A stretch of DNA of 64,000 nt from an uncultured Rhodospirillaceae bacterium. GTDB taxonomy: Bacteria; Pseudomonadota; Alphaproteobacteria; UBA8366. A model generated the notes under the pieces. It saw nothing but the letters and a program-made list of their open reading frames with translations. It was not told the DNA's origin and ran no database searches. The translations under genes were made by a program, and so were the position numbers. Positions 1 through 64,000 of the stretch are shown here, in pieces; position 1 is the first letter of the stretch, and each line of letters starts with the position of its first letter. Location: the NCBI GenBank assembly GCA_964408805.1, contig CAYPAV010000005.1:4476-68475 (forward strand). The letters run 5' to 3'.

Positions 1-529
1 GGCCGAGCTCCTTGGCCAAGGATTTGCCGAGCGCGATGGTGCCCCCTCGCGACGTCGCGGCCATGGAGATATTTGCCTCGCCAATGCGCGAGCTGTCGCC
101 GACAAGGCTGACAATGCGACCGCTGTTCCGTTCGATCATATGCGGCGCTACCGCATGGCAGCAGTGGATCGCGCCATAGAGGCAGGTGTCGATTTGGATT
201 TTCCAATCCGCCGGTCCGGATTCCACGAACCGTTGGATTTTCACATAGCCGGCATTATTGATCAGGATGTCGATTCCGCCCCAATCGTCGATAATCCGCG
301 CCACCATCGCTTTGACCTGATCATAGTCCGATATGTCGGCTTGATACGCTGCCGCCCGGCCGCCCGCATCCTCGATCATCTTGACGCATTCGGCCGCCTC
401 GTCGTCGGATTTCCGATAATTGACCGCGACAATCGCACCATCCGCCGCCAGTTGCCGCGATATTTCACGTCCCGTATCCCGGCCACCTCCGGTGACCAGG
501 GCTATCTTGCCTTCGAGACTGAGTTCCAT
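1..529 (-). CDS. SDR family oxidoreductase (FabG-like); the 3' end runs off the window
   Basis: Reverse translation from the ATG at 529 gives MELSLEGKIALVTGGGRDTGREISRQLAADGAIVAVNYRK...DILINNAG. It carries the Rossmann TGxxxGxG and NNAG motifs. It is absent from the ORF track because no stop lies inside the window. Confidence 0.85.
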   Translation of the reverse strand, partial: MELSLEGKIALVTGGGRDTGREISRQLAADGAIVAVNYRKSDDEAAECVKMIEDAGGRAAAYQADISDYDQVKAMVARIIDDWGGIDILINNAGYVKIQRFVESGPADWKIQIDTCLYGAIHCCHAVAPHMIERNSGRIVSLVGDSSRIGEANISMAATSRGGTIALGKSLAKELG

Positions 530-534
530 GTTTT

Positions 535-2913
535 CTAATTACCTCCGGATCGTTCTCGTGCCGCGGTCACCAGTCGGTGAAGCCGTGCGGGTGTAATCGG
601 TAGTTCCACGATATCTATGCCAAACGGCGACAGCGCGTCGGCAACGGCGTTGGCAATCGCCGCCGGTGCCCCGATCGTGCCGCCCTCACCCATGCCTCGG
701 TAGCCGCCGATCGTCCCTGCCGCCTCGGTGTCGAGATGGGCAACGTCCAGCGCCGGCACCTCGACGGCGGTCGGCACGGCATACTCCGCCAGGTTGGCGG
801 AGAGGATCTGGCCGGCCTCGTCATGCACGACTTCCTCGTAGAGCGCGGCGCCGATCCCTTGTGCCACGCCGCCACGGACTTGCCCGTCGACGATCATGGG
901 GTTGATCACACGGCCGCAATCCTCGGCAACAAAATAGCGTTTGACGTCGACCTCGTAGGTCTCGGAATCGATCTCCACGACGGCAATGTGAGTGGCCGAC
1001 GTCGTCGTCCCGAACTGCGGATCGTAGAGCTTGGTCGCTCTGAGATCGAGAGTCTCGCGCATTTCCGGCGGAAACCGGCCCATCTCCGAATAGACGGCGC
1101 GACCGAGCTCCGCCAGGCTCAGTTTCCTGTTGAGGCCCTTCGCCTCGATCAGGCCATCCTCGATGTCGATGTCGTCCCTTTCCACTTCCAATATGAACGC
1201 GGCGGCCTCCACGACCTTCTCCCGAACGGTTCGCGCGGAAAGGTGGGCGGCGCCACCGGCCAGAACGGTGCTGCGACTGGCATAGGTGCCGGTGCTATGC
1301 GTCACCGCCGCACTGTCGCCGTGAACCACACGCACGTCTTCGACTCGAACCCCTAACTCCTCGGCCACGATTTGCGCCAATGTCGTCTCCAACCCTTGGC
1401 CGTGCGAGGCGATACCGAACGTCGCCGTCACCGCACCCGAGGCGTCGATCTCGACGGTCGCACTTTCAGTGCCGGTGTTGATCGGCATGCCGGGCGCCGC
1501 GGACATGCGCGATCCGATACCGGTCAATTCGGCATAGGACGCAATACCGATTCCGACCCATCGGCCGGCGGCGCGCGCGGCCCGCCGCTCCGCCTTCAAG
1601 GTCTCGTATCCGATGCCGTCGCAGGCGCGTTGCAGACAGTCGTCGAAGCCGGACCTATCCCACACGATCCCGGACGCCGTCTTGTAGGGGAACTGGTCTT
1701 GCTTGACGAAATTCAACGCTCGGATCGCGGCCGGATCCATCGACAGTTCCGCCGCGGCCATGTCCATCAAGCGCTCCAATACGAACGCCGCGGCCGGCCG
1801 GCCGACGCCGCGATAGGGCCCGGTCGGCGGTTTATTCGTCGTGACGACGCTGACCCGGCCGGAATAATTGGGCATGACGTAAGGGCCGGGCAGGAAACCC
1901 GCGACCTGCATCGGCTCCAACGCCGCGGTCCAGGGATAGATCGAACCGGCGCCGGCATCGCCCAGAATGTCCGCCTGGATACCGAGCAACCGCCCGTCGG
2001 CATCCAACGCCAACTCCGCCTCGACGGTTTCATCGAACGCCTGGCTTGTCGACGTCAGGTCCTCCCGCCGATCGCTGACCCATTTGACCGGCCGACCCAG
2101 GTGACGGGAAAGCACGCAAACGAGGATCTCCTCCGGATAAAGCGACGCCTTGGAACCGAAACCGCCGCCCACGTCGGGTGCGACGACACGGATGCTGTGT
2201 CCCGGCATGTCCAGCACCTCGACCAGTGCGTCCCGGATAATTCCCGGAACCTGCGTCGACGAGTACAGGGTGAGCGCGCGCTTGCCTTTACTGTAATCCG
2301 CAAGATAGCTCCGGGTTTCGATCGCAACCGGGGTCTTGCGGTGAATTCGGAATCGGCCCGACACCCGCACGGAAGCGGCCGCGAAAGCCGCCGGCACATC
2401 GCCGCGCTCGAATGTGCGTTGGACAAGCAGGTTGCTGTCGTGACCGTCATGAAGGACTGTTTCGGTTTCCTCCAACGCGGCCGTTGCCGAGACGATCGGC
2501 GGAAGCGGCTCGTAATCGACCTTCACCGCGGCGAGGGCATCTTCAGCGCAGTGCCGGCTTTTGGCGGCGACGGCGACAACCGGTTCGCCGACATAGCGCA
2601 CCTTGTCGCGGGCCAGCGCGTTAAACGGCGTGCTGCGATATCCCTTCATGGTCGACATCGCGTAAATCGTGCGCGCGCGGCGCTGCAACTGTTCGGCCGT
2701 GAACACGCATACGACATCCGGCATTTTCTCGGCGGCGCCGACCTCGATGCCGAGAATGCGGGCATGCGCGCGGTCGCTCCGAAGAATCGCGACATGCAGC
2801 GTGCCGTCTCGTTTAAGGTCGTCGACAAAAGCGCCATTGCCGGAAAGCAGCCGGGGGTCTTCCAGCCGCTTCACCGGAGAGCCTATGATCTTCGGCCGCG
2901 TGTCAAAATCCAT
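535..2913 (-). CDS. xanthine dehydrogenase / aldehyde oxidase family molybdopterin-binding subunit (CoxL-like)
   Basis: A 792-aa ORF with the family-typical N-terminus IGSPVKRLEDPRLLSGNGAFVDD. The active-site loop region reads GPYRGVGRP. The long antisense ORFs over it are Arg/Gly/Pro-rich shadows. Confidence 0.9.
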   Translation of the reverse strand: MDFDTRPKIIGSPVKRLEDPRLLSGNGAFVDDLKRDGTLHVAILRSDRAHARILGIEVGAAEKMPDVVCVFTAEQLQRRARTIYAMSTMKGYRSTPFNALARDKVRYVGEPVVAVAAKSRHCAEDALAAVKVDYEPLPPIVSATAALEETETVLHDGHDSNLLVQRTFERGDVPAAFAAASVRVSGRFRIHRKTPVAIETRSYLADYSKGKRALTLYSSTQVPGIIRDALVEVLDMPGHSIRVVAPDVGGGFGSKASLYPEEILVCVLSRHLGRPVKWVSDRREDLTSTSQAFDETVEAELALDADGRLLGIQADILGDAGAGSIYPWTAALEPMQVAGFLPGPYVMPNYSGRVSVVTTNKPPTGPYRGVGRPAAAFVLERLMDMAAAELSMDPAAIRALNFVKQDQFPYKTASGIVWDRSGFDDCLQRACDGIGYETLKAERRAARAAGRWVGIGIASYAELTGIGSRMSAAPGMPINTGTESATVEIDASGAVTATFGIASHGQGLETTLAQIVAEELGVRVEDVRVVHGDSAAVTHSTGTYASRSTVLAGGAAHLSARTVREKVVEAAAFILEVERDDIDIEDGLIEAKGLNRKLSLAELGRAVYSEMGRFPPEMRETLDLRATKLYDPQFGTTTSATHIAVVEIDSETYEVDVKRYFVAEDCGRVINPMIVDGQVRGGVAQGIGAALYEEVVHDEAGQILSANLAEYAVPTAVEVPALDVAHLDTEAAGTIGGYRGMGEGGTIGAPAAIANAVADALSPFGIDIVELPITPARLHRLVTAARERSGGN

Positions 2914-3013
2914 GGGATCGTCCCGCCCCCGGATTACTAAACATTACCTTCCAAAAACACGAAATCTCGCCCAATTCCCGCGACGGTTTCGGGGAGGCTG
3001 CCGGTGAAATCGC

Positions 3014-3841
3014 TCATGCTGCGTTCTCCCAGCCCCACCAAGCTGAAATCGCCTCGCCCATGACGAGTTTCTTGTCCTCGCCGCCGAGCCAGGGCAATTC
3101 CTCGGTGAACATGTCCACGCATTCGCGCCACGAGCACGGCATCTTCGAGATGTCGGTGCCCCAGAACATACGGTTCGGCCCGAAGGCATCGTAAATCTGT
3201 TGAAGGTATGTATGCATCGCGGGAAACGGATAGGCCTCGCTGGAATAGCCGGGTGCGCCCGTCGCCTTGACCGCCACATTGGGGAATTTCGCCAGCGCCA
3301 GAAGCTCGGGCATGTGGGTCATGGCTTCGGCATCCTTGAGCGTGGTATTGCCGCCGCGCCCGCCGAGGTGATCGATGGTCAAACGAAGACCGGGATGGCG
3401 CTCGGCGATTTGCCCGAAGAGGGCGAGCGAATCCGTCGCCAGCGCCGAGATCGGTACCCCGGCGCGTTCGGCGGCCGGCCAGAGCCAGTCCAACTCGCCG
3501 TCGTGCAGCCATCGTTTAGCGGGCTCGCTCAGGAAGGTATATCGGAGACCGAGCATGCCCGGTTGGTCTCGCCAATTCGCGATCCGCGATCGGGAGTCCG
3601 GATGGTCGAGCGGCAGCGACCCCATGATCGCGAACCGGCCGGGGTAGGTCCGCACCGCCTCGAACGCCATGTCGCTCGACCCCGGATCCCAGCTCGGCGG
3701 ATGGATGACCGCAGCGTCGACTCCGCCCTCATCCATCAGTGCGATCGCCTCCTCGGGCGTAAAGGACGTCACCTGCCAATGCGCTTGATTGCTTGGCAAG
3801 CCGGTTCCCCAGACGTGAATTTGAGCGTCGACGATCTGCAT
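3014..3841 (-). CDS. amidohydrolase family protein (amidohydrolase_2-like metal-dependent hydrolase)
   Basis: MQIVDAQIHVWG... is the N-terminal metal-ligand motif typical of this family. The start is re-set to the internal ATG at 3841; the ORF track extends it to 3895. Confidence 0.8.
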   Translation of the reverse strand: MQIVDAQIHVWGTGLPSNQAHWQVTSFTPEEAIALMDEGGVDAAVIHPPSWDPGSSDMAFEAVRTYPGRFAIMGSLPLDHPDSRSRIANWRDQPGMLGLRYTFLSEPAKRWLHDGELDWLWPAAERAGVPISALATDSLALFGQIAERHPGLRLTIDHLGGRGGNTTLKDAEAMTHMPELLALAKFPNVAVKATGAPGYSSEAYPFPAMHTYLQQIYDAFGPNRMFWGTDISKMPCSWRECVDMFTEELPWLGGEDKKLVMGEAISAWWGWENAA

Positions 3842-4146
3842 CGCGTTTTCGTCCTTCAATGGTTGGGTGTTCTCAGGTCCGGCATGACGATGCACGGCGG
3901 CCGATGACGAACCCTCTTTCCTGAACGCAAATGGCGCCCGCGCACCAGGGGCTTCGTGGAAAGCGGCACATCGGTGACCGCGGAATCGAATACGCGCATG
4001 GCATCCTTCGGGTTCAGCTTGATTGGGAACTTGGAAAAGATAACGCGGCGAGGTGAGTATCGCCCAACTAAAAGAACACTTCCCGGCCCAATGACGGAAT
4101 CCACCGCAAGGCCGGGGATTTTATGCGTTGGCGGCCTGCCCGCGCG

Positions 4147-4353
4147 CTATTTCTCGTCGACGATCTTCTCCCGCGCCTTATTGACCATCTTTACGCAGCC
4201 CTTCTTTTTGCCCTTGGCCAGCAACGACTTCGCCTTCTTAATCCACTTTTCGATGGCCTCGATCGCGCCCGTTTTGACCTCGGGGACCTCCATTAATTCC
4301 TTCTCGGCTAACGCGATATCTTCGGCGCAGTCGGCCATCGCGGGCGTGACCAT
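4147..4353 (-). CDS. small Lys-rich hypothetical protein, probably the mature part of an exported protein (see the frameshift finding)
   Basis: A 68-aa ORF, MVTPAMADCAEDIALAEKEL...KKKGCVKMVNKAREKIVDEK. A signal-peptide-like ORF starts at 4408 one frame off. The locus is visibly more A/T-rich than its flanks. Confidence 0.5.
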   Translation of the reverse strand: MVTPAMADCAEDIALAEKELMEVPEVKTGAIEAIEKWIKKAKSLLAKGKKKGCVKMVNKAREKIVDEK

Positions 4354-4739
4354 GGGGCTGGCGAGGATAAAAAATTGCGAGGACGGCGCTCAAGAGTACT
4401 TTTGTCATCGTCTTGTCATTCCTTGTTGGTTTTAAGTTTTTGAACCTGGGAGGCGCCGACCAAACGGGAAACGCCGACGGCCCTCCGCGGTGGGTTATTG
4501 CTTCAAGTAGCTATTGTATCCCGACGCCCTCCGCGTCAAACCTTAGTATAATACCTCTTTCTTTATTCGATCCGGAACACCTGCACGAGGCTACCGAGGC
4601 CCGCTTCGGGTCGATACCAGGACTTTCAGGAAACCACGGCGAACGACCGATTGACGCCGAACGGCGGACCTTGCTTAGCGGAGACTCCGCAATCGAGCTC
4701 GCCGCCCTTAACGGGATTACATTTCGCCTCGCGCCGGCC

Positions 4740-4924
4740 TAGCTTATCAATGTGATCGAAAGGGATAATTGCCGATGTCATGGGAACCGGACCTCGACGA
4801 ATTGAAGTAACGGGCGACCAAGACCGACCAGCTGGACGGGTCCGAGCGGGTCGAGATGCCGGCTGATGACGGGTGCTCCCACGAGGTCGGCAAGATCGCC
4901 GGGAAGACGATTACACGATTCGAG
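4740..4924 (+). pseudogene. decayed duplicate of the upstream region plus the first ~50 codons of the carboxyltransferase gene at 6335
   Basis: tagcttatcaatgtgatcgaaagg...gccgatgtcatgggaaccgga matches 6300 onward almost exactly. Translation gives MSWEPDLDELK, then TAA at 4808-4810. Residual similarity follows: ERVEMPADDGCSHEVGKIAGKT versus ERVVMLADEGSFHEIGKIAGMA. It lacks 45 nt that in the intact copy lie between two gagcgggtc repeats. Confidence 0.75.
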
Positions 4925-4989
4925 ACCTGACCATATAGGTGCTATGCCGCTCCGGTGGCGATCCAATCAACAAGAAGAACGACCCCACC

Positions 4990-6207
4990 ATGAGCTATGC
5001 GATTTCCCCAACGACCCCGGCCGGCGAGCGCCTCATTGCCGCGGCCAGCGACCTCATCGAAACGTTTCGGGCCCGGGCCGACGCGGCGGATCGGGCGAAC
5101 GAGGTTTGCGCGGAAAACTATACCGACCTGCAACGGAGCGGCGTCGCGGCGGCGTTCGTGCCGGAGGAACTCGGCGGAATGGGCCTCCGCTCCATTCACG
5201 ACTGGACGCTGGCCATCGCCACACTTGCCAAGGGCGACGGCTCGGCCGCGATCGCGATCAGCATGCATTTTTCGGCGACGCGCGGGTTGGCGGCCCTCTA
5301 CCGGGGCAGCGAGGCCGGCTCCGCCCCCCAGCTTCGGGCCAAGGCGATCCTCGAGGCGGTTGCCAGGCGCGAGATGCTCATTTGCTCCACGACCACGGAA
5401 CGGGGCACGGACAATCTTCATCCCCTGGCGGAAGCGACGTGGACGGAGGAAGGCTGGCGGCTCAATGGGGCGAAGCACTTCGTCACCATGTCGCCCCTGG
5501 CGACCCACGTCGCCAGCAATGTGCGCATGCGCGATGCGGAGGGCGATCACATCGCCAACGTCCTCCTGCCCATGACGACGGAAGGGCTTCGGCAGCTGGG
5601 CGATTGGGATGCGCTCGGCATGCGCGCCTCGGGAAGCCAGTCGATACAATTCGAGAATTGCCTGGTGCCCCACGATGCGTTGCGCACGATCGGCCCTTGG
5701 GGACAGTGGAGCATTCCGGTCCTGGTGCATCGAACGATGGCGAACGTGCCGTTGGTCGGCGCGTTCCTCGGCATCGCGGAAGCGGCGCTCCAATATGCGC
5801 TCGACGGGCAGCGGACGGACAAACGCGCCGAGACCCGATCCGGCGTGCATCATGCGCTGGCGGAAATGGAGATATTGCTCGCGACCTCGCAAAGCATCCT
5901 GGCGCGGCTGGGCGAACGGCTCGATGCGTTCATGGCCGAGACCAACGGGGGCGCCACGGCGACCATCGAGCAAGGCCATGAATTGATGAAGGATTATCAA
6001 AGCGCCAAATGGGTCGTGAACCGGCACGCGATCGACATCGTCAGTCAGGCCATGGATTTGAGCGGCGGCGGTGGATATTTGGCGCGAAATCCGCTCTCGC
6101 GCTTGTATCGGGACGTGAGAGCGGGACCGTTCATGCAGCCTTATTCCCCCATCGATGCGCGTGAATACATGGGCAAGGTGCTTCTCGGCGCATATCCCGA
6201 GATGTGA
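4990..6207 (+). CDS. acyl-CoA dehydrogenase family protein
   Basis: About 405 aa with ACAD-like architecture (N-terminal helical, middle beta and C-terminal helical segments). The C-terminal region reads ...AMDLSGGGGYLARNPLSRLYRDVRAGPFMQP. The start is re-set to the ATG at 4990 (MSYAISP...). Confidence 0.85.
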   Translation: MSYAISPTTPAGERLIAAASDLIETFRARADAADRANEVCAENYTDLQRSGVAAAFVPEELGGMGLRSIHDWTLAIATLAKGDGSAAIAISMHFSATRGLAALYRGSEAGSAPQLRAKAILEAVARREMLICSTTTERGTDNLHPLAEATWTEEGWRLNGAKHFVTMSPLATHVASNVRMRDAEGDHIANVLLPMTTEGLRQLGDWDALGMRASGSQSIQFENCLVPHDALRTIGPWGQWSIPVLVHRTMANVPLVGAFLGIAEAALQYALDGQRTDKRAETRSGVHHALAEMEILLATSQSILARLGERLDAFMAETNGGATATIEQGHELMKDYQSAKWVVNRHAIDIVSQAMDLSGGGGYLARNPLSRLYRDVRAGPFMQPYSPIDAREYMGKVLLGAYPEM

Positions 6208-6334
6208 CGCGGGGCAAGGGTTCGTCGGCGGATGTGACGACGCGATCCTCCGCGGGGCCCGCCGCTCCCGCCGGGAATACATTTCCCCCGTCTCCGACAT
6301 AGCTTATCAATGTGATCGAAAGGGGAATTTGCCG

Positions 6335-7882
6335 ATGTCATGGGAACCGGAACTCGAGGAATTGAAGCGACGGGCGGCCTTCGCCGACGAGCTGGGTGGC
6401 CCCGAGCGGGTCCAGCGCCAGAAGGATGGCGGGCGCTACACGATCCGCGAGCGGGTCGTGATGCTGGCCGACGAAGGGTCCTTCCATGAGATCGGCAAGA
6501 TCGCCGGCATGGCGGAGTACGATTCAAAGAATGATCTGGAGAAGCTGACGCCGTCGAATTTCGTCTTCGGCCGCGCGACGCTTGACGGCCGGCCGGTAAT
6601 CATCGGCGGCGACGATTTCACGGTTCGCGGCGGCTCCGCCGACGCCACCATCAAGGAAAAGCACAATCTCTGCGAAAAGATGGCGAATTCGCTCCGCCTG
6701 CCGCTGGTGCGCCTGGTTGAGGGATCGGGCGGCGGCGGGTCGGTCAAGACGATCGAGACGACCGGCCGCGCCAATGTGCCGGGCGTGCAGGGCTGGGACA
6801 CCGTGGTCGAGAATATGGGCACCGTGCCGCGCGTCGCCCTTGGTCTCGGCTCTGTCGCGGGGCTGGGAGCAGCGCATCTCGCCGCCGCCCATTATTCGGT
6901 CATGATCAAGGAGAAGTCGGCCCTCTTTGTTGCCGGTCCGCCGGTCGTGGAACGGACCGGCCAGAAACTGACCAAGAACGAGCTTGGCGGCTGGCGCATC
7001 CAGTTGAAGGCGGGGGCTGTCGACGACGCGGTCGACACCGAAGAAGAGGCTTTCGAGCGTGCCCGGCAATTCCTGTCCTATCTGCCGCCCTCGGTTCATG
7101 AACTGCCGCCGCGCGGCCCCCGGGACGACGACCCGAACCGGCGCGTCGAATGGCTGATCGACGCCATCCCTCGCGATCTTCGCAAGGTCTACAAGATGCG
7201 CCCGATCGTCGAGGCGGTGGTCGACGAGGGCTCGTTCTTCGAGTTCGGCCAGATGTACGGCCGCTCGGTAATCACCGGCCTGGCACGGCTAGACGGCTGG
7301 CCGGTGGCGATAATGGCGAGCGATCCCTATTCCTATGGCGGCTGTTGGACGGCCGATACCTGCCGAAAGGTGGAGCGATTCGTCGACACCGCCGAGACCT
7401 TCCATCTTCCGGTGGTCTATCTGGTGGATTGCCCCGGCTTCCAAGTCGGGCTCGAGGCGGAACAGAACGGCACCATCAAGGAAGGGGTGCGCGCGATGAG
7501 TGCCATTTGGCAAACCACTATGCCGTGGTGCGCCATGATCGTCCGCAACGTCTTCGGCGTCGCAGGCGCCGCGCACAAGAACGGCGGGCGCTTCTGCACC
7601 CGCTATGCCTGGCCGTCCGGCCGCTGGGGTTCGCTACCGCTCGAAGGCGGGATCGAGGCGGCCTACCGCGCCGATATCGCCGATGCCGACGATCCCGACG
7701 CCAAACTGGCCGAGATCGAGGACCGGCTCAATAAGCTCCGCTCGCCCTTCCGCTCGGCCGAAACCTTTTGGATCGAGGAGATCGTCGATCCGCGCGAGAC
7801 GCGGAGCCTGCTTTGCGATTTCGCCAACACCGCGGCCCCGCTCCGCGAACCCGGCCCGCGCATGCATATGATGCGGCCGTAA
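6335..7882 (+). CDS. acyl-CoA carboxylase carboxyltransferase (beta-subunit, PccB/AccD5-like) family protein
   Basis: MSWEPELEELKRRAAFADELGGPERVQRQKDGGRYTIRERV...DDFTVRGGSADA...GLGSVAGLGAA... is a typical carboxyl_trans domain. The start is re-set from 6155 to the ATG at 6335. Confidence 0.85.
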   Translation: MSWEPELEELKRRAAFADELGGPERVQRQKDGGRYTIRERVVMLADEGSFHEIGKIAGMAEYDSKNDLEKLTPSNFVFGRATLDGRPVIIGGDDFTVRGGSADATIKEKHNLCEKMANSLRLPLVRLVEGSGGGGSVKTIETTGRANVPGVQGWDTVVENMGTVPRVALGLGSVAGLGAAHLAAAHYSVMIKEKSALFVAGPPVVERTGQKLTKNELGGWRIQLKAGAVDDAVDTEEEAFERARQFLSYLPPSVHELPPRGPRDDDPNRRVEWLIDAIPRDLRKVYKMRPIVEAVVDEGSFFEFGQMYGRSVITGLARLDGWPVAIMASDPYSYGGCWTADTCRKVERFVDTAETFHLPVVYLVDCPGFQVGLEAEQNGTIKEGVRAMSAIWQTTMPWCAMIVRNVFGVAGAAHKNGGRFCTRYAWPSGRWGSLPLEGGIEAAYRADIADADDPDAKLAEIEDRLNKLRSPFRSAETFWIEEIVDPRETRSLLCDFANTAAPLREPGPRMHMMRP

Positions 7883-7898
7883 ATAGGGAGAGCAACCC

Positions 7899-9473
7899 AT
7901 GAATACGCCGATCCTCGACACCGGAACGATCGTCGACACAACCGGCGGGCGCCTTCGCGGCACCGATCGGGACGGCGTCAAGGTTTTCAAGGGCATTCCC
8001 TACGGAGAGTCCACGGCGGTATCGGCCCGCTTCCTGCCGCCGACGCCCGCCGCCCCCTGGACCGGCGTTCGCGATACGCTCGATTTCGGGGCCCGGGCAC
8101 CGCAGCAAGAGGCGGTGATCCGCCCGGCCAATGCCTGGATTCGCGACACCCGGCCGACGGGCGAGGACTGTCTGGTCCTCAACGTCTTCACGCCAAGCAC
8201 CGAGGACGGCGCGAAGCGACCGGTGATGGTCTGGCTGCATGGCGGCGGCTATACGACCGGCACCGGCAGCGCCCCCGGTCTCGACGGCACCAATCTCGCG
8301 CGGCGCGGCGATACCGTCATCGTCACCCTGAACCATCGCCTGAACGCCTTCGGTTACAGCTATCTCGGTGAGATGGGCGACGACCGCTTCGCCGATTCCG
8401 GCAATGCGGGGATGCTCGACATTGTGCTCGCGCTTAGCTGGGTGCGCGATAATATCGCGGCGTTCGGCGGTGATGCGGGCAATGTGACGATCTTCGGCCA
8501 GTCGGGCGGCGGCTCCAAGGTCGCGGTCATGATGACGATGCCGGCGGCGAAGGGACTGTTTCAGAAGGCAATCATCCAGAGCGCCTCCTCCCACCTTCGA
8601 CTGGCAACGAAAGAGAACGCGGCCCGAGCGGCCCACGATCTGATGAGCGCGTTGGACATGCAGGGCGCCACCGCCGGGGATTTGCAAAAGGTGCCGGCCG
8701 AGGCCTATCACGCGGCCTATATGGCGACGGTCAAGGCCCACAACGCCAATGACAGCTTCCGTCCGGTCGTCGACGGCAGATCGCTCGCCAACCATCCCTT
8801 CGATCTGGACGCCGCCGATCTCGCGGCCGACGTCCCGCTCATGATCGGGTCCTGCGAGACCGAGCGGTCGTTCTACGACATCACCCGCGATCCGGCCGAA
8901 CTCCCGCTTTCAGAGGACACCCTTCGCGATCAAACCGGCCGTTTCGTTGGCATCGACGACGAGCATGCCGCCGCGCTGATCTCGGGCTACCGGGAAGGCC
9001 GGGCGGATCTATCGGCCCGCGATCTCTTCAACGTCATCACCAGCGACCATATGTATCGGCGGAACGTCGTCGAGGCGGCGGAGATCAAGTCGCGTCAGGG
9101 GGGTGCGCCCGCCTATCTCTACGAGTTCACCTGGAAGACGCCGGCACTCGACGGAATTCTCAAGACACCGCATACGCTCTGCATCCCCTTCGTCTTCGGC
9201 ACGGTCGAGACCGCCGCCGACTTCACCGGCACGGGCCCCAAACAGACGGCCCTCATGCACCGGGTGATGGACACCTGGATTGCCTTCGCGCGGACGGGAA
9301 ACCCGAACAATGCGGGGCTCCCCGACTGGCGGCCCTACGACGCGGAGACGCGGTCGACGATGATCTTCGACAATGATTGCCGCCTAGAGATGGACCCGAA
9401 GCCCGAGGACCGAGCCCGGATCGGCGCCTGCCCCCGCTTCGTCTCCGATCGGCAATGGCCGATGGCGGCTTGA
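7899..9473 (+). CDS. type-B carboxylesterase/lipase family protein
   Basis: Motifs EDCLVLNVF, WLHGGGY and the nucleophile elbow FGQSGGG. Confidence 0.9.
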   Translation: MNTPILDTGTIVDTTGGRLRGTDRDGVKVFKGIPYGESTAVSARFLPPTPAAPWTGVRDTLDFGARAPQQEAVIRPANAWIRDTRPTGEDCLVLNVFTPSTEDGAKRPVMVWLHGGGYTTGTGSAPGLDGTNLARRGDTVIVTLNHRLNAFGYSYLGEMGDDRFADSGNAGMLDIVLALSWVRDNIAAFGGDAGNVTIFGQSGGGSKVAVMMTMPAAKGLFQKAIIQSASSHLRLATKENAARAAHDLMSALDMQGATAGDLQKVPAEAYHAAYMATVKAHNANDSFRPVVDGRSLANHPFDLDAADLAADVPLMIGSCETERSFYDITRDPAELPLSEDTLRDQTGRFVGIDDEHAAALISGYREGRADLSARDLFNVITSDHMYRRNVVEAAEIKSRQGGAPAYLYEFTWKTPALDGILKTPHTLCIPFVFGTVETAADFTGTGPKQTALMHRVMDTWIAFARTGNPNNAGLPDWRPYDAETRSTMIFDNDCRLEMDPKPEDRARIGACPRFVSDRQWPMAA

Positions 9474-9493
9474 GCGCCGCCCACCCGCGTCAA

Positions 9494-9509
9494 TCCCGCG
9501 AAGGCGGGA
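9494..9509. terminator. candidate bidirectional hairpin between convergent genes
   Basis: tcccgc-gaag-gcggga forms a perfect 6-bp stem with a 4-nt loop. It lies between the stops at 9473 (+) and 9528 (-). There is no clear U-tract. Confidence 0.3.
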
Positions 9510-9527
9510 AACCAGGCGGCATCACCC

Positions 9528-10616
9528 TCAATGCTCGAACATGATGACGTCTCGGGCGGTCTCGCCCGTCTTCAGCGCATCCATCGCGTCGTTGATGTCT
9601 TCGAGGCCAATATGCCCCGAGAGCAAATCGTCGAGCTTGAGCTTTCCGGCGAGGTAGAAATCGACGTAATTCGGCATGTCGACCCGAAAGCGGTTCGACC
9701 CCATGGCACAGCCGAGAATCTTTTTCTCTTGCAGGAATTCGGCCGCATGGAGTTCGATCTTGGTGCCGTGGGGGACCATGCCGATAATCGTCGCGGCCCC
9801 GCCCGGGCGTAACATCTCGAAGGCCTGTTCGGCGGTCTGCTTGAGGCCGATCGCCTCGAAGGCGTAATGCACGCCGCCGTCGGTCAGCTCCTTGATCTGT
9901 TCGACCGCATCGCCGGCCGAGGCGTCCACGACATCGGTGGCACCGAAGGCCTTGGCGAGGTTGAGCTTACTTCCCACCATATCGACCGCGATGATCCGCC
10001 CGGCGCCTGAAATCGCCGCACCGTTGACGCAGGAGAGCCCAACACCGCCGCAACCGATCACCGCCACGGTCGAGCCAACCTCGACCTTGGCCGTGTTGTG
10101 GACCGCGCCGACACCCGTGGTGACGCCGCAGCCGATCAAGGCCGCCTTGTCGAGCGGCATGTCCTTCCTGATCTTCACCAGCGCATGCTCATGGACCAGC
10201 ATTTGCTCGGCGAAGGAGGAGAGGTTGGCGAATTGCTGAACCGTTCTTTCCGCTTGGTTGAGCCTGGGGGGCTGGTCCCGCCGGCGGCGCGTTTCACGCC
10301 CGTCGCAGATCGACATATGACCCGTCAGGCAGGCCTCGCAATGGCCGCAGAAGGCGGAGAGGCAGGTGATGACATGATCGCCCGGTTCCACGTAATCGAC
10401 GTCCGAGCCGACCTGCTCCACCACGCCAGCCGATTCGTGCCCCAGCACGACCGGCAAACGGAAGGGATAGAGCCCCTCCACAAAATGGAGATCGCTATGG
10501 CAGACACCCGCGGCGGCCGTTCGCACCAGAACCTCGCGCGGTCCCGGCTTGTCGATTTCCACATCCTCGATCACCAGTGGCTTGCCCACCTCGTGCAGCA
10601 CGGCGGCTTTCATCAC
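9528..10616 (-). CDS. zinc-dependent alcohol dehydrogenase family protein
   Basis: MKAAVLHEVGKPLVIEDVEIDKPGPREVLVRTAAAGVCHSDLH includes the catalytic-zinc GVCHSD motif. A structural-zinc Cys cluster (CGHCEAC) and a GCGGVG Rossmann motif are also present. Confidence 0.9.
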   Translation of the reverse strand: MMKAAVLHEVGKPLVIEDVEIDKPGPREVLVRTAAAGVCHSDLHFVEGLYPFRLPVVLGHESAGVVEQVGSDVDYVEPGDHVITCLSAFCGHCEACLTGHMSICDGRETRRRRDQPPRLNQAERTVQQFANLSSFAEQMLVHEHALVKIRKDMPLDKAALIGCGVTTGVGAVHNTAKVEVGSTVAVIGCGGVGLSCVNGAAISGAGRIIAVDMVGSKLNLAKAFGATDVVDASAGDAVEQIKELTDGGVHYAFEAIGLKQTAEQAFEMLRPGGAATIIGMVPHGTKIELHAAEFLQEKKILGCAMGSNRFRVDMPNYVDFYLAGKLKLDDLLSGHIGLEDINDAMDALKTGETARDVIMFEH

Positions 10617-10690
10617 GTCTCTCCTATGCTTTGAACTCTCTTAAACGGGATTGTCGCAAGGGGTTCCGGACGGGTCAAATCACCCGCCGA

Positions 10691-11473
10691 TCAGAACCGT
10701 TCCAGCAGCATCCCCTTGCCCATCAGCCGATCCTCGATCCCGATGGCGCGTAGCGCGTGCCAGATCAGCGCGGCATTGATCGGCAGGACCGGCTTGCCGA
10801 GCTGCTTCTCCAGGGTCGGGAAGAGGTCGAGATTGCTGAGGTTGGTGCCGACCTGGACGATGGCATCGACATCGTCGCCCTCGAGCTGGTTCAGGACGAT
10901 GTCCAGGACTTGGGATTGCGGCGTGTGGGCGATGCTGTTGGCGGTGTCGCATTTGAGGCCGACAAGGCGGCGGATCTCGTAGCCGCTCTCCTCGAAGAAG
11001 CGATACACCTGTTCGTCGGCGACCGCTTGATATGGCGTCAGAACCGCCAGTGTCTTGGCGCCGAGCGCGGTCAGGGCGGTATCGACCGCATTCGCGCCGG
11101 TGGTCAGGCCGACCGTGGGCCCGATTACCTCGCGGACGCGCGCCTTGAAGGCCTCGTTGCCGGCCGCCCCGCCCCAGAAGGTCTCGGCCGACATGCCCAT
11201 TACGACGTGATCGACCTCGGCGGTGACGATGTCGCGCATGGCCAGCGGGATCGTCTCCTGGATCGCCTCGACGAACTTTAGGAACGTGTCGTCGTTGGAA
11301 AGGTCGCGCACCTCGATGAAGAACCGCGCCACATGCCAGCTGATGCCCTCGGGCAGGATGCGCTGGAGGTCGTATTCTACCGCGATATTGGTCGACGGCA
11401 CGACGACGCCGATGCGTCCGCGCGCGCCAATCCAAGGGTCCTGCGCCTTCGCCGCTTGGGCCGTATCATTCAT
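10691..11473 (-). CDS. Asp/Glu/hydantoin racemase superfamily protein (maleate isomerase / arylmalonate decarboxylase-like)
   Basis: RIGVVVPSTNIAVEYD...TLAVLTPYQAVADEQVYRFFEESGYEI...DAIVQVGTNLSNLD...LGKPVLPINAALIWHALRAIGIEDR. The start is re-set to the ATG at 11473. It is a paralog of 24885..25631. Confidence 0.75.
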   Translation of the reverse strand: MNDTAQAAKAQDPWIGARGRIGVVVPSTNIAVEYDLQRILPEGISWHVARFFIEVRDLSNDDTFLKFVEAIQETIPLAMRDIVTAEVDHVVMGMSAETFWGGAAGNEAFKARVREVIGPTVGLTTGANAVDTALTALGAKTLAVLTPYQAVADEQVYRFFEESGYEIRRLVGLKCDTANSIAHTPQSQVLDIVLNQLEGDDVDAIVQVGTNLSNLDLFPTLEKQLGKPVLPINAALIWHALRAIGIEDRLMGKGMLLERF

Positions 11474-11578
11474 GAGAGAATTGCCTTCGATTTTGTTACC
11501 GGTTGACGCTGGATGCATCACCTCGCGAGGATACCTCATTCTCGGGGAAGAGCGACAGCGTAAGGGGGAAACCCAAGG

Positions 11579-11866
11579 ATGGAAAAGGCCGTGGCCATGA
11601 AAGGGGCGGACAATGTCGCGACCTGTCTCGCCGACATGGCGAAGGGGTCCGCGATCGCGGTCGCCAGGGACGGCGACCGGATCGAGGTGACCCTGCGCGA
11701 CGATATCCCCTTCGGACATAAAATCGCCCTGGCCGACATTCCGGCGGGGACCGAGGTGCTGAAATATGCCGAGGTGATCGGTCTAGCGACCCAAAACATT
11801 GCCGCCGGTGACCACGTCCACGTGCATAACGTCGAAAGCCGCCGTGCCCGGGGGGATAAGACATGA
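11579..11866 (+). CDS. UxaA family hydrolase small subunit (SAF domain, altronate/galactarate dehydratase N-terminal-like)
   Basis: DNVATCLADMAKGSAI...IPFGHKIALADIPAGTEVLKYAEVIGLATQNIAAGDHVHVHN. Its stop overlaps the next gene's ATG (ATGA). Confidence 0.8.
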   Translation: MEKAVAMKGADNVATCLADMAKGSAIAVARDGDRIEVTLRDDIPFGHKIALADIPAGTEVLKYAEVIGLATQNIAAGDHVHVHNVESRRARGDKT

Positions 11867-13020
11867 CGACCGAGATCATGGGTTATCGGCGTGCGGACGG
11901 AACCGTCGGTATCCGCAACCTGGTCGCCGTCCTTTCGGCGATGGACAACACCAACCCCTGTGCCCGGCGGATCGTCGACATCGTGGCAGGAACCGTCCTC
12001 CTGGAGACGCCGTTCGGCCGGACCCAGATCGGACACGACTTCGAAATGACCTTGAAGACGCTGGCGGGATTCGGCCGGCACCCGAACGTGGCGGCGGTCC
12101 TGGTACTCGGCTTGAGCCTGGAGACCGCCTCGGCATTGGCGGCCCGGATCGAGCCTTCGGGGAAACCGGTCGCCGTCTTGGGATTACAGGAAGCGGGCAG
12201 CACCATGGCACTTACCGGCGAGGGGGTCCGGGTCGCGGCCGATCTCGTCGTCGCCGCCTCGGAGAACGCGCGCGCCCCCGTTCGCTTCGCCGAGCTTGCG
12301 ATCGCCGTCGAATGCGGCGGGTCCGACACCACCTCGGGGCTGGCCTCCAACCCGGCGGTGGGTCTTTTCGCCGATCGTTTCATCGACGAGGGCGGCACGA
12401 TCATCCTCTCGGAACCGGCGGAGTTCATGGGGGCCGAGCATATCCTGGCCGACCGCGCTGTCGATCCCGCGGACGGCGAACGCATTTACGAAATGGTAAA
12501 ATGGTTCGAGGACGAGGCGGCGCGGGCCGGGGTCGACATGCGCGGCACCAACCCCACCCCGGACAACATCGCCGGCGGGTTGACCACGCTTGAGGAAAAG
12601 TCCCTCGGCGCCATCGCGAAAGGCGGCTCGCGGCCGATCGTCGAGGTGATCGACTATGCGGATACGCCCTCGAAGCAGGGACTCGTCATCATGAACACGC
12701 CGTCGGCGGCCTGCGAATCGATGACCGGGCTGGTCGGCGGCGGCGCCCAGATGGTGATCTTCTCGACCGGGCGCGGCAACGCCATCGGCGCGCCCGTCGC
12801 CCCGACCATAAAGGTCACCGGCAACCCCCACACGGCGAAAACCATGCGCGAGAACATCGACGTCGATGTGAGTGCGGTCATCTCCGAAGGCGAGAGCCTG
12901 GAGGTCGCCGCCGACCGACTCTGGACCGAGATGATCAAGATCGGCAACGGCAAGATCACCCGCTGCGAGGTATTGGGCGAGGACCAGCTCTCCGTCAGCC
13001 GTTTCGGGCCATCGGTGTAG
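11863..13020 (+). CDS. UxaA family hydrolase large subunit (altronate/galactarate dehydratase C-terminal-like)
   Basis: MGYRRADGTVGIRNLVAVLSAMDNTNPCARRI...ECGGSDTTSGLASNPAVG...VIFSTGRGN. It is translationally coupled to the SAF-domain gene. Confidence 0.85.
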   Translation: MTTEIMGYRRADGTVGIRNLVAVLSAMDNTNPCARRIVDIVAGTVLLETPFGRTQIGHDFEMTLKTLAGFGRHPNVAAVLVLGLSLETASALAARIEPSGKPVAVLGLQEAGSTMALTGEGVRVAADLVVAASENARAPVRFAELAIAVECGGSDTTSGLASNPAVGLFADRFIDEGGTIILSEPAEFMGAEHILADRAVDPADGERIYEMVKWFEDEAARAGVDMRGTNPTPDNIAGGLTTLEEKSLGAIAKGGSRPIVEVIDYADTPSKQGLVIMNTPSAACESMTGLVGGGAQMVIFSTGRGNAIGAPVAPTIKVTGNPHTAKTMRENIDVDVSAVISEGESLEVAADRLWTEMIKIGNGKITRCEVLGEDQLSVSRFGPSV

Positions 13021-13025
13021 CCATG

Positions 13026-13041
13026 CGTACGGAATACGTAC
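13026..13041. promoter_or_regulatory. candidate operator half, CGTACG-N5-CGTAC
   Basis: cgtacggaatacgtac lies immediately after the uxaA-like stop and is related to the site at 13150. Confidence 0.2.
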
Positions 13042-13149
13042 ATCCGCTACCTTTCCACCTTTCCTCCGCGGCACCTATGCGCAGCGAAGTGCCGGAGATA
13101 CCACAGAAAAGTCCACGGATTCCAGGATTTTTGGGAATACTGCGAAAAT

Positions 13150-13164
13150 CGTACGCGTACGTAC
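13150..13164. promoter_or_regulatory. candidate operator: palindromic CGTACGCGTACG(TAC)
   Basis: cgtacgcgtacg is a perfect 12-nt palindrome. It ends 26 nt upstream of the ATG at 13190. Confidence 0.25.
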
Positions 13165-13189
13165 CTGCCTTCTTCTCGAAAGTTTACCG

Positions 13190-14203
13190 ATGACCGACAT
13201 TACCCTCTCTCTCGATGACCTTCGGGCCCTAGCAAAGGACGTTCTGATCGCCCATGACACCGGCCCCCTAAACGCGGCACTGGTCGCCGATGCCCTCTGC
13301 CGCGCCGAGGCGGACGGCCAGAAGGGTCACGGAGCGTCCCGCATTCCCTCCTATTCGGCGCAATCCAAGACCGGCAAGGTCGACGGACACGCCGTACCTG
13401 AATTGGAACAAGTCGGCCTGGCGGCGCTCCGCATCGACGCCAGGAGCGGATTCGCCTATCCCGCCCTCGAGATGGCAATCGCCGCACTCGCCGATCTGGC
13501 GCCGGAGACCGGGATCGCGGCGGCGGCGATCGCCCATTCGCATCATTCGGGCGTCGCCGCCCATCACGTCGAACCCCTGGCGGATAAGGGCTTGGTCGGG
13601 CTCAGCCTCGGCAACGGACCGGTCGCCATAGCCCCTTGGGGCGGCACCAAGGGCGTCTTCGGGACCAACCCGCTCGCCTTCGCGGCCCCTCGTCCATCGG
13701 CCCCGTCGCTCGTCATCGATATGAGCCTCAGCAAGGTCGCGCGCGGCAAGATCAACGTCGCGGCCCAGAAGGGCGAAGCCATTCCCGAGGGCTGGGCCGT
13801 CGATGCGCATGGGCAACCGACGACCGATCCCAATGCCGCCCTCGACGGCACGATGCTCCCCATGGGCGACGCCAAGGGCGCACAGCTCGTGCTTATGGTC
13901 GAGATCCTGGCCGCCGCCCTCTCCGCGTCGCAATTCGGTTTCGAGGCGAGTTCCTTCTTCACCGGCGAAGGCGGTCCGCCGCATATCGGCCAATTCCTGA
14001 TTGCGATCGATCCGGGGCCGTTTTCGAAGGGCGGCTTCGGTGCCAGGATCGAGGACCTTTTGGCCGCCATCGCCGACCAGCCGGGGACGCGCCTGCCGGG
14101 CACGCGACGGCTCAATCTGCGGGCGGCCGCGGCGCGGGACGGCGTCGCCATCCCGGCGGCCCTTCATGACGAATTGCAGGACTTGCGGACCGGAAAAGAC
14201 TAG
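13190..14203 (+). CDS. Ldh family oxidoreductase (malate/L-lactate dehydrogenase type 2, Ldh_2)
   Basis: AEADGQKGHGASRIPSYSAQSKTGKVDG...GTNPLAFAAP...GDAKGAQLVLMVEILAAALS are typical Ldh_2 signatures. Confidence 0.85.
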   Translation: MTDITLSLDDLRALAKDVLIAHDTGPLNAALVADALCRAEADGQKGHGASRIPSYSAQSKTGKVDGHAVPELEQVGLAALRIDARSGFAYPALEMAIAALADLAPETGIAAAAIAHSHHSGVAAHHVEPLADKGLVGLSLGNGPVAIAPWGGTKGVFGTNPLAFAAPRPSAPSLVIDMSLSKVARGKINVAAQKGEAIPEGWAVDAHGQPTTDPNAALDGTMLPMGDAKGAQLVLMVEILAAALSASQFGFEASSFFTGEGGPPHIGQFLIAIDPGPFSKGGFGARIEDLLAAIADQPGTRLPGTRRLNLRAAAARDGVAIPAALHDELQDLRTGKD

Positions 14204-14242
14204 AGTTTCCGAAATTACGAGACACAGGGGGAGAAGGACATC

Positions 14243-15301
14243 ATGGGTTCAACGATATTTGCGGGCGCGGCCAACTGGTCCGCCGCCGACAATGCCGATC
14301 ACCGATTCGGCCTGTTTCGCATGGAAACCGGTAATGGCGGTTGGGAGACCTTGACCGAAGGCTTGCCGGACAAGGTCGAGATTCGCCATCTCGCGTTCGC
14401 GCCGAGCGAGCCCGACACCCTCTATGCCGGCACCCATGCCGGTCCCTACCGCAGCCGCGACGGCGGCCGAAGCTGGGAGGCCTTGACGCTGCCGAGCGAG
14501 AATGCGGTCGTCTGGTCGCTGCTGCTGCATCCGACCGATCCGAACATTATTTACGCTGGGACGCAGGAACAGGGCCTCTTCCGTAGCGAGAATGCCGGCG
14601 CCAGTTGGACCGAACTTGCCCTCCCCGACCCCGCCGGGCTTTGCAAGATGGATTTTGCGAGCCGGGTCGTCCGCATGACCCTCGACCCCGCGAACCCCGA
14701 GGAAATTTATGTCGGGATCGAGGTTGGCGGTCTCGTTCGCAGTCTCGACGGCGGGGAGACCTTCGAGGATTGCTGCGAGGATCTGTTGCGGCTCTCGCGA
14801 CTGGACCATCTCCGCAGCCGGATCGGCAGCGATACCGATGCCGAGGGCATGATGGACACCCATGCCGTGACCATCAGCCCGGCCCATCCGGGCACGGTCA
14901 TTCTGGCGACCCGCATGGGTCTTTTCCGCAGCGACGACAAGGCGGAAACCTGGCGCGAGCTCGATATCGGGCGATACTCGGATCTGACTTATGCGCGGGA
15001 CGTCCAGGTCTCGCCGCATGATCCCGGCATGCTCTACGCCGCCTTCAGCGCCGCCGCCGTCAGCGATGCGGGCTCACTCTACCGCAGCGGCAACCTCGGC
15101 GAGACCTGGAGCCGCTTTGACCACGACGTCTCGGTCGACAGCACGATGATGCATATCGGGCAGAGCGCGGCGGCGCCGGAACGGGTCATTTGCGGTGCCC
15201 GGCGCGGTCAGGTCTTCGCGACCGAGGATGGCGGGGCCAACTGGACCGAATATTCCCTACCGGGCGGCGTCCAGGGCGTCTACGCGGTGGCCTGCGCCTA
15301 A
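14243..15301 (+). CDS. BNR/Asp-box (WD40/YVTN/BNR-like) repeat protein
   Basis: Repeated S-x-D-x-G-x-[ST]-W boxes: SRDGGRSWEAL, SENAGASWTEL, SLDGGETFED, SDDKAETWREL, SGNLGETWSRF and TEDGGANWTEY. Confidence 0.8.
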   Translation: MGSTIFAGAANWSAADNADHRFGLFRMETGNGGWETLTEGLPDKVEIRHLAFAPSEPDTLYAGTHAGPYRSRDGGRSWEALTLPSENAVVWSLLLHPTDPNIIYAGTQEQGLFRSENAGASWTELALPDPAGLCKMDFASRVVRMTLDPANPEEIYVGIEVGGLVRSLDGGETFEDCCEDLLRLSRLDHLRSRIGSDTDAEGMMDTHAVTISPAHPGTVILATRMGLFRSDDKAETWRELDIGRYSDLTYARDVQVSPHDPGMLYAAFSAAAVSDAGSLYRSGNLGETWSRFDHDVSVDSTMMHIGQSAAAPERVICGARRGQVFATEDGGANWTEYSLPGGVQGVYAVACA

Positions 15302-15337
15302 CCGATGAAGTTCGGAAGTGACGAGCGACGCGTGTAA

Positions 15338-16126
15338 CTACCGCGGCCAAATGCGGAGCGCTATGAGGCCGCCGTCGATCGGCAACATCAGCCCGGTGAT
15401 CCAGCGCGACTCGTCGCTCAACAGATAGACCGCGCCATGGCCGATGTCCCAGGCCGTGCCCTCGGTCTCCATCGGCACCATTTTGGCGCGCCGTTCGCGC
15501 GCCGCCGGGCCCAGGCGCTCGACCAGCGGCGTGTGGACCGAGCCGATGATGATGCAGTTGGCGCGGATTCGGTCGAGCACGAAATCCGCCGCGACCGACA
15601 AGGTGAACCCGTGCAGCCCCGCCTTCGCGGCCGAGTAGGCGACCGAACCCGTCTCCGCCATCAGGCCGAGGGCGCCCGCGATCGACGAGATGTTGACGAC
15701 CGAACCGCCACCGGCCCGCTTCATCGCCGGAATGGCCGCCCGGGTCGACAGCATCGCTGTCTTCAGGTTGACTTCGATGATGTCGTCCCACGCCGCTTCG
15801 TCGATCTCCTCGACGGAACCGGGGGCGCCGTAGCCGACATTGTTCACGAGACCGTCGAGCCGGCCATAGGCATCCTCCGCGGCGGCGACCATCGCCTTGG
15901 TGTCCTCATCCTTTGTCACGTCGCCGACGAAGACCATCGCTTCCCCGCCCTCGGCGACGATACTTTCCCGCAGCGCCTCCGCGCGCTCGGCAGAGCGGTT
16001 GACCAGCACCACCTTGGCGCCCTCGCGGGCGGCGAGGACAGCCATCGCCATGCCGTTGCCGACCCCCTCGGCCCGCGGCGCCGCCCCGGTCACGATAATC
16101 ACCTTGTCTTGAAGCCGTCCGGCCAT
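15338..16126 (-). CDS. SDR family oxidoreductase
   Basis: KVIIVTGAAPRAEGVGNGMA..., NNVG, and a catalytic Y-x3-K in YSAAKAG. Confidence 0.88.
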   Translation of the reverse strand: MAGRLQDKVIIVTGAAPRAEGVGNGMAMAVLAAREGAKVVLVNRSAERAEALRESIVAEGGEAMVFVGDVTKDEDTKAMVAAAEDAYGRLDGLVNNVGYGAPGSVEEIDEAAWDDIIEVNLKTAMLSTRAAIPAMKRAGGGSVVNISSIAGALGLMAETGSVAYSAAKAGLHGFTLSVAADFVLDRIRANCIIIGSVHTPLVERLGPAARERRAKMVPMETEGTAWDIGHGAVYLLSDESRWITGLMLPIDGGLIALRIWPR

Positions 16127-16154
16127 GTTTTCCGCTCCTAATTCCCGTCACCGC

Positions 16155-17075
16155 TCACGCGGCGGTATCGTACTCGCGCCGGACCCGCGCCACGAGTTCG
16201 GCCACCGTCGGGATCTCCTTCACACCCTCGACCGAATGCCCGGCCGACCAGATATCGCGCCAGCGCTTCGGCCGTTTGTCGGGGTTGATGTCCTCGGAGA
16301 TGTTGATCATGCCCCGCGCAGGAAGGGCGTCCGGGTCGAGCCCGGCGGCCACGATAGAGGGCCGAAGCTTGTTCGTCGGCAGACCGGTGAAGGCGCTGGT
16401 CAGCAAGACATCGTCCATCGAGGAATCGACCAGCATGTTCTTGAACCCATCGACGGCCATACTCTCCTCGGTCGCGATGAAGCTCGTACCCATATAGGCG
16501 AGATCGGCGCCAAGGGCCTGGGCCGCGCGCAAGGCCACGCCGTCGTTGATCCCGCCGGCCAGCACGACCGGCCCGTCGTAGAATTCCCGAACAGCGCGCA
16601 CGAAGGCGAAGGGATTGGCCCAGCCGGCCTGTCCGCCCGCGCCCGCGGTCAGTAGGATCAAGCCGTCGACACCGACCGAAACCGCCTTTCTGGCATGGCG
16701 CATCGAGGCGATGTCGGCGAAGACTTTGCCGCCATAGCCGTGGATCGTCTCCATGATCGGCTCCGGGTTGCCGACGCTGGCGATGATCAGCGGCGCCTTG
16801 TGCTTGGCAACGAGGGCCGCGTCCTCGTGCAATCGCTTGTTCGAGCCATGGACGATCAGGTTCGGCGCATAGGGCGCGCCGGCCGCGGTCTCTTCCGACA
16901 TGCGGCCGAGCCACTGGTCGAGCTCCTCCAAGGTCCGGCAATTGGCGGTCGGGAAGGAGCCGATGACGCCCGACCTCGAGGCCGCGATCACCAGATCGAG
17001 CCCCGAAACCAGGAACATCGGCGCCGCGATCACCGGAAGCCGGAGGCGCTCGGCGATTTCCGGCGGCAGGCTCAT
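16155..17075 (-). CDS. nitronate monooxygenase (NMO / 2-nitropropane dioxygenase-like FMN enzyme)
   Basis: LRLPVIAAPMFLVSGLDLVIAASRSGVIGSFP...GLILLTAGAGGQAG...LAGGINDG. Confidence 0.85.
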   Translation of the reverse strand: MSLPPEIAERLRLPVIAAPMFLVSGLDLVIAASRSGVIGSFPTANCRTLEELDQWLGRMSEETAAGAPYAPNLIVHGSNKRLHEDAALVAKHKAPLIIASVGNPEPIMETIHGYGGKVFADIASMRHARKAVSVGVDGLILLTAGAGGQAGWANPFAFVRAVREFYDGPVVLAGGINDGVALRAAQALGADLAYMGTSFIATEESMAVDGFKNMLVDSSMDDVLLTSAFTGLPTNKLRPSIVAAGLDPDALPARGMINISEDINPDKRPKRWRDIWSAGHSVEGVKEIPTVAELVARVRREYDTAA

Positions 17076-17096
17076 CCTTCCTCCCGATCCCGCCTT

Positions 17097-18740
17097 CTAG
17101 GTCGAATAGTCCGAGAAGGCGACCGTGGTGGCCCCCGCCATATTGTCGGTCTTGACGTTGACCAAGGCCACTTGGCCGGCCTCGTTCGCCTTCCGGGCAC
17201 GGTCGAGGGCGGGGCGGATGTCGTCCGGATTCTCGACGTATTCGCCGTGGCAGCCGAGACCCTCGGCCATCTTGTCATAGCGGGTATAGCCGAGTTCGCG
17301 GCCCGGTTTGCTGTTATTCGGATCAGCCGTCCAGCCGCCGTTGAGACTGACCACCACGGTGATCGGCAGGTTGTGGCGAACCGCCGTGTCGAGCTCCATG
17401 GCGTTGATGCCGAAGGAGCCGTCACCATGCACCACGACCACCTGCTTGTCCGGCTTCGCGGCCTTGGCGCCGACGCCGAGCGGCAGGCCGACGCCCATCG
17501 TCCCGAAGCAGCCCGAATTCATGCGATGAGCCGGCATAAAACTCGGCATCGCCTGACGGCCGAAATTCAGGATCTCCTGGCCGTCGACACAAAGGATACC
17601 GTCACGGTCGATGAAATCCCGGACCTCCTTGCAAAGCCGCAAGGGATGGACCGGCGTCGACGGGTTGGAGAGAATTTTCTCCGCTTCCTCGGTCTTAGAG
17701 GAATTGCGACCTCGCAGCCGCTCGCGCCAACTGGCATAGGTGTCCGGTGTGATCGAGCCCTTGATCGCGTCGGTGAGTTGCTCCAACACCGTCTTCACAT
17801 CGGCGATGACGCCGACATCGAGCTTTCGGGGGCTATTGGCGATCTCGCCGGGGTCGATGTCGACGCGCACCACGGCGGCGTCCGCATTGAAGCGCGGCGG
17901 GGCGGCATGGCCGATCATGTAGTTCATGCGCGTTCCCAGGACCAGGATCACATCGGCATCGCGGAAAGCGGTCGAGCGCGAGGTGAGATAGCAGTACTCG
18001 TGATCCTCGGGGATGACACCGCGACCCTGCGGCGTGGTGTAGAAGGGGATGCCGGAGGCGTCGACGAAAGTCTTGAGTTCGGCCGAGGCCTCGGACCAGA
18101 TGATGCCCGTGCCGGAGATGATGACGGGCTGTTTGGCACCCTTCAGCAGATCGACAATCTGTTTCAACTGATCGTCCTCGGCCGCCGGGCGGCTCCGTTT
18201 CGAGGGGTCCCAGGGATCCGGCCAGTCGAGTGTGTTCTCGTCGACATCGGCGTAGAGCACGTCGCCCGGAAGGTCGAGATAAACCGGACCCGGCTTGCCG
18301 CTCATCGCCTCGTGGAAGGCGCGGTTGACCAGTTCCGGAATGCGTTTTGGGTTGTGGACGCGGTCGGACCATTTGGTGCAGGTGTCGAACATCGGAAGTT
18401 GCTGGATTTCCTGGAACACGCCACGTCCGGTAGAGGCATCCGGACTGGCGCCGCCAAAGGCGATAACGGGCGTGCAATCAGCCCAGGCATGGGCCACGCC
18501 GGTGATCAAATTCGTGGTCGCGGGCCCCGAGGCCGCCATGCAGATGCCGGGACGATTGCGGAGGCGGGCATAGGCGAAGGCCGACATCGCGGCCGCTTGC
18601 TCGTGCCGCACGTCGATGCCGCGAATGCCGCGAGCCATCGTAGAGAGCTCCACGTCCATCATGGGGCCGCCCATGATGTAGAAAAACATGTCCGCGCCCT
18701 GTCGTTTCAGCGCCTCGCCGATAATTTCAGAACCGATCAT
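17097..18740 (-). CDS. thiamine pyrophosphate-dependent enzyme (acetolactate synthase / oxalyl-CoA decarboxylase-like)
   Basis: MIGSEIIGEALKRQGADMFFYIMGGP...; the TPP-binding motif reads GDGSFGINAMELDTAVRHNLP. The start is re-set to the ATG at 18740, preceded by ggaggagg. Confidence 0.88.
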   Translation of the reverse strand: MIGSEIIGEALKRQGADMFFYIMGGPMMDVELSTMARGIRGIDVRHEQAAAMSAFAYARLRNRPGICMAASGPATTNLITGVAHAWADCTPVIAFGGASPDASTGRGVFQEIQQLPMFDTCTKWSDRVHNPKRIPELVNRAFHEAMSGKPGPVYLDLPGDVLYADVDENTLDWPDPWDPSKRSRPAAEDDQLKQIVDLLKGAKQPVIISGTGIIWSEASAELKTFVDASGIPFYTTPQGRGVIPEDHEYCYLTSRSTAFRDADVILVLGTRMNYMIGHAAPPRFNADAAVVRVDIDPGEIANSPRKLDVGVIADVKTVLEQLTDAIKGSITPDTYASWRERLRGRNSSKTEEAEKILSNPSTPVHPLRLCKEVRDFIDRDGILCVDGQEILNFGRQAMPSFMPAHRMNSGCFGTMGVGLPLGVGAKAAKPDKQVVVVHGDGSFGINAMELDTAVRHNLPITVVVSLNGGWTADPNNSKPGRELGYTRYDKMAEGLGCHGEYVENPDDIRPALDRARKANEAGQVALVNVKTDNMAGATTVAFSDYST

Positions 18741-18851
18741 CGTGGTAGCCTCCTCCTGCATTCGGGGCGCCCGGCGCACCCGAACCTTGATGGTTATTTC
18801 GTATGGGAAAAAGGTGCGGGACTCGTCGCCGGGGTCAAGGGGCGGAATCCC

Positions 18852-19715
18852 TCACGAATATTGCTGGAGATGGCTCAACAGAAGTGCCGGCGTGGCGGCG
18901 GGACGCTCGTCGGTGATGAAATGGCCGACACCGGCGATTTTGTGGAAGGTGTAGGGCCCCTCGACGTGGTCCGCCGTCCAGCCCGCCGCCATCGGCCCGA
19001 CCGAGGCGTCTTCCTCGCCCCATATATAAAGTGTGGGCACAGTGATCGCCCCCAGCGGCTTCGGCGACCCGTGGGCCTTGGCCAGGTTCCCGGCCGCGGC
19101 CCGATACCAGTTGAGCGCCGCCCCCAGTGCCGCTTCGCCCCCCAGCGTCTCGAGATAGGCTTCGATCGCCTCGCTGGGCACGCGGTTGCGGGCCAGGCTT
19201 TCCCGGAGCCGCCGGGCGCCGTCCTCGAGGAGGAGACGTTCGGTCGCGGGGTCCTGAAAGGCCTTGTGATGGCGCGAGCGCTGGGCCTGGTCCGGGTCGT
19301 CCCGCATCGCCCGGCCGAAGGCGTCCGGATGCGGACGGGAAAGGACGGTCAGCGATCGAAGACGTTCCGGATACCAGGACGCCGCGACCCATGCGAGCGC
19401 ACCGCCCCAATCGTGCCCCACGAGATGAAACCGGTCGGCATCCAGCTTATCCGCAAACTGTAGGATATCGCCGACGAGATGCTTGATCGCGTAATCCCGA
19501 ACCTCGGCCGGCCGGGCCCCCGGCGAATAGCCCCGCTGATTGGGTGCCGCCGCCCGGTAGCCGGCCGCCGCCAGCGCCGGCAATTCGTGACGCCAGGCAA
19601 ACTTGCTCTGCGGGTACCCATGCAGCAGCAAGACCAGCGGCGCTCCCGCCGGCCCCGCGACGTCGACATCGAATACCAAACCATCGATGTCGATGCGCCG
19701 CGTCTCAAGGGTCAT
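18852..19715 (-). CDS. alpha/beta hydrolase (epoxide hydrolase / haloalkane dehalogenase-like, Asp nucleophile)
   Basis: LLLHGYPQSKFAWRH... and the nucleophile elbow VGHDWGG. The start is re-set to the ATG at 19715 (MTLETRRIDIDG...). Confidence 0.85.
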   Translation of the reverse strand: MTLETRRIDIDGLVFDVDVAGPAGAPLVLLLHGYPQSKFAWRHELPALAAAGYRAAAPNQRGYSPGARPAEVRDYAIKHLVGDILQFADKLDADRFHLVGHDWGGALAWVAASWYPERLRSLTVLSRPHPDAFGRAMRDDPDQAQRSRHHKAFQDPATERLLLEDGARRLRESLARNRVPSEAIEAYLETLGGEAALGAALNWYRAAAGNLAKAHGSPKPLGAITVPTLYIWGEEDASVGPMAAGWTADHVEGPYTFHKIAGVGHFITDERPAATPALLLSHLQQYS

Positions 19716-19738
19716 GGCGTTCTCCCGACGGCCAACCC

Positions 19739-20062
19739 CTACTGCACAGTTGAGCGCGAGGTCGGCACGATCCTCTGGACCACGTTGTTCGGCCGGTCGA
19801 GATAGTCGGGGACGCGGGGCGCCATATCGTTCTTCCAATAGTCGCTCTCATAGACCGCGGCATATAGTTTCTCGCGCTCGGCCTCGCTCTCGAAGCGGCG
19901 GATCCAGACATAGCAGCTTTCGTCTTCCTCGCCGCGGAAACTGCCGCAGATCACCATGCCCTTGGAGACCTGAAACGGGATGATCTCCTCCTCCATGATG
20001 CGGACCCATTCGTCCATCTTGCCGGGGAGGACCTTGTATTGCCGCAGTTCGTAGAACGCCAT
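19739..20062 (-). CDS. NIPSNAP family protein
   Basis: MAFYELRQYKVLPGKMDEWVRIMEEEIIPFQ... is a typical NIPSNAP N-terminus; the ORF is 107 aa. Confidence 0.8.
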   Translation of the reverse strand: MAFYELRQYKVLPGKMDEWVRIMEEEIIPFQVSKGMVICGSFRGEEDESCYVWIRRFESEAEREKLYAAVYESDYWKNDMAPRVPDYLDRPNNVVQRIVPTSRSTVQ

Positions 20063-20119
20063 GATTTCTCTCCTTGGTTCGGTTGGTTTAATAATTTGGT
20101 TCGTTCGGATCGGTAAACG

Positions 20120-20983
20120 TCAGGGGGCGAAGGCCTCAACGGCTCGCAGATCGGGGGTCGGCGCGCCCTCCGGATCGAGCGGCTGAATGCAGATATGGGT
20201 GGCACCGGCCTCGACATGGGCCTCGAGACGGGCGCGGATTTGGTCTTCCGTGCCCCAGGCGACCATGGCGTCGAGAAAACGCTCACTGCCGGCATCCACG
20301 AGTTCCTCTTCCGAAAAACCGAGGCGGAGCCAGTTGTTGCGATAATTGGGCAGCCGCATGTAGCGCTTCATGTTGTCGGCCGCGACCGCGCGCGCCTTGG
20401 CGGCGTCGGTCGTGAAGCAAATCTTCTGTTCGACGCAAAGCCAGCGTTCGGGCCCCAGGATCTGTTTCGCCCGGGCCGTGTGATCCGGCGTGACGTTATA
20501 GGGCAGCGCCCCTTCGGTCATATCGCGGCTGAGCGCCAACATGTTCGGCCCCAAGGCCGCCAGGACGACGTTCCGCGCCGGCGCCTCTACGGCGACATCC
20601 GCCGCCGCCATCGCTTCCAGATAGGCCCGCATCGTCGCCACCGGCTTACCGTAGACATGACCGCGCCAACCCTCCACCAAGGGCACATGCGAGACCCCGA
20701 GACCGAGAATAAACCGGTCGTCATAGAGGGCGTTCAGGGTGTTATGGCCGGCCATCGCCGATTGCGCGTCGCGGCCGTAAATGTTCGCGATACCGCTGCC
20801 GAAGCAGAGCCCTTCGGTCCGCGCCAGTAGGAAACTCCCCAGCGCAAGGCATTCGTACGACGTCGACTCCGGATACCAGAAGACATCGTAGCCGAAGCGC
20901 TCGACCGCGGCGGTAGCGTCGAGAAGCTGCGTCCGGTCGAGCCCGTTGGTCGAAATCCAAACGCCGGTCTTGCCGATTTCCAT
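20120..20983 (-). CDS. LLM-class (luciferase-like) F420/flavin-dependent oxidoreductase
   Basis: MEIGKTGVWISTNGL...FGYDVFWYPES...GLGVSHVPLVEG. The start is uncertain. The alternative ATG at 21049 has no RBS and would leave only 12 nt to the divergent gene. Confidence 0.75.
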   Translation of the reverse strand: MEIGKTGVWISTNGLDRTQLLDATAAVERFGYDVFWYPESTSYECLALGSFLLARTEGLCFGSGIANIYGRDAQSAMAGHNTLNALYDDRFILGLGVSHVPLVEGWRGHVYGKPVATMRAYLEAMAAADVAVEAPARNVVLAALGPNMLALSRDMTEGALPYNVTPDHTARAKQILGPERWLCVEQKICFTTDAAKARAVAADNMKRYMRLPNYRNNWLRLGFSEEELVDAGSERFLDAMVAWGTEDQIRARLEAHVEAGATHICIQPLDPEGAPTPDLRAVEAFAP

Positions 20984-21061
20984 TCCAGGCCTCGTCTTTT
21001 CATCCCCTTCGGTGTCGATAAGGTATTCGGCAGAAGCGGATTTCGCCATAGGTCATATCGA

Positions 21062-21685
21062 ATGATGTCCTTCGACTTCGATACGGATCTGATCGCTCGC
21101 CTGCGCCGGAACATCGTGGAATTCCGGCCGCAATCGATCGATCCCGGTACGCTGATCCACGCCGCCGTCGCGGTGACGGTGATCCCGGACGGCGACGCGG
21201 GCGCCTTTCTGTTGACCCGCCGCGCTACCACGCTCAGCGCCCACAGCGGTCAGTGGGCACTGCCGGGCGGACGCGTGGACGAGGGCGAGACGGCGATCGA
21301 AGCGGCCCTCCGGGAACTTCGCGAGGAAGTCGGCCTCGAGCTTCCGGCGGCACGGGTGCTGGGGCGGCTCGACGATTATCCGACACGCTCCGGCTATCGC
21401 ATCACGCCGATCGTCGTTTGGGCCGAAGCCGGCCAGGAGCTGGTGCCCGATCCGGCGGAGGTCGCCTCCATCCATCACATCACCCTGGCGGCGCTGGCCG
21501 ATCCCGAGACGCCGGAATTCGGCGAGATCCCGGAAAGCGACCGGCCGCTGATCCGCCTCAACATCGCCGACAGCCAAATCCACGCCCCCACCGCCGCCGT
21601 GCTATACCAGTTCCGCGAAGTGGCATTGTTCGGCCGGCACACGCGGGTCGATCATTTGGAGCAACCGGTCTGGGCGTGGCGCTAA
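21062..21685 (+). CDS. NUDIX hydrolase (CoA pyrophosphatase-like)
   Basis: Nudix box GQWALPGGRVDEGETAIEAALRELREEVGL. Confidence 0.88.
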   Translation: MMSFDFDTDLIARLRRNIVEFRPQSIDPGTLIHAAVAVTVIPDGDAGAFLLTRRATTLSAHSGQWALPGGRVDEGETAIEAALRELREEVGLELPAARVLGRLDDYPTRSGYRITPIVVWAEAGQELVPDPAEVASIHHITLAALADPETPEFGEIPESDRPLIRLNIADSQIHAPTAAVLYQFREVALFGRHTRVDHLEQPVWAWR

Positions 21686-21731
21686 AAGACGCGACGGATC
21701 GCGCGCGGGGACACGCTAGGCGTTTGAGGTA

Positions 21732-23240
21732 ATGGGTCGGGACTGGACGCTCCATCGTATTCTGCTGATCACCATGGTCCAGCTGGCGACCCTGATCTTC
21801 GGCATGACCGTGACCGTGGTCTCGATCGTCATGCCGCAGATGCAGGGGACACTCTCCGCGACCCAGGATCAGATCGCCTGGACCATCACCTTCAACCTGG
21901 TGGCGACCGCGATCGCGACCCCGTTGACGGGATGGCTCGCGGCGCGCCTTGGCTGGCGGAAGCTGATGGTGGGTTCGATCGGCGGGTTCACGCTCGCTAC
22001 GGTCTTCTGCGGGCTTTCGACCTCGCTCGAGATGCTGGTGATCTTCCGCATCCTGCAGGGCGCCTTCGGGGCGCCGCTGCTGCCGCTCGGCCAGGGCATT
22101 TTGCTCGCCAGCTTTCCCAGGCACATGCACCCCCTGGTGCTGATGCTGTGGGGGATCGGCGGGGTCGTCGGCCCGGTCTTCGGTCCCATTTTCGGCGGCA
22201 TGATCGCCGAGGCGTTCAATTGGCGCTGGGCGTTTTATTTCATCGTGCCCTTCGGCTGCCTCGCCATGGTCGGCGCCTGGATCGCGCTCGACGATGCCCA
22301 GCAGGGCGCCAAGCGTCGGATCGATTGGATCGGTTTTCTGTCGCTGGCGGCGGCGATCGGCGCCGCGACCCTGCTGCTCAATCGCGGCCAGCGCCTCGAC
22401 TGGTTCGACTCCCAGGAGATCGTCATAGAGACCTTCGTCGCGGCGATCGGGTTCTATCTCTTCATCGTCCACACGATTACCGCCGACTCGCCGTTCTTCG
22501 ATCGGGCGATCTTCCTCAACCGGAACCTCGCGGTCGGCCTCTTCATCGCCCTGATCATGGGCATGCTGGCCTATACGCCGCTGGTGATGTTTCCACCGCT
22601 GCTGAAGGATCTCGGCGGGTATCCCGAATCGATCATCGGCGAACTGATGACCTCGCGCGGCATCGGCAACTGGTTGAGCTTCCTGGTAGTGGTGCAGATG
22701 ACGCGCTACGACGCGCGCCTTTGCCTGGCGCTTGGCCTGGTGCTCCAGGCGGTCGCCGGATTGCTGATGGCGCAGTTCGACCTCAACATCTCCCCCTTCG
22801 ACGTCTTCTGGACCAACGTCCTGCACGGTTTCGGTTTCGGGCTCGCCTATACGCCGCTGGCCACCCTCGCCTTCTCGACGCTCCGCGAGCAATTGATGGT
22901 CGAGGGTTCGGCAATCTTCAATGTGATGCGGCATTTCGGCAGCGTCTTCTTCATCTCGCTCAGCATCCTCGTCCTCACCCGCACCACGGAGGTCAGCTAT
23001 AGCGGCCTCCGGAACTGGGTCTCGCCCTTCAACGAACTCTTCGGCTTTATCGAGATCACCGGCCCCTGGTCGGTCACAACGGCGGCGGGGCTCGCGGCCC
23101 TGAGCGAAGAGGCCTACCGGCAGGCGGCGATGGTCGGCTATATCAACGCCTTCTACCTCTTCGCCGCCACCGCGGCCGTCACGGTGCCCTTCGTCTGGCT
23201 GTTCAAACCGGCGGCGCCGGAACAGGAGGAGGCGGGCTGA
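21732..23240 (+). CDS. MFS transporter (DHA2/EmrB-like, multi-TM)
   Basis: Hydrophobic throughout. PLTGWLAARLGWRKLM is an MFS motif-A-like loop. The length is about 500 aa. Confidence 0.85.
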   Translation: MGRDWTLHRILLITMVQLATLIFGMTVTVVSIVMPQMQGTLSATQDQIAWTITFNLVATAIATPLTGWLAARLGWRKLMVGSIGGFTLATVFCGLSTSLEMLVIFRILQGAFGAPLLPLGQGILLASFPRHMHPLVLMLWGIGGVVGPVFGPIFGGMIAEAFNWRWAFYFIVPFGCLAMVGAWIALDDAQQGAKRRIDWIGFLSLAAAIGAATLLLNRGQRLDWFDSQEIVIETFVAAIGFYLFIVHTITADSPFFDRAIFLNRNLAVGLFIALIMGMLAYTPLVMFPPLLKDLGGYPESIIGELMTSRGIGNWLSFLVVVQMTRYDARLCLALGLVLQAVAGLLMAQFDLNISPFDVFWTNVLHGFGFGLAYTPLATLAFSTLREQLMVEGSAIFNVMRHFGSVFFISLSILVLTRTTEVSYSGLRNWVSPFNELFGFIEITGPWSVTTAAGLAALSEEAYRQAAMVGYINAFYLFAATAAVTVPFVWLFKPAAPEQEEAG

Positions 23241-23374
23241 TTTCCGCTCCGGAGCGATGGAAATTTGATCCACTCCGCCCGACGACGAACGTTCGGTTTT
23301 CGCCCAATCGACCCCGAAGATTGACTCCCTCGGCGCTTCTCCGGCACCCTATCCTATTGACGAGGGGAGGCCCG

Positions 23375-24190
23375 ATGAAGCTCGGGAGATACTTCGCCGC
23401 TGGATTGGTACTCGCCGTCGCCCTTGGTTGGACGGTGCCGGCGGATGCGGCCAAGCGGGTTGCCCTGGTCATCGGCACGGATAAGTACGCCACGCTGCCC
23501 AACCTCAACAATGCGGCGACCGATGCTAGGGGCATCGCGGCAAAGCTCAAATCGCTCGGCTTCGACGTGATCCTCCGGCGGAATGCCAGCCGCCGGGATT
23601 TTGCCCGCGCGCTCGATGATTTCGAGGGCCGGTTATCGCAAGCCGAGGTCGGGCTGGTGTTCTATGCGGGCCACGGCATTCAGGCGCAGGGCAAGAACTG
23701 GCTGATCCCCGCGGATGCGAGGGTCGAAACCGAAGCCGACCTGCGTTACGAAGGAATTTCCGCCAACGACTTTCTCGAAGCGATGGAAAGGGCCGGAACA
23801 CAGCTCAATATCGTTATTCTCGATGCCTGCCGCGACAACCCCTTGCCCAAGAGATCGCGATCGGCCGCGCGTGGGCTTGCGGTGCCGATCATCCCGGCGG
23901 GTATCAAGGGAACGGCAATCCTCTACTCCGCGGCACCCGGTCAGACGGCGCAGGACGGACCGACGGGCGGACATGGCGTGTTTACCGGTGCGTTGCTAAG
24001 GGTCTTGGACGAGCCGGGGTTGAAACTCGAAGGCGTGTTCAAGAAAACGGCCATGCAGGTCTCGGCGGCGACCAACGGCAGGCAGGACCCGTGGATCAAT
24101 TCGTCGGTGAAGGGCGATTTCTACTTCCGCGAAGCGAGCAGCCGACCTCGCGGGAAAGTCACGGCACCCACGCCCACTGGCCCCTCATAG
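23375..24190 (+). CDS. exported caspase-like peptidase (C14), paralog A; N-terminal part ends at an in-frame TAG
   Basis: The RBS gaggggagg precedes the ATG at 23375. The signal peptide reads MKLGRYFAAGLVLAVALGWTVPADA. The catalytic His is in FYAGHGIQ (codon 23672) and the Cys in ILDACRDNP (codon 23828). Confidence 0.85.
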   Translation: MKLGRYFAAGLVLAVALGWTVPADAAKRVALVIGTDKYATLPNLNNAATDARGIAAKLKSLGFDVILRRNASRRDFARALDDFEGRLSQAEVGLVFYAGHGIQAQGKNWLIPADARVETEADLRYEGISANDFLEAMERAGTQLNIVILDACRDNPLPKRSRSAARGLAVPIIPAGIKGTAILYSAAPGQTAQDGPTGGHGVFTGALLRVLDEPGLKLEGVFKKTAMQVSAATNGRQDPWINSSVKGDFYFREASSRPRGKVTAPTPTGPS

Positions 24191-24208
24191 AGCCCCGACA
24201 AGGAAACC

Positions 24209-24874
24209 GTGTTCTGGCAATCGATCAAGGACAGCAAACAAGCGGGCGATTACAAAGCCTATCTTGCTCAATTTCCGAACGGAACATTCGCCGGCTTGGC
24301 CCGGAGCCGCCTCGCGGCCTTGAAGCCGGCAAAAGTCGCGTCTCCGAAACCACCGACATCAACCCCGAAAATCCCGACCCGAACGACCGCCGCCACACAG
24401 GAAACGCTCTTCTGGCAGTCGATCAAGGGAAGCACCAATCCGGCCGACTACCAGGACTACCTCATGGCGTTCCCAAAAGGCACCTTTGCGCGCCTGGCCA
24501 GGCGGCGAATCAATGAGTTGAACCGCAAGAAGGTGGCGGTGGCCCGCCCTTCAAGACCGACTCGGTCGCGGCGGATCGAGAAACTGCGCGGCTACCACAT
24601 TTGGGTCCAGACCACGAACAAGCAACGCGGCCTGACGTACTGCCGGCAATTGAAGGAGGCCGGGCTGATCGTCTATTGCTGGGCCGGAAGAGGTTCGATA
24701 TCGGACGACAATATAATGCTCAAATGCTCAACCCTGCCGTCGGATACCGGAGAGATCATTCAGGAATTCCTGGGGGCAGGAAAACTGAGGGTGTGGGACT
24801 GGCGCAAACACAAGGATTACGGCGCCAAGGTCTGCGGCAAGTACCACGCCATCACGATCCAGACGATCAATTGA
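24209..24874 (+). CDS. C-terminal part of caspase paralog A (two FWQSI...FPxGTFAxLA modules plus a Cys-rich domain); same frame as 23375..24190
   Basis: It begins at a GTG 18 nt after the TAG, in the same frame, preceded by aaggaa. The modules at 24209-24325 and 24407-24523 match those inside paralogs B and C. Confidence 0.7.
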   Translation: MFWQSIKDSKQAGDYKAYLAQFPNGTFAGLARSRLAALKPAKVASPKPPTSTPKIPTRTTAATQETLFWQSIKGSTNPADYQDYLMAFPKGTFARLARRRINELNRKKVAVARPSRPTRSRRIEKLRGYHIWVQTTNKQRGLTYCRQLKEAGLIVYCWAGRGSISDDNIMLKCSTLPSDTGEIIQEFLGAGKLRVWDWRKHKDYGAKVCGKYHAITIQTIN

Positions 24875-24884
24875 CGGCAAATAA

Positions 24885-25631
24885 ATGACGGATTATCTGG
24901 GCTACAGGTTGGTGTTGGGCGTCCTCATCCCGGCGGTGAATACGGTCGTCCAGCCGGAATTCGACGCGTTGCGGCCGCCGGGCGTCACCAATCATACGGG
25001 GCGGTTCAGCCTTCCGAACGTCTTGATGTACGATCTCGACAGCGTGGACGAGGCGGTCGCCGCTGTTGCCTCGGCGATCACACCCGCCGTCGATACGATT
25101 CTCGCCTGCGAGCCGGACGCCATCGCGCTCGCCTATTCGACCGAATATCTTCCCGGCGGACATGCCGCCGCGACGGTGCTGCATGACGAAATCAGCGCCC
25201 GCGCAAAGGGCATGACGGTGACCGGGGCGACTTTCGCGGTTCGACGCGCGCTCGACTTGTTCGGCGCCAAGCGAGTCGCTGTTGTGACACCCTATGCGCC
25301 GCCGCAAAATGTCCATGTGAAGACGTACTTCGAGGAGAGTGGTTATTCGGTCAAGGCCGTCGAGGGCGCGCGCCGCGAGGCCGGCACGAGCGCTGCGGTC
25401 ACCAGCGAAGAGAGCATTCGCGCCGCCTTCGCGGCGGTCGACGGCGACGATGTCGACGCCTTGGTGCATGTCGGCAGCAATTTGGCCGTGCTCGACATTT
25501 GCACCGAACTCGAGACGACCCTCGGAAAACCGGTCTTCGGAGCGAACCAGGCGAATTATTGGGCGGTGCTGCGGGACAATGGAATCGAGGACCGGGTCGA
25601 GGGTCGCGGCCGTTTGCTGGCCGAGTTCTGA
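24885..25631 (+). CDS. Asp/Glu/hydantoin racemase superfamily protein (maleate isomerase / arylmalonate decarboxylase-like), paralog of 10691..11473
   Basis: LGVLIPAVNTVVQPE...RVAVVTPYAPPQNVHVKTYFEESGYSV...DALVHVGSNLAVLD...LGKPVFGANQANYWAVLRDNGIEDR. Confidence 0.75.
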   Translation: MTDYLGYRLVLGVLIPAVNTVVQPEFDALRPPGVTNHTGRFSLPNVLMYDLDSVDEAVAAVASAITPAVDTILACEPDAIALAYSTEYLPGGHAAATVLHDEISARAKGMTVTGATFAVRRALDLFGAKRVAVVTPYAPPQNVHVKTYFEESGYSVKAVEGARREAGTSAAVTSEESIRAAFAAVDGDDVDALVHVGSNLAVLDICTELETTLGKPVFGANQANYWAVLRDNGIEDRVEGRGRLLAEF

Positions 25632-25716
25632 GCCGTCCAGGCTGGCGGATCGGTTGCCGCCGCGTGCCGTATAATCGCCATCAACTCAAATGTATCCGCA
25701 TCCCGACAGGCGGCGT

Positions 25717-26619
25717 TTATCGGTCATTTTCCTCAAGATCGTGACGCCGGCGCGCCTCTCGATAGAGGATGAAGAGACCGCTGGCGATGACGATGCCCGC
25801 CCCCGCCAAGGTGTTTACACCGGGGACGTCGCCGAACATGAGAAAACCATAAAGCGTCGCCCAGATAAGCGCGAAATAGCGGAAGGGCGCAATCACGACC
25901 GCCTCGCCGTAGCGAAAGGCGGAAACCATGAAATATTGACCGATGCCCTGCAGAACACCGGTGAAGAGAAGGAGACCAAGCCCGCCCGCATCCGGCATCC
26001 GCCAGCCGAAGGGCAGGGTCGCCAGGCCGCCGATTGAAATGCAAAGCGTCGAGACGAACATGATCCCGTTGGTGGTCTCGGTCTTGGCGAGATGACGGGT
26101 TATGATGTCGCGGCCGGCGTGAACGAGAGTCGCCAGGATTGCCAGGAGGGCGGGCAAGAGAATAATCCCGCCGCCGGGCCGGATCATCACCATGACGCCG
26201 AGAAATCCGACGATCACCGCCGTCCAGCGGCGCCAGCCGACTTGTTCGCCAAGAAAACGCGGCGCCAGCGCGGTCAGGAACAGCGGCGAGGCGAACATAA
26301 TCACCGTGATATCCGCAAGCGGCATGTGCCGGATCGCGATGATGAACAGAAACGACGTCACCAGTGCCGAGAGGCCGCGGGCCAGCAACCCCCACCGGTT
26401 TGTGATGCCGAGCGCCGTGATCCCGCCACCCTTCCACACCATGAAGGCGACCGGGATGAAGACGAAGATGGAGCGGAAGAACAGGATTTCGCCCGGCGGG
26501 AATTGGCCCGTCAAATGCTTCGCCAGGCCGTCGGTGAAGGCCAGGATCGCGCCCGAGACGAGAAGGCTGAGAATGCCCTTCACCTGGCCGGTCGAGGAAA
26601 TAGCCGTCCGAATGTTCAC
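25717..26619 (-). CDS. DMT (EamA-like) family transporter
   Basis: A 300-aa ORF with about 10 hydrophobic segments and a duplicated EamA-like organisation. Confidence 0.8.
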   Translation of the reverse strand: MNIRTAISSTGQVKGILSLLVSGAILAFTDGLAKHLTGQFPPGEILFFRSIFVFIPVAFMVWKGGGITALGITNRWGLLARGLSALVTSFLFIIAIRHMPLADITVIMFASPLFLTALAPRFLGEQVGWRRWTAVIVGFLGVMVMIRPGGGIILLPALLAILATLVHAGRDIITRHLAKTETTNGIMFVSTLCISIGGLATLPFGWRMPDAGGLGLLLFTGVLQGIGQYFMVSAFRYGEAVVIAPFRYFALIWATLYGFLMFGDVPGVNTLAGAGIVIASGLFILYREARRRHDLEENDR

Positions 26620-26723
26620 AATCGTCTCGCGGCGCCGATCATCAAATTGACGGGCCGCGTCATGGACCGGCCCGTCGCGAGGACTATCCTTCCTTTAACG
26701 GCCAAGGCCAAGAAAGGAATCGC

Positions 26724-27308
26724 ATGATGACGGCGGCGGCACCTCGTATTCCCTATCTTTCCGTCGACGAGGCGAAAGCGCGCGGAGAAGACGTCGGCGT
26801 GGCTTCGTCGATGTCGCATTTGAATGTGTTTCGGGTCCTGTTGCATCATCCGGAGCTGGCCGGTGCGGTGAGCGGGCTGTTGTCGATGCTGCTCTGGAAA
26901 GCGAACCGGCTGGACACGCGGCTCCGGGAATTGTTGATCATGCGGATCGCCTGGCGCACTGGGTCGGTCTATGAATGGACCCAGCATTGGCGGGTCGCCC
27001 TCCACATCGGAATGAGCGAAGCCGACATCCTGACGGTCCGCGATTGGCAAGACGCGGAGGGATTGAGCGACGCCGACCGGGCGGTGCTGGCGGCGACCGA
27101 CGAGACACTGGACAACAGCCGTATTTCGGACGCGACCTGGGCCGCTTGCCGCGACGCGATCGGCGATGACGCGGCCATGGCCGAAATGGTGGTCGCGATC
27201 GGAAACTGGCGGATGTTTTCGGAACTGCTGCAGAGTCTTCGAATTCCGCTTGAGGATGGTATTGAACACTGGCCGCCGGACGGGTTGGCGTCGCCGGCGG
27301 CCGAGTAA
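26724..27308 (+). CDS. carboxymuconolactone decarboxylase (AhpD-like) family protein
   Basis: LRELLIMRIAWRTGSVYEWTQHWRVAL... is the CMD-family core helix pattern. Confidence 0.75.
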   Translation: MMTAAAPRIPYLSVDEAKARGEDVGVASSMSHLNVFRVLLHHPELAGAVSGLLSMLLWKANRLDTRLRELLIMRIAWRTGSVYEWTQHWRVALHIGMSEADILTVRDWQDAEGLSDADRAVLAATDETLDNSRISDATWAACRDAIGDDAAMAEMVVAIGNWRMFSELLQSLRIPLEDGIEHWPPDGLASPAAE

Positions 27309-27380
27309 GACACGAAATCTCAAAACGACGATTGGGACGACCCGACGGTGATCGGGTTCCAGGAAAATTCAGGAGGCACC

Positions 27381-28562
27381 ATGATTTCGAAATTCACCAC
27401 CGTCTATCCGGGGCATATCGACATGCCGGACCGAGGCCAGGACGCAACGCCGGCCAACGACCGGCACTTCAACAACGACGAGCTCGCCAGCGTTTTCGAG
27501 AAGTCAGAGGCGGTCGCGAAAACCATGGACGAGACGGGCTGGCATTCGTTGTGGTTCGCGGAGCACCACTTCCAGCGGGAAGGCTACGAGGTCATTCCCA
27601 ACATCCTGATGCTGGCGGTGCATCTCGCCCATATGACCGAGCGGCTGAAATTCGGCTGCGGGTTCAATATCTGCCCGATGTGGCATCCGCTGCGCCTCGC
27701 CGAGGATTTCGCCACCGCCGACATCATGACCAAGGGACGCACCATCTTCGGCGTCGGCCGCGGCTATCATACCCGCGAGGTCGAGACCTTCGGTGCGCCG
27801 ATGCAGGACGGTGATGCGAACCGCGAGCTTTTCGAGGAACAGGTGGAGATCATCTTCAAGGCCTTCAACGAGGAGGCCTTCTCGCACAAGGGCAAGCATT
27901 ACACCCTGCCGCCCGAAGTGCCCTATCGCGGTTACGATTTGAAGGAAATCACCCTGGTGCCGCGCCCCGTGAACCGGCCCGTCGAGTGCTGGCAGCCGGT
28001 CGTCAGCGCCAGTCCCCGCGGGCTCGATTTCATGATGAAAAACGGTATCCGGGGCTTCGTCGGCGGCGGTGCCGCGACAATGGAAGAGGGGCCGATCAGG
28101 GCGTTCCAGGCTGCCGCCGGCCGGGTTGGCCGCGATCTGGCGCTTGGCGAGGATATTTGCATCGGCATCCATTTCTACGTCGCCGAGACACGCGAGCAGG
28201 CGATCCGGGAGATCACGCCCTACTTCGAGGAACACGCCAAGATGTTCGCGACACTCGGCTTCCTGCCGGGCATGACCCCGGAACAGGTCGCAGCGGTCTC
28301 GAAGCGCGGCGGCTGGGATGGCGCCGGCGTGCCCACGGTCGAACACTACATGGAGGGCGGCTCCTGGTTCGCCGGCACAAGCGACGACCTGATCGAGTAT
28401 TTGAAGGGCCTCGAGGAGAAGTTCCCGGGCCTCGAATACATCAACCTCAGCACGCCCATGACGACACCGAAGACCAAGATGCTGGAGCTCTTCCAGCAGG
28501 TCTCGGAGGACGTGATGCCGCATTTCGGCGGCGGCGCCAAATTGGCGGCGACGGGGGACTGA
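27381..28562 (+). CDS. LLM-class flavin-dependent oxidoreductase (luciferase-like monooxygenase)
   Basis: GWHSLWFAEHHFQREGYEVIPN...GRTIFGVGRGYH. The start is re-set to the ATG at 27381, after aggagg. Confidence 0.85.
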   Translation: MISKFTTVYPGHIDMPDRGQDATPANDRHFNNDELASVFEKSEAVAKTMDETGWHSLWFAEHHFQREGYEVIPNILMLAVHLAHMTERLKFGCGFNICPMWHPLRLAEDFATADIMTKGRTIFGVGRGYHTREVETFGAPMQDGDANRELFEEQVEIIFKAFNEEAFSHKGKHYTLPPEVPYRGYDLKEITLVPRPVNRPVECWQPVVSASPRGLDFMMKNGIRGFVGGGAATMEEGPIRAFQAAAGRVGRDLALGEDICIGIHFYVAETREQAIREITPYFEEHAKMFATLGFLPGMTPEQVAAVSKRGGWDGAGVPTVEHYMEGGSWFAGTSDDLIEYLKGLEEKFPGLEYINLSTPMTTPKTKMLELFQQVSEDVMPHFGGGAKLAATGD

Positions 28563-28578
28563 CGCGGAAGTAACGACG

Positions 28579-29784
28579 ATGGAACCGCTCGCCGATCTTT
28601 CGGACGGCAAGACCTTTCGGGCTGGGTTTCCCCATGCCAGCCTGACTTGGCTGCGCGAAAATGCACCGGTCTATTGGCATCCGCCGACCGAGGCCACGCC
28701 GGACGGCGAGGGGTTCTGGGTCGTCAGCCGCTACGACGACGTGAACAAGGTATTTCGCAATCCCAAGACCTTCTCCTCCGACAAGGGCGGCGACCGGCGG
28801 GCCGGCGGTACGGGCATCAACGACGACAGATCGGCCGGGCTGATCCTGAACTTCATGGACGATCCGAAACACCGCCGTGTCCGAAGCCTGGTGACCCAGG
28901 GTTTCACGCCTCGAACGATCGGCCGGCTGGAAGCGGAACTTCGCGCGATCACCGGCCGGATCCTCGACGACATCGGCGACGGAGAGAGCATCGATTTCGT
29001 CCTGCGGGTTGCCCGCGAATTGCCGCTGCAGGCGATCTGCATCATTCTCGGCGTGCCGGCCGAGGACCGCACCCGGCTCGTCGATTGGGTTGATATGGGG
29101 ATCGCCAACCCAGACAAGGCGATCATCGCGCCCGAATACATGCGGAAGGTCGCGAAATACGCCGACGGTCTGATTGAGGAGAAACGCCGCGCGCCGACCG
29201 ACGATATTCTCTCCGTCATCACCCATGCGACGTTGGACGAGGAACCGGAGGGCCGCCTGACCAACCAGGAACTGCGGCTGTTCTTCAATTTGCTGTTCCC
29301 CGCGGGGGTCGAGACGACGCGAAATTCGATCGGCTCGGCCCTGCTCACCTTCATCAAACAGCCGGATCAATTGGCGAGGCTCCGCGCCGACCCCAGCCTG
29401 ATGAAAACGGCGGTCGAGGAGATCCTCCGCTGGACCACGCCGTCGGTCTACAAGCGACGGACCGCGACGAAGAACACCAAGCTCGGCGATGTGCGCATCC
29501 GCGCGGGCGACAAGGTCACGATCTGGGAGATGTCCGCCAATCGCGACGAACGCGTCTTCGGCAATCCCTTTGAATTCGACATCACGCGCGACCCGAACCC
29601 GCACATCGCCTTCGGCGTCGGCGTCCATGTCTGCCTCGGCGCCGCCCTGGCCCGGCTCGAGCTCGCCATCATGTTCGAGGAACTGCTGAAGCGCTTCGAG
29701 ACCTTCGAACTCGCGGGCGATTACGGTTGGGTCGAGAACAATCGATTGCTGGGCCTGACGCAACTGCCGGTGCGGATGCATTAG
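28579..29784 (+). CDS. cytochrome P450
   Basis: Heme-thiolate loop FGVGVHVCLGAALARLE, an EILRW (ExxR) motif, and an I-helix-like FPAGVETT. Confidence 0.92.
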   Translation: MEPLADLSDGKTFRAGFPHASLTWLRENAPVYWHPPTEATPDGEGFWVVSRYDDVNKVFRNPKTFSSDKGGDRRAGGTGINDDRSAGLILNFMDDPKHRRVRSLVTQGFTPRTIGRLEAELRAITGRILDDIGDGESIDFVLRVARELPLQAICIILGVPAEDRTRLVDWVDMGIANPDKAIIAPEYMRKVAKYADGLIEEKRRAPTDDILSVITHATLDEEPEGRLTNQELRLFFNLLFPAGVETTRNSIGSALLTFIKQPDQLARLRADPSLMKTAVEEILRWTTPSVYKRRTATKNTKLGDVRIRAGDKVTIWEMSANRDERVFGNPFEFDITRDPNPHIAFGVGVHVCLGAALARLELAIMFEELLKRFETFELAGDYGWVENNRLLGLTQLPVRMH

Positions 29785-29908
29785 GCCGGACGGCTTAGAT
29801 TAATTGATCATCCGCGCATCAATTCGGCGCTGGAGCGTGCCCCGGAATTCATTTGAAATCGATGCCGGTGACGAACTTCAATAAGGAACTGATCCCGGGA
29901 CGCATGCC

Positions 29909-31045
29909 ATGGTAATTGTCGGCCTCTTGTTTATCGTTGCCGCGGGTTGGTTCGGTCTGGTCATGGCCGTTGATATATATGCGGCCATGTCGGCCGGCGA
30001 TCCGTCGAGCGCATGGCTGCCGGGCCTCGGCCTATTGGCCGTGATTGGCGTATTCATCTGGTTGGCGAGAGAAGCAAGGCGAGACAATGGTCGAGCGGTG
30101 GTTAGATCGCGAAATCTGGACACGCTCCGAGACTTGAATTGCACGGGAATCTACCGGGTAAAGGGGGCGGAAGCCGACGTTACCCTGCAATTCGTCAAGA
30201 CGCGGGATCGACCATACGGTTCAAGGGGCCGGGTTCGGCTGATTAACGAATCGCCGGCAATCACCGGTCCTTTCGGCGGCGTCGCGCCGGCGCGAGGCGG
30301 GTGGCGTATAGAAAACTCCAACCCCAACGATCCTCATATATTTATAGACCTGAGCGGCCCGAAACCCGTTTCGGCATCCGGCATCGGGCTCATGCTTGGC
30401 CCTTACTACTCGGGAGAATGCGATAAGAACGAGGCCCTCGTTCGTTTGGTTCAAGATAGCGGGAAAGACACCGAAACCATTTTCAAATTGATCCACGAAC
30501 CGGGCGGTCGATTGAACATCGCAGACGAGGCCTTGGAGGCATGGCTGAAACACGCCGAAACGCCCCGGACGGACGGTCTCTATCGGGGAACCGTGGCGGA
30601 GTGGTGGTGGGACAGCGACAGCGAGAAACATACGGGTGATGACGTCTATTTAGCTGTCTTGTTCGAGGTTGATGCGGGCGGCAATGCCGGTACCCTCAAG
30701 GGAATAAACCGACAGGTTCGCATTGCTTCGGAGACACCGGGCCGCATCGCCTTCAAGGGGACATGGCGGCGGGGCGAGGACGGATGTCTAAGCGTCCAAA
30801 TAGTCCCCATGTCCCGTTTCGCGATCCGCGGCTTCGATCCCGGCGACGTGAAGTATGGCGGCCACTTCATCGGAGAGGATGACATTCTGTCATCGGGCCA
30901 AATGCGTTTGGAAACCTTCGAGGACTGGGTGACGTTTTCGGCCATGGATGAAGACGGAACTCTTGGCCTCCAATTCGATGGCGAGAGCGAACCGTCGCAA
31001 CTTTTGAAGAACGAACCGGACGAAATCAAAGAGTGGCTGGCCTGA
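29909..31045 (+). CDS. hypothetical membrane-anchored protein (two N-terminal TM helices); no family recognised
   Basis: A 378-aa ORF. Its N-terminus reads MVIVGLLFIVAAGWFGLVMAV...LPGLGLLAVIGVFIWLA. The composition is visibly more A/T-rich than the flanks. There is no convincing RBS. Confidence 0.55.
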   Translation: MVIVGLLFIVAAGWFGLVMAVDIYAAMSAGDPSSAWLPGLGLLAVIGVFIWLAREARRDNGRAVVRSRNLDTLRDLNCTGIYRVKGAEADVTLQFVKTRDRPYGSRGRVRLINESPAITGPFGGVAPARGGWRIENSNPNDPHIFIDLSGPKPVSASGIGLMLGPYYSGECDKNEALVRLVQDSGKDTETIFKLIHEPGGRLNIADEALEAWLKHAETPRTDGLYRGTVAEWWWDSDSEKHTGDDVYLAVLFEVDAGGNAGTLKGINRQVRIASETPGRIAFKGTWRRGEDGCLSVQIVPMSRFAIRGFDPGDVKYGGHFIGEDDILSSGQMRLETFEDWVTFSAMDEDGTLGLQFDGESEPSQLLKNEPDEIKEWLA

Positions 31046-31175
31046 TGAGGAATATTTTGGATCCGATCTTGAGAGGCCGTTGTCCACCAAATGTCCGCGG
31101 TGGAACTTCCGTATTCCGATCTTCCACACCGGTTCCCGCGCAGCCATTCGCCAGACAGAATTTAGGAGAACCATC

Positions 31176-31940
31176 ATGAGCGACGTCGTGAAAATTGAAC
31201 GCGAGGGCGCGATCGCCATTCTCCGGCTGAATCGCCCGGAAGCCCTGAATGCCCTCACCTTGGAACTTGGCCGGGCCATCGCCGCGAATTTGATTGAACT
31301 CGACGCCAAGGACGGGGTCGAGGGCATCGTGCTCACCGGGGCCGGCGAGCGCGCGTTCTGCGCCGGGGTCGATCTCCGCGAGGCCCGCACCATGCAGATC
31401 GCCGATATCGAGGATTGGTTCGGCACCGCCTGCAACATCTATCGCCAGATTCTGCTGACCGAGAAACCCGTGATCGCCGCCTTGAACGGGGTGACCGCGG
31501 GCGGCGGCTTCCAGATGGCCCTCGTCTCCGACCAGCGCGTCGCCCATCCCGACGTCCGCATGGGGCAGCCGGAGATCAATGCCGGCATCCCGAGCATCAT
31601 GGGCTCCTATTGGATGAGCCTCCATCTCGGCTGGTCGAAGAACCAGGAGCTTTCCATGACCGGGCGGCTGATGGAGGCCGACGAGGCCGAGGCGCTTGGC
31701 CTGATCAACCATCTGGTCCCCCGCGACGAGGTCATCGCCAAGGCCGCCGAGATCGCCGCGACCCTGGCCGCGAAACCCGCGACCGCCTGGCGGCGCACCA
31801 AGGCGCGCTTCCGCGAAATCGCGCTCGCCGGCTTCGACGAGGCCTTCCGCGCCGGTGTCCTCGGCCAGCAGGAAGCCTACGCGAAGGGCGAGCCGCAAGC
31901 GATCATGGACGCCTTCCTGGCCAAGAGCGGCAAGGGGTAG
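31176..31940 (+). CDS. enoyl-CoA hydratase/isomerase (crotonase) family protein
   Basis: VKIEREGAIAILRLNRPEALNAL...VLTGAGERAFCAGVDL...IAALNGVTAGGGFQMAL. The start is re-set to the ATG at 31176, after aggaga. Confidence 0.9.
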   Translation: MSDVVKIEREGAIAILRLNRPEALNALTLELGRAIAANLIELDAKDGVEGIVLTGAGERAFCAGVDLREARTMQIADIEDWFGTACNIYRQILLTEKPVIAALNGVTAGGGFQMALVSDQRVAHPDVRMGQPEINAGIPSIMGSYWMSLHLGWSKNQELSMTGRLMEADEAEALGLINHLVPRDEVIAKAAEIAATLAAKPATAWRRTKARFREIALAGFDEAFRAGVLGQQEAYAKGEPQAIMDAFLAKSGKG

Positions 31941-32041
31941 GACTCGCGTTCGGTTTGCGTATTTCCGATCCCCGCCTTCGTTATGATAGGCTTTAGTCGC
32001 CGGGTCGGTCTTTCCATCTCGGCCTGGATAGACGGGAACCA

Positions 32042-34459
32042 TTGATGATTTACGTCGGACTTCGTCGGCTATGCGCCATCTTCCTTTTGGCGGCCGGGCT
32101 TTCGGCCACGCTCAATGCCGTCGCGGCGGAGACGGGCCGCGGGCTGACGCTGCCGCTGCGGGCGAGCGAGACGCGGGGTGCCGCGATCACGGAGGAAGTC
32201 ACGCTCTACGGCTCCTCCCATGCAATGGTCATCGGCATCGACGATTACACGGATGGCTGGCCCCGCCTCTCGAAGGCGGTGGAGGACGCCCGCAGGGTCG
32301 CAGAGGAGCTTCGTCGCAAGGGTTTTCGCGTCACGTTGAAGACGAATACCAAATCGAGCGATCTTGACGGCGTCTTGAAGGAATTTTTCGCGATCAAGGG
32401 GGCCGATCCCAACTCGCGTCTCTTTCTCTGGTACGCCGGCCACGGCCACACGGAGCACGGCGAGGGCTTTCTCGTACCCGCCGACGCGCCCCGGCCCGAA
32501 GCCGCCGGGCTGTTCCGTTTGAAGGCACTGTCGCTTCGGCGGATCGGCGAATATGTGCGCCTGGCCCGATCGAAACACGTCTTCTCGGTGTTCGACTCCT
32601 GTTTCTCCGGCACCGTCTTCGATAGCGCCCGCGGCCTGCCGCCCGCCACGATCACGCGGGCGACCACGCTGCCGGTCAGGCAATTCCTGACGTCGGGCGA
32701 CGCCGGCCAGACGGTCTCCGACGACGGCGCCTTTCGCGAGCTCTTCCTCCGCGTGCTGCGGGGCGAGGAACGCGCCGACGCAAATGGCGACGGCTATGTG
32801 ACGGCGGCCGAGATCGGTTTGTTTCTGACCGACCGGGTGACCAACCTGACACGGTCCAAACAGACCCCGCGATACGGCAAGCTTCGCGACAAGGACTGGG
32901 ACCGGGGCGATTTCGTGTTTGCGCTTTCGAAATCGTCGAGACCCGGATCGACGGCCCAGCGCACCCCGCCGACGGCTGCCGGCACCTCGCCTGAAATCCT
33001 GTTCTGGCAGTCGATCCAGAACGCCACCAATCCGGCCGTCTTCGAGGCCTATCTAAACCAGTTCCCGAACGGCACCTTCGCCGCGCTCGCACGGATAAAG
33101 ATTGCGGAATTGAAAGGTCGTTCGACCGCCGCCCTGACACCGCCCGCCGCGACCGCGCCCTCCGGCACGGCGGGAATACTGTCGGTTTCCGACATCGTGG
33201 GTCGAATCAAGCATGCGGTCGTCGGCGTAGCCGCGTCGGCGAAGGACGGAAAGACCGAAACCGTTGGAAGCGGCTTCATCGTCTCGCCGCTGGGCCATGT
33301 CGCAACCAACAATCACCTCATCGACAAGGCATCGAAGATCGTCGCGTTTTTGGCCGACGGAACACGCTTGCCCGTAACTGTCACGGGGCGGGACAAGCGG
33401 ACGGATATTGCCGTGCTGAAAGTGGCACAGCCTCCCGCCGGCCCGCCGATAAGATGGGCTGCGGCCGAACTCGGCGGGCGCGTGGTTGCGGTGGCAATGT
33501 CACCCGCCGGTGGAAACGTCATCATCGCAACGGGCAAGGTGGAACAGGTCGGTGTTGCCACCCAATACAACCAGTTCATCCAAATCAACACCGCGATAGA
33601 ACCGCGTCATTCGGGGGCCCCCGTTCTGAACGACCGGGGCGAGATCGTCGGTCTCGCCACCGCAATCGAACAAAAGAAAAAGACCAAGAGACAGATCGGC
33701 TTCGCGATTCCGACGAAAGTCATGAGATCCGTGGTTCGGCAGTTGATTGAATTTGGCCGCGTGAAGCGCGGCTGGCTTGGCGTTCAAATTCAAAAGGTCA
33801 CCGACGAACTCGCCAATACGATCGACCTTGGCAAGGCGCGGGGCGCCCTCGTCGCCCGCGTCAGCGAGAGCAGTCCGGCCAAGGCGGCCGGCTTGAAATC
33901 TGGCGACGTGATCCTCGACTTCGCGGGTATCGAGATCGTTGAAATGCGCACGCTCCCCGGGATCGTCGCCGCACAGCCGATCGGGGGAACGACCGACCTC
34001 ACGGTATGGCGTGACAAGCGTCGGCTCGGTTTGAAGGTAAGGCTTGAGGAACTGACGGACGCGAAGATGGCGGCCCTTTCGAAGACCACCCCGAAAACCA
34101 CCCCGACTCCGAAGACCGGCCAACAACTGGACGAATTCGGCTTCACGCTGTCACCGGGCCCGAAAAAAGGCGTGATCATCACCAAGGTTGCAAAGAAATC
34201 AGTCGCCGCGACGAAAGGTTTGCGCGCCGGGGACATCATTCTCGAGCTGAACCAAAAACCCGTTTCCACGCCAACGGGCATCGTCGACGGATTAGCTGAA
34301 AGCCGTCGACGCGGCCGTAAGAGTGTCCTCGTGCTGGTGGAAGGCCAGGGCGGTCTACGATTCGTCGCGTTGAAACTAGCCGCTGGAGCAACGAGGCAAG
34401 ACGAAGCCGAGCGCGAGGAGACGGAAACCGAGACGGAGACCGAGGAGAATAGCGACTAA
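32042..34459 (+). CDS. exported caspase-like (C14) domain fused to an HtrA/DegP-type serine protease and two PDZ domains, paralog B
   Basis: A signal peptide is present. The C14 dyad is WYAGHGH (His 32441) and FDSCFSG (Cys 32600). The FWQSI module lies at 32996-33115. The S1C triad context is ATNNHLI (His 33314), DIAVLKV (Asp 33404) and PRHSGAPVL (Ser 33611). The PDZ-like segments read GALVARVSESSPAKAAGLKSGDVILDFAG and GVIITKVAKKSVAATKGLRAGDIILELN. The start is either TTG at 32042 or ATG at 32045. Confidence 0.85.
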   Translation: MMIYVGLRRLCAIFLLAAGLSATLNAVAAETGRGLTLPLRASETRGAAITEEVTLYGSSHAMVIGIDDYTDGWPRLSKAVEDARRVAEELRRKGFRVTLKTNTKSSDLDGVLKEFFAIKGADPNSRLFLWYAGHGHTEHGEGFLVPADAPRPEAAGLFRLKALSLRRIGEYVRLARSKHVFSVFDSCFSGTVFDSARGLPPATITRATTLPVRQFLTSGDAGQTVSDDGAFRELFLRVLRGEERADANGDGYVTAAEIGLFLTDRVTNLTRSKQTPRYGKLRDKDWDRGDFVFALSKSSRPGSTAQRTPPTAAGTSPEILFWQSIQNATNPAVFEAYLNQFPNGTFAALARIKIAELKGRSTAALTPPAATAPSGTAGILSVSDIVGRIKHAVVGVAASAKDGKTETVGSGFIVSPLGHVATNNHLIDKASKIVAFLADGTRLPVTVTGRDKRTDIAVLKVAQPPAGPPIRWAAAELGGRVVAVAMSPAGGNVIIATGKVEQVGVATQYNQFIQINTAIEPRHSGAPVLNDRGEIVGLATAIEQKKKTKRQIGFAIPTKVMRSVVRQLIEFGRVKRGWLGVQIQKVTDELANTIDLGKARGALVARVSESSPAKAAGLKSGDVILDFAGIEIVEMRTLPGIVAAQPIGGTTDLTVWRDKRRLGLKVRLEELTDAKMAALSKTTPKTTPTPKTGQQLDEFGFTLSPGPKKGVIITKVAKKSVAATKGLRAGDIILELNQKPVSTPTGIVDGLAESRRRGRKSVLVLVEGQGGLRFVALKLAAGATRQDEAEREETETETETEENSD

Positions 34460-34506
34460 CTCGGTCCCCGAAACCTTGAAACAATCCTGAACGTCGTCGC
34501 GATCCC

Positions 34507-35175
34507 TCAGTTCTTGGTGAAGACGACGCCGTCGAAGCGCTCTCGCGTGGCGATTTCTTCGACCGTACGGCGGTTCAGCTTGGTTAACTGCTTGACCGGC
34601 TTGCCGAGCGGCACCACCGCCGCTACCGCATGGTCTTCGGGAAGCCCCAATAGGGCTTGAACTTTTGGCTCCTGAGCCGCCGCCAGCGTCGTGATCGTTC
34701 CGCCGAAACCGGCCGCCCGCGCGCACAGCAGGACGTTCCAGACGAAAGGATAGATCGATGCCCCGCTGATCACGCCGATGCGGGACAGGTCCTGATCCAT
34801 CGAGGCAACCAGCTTCAAATCAACCGCGAAAACCAGCACGACGGAAGCTTCGGCGAAAGGCTTTGTCAGGTGCGGGTTGGCGGGCGTCCTTGCGATTTCT
34901 TCGGGTGTCACCTTGGTCGGCAAGACCGCGTTCCAGGGGCTCTCGCCCGCCTCTATCTGGGCGACGTAGCGCTTCGCGGCGGGCTCGGCGAGGCGGCCGA
35001 GTGCGGTGCGGGTCTCTTGGTCGCGAACGACAATGACGCGGTTGCCCTGGCGGTTGCCGCCGCTGGGTGCGAACCGCGCGTTTTCGAGGATGTCGTAGAG
35101 CACGTCGTCGGGCAGCGGTTCGCCGCTGTAATCGCGCGCGGCGAAGGTCGTCCGCATGACTTCGTGAAGTTCCAT
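34507..35175 (-). CDS. nitroreductase family protein
   Basis: MELHEVMRTTFAARDYSGEPLPDDVLYDILENARFAPSGGNRQ. The start is re-set to the ATG at 35175, after gggagg. Confidence 0.85.
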   Translation of the reverse strand: MELHEVMRTTFAARDYSGEPLPDDVLYDILENARFAPSGGNRQGNRVIVVRDQETRTALGRLAEPAAKRYVAQIEAGESPWNAVLPTKVTPEEIARTPANPHLTKPFAEASVVLVFAVDLKLVASMDQDLSRIGVISGASIYPFVWNVLLCARAAGFGGTITTLAAAQEPKVQALLGLPEDHAVAAVVPLGKPVKQLTKLNRRTVEEIATRERFDGVVFTKN

Positions 35176-35329
35176 CGCTCTTCCTCCCACTTCATATGAC
35201 CGGGACATCATCTAGGCATGACGCTACCTTGACGATTGCCACCGGCACAAGACCGGTGCCGGCCCGGCTTGCCAGGCCTGCTTGGGGCCGCCATCTTGGT
35301 TACGGGTATACCAGAGAGAGAAACCGGCG

Positions 35330-36004
35330 ATGGACCCGGAGATCAAGGCGGCGCTCGATAAACTGTTCTCGGCCGATTCGGCGCTCTACCAGGACCGCGG
35401 GTTCCAGCGGCGGATCGGCTGGGGCCGAAAGCCGGCCTTGGTCAATATCGACCTCGCCAACGCCTGGACACGCGAAGGCTACCCCTTCACCTGCGAGGGC
35501 ATGGAGACCGTGATCCCCGCCGTCCAGCAGGTGCTAGCGGCGTTTCGCGCCAAGGGCCTGCCGATCGTCTTCACCACGACCGCCTACGAGATCATCGAGG
35601 GCGAGCATTCCGACATGGGGCTTTGGGGGCAAAAGATCCCGGCCGAAGCGCTGGTCGCCGGTACCGAGACGGTCGAGATCGACGCCCGCCTCGAGCTCCG
35701 ACCCGACGAGCTCCTGATTGTAAAAAAACAAGCCAGCGGCTTTCGCGGCACCAATCTCGCCAGCTATCTCACCGCCGCCGGCGTCGACACGGTCGTGATC
35801 ACCGGAGCAACCGCGAGCGCCTGTGTTCGCGCCACCGCCGAGGACGCCATCGCCGATGGGTTCCGACCGATCGTGGTGCGCGAATGCATCGGCGACCGGA
35901 TCGCGGGGGCTGTCGAATGGAACCTGTTCGACATCGACGCCAAATTCGCCGATGTGGAACCACTGGAAGCGGTGCTGGCGCACCTGCAGCGAAACGAAGC
36001 CTGA
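35330..36004 (+). CDS. isochorismatase-family cysteine hydrolase (N-carbamoylsarcosine amidase-like)
   Basis: PALVNIDLANAW...IVKKQASGF...VVITGATASACVRATAEDA contains the catalytic Cys context. The start is re-set to 35330. Confidence 0.85.
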   Translation: MDPEIKAALDKLFSADSALYQDRGFQRRIGWGRKPALVNIDLANAWTREGYPFTCEGMETVIPAVQQVLAAFRAKGLPIVFTTTAYEIIEGEHSDMGLWGQKIPAEALVAGTETVEIDARLELRPDELLIVKKQASGFRGTNLASYLTAAGVDTVVITGATASACVRATAEDAIADGFRPIVVRECIGDRIAGAVEWNLFDIDAKFADVEPLEAVLAHLQRNEA

Positions 36005-36024
36005 ACCGAAGGAGGAGAGACCCC

Positions 36025-36441
36025 ATGGACATCAAACGAGCCAATGCGCGCTCGACCAAAGCGGCGCCGGAAGATTGTTTCACGGGCCAGGTCTGGCAGG
36101 ACCCGGTCATCGTCGGCGAGGCCCCCTCGCGGATGCGCGCCACCAACGTCTCCTTCTGCCCCGGAGCGCGGACCGCCTGGCACTCCCATCCGGTGGGCCA
36201 GACGCTGTTCTGCGTCACCGGCATCGGACGGGTACAGTTGGAAGGCGAGCAGGTACAGGAGCTCCACCCCGGCGACACGGCGGTGATCCCGCCCGACACC
36301 CGCCACTGGCACGGCGCCGCCCCCGACCGTCTCTTCATCCATCTCGCGATGTCGGAGGTGAGCGACAGCGGCGAGGGTACCGCCTGGTTCGAGAAGGTCA
36401 GCGACGCCGATTACGGCAAGCCCCCGGCACCGATTGGCTGA
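36025..36441 (+). CDS. cupin domain protein
   Basis: VSFCPGARTAWHSHPVGQTLFCVTGIGRVQ...PPDTRHWHGA. The RBS ggaggagaga precedes the ATG at 36025. Confidence 0.85.
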   Translation: MDIKRANARSTKAAPEDCFTGQVWQDPVIVGEAPSRMRATNVSFCPGARTAWHSHPVGQTLFCVTGIGRVQLEGEQVQELHPGDTAVIPPDTRHWHGAAPDRLFIHLAMSEVSDSGEGTAWFEKVSDADYGKPPAPIG

Positions 36442-36459
36442 CGGGAGGTCGCGCGAACC

Positions 36460-37212
36460 CTAAAGTGCGGCCAAGAATTTCCCTAACGCCTCGTTCACGA
36501 TTTCCGGCTGGTCGACGTTCACTCCGTGGCCGGCATCCGGCACCACGACATTGACGGCCCCGGGAATCCGGTTCGCCATATAGGCGGAGCCTTGGAGGTA
36601 ATGGCTGTCACCCTCGCCGATCACGATCAAGGTGGGCACCTTGATATGGGGCAGGCTGTCGATCACGCGGGCGTCCACCTGGCTCAGGATTCCGCGCGCC
36701 GCATCGGCCAGGCCCTGGGCCGAGCCCTGGGTGCTGATGGCGACCTCGGAGCCGCCGCCAAGCGCCGCGAGGCCACCCTCCTCCAACGTCCGGGCCCGGT
36801 TTTTCGCCCGTTCGTTCCAGGCCTCCCGCGAGCTGTCACTGCGATAGCCGGGACCGCAGCCCTGAAGCACTAGCGCCTCGACCCGTTCGGGATAGGCGAC
36901 ATTGAACGCCAGCGTCATGAACCCGCCAAGCGAGTGCCCGGCGATCACCGCGCGCTCGATTTCGAGATGATCGAGCAGGCCGCGCATATCCTCGACCGTC
37001 AGACTCTGGCTGTATTGGTCGGCCGCCGGACAGTCGCTTTGGCCGTGGCCACGCATGTCCCAGGTAACGAACCGGTAGCGGTCGGAGAAGGTCTCCACCT
37101 GTCCCCGCCAGCTTCCCGTCGAGGCGCCGAACCCGTGGGTGAGGAGGATCGGCTTGCCTTCCCCGGTATCCTCGTAATAAAGGCGAACGCCGTCGCGTGT
37201 CAGATGCGGCAT
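36460..37212 (-). CDS. alpha/beta hydrolase (Ser nucleophile)
   Basis: ILLTHGFGAS... and the nucleophile elbow AGHSLGG. Confidence 0.85.
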   Translation of the reverse strand: MPHLTRDGVRLYYEDTGEGKPILLTHGFGASTGSWRGQVETFSDRYRFVTWDMRGHGQSDCPAADQYSQSLTVEDMRGLLDHLEIERAVIAGHSLGGFMTLAFNVAYPERVEALVLQGCGPGYRSDSSREAWNERAKNRARTLEEGGLAALGGGSEVAISTQGSAQGLADAARGILSQVDARVIDSLPHIKVPTLIVIGEGDSHYLQGSAYMANRIPGAVNVVVPDAGHGVNVDQPEIVNEALGKFLAAL

Positions 37213-37228
37213 ATCGATGTCTCCTGGT

Positions 37229-37561
37229 TCAATCCACGATGAATAGCTTGACGCCGGTCTCGGTCGAGGAGCGATGCGGCGCGTCGCCGAAATCCGAGAC
37301 CTGATAGCTCATCCCCGGCTTCAGGGTAAAACGGCGGCCGTCCTTCAGCTCGCTCACCAACTCGCCTTCCAACACATAGAGAACATGGCCCCGATCGCAC
37401 CAATGATCGGCGAGATAGCCCGGCGAATACTCGACCGCGCGGACCCGAAGATCGCCGGCCTCGAAGGTCCGCCAGGTGGCGTGACCGGTCTCGCCCGGAT
37501 GTTCCGTCGCGGGGATTTCCGACCAATCTGTAACCGTGAAGGAAAGTGTTGGAATCTTCAT
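37229..37561 (-). CDS. DHCW-motif cupin fold protein (copy 2 of a tandem pair)
   Basis: MKIPTLSFTVTDWSEIPATEHPGETGHATWRT...GYLADHWCDRGHVLYVLEG. Confidence 0.8.
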   Translation of the reverse strand: MKIPTLSFTVTDWSEIPATEHPGETGHATWRTFEAGDLRVRAVEYSPGYLADHWCDRGHVLYVLEGELVSELKDGRRFTLKPGMSYQVSDFGDAPHRSSTETGVKLFIVD

Positions 37562-37929
37562 TCGATGGCCCCTTCCGGTGCATTGTCGCCTGGCGGGCTA
37601 TCGACGATGAAGAGTTTCACGCCCGCCGTCGTCGAGGCCCGATGGGCGGCATCGCCGAAATCCGAGACCTGGAAGCTCATCCCCGGGGTCAAGGTATAGC
37701 GCCGGCCGTCCCGCAATTCGCAGTCCACATCCCCCTCCAGCACGTAGAGAACATGACCGAGCCCGCACCAGTGATCGGCCAGATATCCCGGCGAATAGTC
37801 GACCACGCGCACCCGAAGCTCGCCCGCCTCGAAGGTCCGCGAAGTGGCGTGTCCGGTCTCGCCCGGTTCCTTCGATTCCGGGAGCCCCGCCCAATCGGTG
37901 ACGGTGAAGGGCAGCGTGGGAATTTTCAT
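37558..37929 (-). CDS. DHCW-motif cupin fold protein (copy 1 of a tandem pair)
   Basis: MKIPTLPFTVTDWAGLPESKEPGETGHATSRT...GYLADHWCGLGHVLYVLEG. Its stop overlaps the downstream copy's ATG. Confidence 0.8.
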   Translation of the reverse strand: MKIPTLPFTVTDWAGLPESKEPGETGHATSRTFEAGELRVRVVDYSPGYLADHWCGLGHVLYVLEGDVDCELRDGRRYTLTPGMSFQVSDFGDAAHRASTTAGVKLFIVDSPPGDNAPEGAIE

Positions 37930-38063
37930 GGCCGGTCTCCTCCCCCTATCGATATCGGGGCGGCGCCCGGTCTGACAATCCCGGGCCCATTTTCAGACCC
38001 ATCATCGACCTTCCCCAAATTCCTCTAATAGCTAGAAATATCCATTTTAATATATCTCTTTAA

Positions 38064-38092
38064 TTGCAATAAATTCACTACAAGAGTATGGT
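38064..38092 (+). promoter_or_regulatory. sigma70-like promoter candidate
   Basis: ttgcaa-N17-tatggt sits inside a strikingly A/T-rich stretch (38030-38100), about 30 nt upstream of the ATG at 38121. Confidence 0.3.
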
Positions 38093-38120
38093 TAACAATA
38101 AACCAGGGGAGGAACGGACA

Positions 38121-38549
38121 ATGACATTTACTCAGAAACGGTTTCTCGCGGGTGGGCTCGGCGCCCTGATACCGATCGCCATCACCCTCTTACTCGTCGA
38201 CGCGGCGACAATAGCGGAGATGCTCGACACCGAGGATGGCGGGTACCAGATCCTCGGTTGGGGCGTGAAATCGCTGTTGTTGTTCCTGATCGGCGGGGTC
38301 TGGGTCTATTTCGACAGCATGGCGACCGACCTGAAGAAAGCGTTCCGATTGGGCATGGCGGCACCGGCGGTCATCACGACGACCTTGGCCTCGAACAACA
38401 TCGATTTCACGCAGGAAAAAGCGGCCGCGATCGCCGCCCCCCGCGTAATCACGGCGGGATTCACCCTGACCAAAGGCACACCGGCACCACCGGCGCAGGG
38501 TGCGGGGAAGTGTTTCATAAAAGGGCTTCTGGGCAAGCCCTGCAGGTGA
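38121..38549 (+). CDS. hypothetical membrane protein
   Basis: MTFTQKRFLAGGLGALIPIAITLLLV...SLLLFLIGGVWVYF contains two hydrophobic helices. The RBS ggggagg precedes the ATG at 38121. No family was recognised. Confidence 0.5.
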   Translation: MTFTQKRFLAGGLGALIPIAITLLLVDAATIAEMLDTEDGGYQILGWGVKSLLLFLIGGVWVYFDSMATDLKKAFRLGMAAPAVITTTLASNNIDFTQEKAAAIAAPRVITAGFTLTKGTPAPPAQGAGKCFIKGLLGKPCR

Positions 38550-38553
38550 CCGC

Positions 38554-39735
38554 CTATTCGCTGGCCAGGCGGGTACTCATGCCAGCCTGGGCCTGTCGGT
38601 TCATGTGACGCGACACCAGCAGGCTCAACATCTCGCTGGAGCCGTCGCCGATCTGGAAGAGCTTGGTTTCGCGATAATAGCGCTCGACCGGATGATCCTT
38701 TGTCAGGCCGTGGCCGCCGAGGAACTGGACCGCCTGCTGCGTCACCTCGGTGCAAACCTGGCTGCCGAACAACTTCGCCATCGACGCCGCCACGGGGGCG
38801 TCGTCGGTCTTGGCCTCGGCGAGAGCCGCCGCGTGGTAGGAAAGCTGACGGGCCGCCTCGATCTTGGCGCCGAGATCGGCGGCGCGAAAGCGGAGCGCCT
38901 GGAACTGGGCGAGCGGCTGGCCGAACTGCTCGCGCGTCTGCATGTAGTTGAGCGCATAGTCGATCGCTCCCTGGGCGACACCGGCGCAGCGCGCGCCATA
39001 GATCGAGCGGGCCTTCGCGAACCCCGTCTGCATATACTTGAAGCCCTCGCCCTCGCGGCCGAGGAGCGCACTGGCGGGCACCCGGCAATCCTCGAAGATC
39101 AGCTCGGCGATCGGGTTGGCGGTATGGGCAATGGTCTCGAAGGTGCGGCCGACGGAGAAGCCGGGGGCGTCCTTTTCGATCAGGAAGAGGCTGATGCCGC
39201 CGCCGCGCGGGGCGTCCCGATCGGTGCGCGCGAACAGCACGATCAGATCCGCATGAGCCCCATTGGTGATGAAGATTTTCCGGCCGTTGATCACCCAATC
39301 ATCACCGTCTCGCTTGGCGAAGGTGGAGATGGAGGACGCGTCGGAGCCGGAATCCGGCTCAGTCAACGCGAAGGCGGTGATAATTTCACCGGTGGCGGCC
39401 TTCGGCAGATAGGTCTGCTTCTGGGCTTCGGTGCCGATCGCCAGTAGCGGACCGGTGAGCAAACTCACCACATGGGTCGACGCCGAAAACCAAACACCGG
39501 CGATTTCCTCCAAGATGACCGCACATGACAGAATATCGAGCCCGGGACCGCCGAATTCGGTCGGGATGTCGAGCCCCAGGAACCCGCGCTTCGCCATCAT
39601 CATCAGGATGTCGCGGGAAAGAACGCCGCCCTTCCCTTCGACCTCGGCGGCAATCGGCGCCAGTTCCTCCTGGGCGAATTTCCGGGCCGCGGATTTCAGT
39701 TCGCGCTGGGTATCGGTCAGACGATAGTTCGACAT
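38554..39735 (-). CDS. acyl-CoA dehydrogenase
   Basis: MSNYRLTDTQRELKSAARKFAQEELAPIA...ALTEPDSGSDA...QIGDGSSEM. The start is re-set to the ATG at 39735. Confidence 0.9.
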   Translation of the reverse strand: MSNYRLTDTQRELKSAARKFAQEELAPIAAEVEGKGGVLSRDILMMMAKRGFLGLDIPTEFGGPGLDILSCAVILEEIAGVWFSASTHVVSLLTGPLLAIGTEAQKQTYLPKAATGEIITAFALTEPDSGSDASSISTFAKRDGDDWVINGRKIFITNGAHADLIVLFARTDRDAPRGGGISLFLIEKDAPGFSVGRTFETIAHTANPIAELIFEDCRVPASALLGREGEGFKYMQTGFAKARSIYGARCAGVAQGAIDYALNYMQTREQFGQPLAQFQALRFRAADLGAKIEAARQLSYHAAALAEAKTDDAPVAASMAKLFGSQVCTEVTQQAVQFLGGHGLTKDHPVERYYRETKLFQIGDGSSEMLSLLVSRHMNRQAQAGMSTRLASE

Positions 39736-39754
39736 ATTCTTCCCTTCCGCCTCG

Positions 39755-40399
39755 CTATTTCTTGAGCCGCGACCGGTTCGGGGTAACGACGTGCTCCTGA
39801 TAGGCCGGCCGCCCCGCCATCCGCTCGTACCAGGCCTCGACATTGGGATGCGAGGGCCGCTCGCCCTCCGGCGTCCAGGTCATCCAGCGATCGGTCAACG
39901 AGCCCGCGGGGATATCCGCCATGGTCAGCCGATCACCGCAGAGAAAGTCCCGATCCGCCAGGTGGGCGTCGAGAATGTCGTACATCTTGGTCGCTCCGGC
40001 GATCGCCGCGGAAACGGCATCGGGATCGCGCTCGGCTTCCGATAGCCGGAAGAACTGATCGAGATAGACCCCGTTGAAGGCGGCAAGGTTGAGCGAGCTC
40101 CAATCCATCCATTTCTCGGCCTCGGCGCGGCCCCGATGACCCTCGGGACACATCTCGCCCGGGCTGTGCTTGGCGCAGAGATAGCGCACGACCGCGCCTG
40201 ACTCCCAAAGCGTAAATCCGTCCTCCTCCTCAAGGGTCGGCAGCCGGCCCATCGGGTTTTTTGCCCGGTATTCCGGATCGTCGTTGCCGCCGAATTCTCC
40301 GCCCCAATCTATGCGTTCATGCTCCAGTCCCAGCTCGCCGACACACCACATCGCCTTGATCACATTGGAGCCATCGTTCCGTCCCCAGATTTTCAACAT
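39755..40399 (-). CDS. glutathione S-transferase family protein
   Basis: MLKIWGRNDGSNVIKAMWCVGELGLEHERID...NPMGRLPTLEEEDGFTLWESGAVVRYL. Confidence 0.85.
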   Translation of the reverse strand: MLKIWGRNDGSNVIKAMWCVGELGLEHERIDWGGEFGGNDDPEYRAKNPMGRLPTLEEEDGFTLWESGAVVRYLCAKHSPGEMCPEGHRGRAEAEKWMDWSSLNLAAFNGVYLDQFFRLSEAERDPDAVSAAIAGATKMYDILDAHLADRDFLCGDRLTMADIPAGSLTDRWMTWTPEGERPSHPNVEAWYERMAGRPAYQEHVVTPNRSRLKK

Positions 40400-40585
40400 T
40401 TCCGCAACCCTCCCCGGTTTCCGATATGTTTGGAGTGGCGGTGCTACCGCGAACTCCGGACCTTAATGACATGGTTCGATTTCACGGAAAATCCGATGCC
40501 CCAACAAACCCCATTCCCATCGCTTTATTGATTAACCGGATTCCAATCCCCATCTCTCCCTGATCCGCAACGGAGAACCGATACA

Positions 40586-41428
40586 ATGAGAACGTCGAAC
40601 ACGGACACCGGCGAAGTCCGGGCACCGCTGACGTTTATTGTGCCCCAGGACACCAAACCCCGTTTTGAAAGTTCCGCCCTAACGGGCGGTGCGCCGAATG
40701 TCTTTTTCGAAACCGAGGACCGGGTGGTCACGATCCGCGACATGCGGCCGATCGCCGACGGCTTCACGCTCGATCGCCAGGGCTTCGAACTCCAACGTCA
40801 CGAGACCGCCGTTGAGGATCTATATGACGACGACGAGGTCGACCGGACCTACGATGGCGAAATCGAATCCCTTCTCAAGTCGGCGACCGGGGCCGATCGG
40901 GTCGTCGTCTTCGACCGCACCCGCCGCTCGGACAGCTCCGCCGGGGCGGCCAATCGCGACGGTCTGCGAGGACCGGCCGGCCGGGTCCATGTCGACTACA
41001 CGGTGGCTTCGGGTCCCGTTCGCGCCCGCGATGCCCTGGGGTCGGAAGAGGTCGATCGCATTCTGGAGTCGGGCGGCCGCATCATGCAGGTCAATGTCTG
41101 GCGCCCGATTACGGGCCCCGTCCGCCGGGCCCCGCTGGCGCTGGCCGATGCCGAAAGCGTCAAGACCGAGGAGCTGGTGGCGACCGATCAGGTCTTCCCG
41201 GACCGGGTCGGCGAAATCTACCAAGTAGCACATGGCGAGGGCCAAAACTGGTATTGGGCGCCGGAGATGACGCCAGACGAAGTGCTGTTGATCAAGGGAT
41301 GGGATAGTTTGGACGACGGCCGGGCCCAATTCACGCCGCACGGCGCCTTCCCCATTCCCGACCAGGATGCGGATACGCCGGCGCGCGAAAGTATCGAGGT
41401 TCGGGCTTACCTAACCTTCGAGGCGTGA
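40586..41428 (+). CDS. CmcJ/NvfI-family oxidoreductase-like protein
   Basis: RVHVDYT..., QVNVWRPITGPVRRAPLALADAESV and GEIYQVAHGEGQNWYWAPEMTPDEVLLIKGWDS match my memory of this family's conserved blocks. Confidence 0.7.
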   Translation: MRTSNTDTGEVRAPLTFIVPQDTKPRFESSALTGGAPNVFFETEDRVVTIRDMRPIADGFTLDRQGFELQRHETAVEDLYDDDEVDRTYDGEIESLLKSATGADRVVVFDRTRRSDSSAGAANRDGLRGPAGRVHVDYTVASGPVRARDALGSEEVDRILESGGRIMQVNVWRPITGPVRRAPLALADAESVKTEELVATDQVFPDRVGEIYQVAHGEGQNWYWAPEMTPDEVLLIKGWDSLDDGRAQFTPHGAFPIPDQDADTPARESIEVRAYLTFEA

Positions 41429-41510
41429 AACGGCATTGGCCGCCGCGATCTCTTTCGCGAAAATTTGTTGAATAGGTTATACTTGGCCGCCTGACATCAA
41501 GGGGGCTGTC

Positions 41511-42149
41511 ATGCCGTCATCGTCGAAATACCGATTCGTCGTTTCCGCAATCTTCCTCCTGTTGACGGCCGGTCTGACGCCGGGGGAAAGTCTGGCCGCC
41601 GCGGGGCCGGTCGTGGGCAAACCGGCGCCTGAATTTTCCGGTACCGACAGCGCCGGCCGTGTCCATCGGCTGAGCGATCATCGCGGGAAAATCGTCATCC
41701 TGGAATGGACCAATCACGGGTGTCCCTTCGTTGCCAAGCATTACGGCTCGAAGAACATGCAGCGCACGCAGAAGGACATGACCGAAAGCGGCGTGGTTTG
41801 GTATTCGATCGTCTCCTCGGCGCCCGGCCGTCAGGGACACGTGACGGGACCCGAAGCCGACGATTTGACGCGGGGGAGGGGCGCGCATCCGACGGCGGTT
41901 CTGCTCGACCCGTCGGGCCGGATCGGTCATCTCTACCGGGCGGTCGTGACGCCGCATATCTTCATCATCGATGAGGCGGGAACCCTGGTTTACAACGGCG
42001 CGATCGACAACATTCCCTCCTGGGACGAAGACGATATTTCGCGGGCCACCAATTACGTTCGGAAGGCCATGTCAAAATTGAAGGCTGGCCTGCCGGTCGA
42101 CCCGCGGATCACCCGTCCCTATGGCTGCAGCGTCAAATACGGCTCCTGA
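41511..42149 (+). CDS. exported thioredoxin-fold (redoxin/TlpA-like) protein
   Basis: A signal peptide is present. GKPAPEFSGTDSAGRVHRLSDHRGKIVILEWTNHGCPFVAKHY. Confidence 0.8.
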   Translation: MPSSSKYRFVVSAIFLLLTAGLTPGESLAAAGPVVGKPAPEFSGTDSAGRVHRLSDHRGKIVILEWTNHGCPFVAKHYGSKNMQRTQKDMTESGVVWYSIVSSAPGRQGHVTGPEADDLTRGRGAHPTAVLLDPSGRIGHLYRAVVTPHIFIIDEAGTLVYNGAIDNIPSWDEDDISRATNYVRKAMSKLKAGLPVDPRITRPYGCSVKYGS

Positions 42150-42307
42150 TCGGCGGTCGCGCCGGTCGGCCGCCATCGGCGCCTCGAACCGGGCCTGCGT
42201 TGACAGGCCGTGTCTCTTCATCGAAAAAGTCTATCTTGAATAATCAGCAGTCTTGAATGGGCGATCTCGGGGACGCGCGATCGGCACCGAAATAGAGGAA
42301 ATATATC

Positions 42308-43537
42308 ATGGATGGAATGACCCCAGGCGAAACCGCACCCGCGTTGAACGGCATCAAAATTCTCGACCTGACGCAATTCGAGGCCGGGCCCTCCTGCACG
42401 GAGGCCCTCGCTTGGATGGGCGCCGACGTGGTAAAGGTCGAGGAACCGAAACGGGGCGAGCCCGGACGCTGGAGCTTCACCGACAAACCCGGCATCGATG
42501 CCAATTATTTTCTCTATTTCAACCTCAACAAGCGCAGCATCACCTGCAACCTCAAATCCGACGAGGGCAAGGAGCTGCTGACCAAACTGATCGGCCAAGT
42601 CGATGTCGTCATCGAGAACATGGCGCCCGGAACCTTCGCGCGCCTCGGCTTCGATTACGACCGCCTGAATGAGATCAATCCCCGGGTCATCTTCGCCCAA
42701 ATCAAGGGATTTTCCCCCGACAGCCCGCATGCGAACTATCTCGCCTTCGACATGATCGCCCAGGCGACCGGCGGCACCATGGCCGTCAACGGAGAGCCTG
42801 ACGGACCGCCAATTCGGCCGGGTTCGACGATCGGCGATACCGGGACCGGCATGCTCTGCGCAATGGGTATATTGGGCGCGCTCTTTCAGCGTCATACCAC
42901 AGGACGCGGCCAACATATCCAGATCGCCATGCGTGATGCGATGCTGAACTACTGCCGGACACCGATGAGCAAACAGGTGCCGCTGAATGGCGTCCTGCCG
43001 CGCGCCGGGAATGAGATCCTCGGGACATCACCGGGCGGCCTCTATCCCTGCAAACCGGGTGGCGCGGACGACTATTGCTACATCTTCACCTCGCGCGGCA
43101 ACGAAGAGCATTGGAAGCGTCTGATGCGCGTTGTCGGCCGAGAAGAACTACTCGATGATCCCCGCCTGCAGGACGGCTCGGCGCGCTACCAGCACAAGGA
43201 GATCGTCGATGAAGCGATCAGCAGCTGGACCTCGGAACACACAAAGGAAGAGGTGATGGCGGAAATCGCGGGCGCCAGCGTCCCCTGCGGCGCCGTCTTC
43301 AACACTCAGGAACTGATGCACGACCCGGATTTGCACGCCCGCGGGATCATGCAGAAAATCGATCACCCCCAACGCGGCGAGGTGACCGTCACGGGTTGGC
43401 CGCTCCGAATGTCGGATACTCACGTGCCGGTGAAGTCCTCACCTCTCCACGGCGCCGACAACGAGGCCATCTATACCGAATGGCTCGACTATTCGCCGGA
43501 GGAGGTAAGGGACCTCCGCGCGCGGGACGTCATTTAG
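42308..43537 (+). CDS. family III CoA-transferase (CaiB/BaiF, formyl-CoA transferase-like)
   Basis: LNGIKILDLTQFEAGPSCTEALAWMGADVVKVEEPKRGEPGR. Confidence 0.9.
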   Translation: MDGMTPGETAPALNGIKILDLTQFEAGPSCTEALAWMGADVVKVEEPKRGEPGRWSFTDKPGIDANYFLYFNLNKRSITCNLKSDEGKELLTKLIGQVDVVIENMAPGTFARLGFDYDRLNEINPRVIFAQIKGFSPDSPHANYLAFDMIAQATGGTMAVNGEPDGPPIRPGSTIGDTGTGMLCAMGILGALFQRHTTGRGQHIQIAMRDAMLNYCRTPMSKQVPLNGVLPRAGNEILGTSPGGLYPCKPGGADDYCYIFTSRGNEEHWKRLMRVVGREELLDDPRLQDGSARYQHKEIVDEAISSWTSEHTKEEVMAEIAGASVPCGAVFNTQELMHDPDLHARGIMQKIDHPQRGEVTVTGWPLRMSDTHVPVKSSPLHGADNEAIYTEWLDYSPEEVRDLRARDVI

Positions 43538-43935
43538 AGCCCGAGCGCCTTCGCCAAATGCGGTCTCAAGCCGTCGACCGTCGGCGGCTTGACCACGAAG
43601 CCGTCGATCCGGTGGATTTGCGCGCTCCGCAGGTTCTTTTGCGTGTCCTGTCCCGTCAGCATCAGGATCGGGACTTCCTTGTATTTCGGGATCGTGCCGA
43701 ACCGTAGTTGACGCGCGAACTCATAACCGTCCATTTCCGGCATTTCGATATCGCAGATGACGAGGTCGAACACGGTCTCGCTCTCGCGCAGGATATCAAG
43801 GGCGGCCGGACCGTTATCGGCGGTCAGCACCTCGCCGACGCCGATCGCTTGAAGGACTCGAATCGCGAATTTCTGGGCGAATACTTCGTCGTCGACCAGC
43901 AGGACGCTCAGGCCCGCATAGGGATTCGTGCTCAT
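43534..43935 (-). CDS. single-domain response regulator (CheY-like receiver)
   Basis: LSVLLVDDE...[17 protein letters not shown]...ILMLTG...VVKP. Confidence 0.88.
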   Translation of the reverse strand: MSTNPYAGLSVLLVDDEVFAQKFAIRVLQAIGVGEVLTADNGPAALDILRESETVFDLVICDIEMPEMDGYEFARQLRFGTIPKYKEVPILMLTGQDTQKNLRSAQIHRIDGFVVKPPTVDGLRPHLAKALGL

Positions 43936-43975
43936 CTCGGCTCGCTCCCGTCGAATTGAAATCGATACCGGCGTC

Positions 43976-45025
43976 TTATCTCAGTCCATAGCATTCGATC
44001 ACCTCGACATCGCGCTTGCCCTTCATTTCGACGCGCCCCAAGGATCGGCCCTCGCATTCGCTTTCGATCTGCATCCAGACATCGTGGCTCATGCAAACAC
44101 GACCGGGCGATCCGACCGCCGCCATCCGCGACGCCACGTTCACCGCGTCTCCCCAGACATCGTATTGATATTTCTGCCGGCCGACGATCCCCGCCACCAC
44201 CGGACCCACGTTCACGCCCACCCGGACCTGCCAGGTCGCATCGACGATCGGCGCGGCCTCGGCCATTTCCAGACCGCATTTGATAACCGAGAGCAGCGGA
44301 TCGCTGTTGGGGCGCAGCAACCCCGCCGTAGCCATATATTCGTCGCCGATGGTCTTGATCTTCTCCATATCGAATTTGTCGGTCAGTTCCTCGAATCGCT
44401 CGAAAAGAGCCTGGAGTTGATCGACCACCGTCTCCGGCGTGTTGGCGTCGCAGAACTCGGTGAACTCGACGATATCGCAGAACAGGATCGCCACATTGTC
44501 GTAGCGCCGGGGTGTTACCGAACCGTTGTGCTTCAATTCCCCGGCGGCGACCGACGGCAGAATGACGTTCAGCAATTCCTCCGATCGTTTCTTTTCGACC
44601 CGGATCTGCTCGACGAAGGATGCGCGCTGATCGCTGAGTCGCTTGCGATCAAGGCAGGCCCCCAGGCGCGCCCGCAACAACACCGGATCGAAGGGCTTGC
44701 GCAGGAAATCATCGGCACCCATCTCGATGCATTTGATAATGTTCTCCTGCTCGTCGAGGCCGGAGATCATCAGCACCGGGATATCACGCAACCGCATGTC
44801 CGCCTTCAGCTCGCGCAGGACACCGAAGCCGTCGAGTTCGGGCATCTCCAAATCCAGCAGCACGAGATCGATCTCCATCTCGCGCAGCACTTCGAGTGCC
44901 TGACGGCCGTTTTCGGCGGATTCAACTTGATCGTATCCCTCTTGGTTCAACTGTCGAACGATAAGCTGCCGGTTGAAGGATTCATCATCGACGACGAGCA
45001 GATGCTGCTTCTCGCGATCACTCAC
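43976..45025 (-). CDS. response regulator receiver fused to a class III adenylate/guanylate cyclase domain
   Basis: The REC domain reads HLLVVDDE...LVLLDLEMPELDGFGV...VLMISG. The cyclase domain reads VAILFCDIVEFT...KTIGDEYMATAG...YDVWGDAVNVASRM. Confidence 0.9.
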   Translation of the reverse strand: MSDREKQHLLVVDDESFNRQLIVRQLNQEGYDQVESAENGRQALEVLREMEIDLVLLDLEMPELDGFGVLRELKADMRLRDIPVLMISGLDEQENIIKCIEMGADDFLRKPFDPVLLRARLGACLDRKRLSDQRASFVEQIRVEKKRSEELLNVILPSVAAGELKHNGSVTPRRYDNVAILFCDIVEFTEFCDANTPETVVDQLQALFERFEELTDKFDMEKIKTIGDEYMATAGLLRPNSDPLLSVIKCGLEMAEAAPIVDATWQVRVGVNVGPVVAGIVGRQKYQYDVWGDAVNVASRMAAVGSPGRVCMSHDVWMQIESECEGRSLGRVEMKGKRDVEVIECYGLR

Positions 45026-45062
45026 GAAATAATCTCCCCTGGTACTCTCTTACCTATACCCA

Positions 45063-45500
45063 TCAGTCGCGGAGTTTAACCGGGTCAAAAGGCGGTGCTT
45101 CCAGTGCCGCCTTCATCCGTGATTTCAACATGGTGAGCGAGACCGGCTTCGCGACAAAGCCATTTATTCCGAGTTCCACCGCTGTTTTGATACTGCCCGG
45201 GTCGGTATGGCCGGTGAGGATCAACACGGGCAGGTTCGAGTAACGAGCATTCGCTTCATTTCGAAGAAACTCGACGAACTTGAAACCGTTCATGTTGGGC
45301 ATTTCCAGATCGCAGATGATCAGGTCGATGTCCAGTTCATCCCGATTGAGTATATTGGTGGCCTCGAATCCGTCTTTTGCCTCGACCAGCCGCTTGACAC
45401 CGATTTCGGCAATAATTCGGCGGAGCAGATCTCGGATGAATTTCTCGTCTTCGACCAGAAGCACCGTCAATGTTTCGAATTCGTTGATGTCCTCGCTCAT
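45063..45500 (-). CDS. single-domain response regulator (CheY-like receiver)
   Basis: LTVLLVEDE...DLIICDLEMPNMNGFKF...VLILTG...FVAKP. The start is re-set to the ATG at 45500. Confidence 0.88.
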   Translation of the reverse strand: MSEDINEFETLTVLLVEDEKFIRDLLRRIIAEIGVKRLVEAKDGFEATNILNRDELDIDLIICDLEMPNMNGFKFVEFLRNEANARYSNLPVLILTGHTDPGSIKTAVELGINGFVAKPVSLTMLKSRMKAALEAPPFDPVKLRD

Positions 45501-45511
45501 ATTTGCACCGT

Positions 45512-48500
45512 TCAAAAGTTCTCGATGAAGTTGGCGACCTCGGTCATGGCGGGTTGAAGGGTGGGGGCGAGGGTTTCGAGTTGGCTCCAGTCTCCGGCCT
45601 TGCCCGCCGACTCGAGGCCGGCGCAAAGGTCGGCCAGGTCGTTGGCGCCGATCGACCGCGCCGCCGATTTCAGCTTATGCGCCTCCGCCCCGATCTTTGC
45701 GGCCAGACGATCCCCCATCGCCGCCTCGATCGCCGCCACGATGTCCCGCGACGGATCCACGAATTCTTGCAGGATTTCCCGGATCGTCGCCGGATCGTCC
45801 CCGAAAATCTCCGACAAGGCACTCGGATCCACGGCCGGGCCGTTGCCTCCGGATGCCGCCGAGGCCGCTGCCGGCGACGCGGAAGTTGCCGGGGCGGAGG
45901 TGGCCTGGGTGGGCGCCATCTCCGCGACCGCCGCCGGGGCCGCCATTTCCGGCGCCGCCGGCATCCATTTCGCCAGCACCTGCTTCAACCGCGTCATCTC
46001 AAGCGGCTTCGCCAGGTAATCGTCCATGCCCACCTCAAGACAGCGCTCCGCCTCGCCCTGCAGCGCGTTCGCCGTGATCGCCACGATCGGGAAGCGGATA
46101 TCATCCGCCGACTCCCGCGCCCGGATCCGCTCCGTCAACTCATACCCGTCCATCTCCGGCATATGGCAATCCGTCAGCAGCATCGCGTGACGCCGCGCCG
46201 CCATCGCCGACAGCGCCTCCTCGCCGTTCTCCACCATCTCGCAGGCATAACCCAGCAGGTTCAGCTGGCGCCGGATCACGTCCTGGTTCGTCACATTATC
46301 CTCCGCCACCAGGATCAAGCGGCCCTGGGCCAGTGCCGCCGCTTCGGTCGGCGCCTGCCCCGGACCCATCTTCTCCACCGTCTCGTCCCGCTTCACCTCC
46401 GGGCTCGCCCGGCCCGCCGCCACCGCCGTCACGAAAGCCGAACGCCGAAGCGGATTGGCATCCAGCGTCACCGTCTCCGGATCTCCGATCCGCGCCGTCC
46501 GCCGCCAGGCCTCCTGCAGTCGGATGAATTTGACTTCCCCGAGAGCCGCCACCGTCGCGCTGGCCTCGCGAAGCAGCGTTACCGCCACGTCGTCCCATTC
46601 CGTCCCCAGAACCACCACGTCGTAAGCCGCGCCCGCCGACGCTTCCAGCAACCGCGCCCGCGCCGATGCCGGGTCGGTCGCCACCGCCGCCGTCGCCCCC
46701 CAATGGGTCAAATACCGCGGCAGGACCTCCTCGAATTCCGCACTCGACGTCACCACCAAAACCGACACTCCCGACAGGTCGCCCCGCTCCATCGCCGAGG
46801 CCTCCGACGTCGTCACCTCATAGGGTAACGACACCGAAAACGACGACCCTTCTCCAAGCCGGGACTCCACCTCGATCCCGCCGTCCATCAGCTCCACCAA
46901 ACGAGCGCAGATCGACAGTCCGAGACCCGTCCCCCCAAAACGACGCGTCGTCGAACTTTCCGCCTGCGTGAATGGCTGAAACAGCGTCGGGATCGCATCC
47001 GTCGCAATCCCGATCCCGTTGTCCCGAACCGTAAAGCGGACCTCCACACCGTCCTCTCCCGTCTCGCCCACCAGATCGGCCCGAAGAAATACGCGGCCCC
47101 GCCGATCCGCCTCGTTGTTGGTGAATTTGATCGCATTGCCCCCCAGATTGAACAGGATCTGACGCAGCCGAACCTGATCCCCCGACACCCACTCCGGAAT
47201 TCCGGGATCCACAAAGCTTTGGATCAGCAGCTCCTTCTTCGCCGCATTCGGCGCCAGCGTCTCCGCAACCCCCTCGATCACGTCACGGATCGACACCGGA
47301 ATCCGCTCCAGCTCCAACTTGCCCGCTTCGATCTTCGAAAAATCCAAAATGTCGTTGATGATCTGTAACAGCGAAAACGCCGAATCGCGGATCACCCCCA
47401 CCATGTCGCCTTGATCGTCGTCCAGGGACGTCTGACGCAAGAGATCCACCATCCCGACAACGCCGTTCATCGGTGTCCGAATTTCGTGACTCATCGCCGC
47501 CAGGAAGTTCGATTTCGCGCGGGTCGCCAATTCGGCTTCCTCGCGGAGTCCCTCGGCCCGGCGACGGCTGGACTCGACATCCTCCATCATGTTCAGACTG
47601 GCGCGCCGCGCATCCGCGAGTTCGCCGACCCTCGCCTTCAATTCCTCATCGGCCATCCTGCGCTCGGTGATATCCCGCACCGCCGCGGCCACGAACAGAC
47701 CTTCGTCTGTTTCGATGGGATTGAGACTGACTTCAACCGCGAATTCGCGTCCGCTCTTCGATATCGCGGTCAATTCGCGCCCCGCCCCCATTTCGCGTTG
47801 TCCGGTCGTTCGGTCAAAGGATTCGCGGAGACCCACATGACCCTCCCGAACTTCGGCCGGCACGAGATCCTCGACGCGCATGCTGCTAAATTCCGCGAGG
47901 CTATAACCGAATAACCGCTCGCATTGGGTATTGGCGAAGGCAATGCGCCCTTCGTCGCCGACAATCAACATCGCGTCGGGCGCCGCCTGCAACAGCGAGC
48001 GGAACCGCGCCCGCTCGACCTCAAGCGCGGTCAGCACCTCTTTACGCTCGCTGATATCCGAATAGGTACTGACGAAGCCGCCTCCCGCAATGGGGCCACC
48101 GCGGACCTCGAGGTAACGGCCGTCGGGACGCCGGCGTTCAAATTCATGCGGCGCGAAGTTGCGGGCGAGGTTGACTTTCTCCTCGAGGAGCTTTTCCGGA
48201 TCGTCGTCGCCGAATTCGTGATGCGTGATGTCATAACGCATGAATGCGTCGAACGACGTACCCTCCTTGAGAATCTCTTTCGGATACCCTCGGACCTGAC
48301 CCAACCGATCGTTCCAGATGACCAGTTTGAGGTCTTTGTCGAAGGCGACAACCCCTTGCGCTAGACTCTCCACAACCGCTTTCAGGAGGTCGGATTTTTG
48401 CGCCACTTCCTCGGTACGCGCGCGCACCGCAAGGCGGATATTTTCGTTCTGCGTCAGCAGGAGGCCGATGAAAGCGGCGGCGATCACGGTCATGATCACG

Positions 48501-48838
48501 CCGCCGATCAGGACGAATGTCGCCAACCCGTCAGCCGGGCCTCCCAAATATTTAGGCGTTATATCCCAGGCGAGCTCGAATTTCGCTTTGGCGCTGATCG
48601 CGCGTAGGACAACGGTCTTCACCGCCGCCGGGGGTGCGAAATTTGCACCATATAGTGGCCGCGTGCCGTCCCCGCTCCGAGCTCCCGCGGGACGACCGGA
48701 AATCCGCATCGAAACACCGTCGGGCACCTGGAGCTTGCGCAATCCATCCGCCAGCTTTGTCAAGTTTATGGTCACCATCAGCACCGCCGGCGCATCGGCG
48801 CGCGTTACTTTCAAACCCACCAACGCCAGGTACTGCAT
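45512..48838 (-). CDS. hybrid sensor histidine kinase (partial CHASE-like periplasmic segment, TM, PAS x2, HisKA/HATPase, pseudo-receiver, receiver, HPt)
   Basis: The H-box is [19 protein letters not shown] and the ATPase G-box is [19 protein letters not shown]. The receiver reads ILVAEDN...[15 protein letters not shown]. The C-terminal HPt reads [16 protein letters not shown]. The 5' end is doubtful; see the finding. Confidence 0.85.
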
Positions 48839-49136
48839 CCGTGGGATCGCTTGTGCTCGAAACGGAGGTCGTCGTCATCATGCACCTGGAGTTCGATCGC
48901 CGCGCGCCGCATCGACACATCGACGAGATAAATCCACTAGACAGGCGAGTGTTAGGGCCGCCGCAAGAATTGGCCGCCACCTGTCCAACGCTTGGTATAG
49001 ATGCGGCCTTGCAAGGGCCTGACAGGCGAACTCTTCCCTAGACGGTCTCATCTACGCAATTCCCTGGCGCATCATACGAATCCGCAACATATCGACCGTG
49101 GAAGACGAAGGGTGCGCCTTCGCTCCCAGCCGGGGT

Positions 49137-49898
49137 CTAATCCTGGCCTCGCAGCCGGTCGATCAAACGAACAAGCGAGCCATCCCGGATCATATCGTCC
49201 ACCGTACGATCGAATTTCCCGATAAAGGCATTGGCGAATGGCGATTTCTTGGAGACGAGAAGGGCGAACCGCATGCCGCCGAACGTCTTGCCAAGGGTCG
49301 TCAGGCGATTTCCGAGATCGAGCTTTCGAATTTCGTGCAAGGCGACGGCCATGGGCTGAATCATGACGTCCATCCGGCCCCTGTCGATCAAGCGGAGGCA
49401 CGTCTCCGCATCGGGCAATCGGTAGAATTCGATCGCATGCTTCTTATAAAATCGGCCCGCCCAAGCGTTTCCAACAAGATCGCAAACCTTCAACGATCTG
49501 ATCGTGTCCACATCGGGGTTGGACGCCAGCCGGCCGTGCGCTTCAGAGCCCGTCTTCACCGTGGCGCGCATCTCAAACTCGTAGAGGATGTTGCGGGACC
49601 GCTCGGTATAGCCGAGACGTCCTTCCGTCGGTACGGTGACGAGCGCATCGAGCTTTCCGCTCTTTACGAAGATTTGGGCGCGTTTCCAGGGCGACCCGAA
49701 GACGGCCACCTCGATGCCCATCCGCTTTTCGACGATTTCACGGACAAGCTTCGGCAGGATACCGTCCGCCGCTTTCCCGGTTCCGATCGAGTAGGGCGGC
49801 CACTCGCTATTGACCGAAAGCTTGAAAGATTCGGCCGCCGAGGCCGACATGAAACTCGCGACCGATAACATGATCGCGGAAATGATTCCTACTCTCAT
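49137..49898 (-). CDS. periplasmic solute-binding protein (family 3 / amino-acid ABC-type SBP-like), probable sensor partner
   Basis: The signal peptide reads MRVGIISAIMLSVASFMSASAAE. The SBP_bac_3-like pattern is ...EWPPYS...GSPWKRAQIFVKSGKLDALV.... It lies directly upstream of the kinase on the same strand. Confidence 0.75.
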   Translation of the reverse strand: MRVGIISAIMLSVASFMSASAAESFKLSVNSEWPPYSIGTGKAADGILPKLVREIVEKRMGIEVAVFGSPWKRAQIFVKSGKLDALVTVPTEGRLGYTERSRNILYEFEMRATVKTGSEAHGRLASNPDVDTIRSLKVCDLVGNAWAGRFYKKHAIEFYRLPDAETCLRLIDRGRMDVMIQPMAVALHEIRKLDLGNRLTTLGKTFGGMRFALLVSKKSPFANAFIGKFDRTVDDMIRDGSLVRLIDRLRGQD

Positions 49899-49936
49899 AC
49901 CGTATTTAAACGGAATTCAGAGAGCATTAAAACCTA

Positions 49937-50209
49937 TTATCGTAAAGCGACAGCGTCCTCGCTAGCGTGCTTGGGAACGCTCCGGCCTTCGGCCGCAAGT
50001 ACTCGCAATCCCTTCGGCGTCACCCGCACCATGGACCCGCTCCCCGTCGATTGCTCGCGCACGAGCAGGCCTTGGTCGACGGCATCTTCCCAGATGGTCA
50101 ACCGCGGACAGGAGGTACGCCAAGCGTCCATCACCTCGGCATAACTCTTGGGGCCGGTCGCGACCCATTCGACCAGATCGAAAACCAAAGGCTGCGTGAC
50201 TGTATTCAC
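49937..50209 (-). CDS. small conserved hypothetical protein (winged-helix-like)
   Basis: (V)NTVTQPLVFDLVEWVATGPKSYAEVMDAWRTSCPRLTIWEDAVDQGLLV.... A GTG at 50209 is preceded by gaaggagag. The function is unknown. Confidence 0.5.
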   Translation of the reverse strand: MNTVTQPLVFDLVEWVATGPKSYAEVMDAWRTSCPRLTIWEDAVDQGLLVREQSTGSGSMVRVTPKGLRVLAAEGRSVPKHASEDAVALR

Positions 50210-50276
50210 GGATGCTCTCCTTCGATGGGCCGCCACAATAGCATGTTCGCACCCGGCGGAAAGTCCGTCTTATGCC

Positions 50277-51887
50277 CTATCGGCGCGCTTCGGCGACGCC
50301 GCCGCCGCCACGGGGGTCGGCGCCACCCCGCCAGTTACCGGCCGCATCGACCGCGACGACATGGGCCCTCGACATCACCGGGTCGAAGCTGATCGGCGAG
50401 TGCAGCACCTTATGGCCCAGGCTCGTCAACTCCCGAACCACCGATCCCTCGACCCGCGCCTCGGCATGAAGACCCGCCCCCTCGCAATGGATCCGCGGCA
50501 CGGTCACCGCCTCGACCGGCGACATGCCAAAATCGACGATATTGAGGATCGCCTGCAAAACGGCGCTGATGATGACACTGCCGCCGGGCGCGCCGACGAT
50601 GATCGCGGGCTTGGTGTCCTTGAACAGCATCGTCGGCACCATCCCCGTGGTCCGCGCCTTTCCGGGTGCCATCGAATTGGCGCGCCCCGGCACGGGATCG
50701 AAGAGCTTCATCGAGTTGTTGTAAACGAAACCGAGTCCCGGAGTGACGACACCCGACCCGGTACCGATCGTATGGGTGCAGGAGACCGCGTTACCGGCCT
50801 GGTCATAAACCGAGAGATGCGTGGTGCATGAAGGTGGCGATTCCTTGCCGTCGCCGAGAAAGGCCCCGCCCTTGATCTTTTCGGCCCATTCGGCGGCGCG
50901 GTCCCTCGAGGTCAACATCTCGACCGGAACATCCGCGAAATTGGGATCGGCGAGATAGCGGTTGCGATCGCGGTGCGCAGCCGCCATGGCGCGCGCGACG
51001 AGATCGAGATGCCCCGCAGAACCATGGCCGAGCGCGCCGAGATCGAAATGCTCTAGAATCTGCAGCATTTGGATCAGCGTGACTCCGCTGCCAGGCGGCG
51101 GATTGGAGGAAACGTCATACTCCCTATAGCCACCCTTGACCGGATCGCACTCGACGGGCGTGAAGGAGGCTAGATCGTCCGGCGTGACGTAGGCGCCATT
51201 TCCCGCGAGGTCGTCCGCGATCCTTCCACCAAGCGCGCCCCGGTAGAATTCATCGGCGCCGCCATCCGCGATTCGCGCCAGCGTGTCGCCGTAATCCGGG
51301 TTGCGCTGGACCTCTCCGACATCGAGGAACCGACCGTCCGCATTCAGGTAAATTTGCTTGCACGCCTCGGTCCGCGAGACTCGGGTCACGCCGTCGGGCA
51401 AACCCGCCATGGCTTTCCGGGTCCAGAATTCCCGCACATAAGGGGTCATTTCGAAACCCTCCCGCGCGAGATCGATCGCCGGCGCCAACAAATCCGCCCA
51501 GGGCTTGGTACAGAACCGCCGGTGGGCCGTCCAGAAACCCGCCACCGTCCCCGGCGTCAAGATCGAGGTGTAGCCCAACTCGCTGCGAAAATCGTCGAAC
51601 AGGGTATAGCCCGATATTTCCGTCCGGCCCCGCATGTCGGCCAGCCACATATCCGGGACCACCTTGGCCCCGGCGGTCGCGTGAAAATCGATCATGCCGT
51701 TCTCGCCGGTGGCGGCATCGAAGTACTGGAAACTCCCCATGCCGCCGACCCCGCACATGAAGGGATCGACGATCATCTGCGCGAAGGCGGTGGCGATCGC
51801 CGCGTCGAAAGCATTGCCTCCCGATTCCAAAATCGCCACCCCTACATCGGCGGCGCGCGGCTGCGGACAAACGACGATACCTTTCAT
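50277..51887 (-). CDS. ggt: gamma-glutamyltransferase family protein
   Basis: MKGIVVCPQPRAADVGVAILESGGNAFDAAIATAF.... The autoprocessing Thr context reads PPSCTTHLSVYD. ...GAPGGSVIISAVLQ. The start is re-set to the ATG at 51887. Confidence 0.88.
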   Translation of the reverse strand: MKGIVVCPQPRAADVGVAILESGGNAFDAAIATAFAQMIVDPFMCGVGGMGSFQYFDAATGENGMIDFHATAGAKVVPDMWLADMRGRTEISGYTLFDDFRSELGYTSILTPGTVAGFWTAHRRFCTKPWADLLAPAIDLAREGFEMTPYVREFWTRKAMAGLPDGVTRVSRTEACKQIYLNADGRFLDVGEVQRNPDYGDTLARIADGGADEFYRGALGGRIADDLAGNGAYVTPDDLASFTPVECDPVKGGYREYDVSSNPPPGSGVTLIQMLQILEHFDLGALGHGSAGHLDLVARAMAAAHRDRNRYLADPNFADVPVEMLTSRDRAAEWAEKIKGGAFLGDGKESPPSCTTHLSVYDQAGNAVSCTHTIGTGSGVVTPGLGFVYNNSMKLFDPVPGRANSMAPGKARTTGMVPTMLFKDTKPAIIVGAPGGSVIISAVLQAILNIVDFGMSPVEAVTVPRIHCEGAGLHAEARVEGSVVRELTSLGHKVLHSPISFDPVMSRAHVVAVDAAGNWRGGADPRGGGGVAEARR

Positions 51888-52124
51888 TCGGAAAATCCCT
51901 TCCGGAAATCGGCGGTACGGACTGTTTCCTATAGATATAGACGCCGCGCCGGGATTGGCGTCCCGCGTTCCGGTATTAGCTTGAAGAGCCCCGGAGCGGG
52001 TCATCACCGGGTAACGGAAGTAAATCGAGATCAGCGATCCGCCGGCAGGCGGCGGCCAATTCCGCTTCGAGATCAGCCATGTCGGATCTGACCGACGCGA
52101 GTTCCCGCCGGAGATTGGCGACAA

Positions 52125-53339
52125 GTGATTCCATTTCGCTTTCGGCGAAGCCGGCCTCGGCGCGTTTCCGGGCCAGATCCACGAGCATCAACCCGTCGAG
52201 TTTGCCGCAGAAACCGGGCTCGCGGATGCGCGCCGCCCAATTCCGGAGCTCCAAAACCCGTTCCTCACCCGACCAATCGGTTCGAAGAGCCGCCGCGAAA
52301 TGTAGACTTGTTGCCCGCGGCAGCGTCGCGAAGCGGAGATCCGGAAAAGGGATTCACTCCCGATCTGATCTGCGCCGGGGCACTTTGGGGCGAAAGCCTG
52401 TATCTGCGGGAGCTGTTCCCGAAAGCGAAGATCTTAACCTATCTCGAATTCTTCTATCGGGGGGAAGGCACCGGGCTCGACTTCGACAAGACGCGCATGC
52501 CGGGTCCCGAGGTCACTTTACGCCTGCTCACCAAGAACGCGGGCATCAGCTGGTCCGCCGCGATCATGGATTGGGGGATTACCTCCCTCGATTGGCAGCG
52601 CGACCTTTTCCCGGCCATCCTGCAACCTCGAATTAGCGTGATCCACGAAGGCATCGATACCGAGCGTGCCGCACCGGAAACGGCGAAAATCACGATTGAC
52701 GGAACCGGCGTCAGCCTTACCGAGAAGGACGAGGTGGTCACTTTTGCCGCCCGGTTCTTGGAGAAGCTGCGCGGTGTCGAGGGATTTCTCCAGGCCGTAC
52801 CCGAAATACTCGCACGGCGGCCGAAGGCGCGGATCCTCGTGATCGGTAGCGAGGTCGACAAGGACCCGCTTTGGACGTCTGAGACCGGCGAGAGCCTGAT
52901 GGCGTCGATCCGAGGGCAATGGAGTGATGATGTGGACACGAGCAGGATCCATTTCATAGGAAGACTCGATCACGACCGCTTCCTCGAGGTTCTCAAGGTC
53001 TCCTCGGTCCATGTCTATCTCACCTACCCCTTCATCCTGTCCTGGTCGATGCTGGAAGCCATGGCCTGCGGCGCAGCACCCGTCGGGTCGGACAACCCGC
53101 CGGTGACCGAGATCATCACCCAAGGTGAAAACGGGTTATTGGTGGATTTCTTCGATCCCTCCGCGATCGCCGAAGCGGTCTCGGGCCTCCTCGCCGATTC
53201 CAATCGCCGGCGGGCCCTTGCCGCGGCGGCCCGACGAACCATTGTCGAGAGATACGACCTCCGAACCGTCTGCCTGCCACGGCAATTGAACCTGATCGGT
53301 CAGCTGATGGCGGGGAACGAACTGGGGCGCAACGCGTGA
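52125..53339 (+). CDS. glycosyltransferase (GT4/GT1-type), apparently lacking the usual N-terminal ~100 residues; possibly a pseudogene
   Basis: Recognisable from about 52360 onward: GFTPDLICAGALWGESLYLRELFP...VIHEGIDT...HFIGRLDHDRFLEVLKVSSVHVYLTYPFILSWSMLEAMACGAAPVGSD...GENGLLVDFFD. The upstream in-frame sequence is Arg/Pro-rich and not protein-like. The true start is unknown. Confidence 0.6.
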   Translation: MIPFRFRRSRPRRVSGPDPRASTRRVCRRNRARGCAPPNSGAPKPVPHPTNRFEEPPRNVDLLPAAASRSGDPEKGFTPDLICAGALWGESLYLRELFPKAKILTYLEFFYRGEGTGLDFDKTRMPGPEVTLRLLTKNAGISWSAAIMDWGITSLDWQRDLFPAILQPRISVIHEGIDTERAAPETAKITIDGTGVSLTEKDEVVTFAARFLEKLRGVEGFLQAVPEILARRPKARILVIGSEVDKDPLWTSETGESLMASIRGQWSDDVDTSRIHFIGRLDHDRFLEVLKVSSVHVYLTYPFILSWSMLEAMACGAAPVGSDNPPVTEIITQGENGLLVDFFDPSAIAEAVSGLLADSNRRRALAAAARRTIVERYDLRTVCLPRQLNLIGQLMAGNELGRNA

Positions 53340-53379
53340 TCACGACCGATCGCGGCAACCGGCACCTTCGATCCAAGAC

Positions 53380-54639
53380 GTGATGACGCCTGACCAAACT
53401 CACGCCCCGGCGGCCTCCGGCTACGCCCAACTTATTCGCGCGAACCCTTGGATCTTGAGTTTCGGGTTCCTGATGGCGCTCGGTTCCAGCTTCGGCCAGA
53501 CCTTTTTCATCGGCGTGTTCGGTCCCGCGATCGAGACTACGTTCGGTCTCTCCCATGCGGGCTGGGGATCGATCTACATGGCGGGAACGCTCCTCTCGGC
53601 CCTGTTGCTGCCCTTCACCGGACGGTTGATCGACCGAATGCCGCTCGCGCGCTACGCCATCCTCGTCTGCATCGGCCTTGCGGCGGCGACGCTGGCCGCC
53701 GCACTCTGCCCGGCCGCGATCTTCCTGATCCCGGTCGTCTTCCTGCTGCGCCAGTCGGGCCAGGGCCTGGCAAGCCACGTCGCCATCACCGCGATGGTGA
53801 AGGCCTTCGACCGAAACCGGGGAAAGGCGGTCGCCATCGCGACATTGGGTTTTCCGGCCGGCCGCGCGGTCATGCCGTTCTGCGCCGTGGCCGCGATCGC
53901 GGCGATCGGCTGGCGGGCGACCTTCGCCCTCTCCGCCGTCCTGGTCGTGGTCCTGATGATCCCGGCGGTCATCTGGCTGCTGCGACGCGACACCGCGAGC
54001 CGGCCGGCGGGGGTGGAACTGGAAGATGGCCCGCCGGTGGCGGCGCGCGGACTCGCCGTGCCGGACCGCACCCTCGGCGAGGTTCTCCGCCATCCCTTCT
54101 TCTATCTGATCCTGCCGGGCATCCTGGGTCCGTCCTTCATCGAGACGGCCCTCTTCTTCCACCAGCTCTCGATCGCGGAGTCCAAGGGCTGGTCGGCGGA
54201 ATGGGTCACCGCCGGTTATGCGGTCTTCGCCCTGATGACGACGCTGGTCACATTGATGGCGGGTCCGCTGATCGACCGGATCGGAGCCACCCGCCTGCTG
54301 CCGCTGGTCCTGATGCCTCTGGTGGTGGGTGTCCTGGTGCTGGCGTATCTCGATCATGCGATATGGGCTTGGGTTTATCTGGCGCTCGCGGGGATTGGCT
54401 CGGGGGCCATGCGGATCGTGCAACCGGTCATGTTCGCGGAATTGTTCGGCACCGGACATATCGGCGCCATCCGAAGTGCCGCCGCCACCCTCAGCGTCTT
54501 CGCCTCCGCGCTCGGACCGCCGGCCCTGGGCTTGATGATGGATGCCGGGATCGCCTTCGCGCCGATGGGGCTGGGCGCCGCCCTCTACCTCGTCGCCGCT
54601 AGTCTCGTGATGTGGTACGCCTGCCGGTACCGACGTTAA
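53380..54639 (+). CDS. MFS transporter
   Basis: A 419-aa ORF with about 12 hydrophobic segments. LPFTGRLIDRMPL is an MFS motif-A-like loop. Confidence 0.85.
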   Translation: MMTPDQTHAPAASGYAQLIRANPWILSFGFLMALGSSFGQTFFIGVFGPAIETTFGLSHAGWGSIYMAGTLLSALLLPFTGRLIDRMPLARYAILVCIGLAAATLAAALCPAAIFLIPVVFLLRQSGQGLASHVAITAMVKAFDRNRGKAVAIATLGFPAGRAVMPFCAVAAIAAIGWRATFALSAVLVVVLMIPAVIWLLRRDTASRPAGVELEDGPPVAARGLAVPDRTLGEVLRHPFFYLILPGILGPSFIETALFFHQLSIAESKGWSAEWVTAGYAVFALMTTLVTLMAGPLIDRIGATRLLPLVLMPLVVGVLVLAYLDHAIWAWVYLALAGIGSGAMRIVQPVMFAELFGTGHIGAIRSAAATLSVFASALGPPALGLMMDAGIAFAPMGLGAALYLVAASLVMWYACRYRR

Positions 54640-54651
54640 TCGGGGGCCCGC

Positions 54652-55014
54652 TTAGCTCCCGGGCGTCATCACCTCGCGGATTTCGTGACGGCGGTTCGTG
54701 GTATGGGGCCGGACCTCGCTCGCCCAGCGGCCTTTTTCCGACTCCGCCGACCAGGCGTCGCTCGTCAGCACCGCCGGGTCGTCGATTTCGTAGACCGCCA
54801 TATAGGTCGCCGAGACGCCGTCCGCCTTGCTGCCCTGGGCGCCGCCGAATGTCGTCGGCGCATCGACCAATTTGAGCCGGCTAACGGACCGCACGCCCGG
54901 CACCCGGCTCAAATAAGGCACGTGCTCGGTGTCGTAGACCTCGTTGAAGAGCGCTTCCTGCTCCGCCGTGACGTCCATGGTGACCATGAAGAGATACTTT
55001 GTTTCATAGGGCAT
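54652..55014 (-). CDS. small hypothetical protein, possibly a dimeric alpha/beta-barrel (EthD/DUF4286-like)
   Basis: MPYETKYLFMVTMDVTAEQEALFNEVYDTEHVPYLSRVPGV.... The ATG at 55014 follows gaggagga. It lies directly downstream of the CitE-like gene. Confidence 0.5.
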   Translation of the reverse strand: MPYETKYLFMVTMDVTAEQEALFNEVYDTEHVPYLSRVPGVRSVSRLKLVDAPTTFGGAQGSKADGVSATYMAVYEIDDPAVLTSDAWSAESEKGRWASEVRPHTTNRRHEIREVMTPGS

Positions 55015-55031
55015 TTCCTCGTCCTCCTCGT

Positions 55032-55895
55032 TCAAGCGCCGACCCGTTCGGCAACCGCCAACAGGCGATGCATCGAACGCAAGACCGGCTTTTCGATCAG
55101 TTTTCCATCGACCACGACCAACCCCGTCTCCGCCTTATCAAAGGCTTCGACGATGCGCTCCGCATGGGCGATCTCATCGGCGGTCGGCGAGAAGATCTCG
55201 TTCAAGATCGGCACCTGCTTCGGGTGGATCGACCCCTTGCCGGAAAAACCGAGATCCCTTGCGGCCTCGGCCTCTCGGCGCATGCCGTCAAGATTTTCGA
55301 GATCGAGATAGGGAACGTCGATCACGTCGAGCCCGGCACCCGCCGCCGCGTGGACGACGCGCGAACGCGCATAGAGAAGATTTTCCCAAGTATCGCGGCA
55401 CCGCAGTTCCGCCGCCATGTCGACCCCACCGAAGAACATGGCATCCATGCGCCGGCTCGCCTGGCCGATCTCATAGGCCGCCTCGAGCCCCTGATTGGTT
55501 TCGATGATGGCGTGGAGGCGGATCTCGACATCGTGCTCGTCGAACATCTCGTCCAGCGCCTTGATCTCGTCGGGCGATTTGACCTTGGGCAGCATGATCG
55601 CCGGCGGCGGCGTGGCGCCGGCGACAATGGCCTGGAGATCGGCCATGCCCTCGGGCGTACGGGTGCAATTGATGCGGACGATCCGCTCAACCCCGTCATC
55701 GGCCTGTGGGGTCTGGAACAGCGCCATGGTGCGTTCGCGCGAGATATCCTTGTGCTGGGGCGCGATCGCGTCCTCAAGGTCGATACAAACAATATCCGCG
55801 CCCGTGGTCAGCGCCTTTGGAAACATCTCTGGCTGGAAACCCGGCACGAAGATGAAACTCCGCCTCGCCTGGAACGCATTCGCCGCTTCGCTCAT
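55032..55895 (-). CDS. HpcH/HpaI aldolase / citrate lyase beta (CitE-like CoA-ester lyase) family protein
   Basis: RRSFIFVPGFQPEMFPKALTTGADIVCIDLEDAIAP...LPKVKSPDE...FFGGVDMAAEL. Confidence 0.85.
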   Translation of the reverse strand: MSEAANAFQARRSFIFVPGFQPEMFPKALTTGADIVCIDLEDAIAPQHKDISRERTMALFQTPQADDGVERIVRINCTRTPEGMADLQAIVAGATPPPAIMLPKVKSPDEIKALDEMFDEHDVEIRLHAIIETNQGLEAAYEIGQASRRMDAMFFGGVDMAAELRCRDTWENLLYARSRVVHAAAGAGLDVIDVPYLDLENLDGMRREAEAARDLGFSGKGSIHPKQVPILNEIFSPTADEIAHAERIVEAFDKAETGLVVVDGKLIEKPVLRSMHRLLAVAERVGA

Positions 55896-55971
55896 GATAA
55901 ATTGCCTCTCCCCACAACCCATGCCTTCCGACCGATGCCGAGTGTGACTACCTATCTCTTAATTTGAAGAA

Positions 55972-56023
55972 AATGGCCGTCCCGACAAGACCCGAGCTTG
56001 TGACCATCGCCAGGTGAAGGTGG
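55972..56023 (-). repeat. degenerate copy of the 3' half of tRNA-Val (att-like scar or tRNA pseudogene fragment)
   Basis: An ungapped hand alignment to 57057-57108 gives 38/52 identities, and 31/38 in the core. The T-stem ACAAG/CTTGT is preserved, with 3 of 7 loop positions changed. Confidence 0.6.
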
Positions 56024-56165
56024 TTCATGCACATCTCACCGCACTAAATCAATGCTTTGCAAGAGCTCATCGGGACATAAATGGTAATGGAAATTCCGCC
56101 TCCAGTTCAGTATTGGTGTTGTCGCCCAATCGAAGGTTCAAACTCGAATTCAAAGGAACGAATAG

Positions 56166-56810
56166 ATGGATATGGTCCGCCTTGATCCGCCCGCGGAACT
56201 GACGATGCCAATCGGCGAAGCGATGTTCAGTCAGCGAGCGACACGCCGGCTAGACCCGAATCGCCCTGTCTCCGATGCACATTTGGAAATCATTTTGAAC
56301 GCGGCCTCCAAAGCGCCGAACGGCGGCAACGCCCAACCGGCACGCTATCTGGTCGTTCGAGATCGCACCGCCATCAGCGAGTTCGGCAAACTCTATTTCG
56401 AGGCATGGTGGGCCAAACGTCGAGACGCCTATGGTTGGACCGGCAAGGACGACATTCCGGAGAATTCGGTTTATCGCTTGCCCGCGCTGCTGGCGGATGA
56501 AATGGCCAACGCGCCCGTGGTGATTCTCGTGTACTCGAAACCGTCCGGTGTCGCGGCTTCGTCCACCTTCCCGGGCGTACAGAATTTGCTGCTGTCGGCC
56601 CGCGCACTCGGCCTCGGCAGCGTGCTGACCACCCTACACCCGCAAGTCATGGAACGCGTCAACGCGATGTTTGGGGTCCCCGAGGAAATGGTCTTTCACT
56701 GCTGCATTCCCCTTGGGTATCCGCGCGGTAAGTTCGGGCCAACCAGCCGGCTGCCCACCAGTACAACGACCTCGTGGGATCGCTGGGAGCAACCGCCACC
56801 CTGGAAGTAA
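56166..56810 (+). CDS. nitroreductase family protein
   Basis: AMFSQRATRRLDPNRPVSDAHLEIILNAASKAPNGGNAQPARYLVVRD. Confidence 0.85.
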   Translation: MDMVRLDPPAELTMPIGEAMFSQRATRRLDPNRPVSDAHLEIILNAASKAPNGGNAQPARYLVVRDRTAISEFGKLYFEAWWAKRRDAYGWTGKDDIPENSVYRLPALLADEMANAPVVILVYSKPSGVAASSTFPGVQNLLLSARALGLGSVLTTLHPQVMERVNAMFGVPEEMVFHCCIPLGYPRGKFGPTSRLPTSTTTSWDRWEQPPPWK

Positions 56811-57058
56811 TGCACGGCGGAATAGCCGCCGAAAGCTCCTTGATTTCGAATGTCGCGAATTCGATGTCCGAAAGCCCTCGGTAAGGGAAAGGAATTCGAA
56901 AACGGCTATTTGGGCCGGAGCCGGTGGCATTCCTATTGCGAAATCTTGGCCGCCGATCCAGTGCGGCGCTCTAGTAGGAACGTTACCCGCCACCATGCTC
57001 CAAGCGAATTTCGCCCTGAAGTTCAGGCTGAAAAAACTACCGCAAGTATTTGAGGGAA

Positions 57059-57135
57059 TGGTGGGTCCGACAAGACTTGAACTTGTGACCTCCGCCATGT
57101 CAAGACGGCGCTCTAGCCAGCTGAGCTACGGACCC
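57059..57135 (-). tRNA. tRNA-Val (anticodon GAC), CCA encoded
   Basis: The reverse complement is GGGUCCGUAGCUCAGCUGGCUAGAGCGCCGUCUUGACAUGGCGGAGGUCACAAGUUCAAGUCUUGUCGGACCCACCA. It folds by hand into a cloverleaf with a 7-bp acceptor stem and a GCUC/GAGC D-stem. The anticodon stem is CCGUC/GGCGG with loop UUGACAU. The T-arm is ACAAG-UUCAAGU-CUUGU. Confidence 0.92.
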
Positions 57136-57236
57136 TCCGCAGCCGTCCCGGTCAATACCGGGCGAGGCGGGGATTTAGCACCAATCATGGGCGCGTTCAA
57201 GTCTCCGGAATGCCGCCGCCCGGGCGGTACGGCACC

Positions 57237-57605
57237 CTATGCGCGGTTGGCCGGCAGCATTCGCTTCACGGTGCGGATCAGATCCTGCAGTCCGAACGGC
57301 TTCGACAGAACCCGCACGTCTTCCGACAGCAGGCCGTCTTCGTTGATGACCTTGTTGGCATAACCGGTCACGAAGAGAACCGGCAAATCGGATTGGCCGT
57401 CGCGCGCCCGTCGCGCGAGGGAGATGCCGTCCAATCCCGGAATATCCACATCGGCGAGCAATAGATCGAATTCGTCGTCGCCGATCCGCGCCATCGCTTC
57501 CTTGCCGTTTCGAACCGCGGTGACGTCATGGTCGTTGCGGTCCAGAGCCTCGCTGAGGAATTCGCGCATGGAGTCATCGTCTTCGGCGACCAGGATTCGA
57601 GCCAT
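57237..57605 (-). CDS. cpdR: single-domain response regulator, CpdR-like
   Basis: MARILVAEDDDSMREFL...DLLLADVDIPGLDGISLARRA...VLFVTGYA...VLSKPFGLQDLIRTVKRML closely resembles Caulobacter CpdR as I remember it. The start is re-set to the ATG at 57605. Confidence 0.7.
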   Translation of the reverse strand: MARILVAEDDDSMREFLSEALDRNDHDVTAVRNGKEAMARIGDDEFDLLLADVDIPGLDGISLARRARDGQSDLPVLFVTGYANKVINEDGLLSEDVRVLSKPFGLQDLIRTVKRMLPANRA

Positions 57606-57790
57606 TTTATTCAACATTCCGCATTGTCGTTTTCTTACCGGCGCCATGGAATTGGTCCACCGCGACCCTGTCGCGTTCTGTTGTAGGTGCTAAATCTTGC
57701 CAAATCGTAAATAATTGGAAAGCGGGACGATTTAATGATCCAGAAGACCGATTATCCCGCCGAATTGGAGTCGACCGAGGTGAATTTCGC

Positions 57791-58333
57791 ATGACCAACT
57801 CCGAGAAAAGCGCCACGATTCGCGATGCGGCGCCGGCCGATCTCGGTCGAGTCCAGGCCATCTATGCGCATCATGTCCTGCATGGCCTCGCCTCCTTCGA
57901 GGAAGAACCACCCGATCTGGCGGAAATCGAACGGCGCTATGCCGCCGTGCGCGATCTTGGCCTACCCTACCTGGTGGCCGAAATAGAGGGGGAAATCGTC
58001 GGTTACGCCTATTGCGGGGCCTACCGGCCGCGGCCCGCCTACCGTTATACGGTCGAGAACTCGGTCTATATCGATCACCGTTACCCGCGCCGCGGTCTCG
58101 GGCGCGCTCTTCTGACGGCGCTGATCGACCAGGCGGAAGAGACGCGGATTCGCCAGATGATCGCGGTGATTGGGGACAGCGACCACGAGGCGTCGATAAA
58201 ACTCCACGAAAGTCTTGGATTTCGTATGGTCGGCACCCTCAACGCCACGGGTTTCAAGTTCGGCCGCTGGGTCGATACGGTGCTGTTGCAGCGGCCGATC
58301 GGCCCCGGCAACGAGACCCTTCCGGAATCATAA
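57791..58333 (+). CDS. GNAT family N-acetyltransferase (phosphinothricin acetyltransferase-like)
   Basis: IRDAAPADLGRVQAIYAHHVLHGLASFEEEPP...VYIDHRYPRRGLGRALL...HESLGFRMVG. Confidence 0.85.
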   Translation: MTNSEKSATIRDAAPADLGRVQAIYAHHVLHGLASFEEEPPDLAEIERRYAAVRDLGLPYLVAEIEGEIVGYAYCGAYRPRPAYRYTVENSVYIDHRYPRRGLGRALLTALIDQAEETRIRQMIAVIGDSDHEASIKLHESLGFRMVGTLNATGFKFGRWVDTVLLQRPIGPGNETLPES

Positions 58334-58404
58334 CACGCTGAAATACAACAATTTCACGGATTTTGGCACACCACTTGCGCTCCTTTTTCGCCGAGGAGGA
58401 TGAC

Positions 58405-59196
58405 ATGGTTTCTTCGGAGGCTGTGAGGCGAGTAAGCGTTCTTGTCGCGATGTTTGTGCTCATCGCGCCCTGGACCGATGCGCGAGGTGCGAAACCGCGG
58501 GACGCCGCGAATTTTTGCGCCAAGGCGGTATCGGGTCAGGAGGCCGCGCGCCGAATTCCCACGAAGCTGCTTCATGCCATCTCCATTGCCGAGTCGGGCC
58601 GCTGGGATCCATCCCGGCGGGAAAACGTTGCCTGGCCCTGGACCGTGACTGCCCAGGGCAAGGGCCGATTCTACCCGACGAAGGAAACTGCGATACGGGC
58701 CGTGCGTTCGTTGCGTAAGCGGGGTGTCCGGAACATCGACGTGGGGTGCATGCAGATCAATTTGCGCTACCACCCGGACGCCTTCAATTCGCTTCAGGAC
58801 GCGTTCGATCCCGTGACCAACGCCGCTTATGGCGCGGCATTCCTGGTCAAGCTACGCCGGGAGAGAAAATCCTGGACACTGGCAGTGAAGCATTACCACT
58901 CCGCGACGCAGGAACGGCACGGCCCCTATCGCAATAAGGTTTACAAGATCTGGCGCGAGGTGCGCTTGAAGACACGGCGGGCACAGATCGCCGCCCTTCG
59001 CGCCGGCAGTACGCATCGCCGGCTCTCCGGCGACCAGCGCCGCGCAAAATTGCGCCGATTGGTGCGCATGAAGTCGAAACCGCGGCGCCCGCTCTCCGTC
59101 ACCCAGCGGCTCCGCGCCGGCCATCGGCTCGACGCAAGGGCACAGCGCTGGCTCGACCGGCAACTCGCCGTCCTGGGACCGCGCCCAAGACGCTGA
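58405..59196 (+). CDS. lytic transglycosylase (SLT) domain protein with an Arg-rich tail
   Basis: A signal-like N-terminus is present. LLHAISIAESGRW contains the catalytic Glu context. ...IDVGCMQINLRYH...AAYGAAFL. The ATG at 58405 follows gaggagg. Confidence 0.8.
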   Translation: MVSSEAVRRVSVLVAMFVLIAPWTDARGAKPRDAANFCAKAVSGQEAARRIPTKLLHAISIAESGRWDPSRRENVAWPWTVTAQGKGRFYPTKETAIRAVRSLRKRGVRNIDVGCMQINLRYHPDAFNSLQDAFDPVTNAAYGAAFLVKLRRERKSWTLAVKHYHSATQERHGPYRNKVYKIWREVRLKTRRAQIAALRAGSTHRRLSGDQRRAKLRRLVRMKSKPRRPLSVTQRLRAGHRLDARAQRWLDRQLAVLGPRPRR

Positions 59197-59206
59197 CCGC
59201 GATTCC

Positions 59207-60415
59207 TTATATGATTCCTTTCTCGCGAAGAGCCCCGATCTCTTCCTTGGAAAGTCCCAACAACTCGCCATAGACGGCCTCGATCCCGTCGCGCAAGGGG
59301 GGACCGAGATGGCGGACCTCGCCCGGAGTCTCGGAGAGTTTCGGGATGACGCCCGGGATCACCACCTCGCCGGCGATCTCGTCATGCATTTTCAACAGAT
59401 TGTCGCGCGCCGCGAATTGCGGGTCGGCGAAGATATCGGCGATCGAATTGATGGCCCCGCACGGTACCTGGCCCTCGGTGCAGGCGTCGACGACGGCGGA
59501 TTGCGGCATCGACTGGGTATAGGCGGTGACGATCTCGATGACGCGCTCCCGGTCGGCGAGCCGCAGCGCCGCCGTCTGGTAGCGGTCGGGACCGGCCAAT
59601 TCGGGCTGTCCCATGACATGGGCGAGACGCTCGAACATCCGGTCCGAGGTGCAGGCGATCGAGACCCATTTATCGTCGCTGGTCGGGAAATGCCCATGCG
59701 GGCAGGCAAGCTGGGTTCCCGTCCCCTCGCGCGCGCGGATCGTACCTTCCTTGGCGTAGGCCGGCACCAATTCGTCGAGCAGCCGGAAAATCGATTCATA
59801 GAGCCCGATATCGATCACCTGACCGCGCCCGGTCTCCGCGAGGCTCTTCAGCGCCACCAGGATCCCGACGGCACCATAGAGCCCGGTCGTATAATCGGCG
59901 AGCGAGGTCGACCCCGGCGTCACCGGCGGCCCGTCCGGCATGCCGGCGAGATAGGTCAATCCGCCGAAGGCCTGGGCAATACGGGCGAATCCCGGCCGGT
60001 CCTTATAGGGCCCCGTCTGGCCGTAGCCGGAGACACGGAGCAGGATAAGCCGCGGATTGATCTCGGAAAGGACATCCCAGCCGAGCCCCCAGCGCTCGAG
60101 CGTGCCGGGGCGAAAATTTTCGCAAACCACGTCCGAGACCGCGACCAGTTTCTTGAAAATATCGACGCCTTCGGGCGTGCGAAGATCGAGGGTGACCGAG
60201 GTCTTGTTCCGGGCCTCGCTCAGCCAGGCCAGGGTGTCGCCGCGATCCGTCATGGTTCCGTAATAACGCCAGAGATCGCCGCCCTTCGGGTTCTCGATCT
60301 TGATGACCTCGGCGCCGAATTCGGACAGGATCGTCGACGCGAAGGGGGCCGCGATGAAGGTCGCCGCGTCGATCACGCGAATGCCGTCGAGCGGCGGTTT
60401 TACCTGTTGGCTCAT
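59207..60415 (-). CDS. family III CoA-transferase (CaiB/BaiF)
   Basis: LDGIRVIDAATFIAAPFASTILSEFGAEVIKIENPKGGDLWR. The start is re-set to the ATG at 60415. Confidence 0.9.
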   Translation of the reverse strand: MSQQVKPPLDGIRVIDAATFIAAPFASTILSEFGAEVIKIENPKGGDLWRYYGTMTDRGDTLAWLSEARNKTSVTLDLRTPEGVDIFKKLVAVSDVVCENFRPGTLERWGLGWDVLSEINPRLILLRVSGYGQTGPYKDRPGFARIAQAFGGLTYLAGMPDGPPVTPGSTSLADYTTGLYGAVGILVALKSLAETGRGQVIDIGLYESIFRLLDELVPAYAKEGTIRAREGTGTQLACPHGHFPTSDDKWVSIACTSDRMFERLAHVMGQPELAGPDRYQTAALRLADRERVIEIVTAYTQSMPQSAVVDACTEGQVPCGAINSIADIFADPQFAARDNLLKMHDEIAGEVVIPGVIPKLSETPGEVRHLGPPLRDGIEAVYGELLGLSKEEIGALREKGII

Positions 60416-60571
60416 TATTGCGGTTCCCCGGTTTCCCTCGGTATTGACATAGCCGAGCCGATTGACCGATCCAGACTGCGTCGCCATGGACTCCGGTTTG
60501 ACAGGGATCGGCGGCGGCGGCAGAATTTCCATGCGCCACTATCAGCGCGCCTTCGGCGAATCGGATTCGAT

Positions 60572-62239
60572 GTGACGAGACTCTCTGCGATTTCGGCTCT
60601 TCTGTCTCTCGGCTTGTTCTTCACGGCCTCGGCGGCCGTCGCGAAACAGGGCGGCGTCTCCGTGAAACTGCGGCAAGGCATCACCGAGGACGCCCCGATT
60701 TCCGAGGAAGTGGAACTTTACGCCCGGTCCTATGCGCTGGTCGTCGAGATCGACAAATACACCCATGGCTGGCCTCGGCTTTCGATGGCGGTGAAGGACG
60801 CCAAGGCCATTGCCGCGGCGCTGACGAAGAAGGGCTTCGAGGTGACGCTTGTCCTCAATCCCAAATCGGCCGCGCTGAACCAGGCCTTCGAGGAGTTCTA
60901 CATCCTCAAGGGCGAGAACCCGGACGCACGGCTCTTCGTCTGGTTCGCGGGTCACGGTCACAGCGAGCGCGGCGAGGGTTATCTCGTCCCAACGGACGCG
61001 CCGAAGCCGAGCAAGAAGGGTCTCTTCCGCCTCCGCGCGCTTTCGCTTCGCCGGATCGGCGAATTCGTTCGCCTAGCGGAATCGAAGCACGCCTTCGCGG
61101 TCTTCGACAGCTGCTTCTCGGGAACGGTTTTCGACAGCGCCCGTGCGATGCCGCCGGCCGCCGTCACCCGCGCGACGACGCTTCCGGTGCGTCAGTTCCT
61201 GACCTCGGGCGATGCCGGCCAGACGGTGTCCGACAACGGCGCCTTTCGCGAATTGTTCATACGAGCCCTTTCGGGCGACGAGAAGGCCGACGCCAATGAC
61301 GACGGCTATGTGACGGCGAGCGAGATCGGTCTGTTCCTGACCGATCGGGTCACCAACCTCACCGAATCGAAGCAAACCCCGCGCTATGGCAAGCTCCGCG
61401 ACAAGGACTGGGATCGCGGGGATTTCGTCTTCACCCTGCCGCAAGCGGCGCCGACACCGGTGGCGCGCGTATCCGCGACCAACCAATCGGGCGGCGGTAC
61501 CACGTCAGAGACCGCGCGGCTGCAACAGGAAAGCCTGTTCTGGGAATCGATTAAGGACAGCAACGACGCGAGCGCCTTCGAGGCCTATCTTTCGCAGTTC
61601 CCGAGAGGCACCTTCGCGCCGCTGGCACGGGTCAAGCTGAAGGCCTTGAAATCAGGGAATGCGGGGCGGAAGCGCGCCCTCGTCGACGAGCGGCGCCAGC
61701 TGGAGGCGGAGCGCAGACGATTTGCGGACGAAGCGGCGAGACTGCGGCGCGAGGGAGCGGAGAAGCTGAAAGCCGACCTTGCCGCCGAGCGCCGACGCCT
61801 GGCGGATGAGGAAGCGGCCCGCGCCGAACGCCGCCGGACGGAGCAAAGCGTCGCCCGGCTCGCACCCGCGGCCCGATCACGGCCCGGCGTCGCGCCCAAT
61901 CTCCTCACCGGGGCCGAAATACGAACCCTGCTTTCCGATAACACGGGCGTGTACACCGCTCCCCGCAAAGATCTGACTCTTTCGGTCACTTTCGATGCCG
62001 ATGGTCAAATGCGGGGATCGCGCGAAGAGGACGGGCGACGCGATTGGGGCAAATGGTGGATCGAGGACGACCGCTATTGCCGAAAATGGGACAAATGGGC
62101 GAAGCAACGCGTGTATTGCTTCTCCATTTCACTTTCCGGCGAAACCGCTACGCATATCGGCGCGATGGGGACCAAGGTCTACGACATGGAGTTGGAATCC
62201 GTGCCCGACAGCTTGCAAGGCCGGGCGGGGGATGATTGA
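60572..62239 (+). CDS. exported caspase-like peptidase (C14) with an FWESI module, an Arg/Glu coiled coil and a Trp/Cys-rich C-terminal domain, paralog C
   Basis: A GTG at 60572 gives the signal peptide MTRLSAISALLSLGLFFTASAAVA. The dyad is WFAGHGH (His 60953) and FDSCFSG (Cys 61112). The module lies at 61532-61651. The ORF-track start at 59309 is an antisense-overlap artefact. Confidence 0.82.
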   Translation: MTRLSAISALLSLGLFFTASAAVAKQGGVSVKLRQGITEDAPISEEVELYARSYALVVEIDKYTHGWPRLSMAVKDAKAIAAALTKKGFEVTLVLNPKSAALNQAFEEFYILKGENPDARLFVWFAGHGHSERGEGYLVPTDAPKPSKKGLFRLRALSLRRIGEFVRLAESKHAFAVFDSCFSGTVFDSARAMPPAAVTRATTLPVRQFLTSGDAGQTVSDNGAFRELFIRALSGDEKADANDDGYVTASEIGLFLTDRVTNLTESKQTPRYGKLRDKDWDRGDFVFTLPQAAPTPVARVSATNQSGGGTTSETARLQQESLFWESIKDSNDASAFEAYLSQFPRGTFAPLARVKLKALKSGNAGRKRALVDERRQLEAERRRFADEAARLRREGAEKLKADLAAERRRLADEEAARAERRRTEQSVARLAPAARSRPGVAPNLLTGAEIRTLLSDNTGVYTAPRKDLTLSVTFDADGQMRGSREEDGRRDWGKWWIEDDRYCRKWDKWAKQRVYCFSISLSGETATHIGAMGTKVYDMELESVPDSLQGRAGDD

Positions 62240-62258
62240 CGACCGTGTATGAATCTTG

Positions 62259-63926
62259 TCAGGATTTGTACGCGTACGTTTTTTGTGCTGTTTTATCAGT
62301 AATATAACCGCCTTCTATGTCTAATTCGACTGCCGTACGCGCGCGCTTCTTGGGATCGTCGTTGCCACCGCCCCCGGAAGTTTCCAGGCCGACCCGGTCG
62401 CCGCGGCGAAGCGCCAGATTGGCCGTCTTCGCGGCGAGCTGCCGGGTTTCGCCGGCGCGTTTCAGATAGAACCGTCCAGCACGGCCGGGCGCCCCGCCCC
62501 GCAGCCCGTAGGGCGGCACGCGGAAGCGGTCGAAACTGGCCGAGATCGTCCCTTCCGCCGCGTCGAGCCGCCATTCCCGCCGGAGACCAAGGCCGCCCCT
62601 TGTCCTGCCGGCCCCGCCCGAATCGGCGATCAAGGCGTATTCGGTGAAAGTGATGGGAAAGAAGGCCTCGTTCATCTCGATCGGCGAATTAGCGAGATTG
62701 TGGAACCCGGCCGAGAACCCGCTGGCCCCGTCCTCATCCGGATGGGCACCCCAGCCGCCGACCTCGATCTCGAAGTAGATGCTGCGCCCGCCGGTCGCCT
62801 TGTCGGGGACCGAGAGGGCCGAGACATAGCTGACCCCGTAATAGGCGGCGGGAACCATATCGGGCCGTGCGGCGGCGAAGGCGCCGAGGACCGTGGTCAC
62901 CACCCGGTGGCCGGTCGCCATCCGATTGGCGACGGGGGCCGGCGCCCGGCAATTCACCAGCGTTCCCGACCGTGCGGCGATCTCGATCGGGCGGTAGGCA
63001 CCCGCATTCGCCATGATCGCCCCCTCGCCCATCATGATTAGCGCGCAATAGACCGCCGAGCGGGTCATGTTCAAAGTGCAATTCACCGGCCCCGCGGCCT
63101 GTGGGCATGAACCAGAGAGATCGACCCGGCAGGTCTCGCCCGTGACCGTGACCTCGGCATGAACCTTCAGATGATCCTCGGTGATCCCGTCATCGTCGAC
63201 GAAATCCTCGAACTCGTAGCTTCCGTCGGGAATGTCGCGGATCACGGCCCGCATGGCGGCCTCGGATTGATCCAGGATGGCATCGATCGTGGCCTCCAGC
63301 ACCTCGGCCCCATAACGCGTCACGAGTTTTCGATAGGCGGCGGCGCCGACCTCGGTCGCGGCGAGCTGTGAGGCGAAGTCGCCCGCGACCTGCTCCGGTT
63401 CGCGGCTGCTCGCGTGGATGATCGAGATCACGGCCCCGTTCGGCCGGCCGCCCTCGACCACCTTGCAGGGCGGCAGGCGAAGGCCCTCCTGGAAGACCTC
63501 GGTCGCCTGGGCATAGTAGCTGCCGGGCGCGCCGCCGCCGATATCGATGTGATGCACCAGGGCGGCGGCGATCCCGATCCGCCGGCCGTCGCTGAAAATC
63601 GGGCGAAAGACCAGAAAATCCGGCAGATGCTGGCCACCCGAATAGGGATCGTTGGTCAAAATAACGTCGCCTTCGTTCCAATCCTCAAGCGGAATGTGAT
63701 CGGCGATCACCGCGTCGAGACAGACTCCCATGGAATTGAGATGCACCGGGATTCGCGCCGATTGCGCGACCGCGCGGCCCTTGCCATCGAATATCGCGGT
63801 CGAATAGTCGAACATCTCGCGGACCACCGTGGAGCGCGAGGTCCGGTGAATGGTGACGCTCATCTCCTCCGCCACCGCGAGAAGGGCGTTCCGGATAATC
63901 TCGAGTTGGACCGGATCGACGGTCAT
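62259..63926 (-). CDS. hydantoinase B / oxoprolinase family protein
   Basis: MTVDPVQLEIIRNALLAVAEEMSVTIHRTSRSTVVREMFDYSTAIFD.... The start is re-set to the ATG at 63926 and overlaps the upstream gene's stop (ATGA). Confidence 0.9.
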   Translation of the reverse strand: MTVDPVQLEIIRNALLAVAEEMSVTIHRTSRSTVVREMFDYSTAIFDGKGRAVAQSARIPVHLNSMGVCLDAVIADHIPLEDWNEGDVILTNDPYSGGQHLPDFLVFRPIFSDGRRIGIAAALVHHIDIGGGAPGSYYAQATEVFQEGLRLPPCKVVEGGRPNGAVISIIHASSREPEQVAGDFASQLAATEVGAAAYRKLVTRYGAEVLEATIDAILDQSEAAMRAVIRDIPDGSYEFEDFVDDDGITEDHLKVHAEVTVTGETCRVDLSGSCPQAAGPVNCTLNMTRSAVYCALIMMGEGAIMANAGAYRPIEIAARSGTLVNCRAPAPVANRMATGHRVVTTVLGAFAAARPDMVPAAYYGVSYVSALSVPDKATGGRSIYFEIEVGGWGAHPDEDGASGFSAGFHNLANSPIEMNEAFFPITFTEYALIADSGGAGRTRGGLGLRREWRLDAAEGTISASFDRFRVPPYGLRGGAPGRAGRFYLKRAGETRQLAAKTANLALRRGDRVGLETSGGGGNDDPKKRARTAVELDIEGGYITDKTAQKTYAYKS

Positions 63927-64000
63927 GACGCATCCTCCCGTTCGGCCACCAGATCCCCTGAGTCCAGCCGCTGGAGGCGCCAACCGGCGGGAAGATGGAT
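63923..64000 (-). CDS. hydantoinase A / oxoprolinase family protein, C-terminal 25 codons only (5' end off the window)
   Basis: The reverse frame reads IHLPAGWRLQRLDSGDLVAEREDAS*, ending 4 nt into the hyuB-like gene. Pairing with hydantoinase B is typical, but the fragment is too short to be sure. Confidence 0.5.
   Translation of the reverse strand: MHLPAGWRLQRLDSGDLVAEREDAS

Follow-up and report, generated by a model that had tools for sequence, protein, structure and literature searches.

A single gene fusing a caspase-type C14 domain to an HtrA protease core and two PDZ domains in an uncultured alphaproteobacterium

The gene, its integrity and its distribution

The window analysed here, a stretch of 64,000 nucleotides from an uncultured Rhodospirillaceae bacterium, contains at positions 32042-34459 (+ strand) a gene with no internal stops, which reads as 805 codons from a TTG at 32042 or as 804 from an ATG at 32045, with its stop codon at 34457-34459. 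The ATG is the likelier start, given a GGGA 7 nt upstream and its fit to the 804-aa public protein (P0360/P0001), which is identical to the gene product. The chain runs from a signal peptide through a C14 domain, a three-helix module, an HtrA protease domain, PDZ1 and PDZ2 to an acidic tail. An earlier note, made by reading the letters of this DNA, had placed two protease domains, two PDZ domains and their catalytic residues in one chain, and this is borne out by Pfam matches above the gathering scores and by a codon check, in which every coordinate that the note gave proved correct (His134 at 32441, CAC; Cys187 at 32600, TGT; His425 at 33314; Asp455 at 33404; Ser524 at 33611). The signal peptide and acidic (ET)n tail that it described are likewise visible in the sequence.

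An assembly chimera at the caspase-HtrA junction, which the earlier note had named as a risk, or a decaying pseudogene, would fit the unusual degree to which the protease core diverges and the in-frame stop seen in a neighbouring paralog. Against such an artefact, at least 23 contigs (up to 356 kb) from samples in ENA, JGI, Logan and NCBI encode the identical protein with the same neighbours, the 2.4-kb ORF being uninterrupted across different samples and assemblers, and of the 12 gene copies compared 11 agree in every nucleotide, the remaining one differing by one nonsynonymous change (K429E). The GC content continues over the junction without a break, both folds are predicted intact, and related C14-PDZ fusions also occur in other species. 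An artefact is therefore effectively refuted, with a negligible chance left to it, and the C14-HtrA fusion is a genuine single gene. With a clonal population, 12 copies and one change, natural variation has no power for a selection test; the promoter and terminator scan of the gene was uninformative, and no conserved operon partner was found, unrelated metabolic genes flanking both this gene and that of the sister protein P0003 (described below).

When 5.8 billion protein clusters, 1.84 billion representatives, the genomes of GTDB, the metagenomes of JGI and 72,556 plasmids were searched, the full C14-HtrA-PDZ-PDZ order turned up in one near-clonal population only. The search of representatives covers the best 150 matches, all with strong C14 scores; a distant fusion of C14 and HtrA that scores weakly for C14 would not appear among them, and independent fusions may therefore exist in other phyla. 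Searches starting from the HtrA half agree: no protein match carried PF00656 (a weak result alone, since that search omitted the protein itself), scans of GTDB genomes and of JGI metagenomes at the DNA level gave at best 41% identity, no C14 domain adjoined any of 80 HtrA loci, and none of 1013 records in the plasmid tblastn covered at least 80%. We found no description of a C14-HtrA fusion in the literature, and the text and supplements of a microbial PDZ survey record no caspase partner. The architecture is thus very rare and functionally uncharacterised, and to that extent the novelty claimed for it in the earlier note stands.

That novelty must nevertheless be qualified, since bacterial C14 proteins with several domains have been extensively catalogued (Asplund-Samuelsson et al. 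2012, PMC3501461; Klemencic and Funk 2017, PMC5756287) and the supplement of the first catalogue has had a Trypsin-C14 fusion and a PDZ-C14 protein on record since 2012. The former, the 848-aa "serine protease" YP_472296.1 of Rhizobium etli, joins a trypsin-fold protease to C14 in one chain, as here, and the latter, from Geobacter sp. M21, similarly joins PDZ to a bacterial C14. In both entries the accessory domain is N-terminal, so that the order is reversed relative to the present protein; the R. etli domain is moreover listed as an S1A trypsin (PF00089) and not an HtrA, comes without the PDZ pair, and accompanies a C14 domain whose catalytic His is replaced by Gln. The searched parts of the catalogue (PMC3501461) gave no entry in which an HtrA protease and two PDZ domains come after a C14 domain.

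The C14 cassette and its family

A Sec-type signal peptide is predicted at aa 1-29 (MMIYVGLRRLCAIFLLAAGLSATLNAVAA/ETG; 32042-32128, + strand), read by eye from an n-region with RR, a hydrophobic core and an AVA-A site, and appearing as a lone helix in the structural model; the protein is accordingly predicted to be Sec-exported and periplasmic. The C14 domain follows at aa ~57-295 (32210-32926, + strand), where the Pfam model Peptidase_C14 (PF00656) scores 52.6 bits over aa 60-271 against a gathering score of 21.4. Its His/Cys dyad is intact (WYAGH134GH and FDSC187FSG), and G133, G135 and G190 are invariant in a mixed alignment of C14 and DegQ sequences (A1). AlphaFold2 gives pLDDT values above 90 for aa 30-300, a confident caspase-hemoglobinase fold, for which MALT1 is both the best PDB sequence match (E 2e-6) and the best Foldseek match (caspase domain 3v4o_A, TM 0.70, E 7e-13). 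Asp82 and Asp185 align with Asp365 and Asp462 of MALT1, which we take, with Glu500, to be its S1-pocket residues, the Glu500 position falling outside the alignment; from these two acidic residues, cleavage after Arg or Lys is the predicted P1 specificity.

The likeness to MALT1 (PDB 3v4o, 3uo8) extends to the YAGHG and D-x-C motifs at an identity of ~18-19%. MALT1, however, is cytosolic and has death and Ig domains, whereas the present protein is exported and has an EF-hand-type insert and the three-helix module. Pfam gave no matches to MALT1-type death or Ig-like domains, the flanks of C14 being the signal peptide and that module; therefore the C14 part resembles a paracaspase in its fold alone, and "orthocaspase-type bacterial C14 protein" is the most fitting name. 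The EF-hand-type loop inside the domain (DANGDGYVTAAE, aa 246-257; 32777-32812, + strand) follows the canonical DxNxDGxVxxxE pattern, with N248 and G251 at least 90% conserved and helices on both sides in the model; Pfam EF-hand matches to it are below threshold. The loop suggests that Ca2+ may control the C14 domain.

The module, "FWQSI...FPNGTFAALA" (aa 317-359; 32990-33118, + strand; start at 33002 by codon check), consists of three helices modelled with pLDDT 96-97 and has no Pfam or NCBIfam model. It occurs in nearly all members of the C14 subfamily, as a constant partner of the C14 domain. Two further paralogs of the C14 family lie within the window, and both carry this module.

Among the top 120 and top 150 relatives listed, the common region is only aa ~5-420, beyond which lie many different C-terminal Pfam domains, including SH3_3, PG_binding_1, SPOR, OmpA, Sel1, FGE-sulfatase and solute-binding folds. 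No other part of the protein is as well conserved as the C14 cassette, which has 55-76% identity to hundreds of relatives. The protein is thus a member of a large, modular, exported alphaproteobacterial C14 family in which the cassette is constant and the C-terminal binding domains are interchangeable. Orthocaspases, or "prokaryotic metacaspases" (PMC3501461, PMC5756287), likewise have a p20-type C14 domain with its His/Cys dyad at the N-terminus and variable accessory domains behind it, are abundant in Alphaproteobacteria, and commonly begin with a hydrophobic helix or signal peptide. Some of their catalogued partners (FGE-sulfatase, PG_binding_1, Sel1 and TPR) also occur in relatives of the present protein, which differs from them in that its accessory part is itself a protease.

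The HtrA protease core

The HtrA (S1C) protease domain occupies aa ~381-575 (33182-33766, + strand), with Pfam Trypsin_2 (PF13365) scoring 84.8 bits over aa 409-538 against a cut-off of 27.6. PDB matches of the HtrA half are DegP-like, MucD and DegQ proteins (E 1e-48 to 1e-42), with whose triads His425, Asp455 and Ser524 align, and its nearest relatives are alphaproteobacterial DegQs (40-44% identity), from which, judging by these sequence relationships, it is derived. The order of protease, PDZ1 and PDZ2 and the TNNH, DIAVLKV and S-G contexts of the triad are those of DegQ, DegP and MucD (PDB 3pv2, 4ynn, 3stj, 8f0a, 8k2y), to which the present protein adds 370 aa at the N-terminus and an acidic C-terminal tail.

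The core itself departs strongly from these enzymes. The serine box reads RHSGA, the replacement of GNSGG with retention of Ser that the earlier note had pointed out and that the alignments confirm, whereas 276 of 280 other HtrAs have GNSGG (116/120 of the nearest DegQs and 160/160 other HtrA loci); an Arg takes the place of the oxyanion-hole Gly at position -2 to the Ser. The LA loop is missing, ~34 aa being deleted and 15 conserved columns appearing as gaps, the LD loop has a 3-residue deletion and substitutions, and in L2 the sequence FSPSGGSVG has become EQKKKTKRQ. When residues held at 90% or more among the nearest 120 DegQ relatives are counted as DegQ-invariant, the protease core retains 54 of 115 (47%; controls at least 0.80) and its C-terminal barrel 21 of 62 (controls at least 0.82), while the N-terminal barrel, bearing the His and Asp, retains 25 of 34 and the N-terminal segment that aids HtrA trimer contacts 4 of 15. 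The NCBIfam model TIGR02037 (Do family) matches aa 399-769 (E 1.8e-78) with 264.4 bits, below its cut-off of 416.2, and the DegP, DegQ and DegS equivalog models all score far below theirs.

AlphaFold modelling from an HtrA-only alignment (A2) gave the protease pLDDT values of 80-95 and superposed protease plus PDZ1 on DegQ and DegP with TM 0.85-0.87. A decayed trypsin fold was considered from the model built on the mixed alignment A1 (pLDDT 27-56, with spurious helices), and was rejected as an alignment artefact when the clean alignment gave the normal fold. A MamO-like pseudo-protease was also discarded, that homology being generic only (53 bits against a cut-off of 800). The description of this part in the earlier note as a complete HtrA/DegP protease thus holds for the triad and the predicted fold, and fails for the weakly conserved core, the lost LA loop, the rewritten LD and L2 loops and the oxyanion-hole Arg. 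On the sequence, the serine-protease core appears remodelled and probably weakened; because the triad is fully retained and the model has a normal HtrA protease-PDZ1 fold, it may well be active, and the fairly good retention of the N-terminal barrel argues against free decay.

If the HtrA half were the centre of the protein, this would be a periplasmic quality-control HtrA with an acquired N-terminal accessory domain, its C14 part regulatory or vestigial. Human HtrA1 and MamE do have extra N-terminal domains, one public source names the protein an "S1-C subfamily serine protease", and the Do-family model matches this half over its whole length. We nevertheless hold this to be improbable, since it is the C14 cassette that is best conserved, with an intact dyad and high pLDDT, and that forms the constant element of the family, whereas divergence is greatest in the HtrA core, and the score is 264 bits where the Do family calls for 416.

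The PDZ pair, sister proteins and interpretation

Conservation resumes beyond the core. PDZ1 (aa ~576-668; 33767-34045, + strand; Pfam PDZ_2) retains 33 of 40 DegQ-invariant residues, and PDZ2 (aa ~693-779; 34118-34378, + strand; Pfam PDZ and PDZ_6) retains 21 of 22, so that the pair keeps 88% by its joint count (56/64), with pLDDT above 90 in both domains. The Pfam scores are 69.7 bits for PDZ_2 and 70.3 bits for PDZ, with matches in two stretches, aa 578-668 and 696-756. The (ET)n C-terminal extension (...EAEREETETETETEENSD; 34379-34456, + strand) is disordered in the models and has no counterpart among 120 free DegQs, and it is shared in kind with four C14-PDZ relatives, which end in ENSD, DNNE, ENSE or VNND.

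These relatives are instructive. The sister proteins P0002, P0003, P0005 and P0009 consist of C14, module, PDZ1, PDZ2 and acidic tail without the serine-protease domain, their PDZ part starting exactly at the R-x-WLGV boundary of PDZ1. Such proteins from Rhodospirillaceae-type MAGs (e.g., MBC8451809.1, a 589-aa "PDZ domain-containing protein") share the cassette, linkers, DegQ-type PDZ pair and tail with the present protein and are 60-67% identical to it in C14, and differ from it in that the entire trypsin domain (~200 aa) is absent. The serine protease is thus dispensable in the C14-PDZ design. The sisters' PDZ pairs cluster with the one described here in 74 of 100 bootstrap replicates, a grouping that could partly reflect long-branch attraction, and five derived positions are common to the sisters and the C14-HtrA protein (control median 0, maximum 3). 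The PDZ pair is, however, 48% identical to that of free DegQs against 36-43% to those of C14-PDZ proteins, and the pairs may have been captured independently rather than by a single fusion followed by loss. Comparison with these relatives suggests that what has been conserved as the functional part of the added half is the PDZ pair rather than a cascade of two proteases.

A rival reading has both catalytic domains active and coupled, as in the self-contained cascade of the earlier note. By one route, HtrA-type trimerisation and PDZ ligand binding would bring the paracaspase-like domains together and so activate them through proximity; MALT1 and initiator caspases require dimerisation, and HtrAs are obligate trimers, which favours it. 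By another, the Arg/Lys-specific C14 domain would cut the Lys/Arg-rich linkers or L2, both of which contain K/R sites, and so release or activate the HtrA unit. Dyad and triad are both intact, both folds are confidently predicted, and at least 23 contigs carry the gene intact and without variation. We still consider a coupled dual protease rather unlikely: the oxyanion-hole Gly is an Arg where nearly all HtrAs keep GNSGG, the trimer-contact segment is poorly retained, the LD and L2 activation loops are rewritten and LA is deleted, the sister lineages dispense with the domain, and the full-length model (pTM 0.48) has no confident inter-domain contacts. The specific version in which a PDZ-gated HtrA-type oligomer, bound to envelope-stress peptides, clusters and activates the periplasmic paracaspase-like domains, with both proteases active and coupled, seems a long shot. 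The self-contained activation cascade is not supported as proposed in the earlier note, given four sister lineages without the serine protease, and the PDZ-gated orthocaspase that the note offered as its other option appears to fit the comparative data better.

The explanation that we favour, to which we give an even chance of being right, is a periplasmic C14 protease that is targeted by its PDZ domains and in which the HtrA core has been remodelled and probably weakened. A gene fusion would have placed a whole DegQ-type HtrA in the C-terminal slot of the family cassette, after which selection would have held the PDZ pair near the DegQ pattern. The core would have kept its chymotrypsin fold and triad while its regulatory and oxyanion-hole elements were rewritten; in the sister lineages it would have been deleted outright. 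The PDZ domains would bind exposed peptide termini in the envelope, bringing or holding substrates close to the cysteine protease, and the HtrA core would act as a scaffold or supply a second activity that is weak or regulated differently, without being a step in an obligatory two-protease cascade.

Since the architecture is known from one near-clonal uncultured population, it carries limited weight for biology in general. Caspase homologs abound in bacteria and are almost wholly uncharacterised; C14 with a full HtrA, with the PDZ pair only, and with other binding domains form a natural series, which suggests that the PDZ pair is what selection retained, and offers ligand-targeted periplasmic cysteine proteolysis as a testable model. 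Should both domains prove active and coupled, the protein would be the first single-chain cysteine/serine protease relay of the bacterial envelope. An oligomeric HtrA platform would, if real, make it a bacterial single-chain analogue of proximity-induced caspase and MALT1 activation, and a "Rosetta-stone" link between the caspase-type and HtrA/Omi protease families, both of them presumed alphaproteobacterial legacies in eukaryotic cell death. The altered core, with its triad retained and its GNSGG box uniquely changed, is also a rare HtrA core caught between function and loss, and as such helps to show which HtrA elements are dispensable.

The fusion gene and the rarity of its architecture

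The fusion gene lies on the + strand and has an open frame from 32042 (TTG) or 32045 (ATG), with no stop before that at 34457–34459, in agreement with the uninterrupted frame described in the earlier note. Because a GGGA motif stands 7 nt 5' of the ATG, the 804-aa product, as in public records, is the likelier form. Peptidase_C14 (aa 60–271, 52.6 bits), Trypsin_2 (aa 409–538, 84.8 bits) and two PDZ domains (aa 578–668 and 696–756) all exceed their Pfam gathering scores, and the five catalytic residues that had been assigned to named codons were all found there, namely the C14 His134 (32441) and Cys187 (32600) and the HtrA His425 (33314), Asp455 (33404) and Ser524 (33611). The NCBIfam Do-family model aligns to aa 399–769 (E 1.8e-78) with 264 bits, far short of its 416-bit cut-off.

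An artefactual origin of the gene, for which an assembly chimera had to be checked, is extremely improbable, since the exact protein (P0360, named 'S1-C subfamily serine protease' in one source) is present in NCBI, JGI, ENA and Logan, on at least 23 contigs from different samples (the longest of 356 kb), with an enoyl-CoA hydratase on one side and a nitroreductase on the other in the contigs read, and GC content is unbroken at the C14/HtrA junction. One NCBI MAG contig matches the window over 18.7 kb at 99.98% identity. The gene is identical at the DNA level in 11 of 12 copies; in the remaining one, from GCA_035092285.1, a single AAG->GAG change at 33326 gives K429E within the HtrA N-terminal barrel. 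The carriers of the gene are one near-clonal population.

The C14 -> HtrA -> PDZ×2 architecture is very rare. A word-indexed search of 5.8 billion clusters gave 1753 bits for the self cluster and 628 bits for the next match, all non-self matches aligning to the N-terminal ~45% alone, and the best 150 matches of an exhaustive search of 1.84 billion representatives are all confined to residues ~5–420. The nearest relatives of the HtrA half are free-standing alphaproteobacterial DegQ/'Do' proteases (40–44% identity), with no C14 domain among the matches listed. DNA-level scans of JGI metagenomes and of 185,579 species-representative genomes with the trypsin domain gave nothing above 41%, a C14 domain was near none of 80 genomic HtrA loci, and no plasmid record spans most of the query. 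As far as these ranked searches show, which would miss distant, separately formed C14 + HtrA fusions, the architecture is confined in these databases to one uncultured alphaproteobacterial population. The novelty claim of the earlier note is thus upheld for the combination, but modular C14 proteins were known already: multi-domain bacterial proteins of this kind have been on record since 2012 (PMC3501461; PMC5756287), and entries in the supplement of the 2012 catalogue include a PDZ|C14 protein from Geobacter and a Trypsin|C14 protein, Rhizobium etli YP_472296.1 (PMC3501461). Unlike the fusion protein, the latter entry has the reverse domain order, a serine protease of S1A type and Gln in place of the C14 His. 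Exported modular C14 proteins and HtrA proteases being familiar, what is new is the combination, which has protease-less sisters in related MAGs; nothing in the results points to a new mechanism.

The cysteine-protease cassette

The N-terminal cassette of 360 residues is constant across a large alphaproteobacterial family and comprises a signal peptide, the C14 domain, a Pro/Thr linker and a three-helix 'FWQSI...FP.G.FA' module of ~45 residues. Relatives with 55–76% identity bear varied C-terminal domains (FGE-sulfatase, SH3_3, Sel1/TPR, PG_binding_1, SPOR, OmpA, and solute-binding and HlyD-like folds). The module (FWQSI...YL..FP.G.FA.LA; 32990–33118, + strand, aa 317–359; pLDDT 96–97) occurs as a single or tandem copy C-terminal to C14, also at 24209–24440 in the window, and matches no Pfam or NCBIfam model. 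The C14 domain was modelled at pLDDT >90, and its best solved relative is the MALT1 paracaspase (sequence E 2e-6, fold TM 0.70). Since Asp82 and Asp185 occupy the alignment positions of Asp365 and Asp462 in MALT1, S1-pocket residues that contact the P1 arginine, Arg/Lys specificity is predicted. Embedded in the domain between flanking helices is a canonical EF-hand-type loop (DANGDGYVTAAE, D246-x-N-x-D-G-x-V-x-x-x-E257; 32777–32812, + strand, aa 246–257), which scores below the Pfam EF-hand thresholds and is kept in the family, with N248 and G251 conserved at ≥90%; the loop suggests control by Ca2+.

The window holds two further C14 paralogs, both on the + strand. One, a close paralog (~60600–62239; 63% identity in the cassette), shows that the cassette is reused inside one genome; it joins C14 and an FWESI module to an Arg/Glu-rich coiled-coil and a ~150-aa C-terminal domain, its C-terminus matching the protein P0053. 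The other, of 'DACRDNP' type (Peptidase_C14 E 2.8e-35), is followed in the same frame by an ORF with two FWQSI-type modules, the two together covering 23321–24874; a lone TAG at 24188–24190 separates them within the Pro/Thr linker (...TGPS*SPDKETVFWQSIKD...). Pseudogene formation, gene splitting and an error in sequencing are all possible explanations.

A remodelled HtrA core and a conserved PDZ pair

The HtrA half is clearly DegQ-derived. With a clean alignment a normal fold is predicted (mean pLDDT 85.9), superposing on DegQ/DegP protease-PDZ1 units with TM 0.85–0.87 and rmsd 2.7–3.0 Å; an early low-confidence model was an artefact of a mixed alignment and was discarded. Sequence conservation is strongly asymmetric between the PDZ pair and the protease core. 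Of the columns conserved at ≥90% in the 120 nearest DegQs, the PDZ domains keep the consensus residue in 56/64 (88%; DegQ controls minimum 0.78, median 0.98) and the core in 54/115 (47%; 0.80, 0.98), that is, 4/15 in the N-terminal segment (aa 371–403; 0.07, 1.00), 25/34 in the N-terminal barrel (aa 404–470; 0.79, 0.97) and 21/62 in the C-terminal barrel (aa 471–562; 0.82, 1.00). Compared with DegQ, the ~34-residue LA loop is missing, the LD loop is shorter and substituted, and L2 reads EQKKKTKRQ instead of FSPSGGSVG. The hallmark GNSGG, present in 116/120 nearest DegQs and 160/160 other HtrA loci, is RHSGA with the Ser retained, as had been noted before. In chymotrypsin-fold proteases the backbone NH of the -2 Gly helps to form the oxyanion hole, and substitution of this residue lowers activity by orders of magnitude. 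Because the core loops are rewritten and this Gly is replaced, catalysis and regulation are probably altered, although the triad is kept.

The intact triad and predicted fold leave room for the main rival reading, under which each protease would be active and the two would be coupled, whether by an HtrA oligomer clustering the C14 domains or by C14 cutting the K/R-rich linkers or L2; activity and coupling taken jointly, we regard it as unlikely. A reading centred on HtrA is hard to square with the pattern of conservation between the halves and seems quite improbable. The best-supported reading, to which we give roughly even chances, is that of a C14 protease targeted by its PDZ domains in the periplasm. 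In this reading the constant cassette would be the effector, and recognition of ligand or substrate would come from the C-terminal slot, as it would in other family members. The slot is filled here by a unit derived from DegQ; its PDZ pair would be constrained much as in DegQ, and its catalytic core is remodelled and, in the sisters, dispensable. The protein offers a natural experiment on which part of HtrA is needed when an HtrA is taken up as an accessory module.

Those sisters form four 90%-identity clusters of 577–592 aa (P0002, P0003, P0005 and P0009, one named 'PDZ domain-containing protein [Rhodospirillaceae bacterium]'), with the same cassette and linker, then PDZ1 at an R-x-WLGV boundary, PDZ2 and an acidic tail; the layout equals that of the fusion protein but for the ~200-residue protease domain. 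In a neighbour-joining tree their PDZ pairs and that of the fusion protein make up one clade (74/100 bootstrap), sisters and fusion protein have in common a C-terminal extension (with the endings ENSD, DNNE, ENSE or VNND) that is found in none of the 120 DegQs, and five derived positions are common to them (controls median 0, maximum 3). Together, these features argue with moderate strength for a single ancestral C14-HtrA fusion and later loss of the protease domain in the sisters, although raw PDZ-pair identity (48% to DegQs versus 36–43% to sisters) makes long-branch effects or separate capture events conceivable.

The fusion gene is flanked (27348–31940 and 34507–39843) by unrelated catabolic and redox genes, for luciferase-like monooxygenase, P450, enoyl-CoA hydratase, nitroreductase, isochorismatase, cupins, alpha/beta hydrolase and acyl-CoA dehydrogenase. 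The neighbourhood of P0003 is similar in kind but without synteny, and no conserved operon partner emerged from comparing the two. Acidic tails are encoded at 34379–34456 of the fusion gene and likewise end all four sisters and the C14-only protein P0059 (EEEEENSD), and this recurrent tail may act as a motif for sorting or for interaction.
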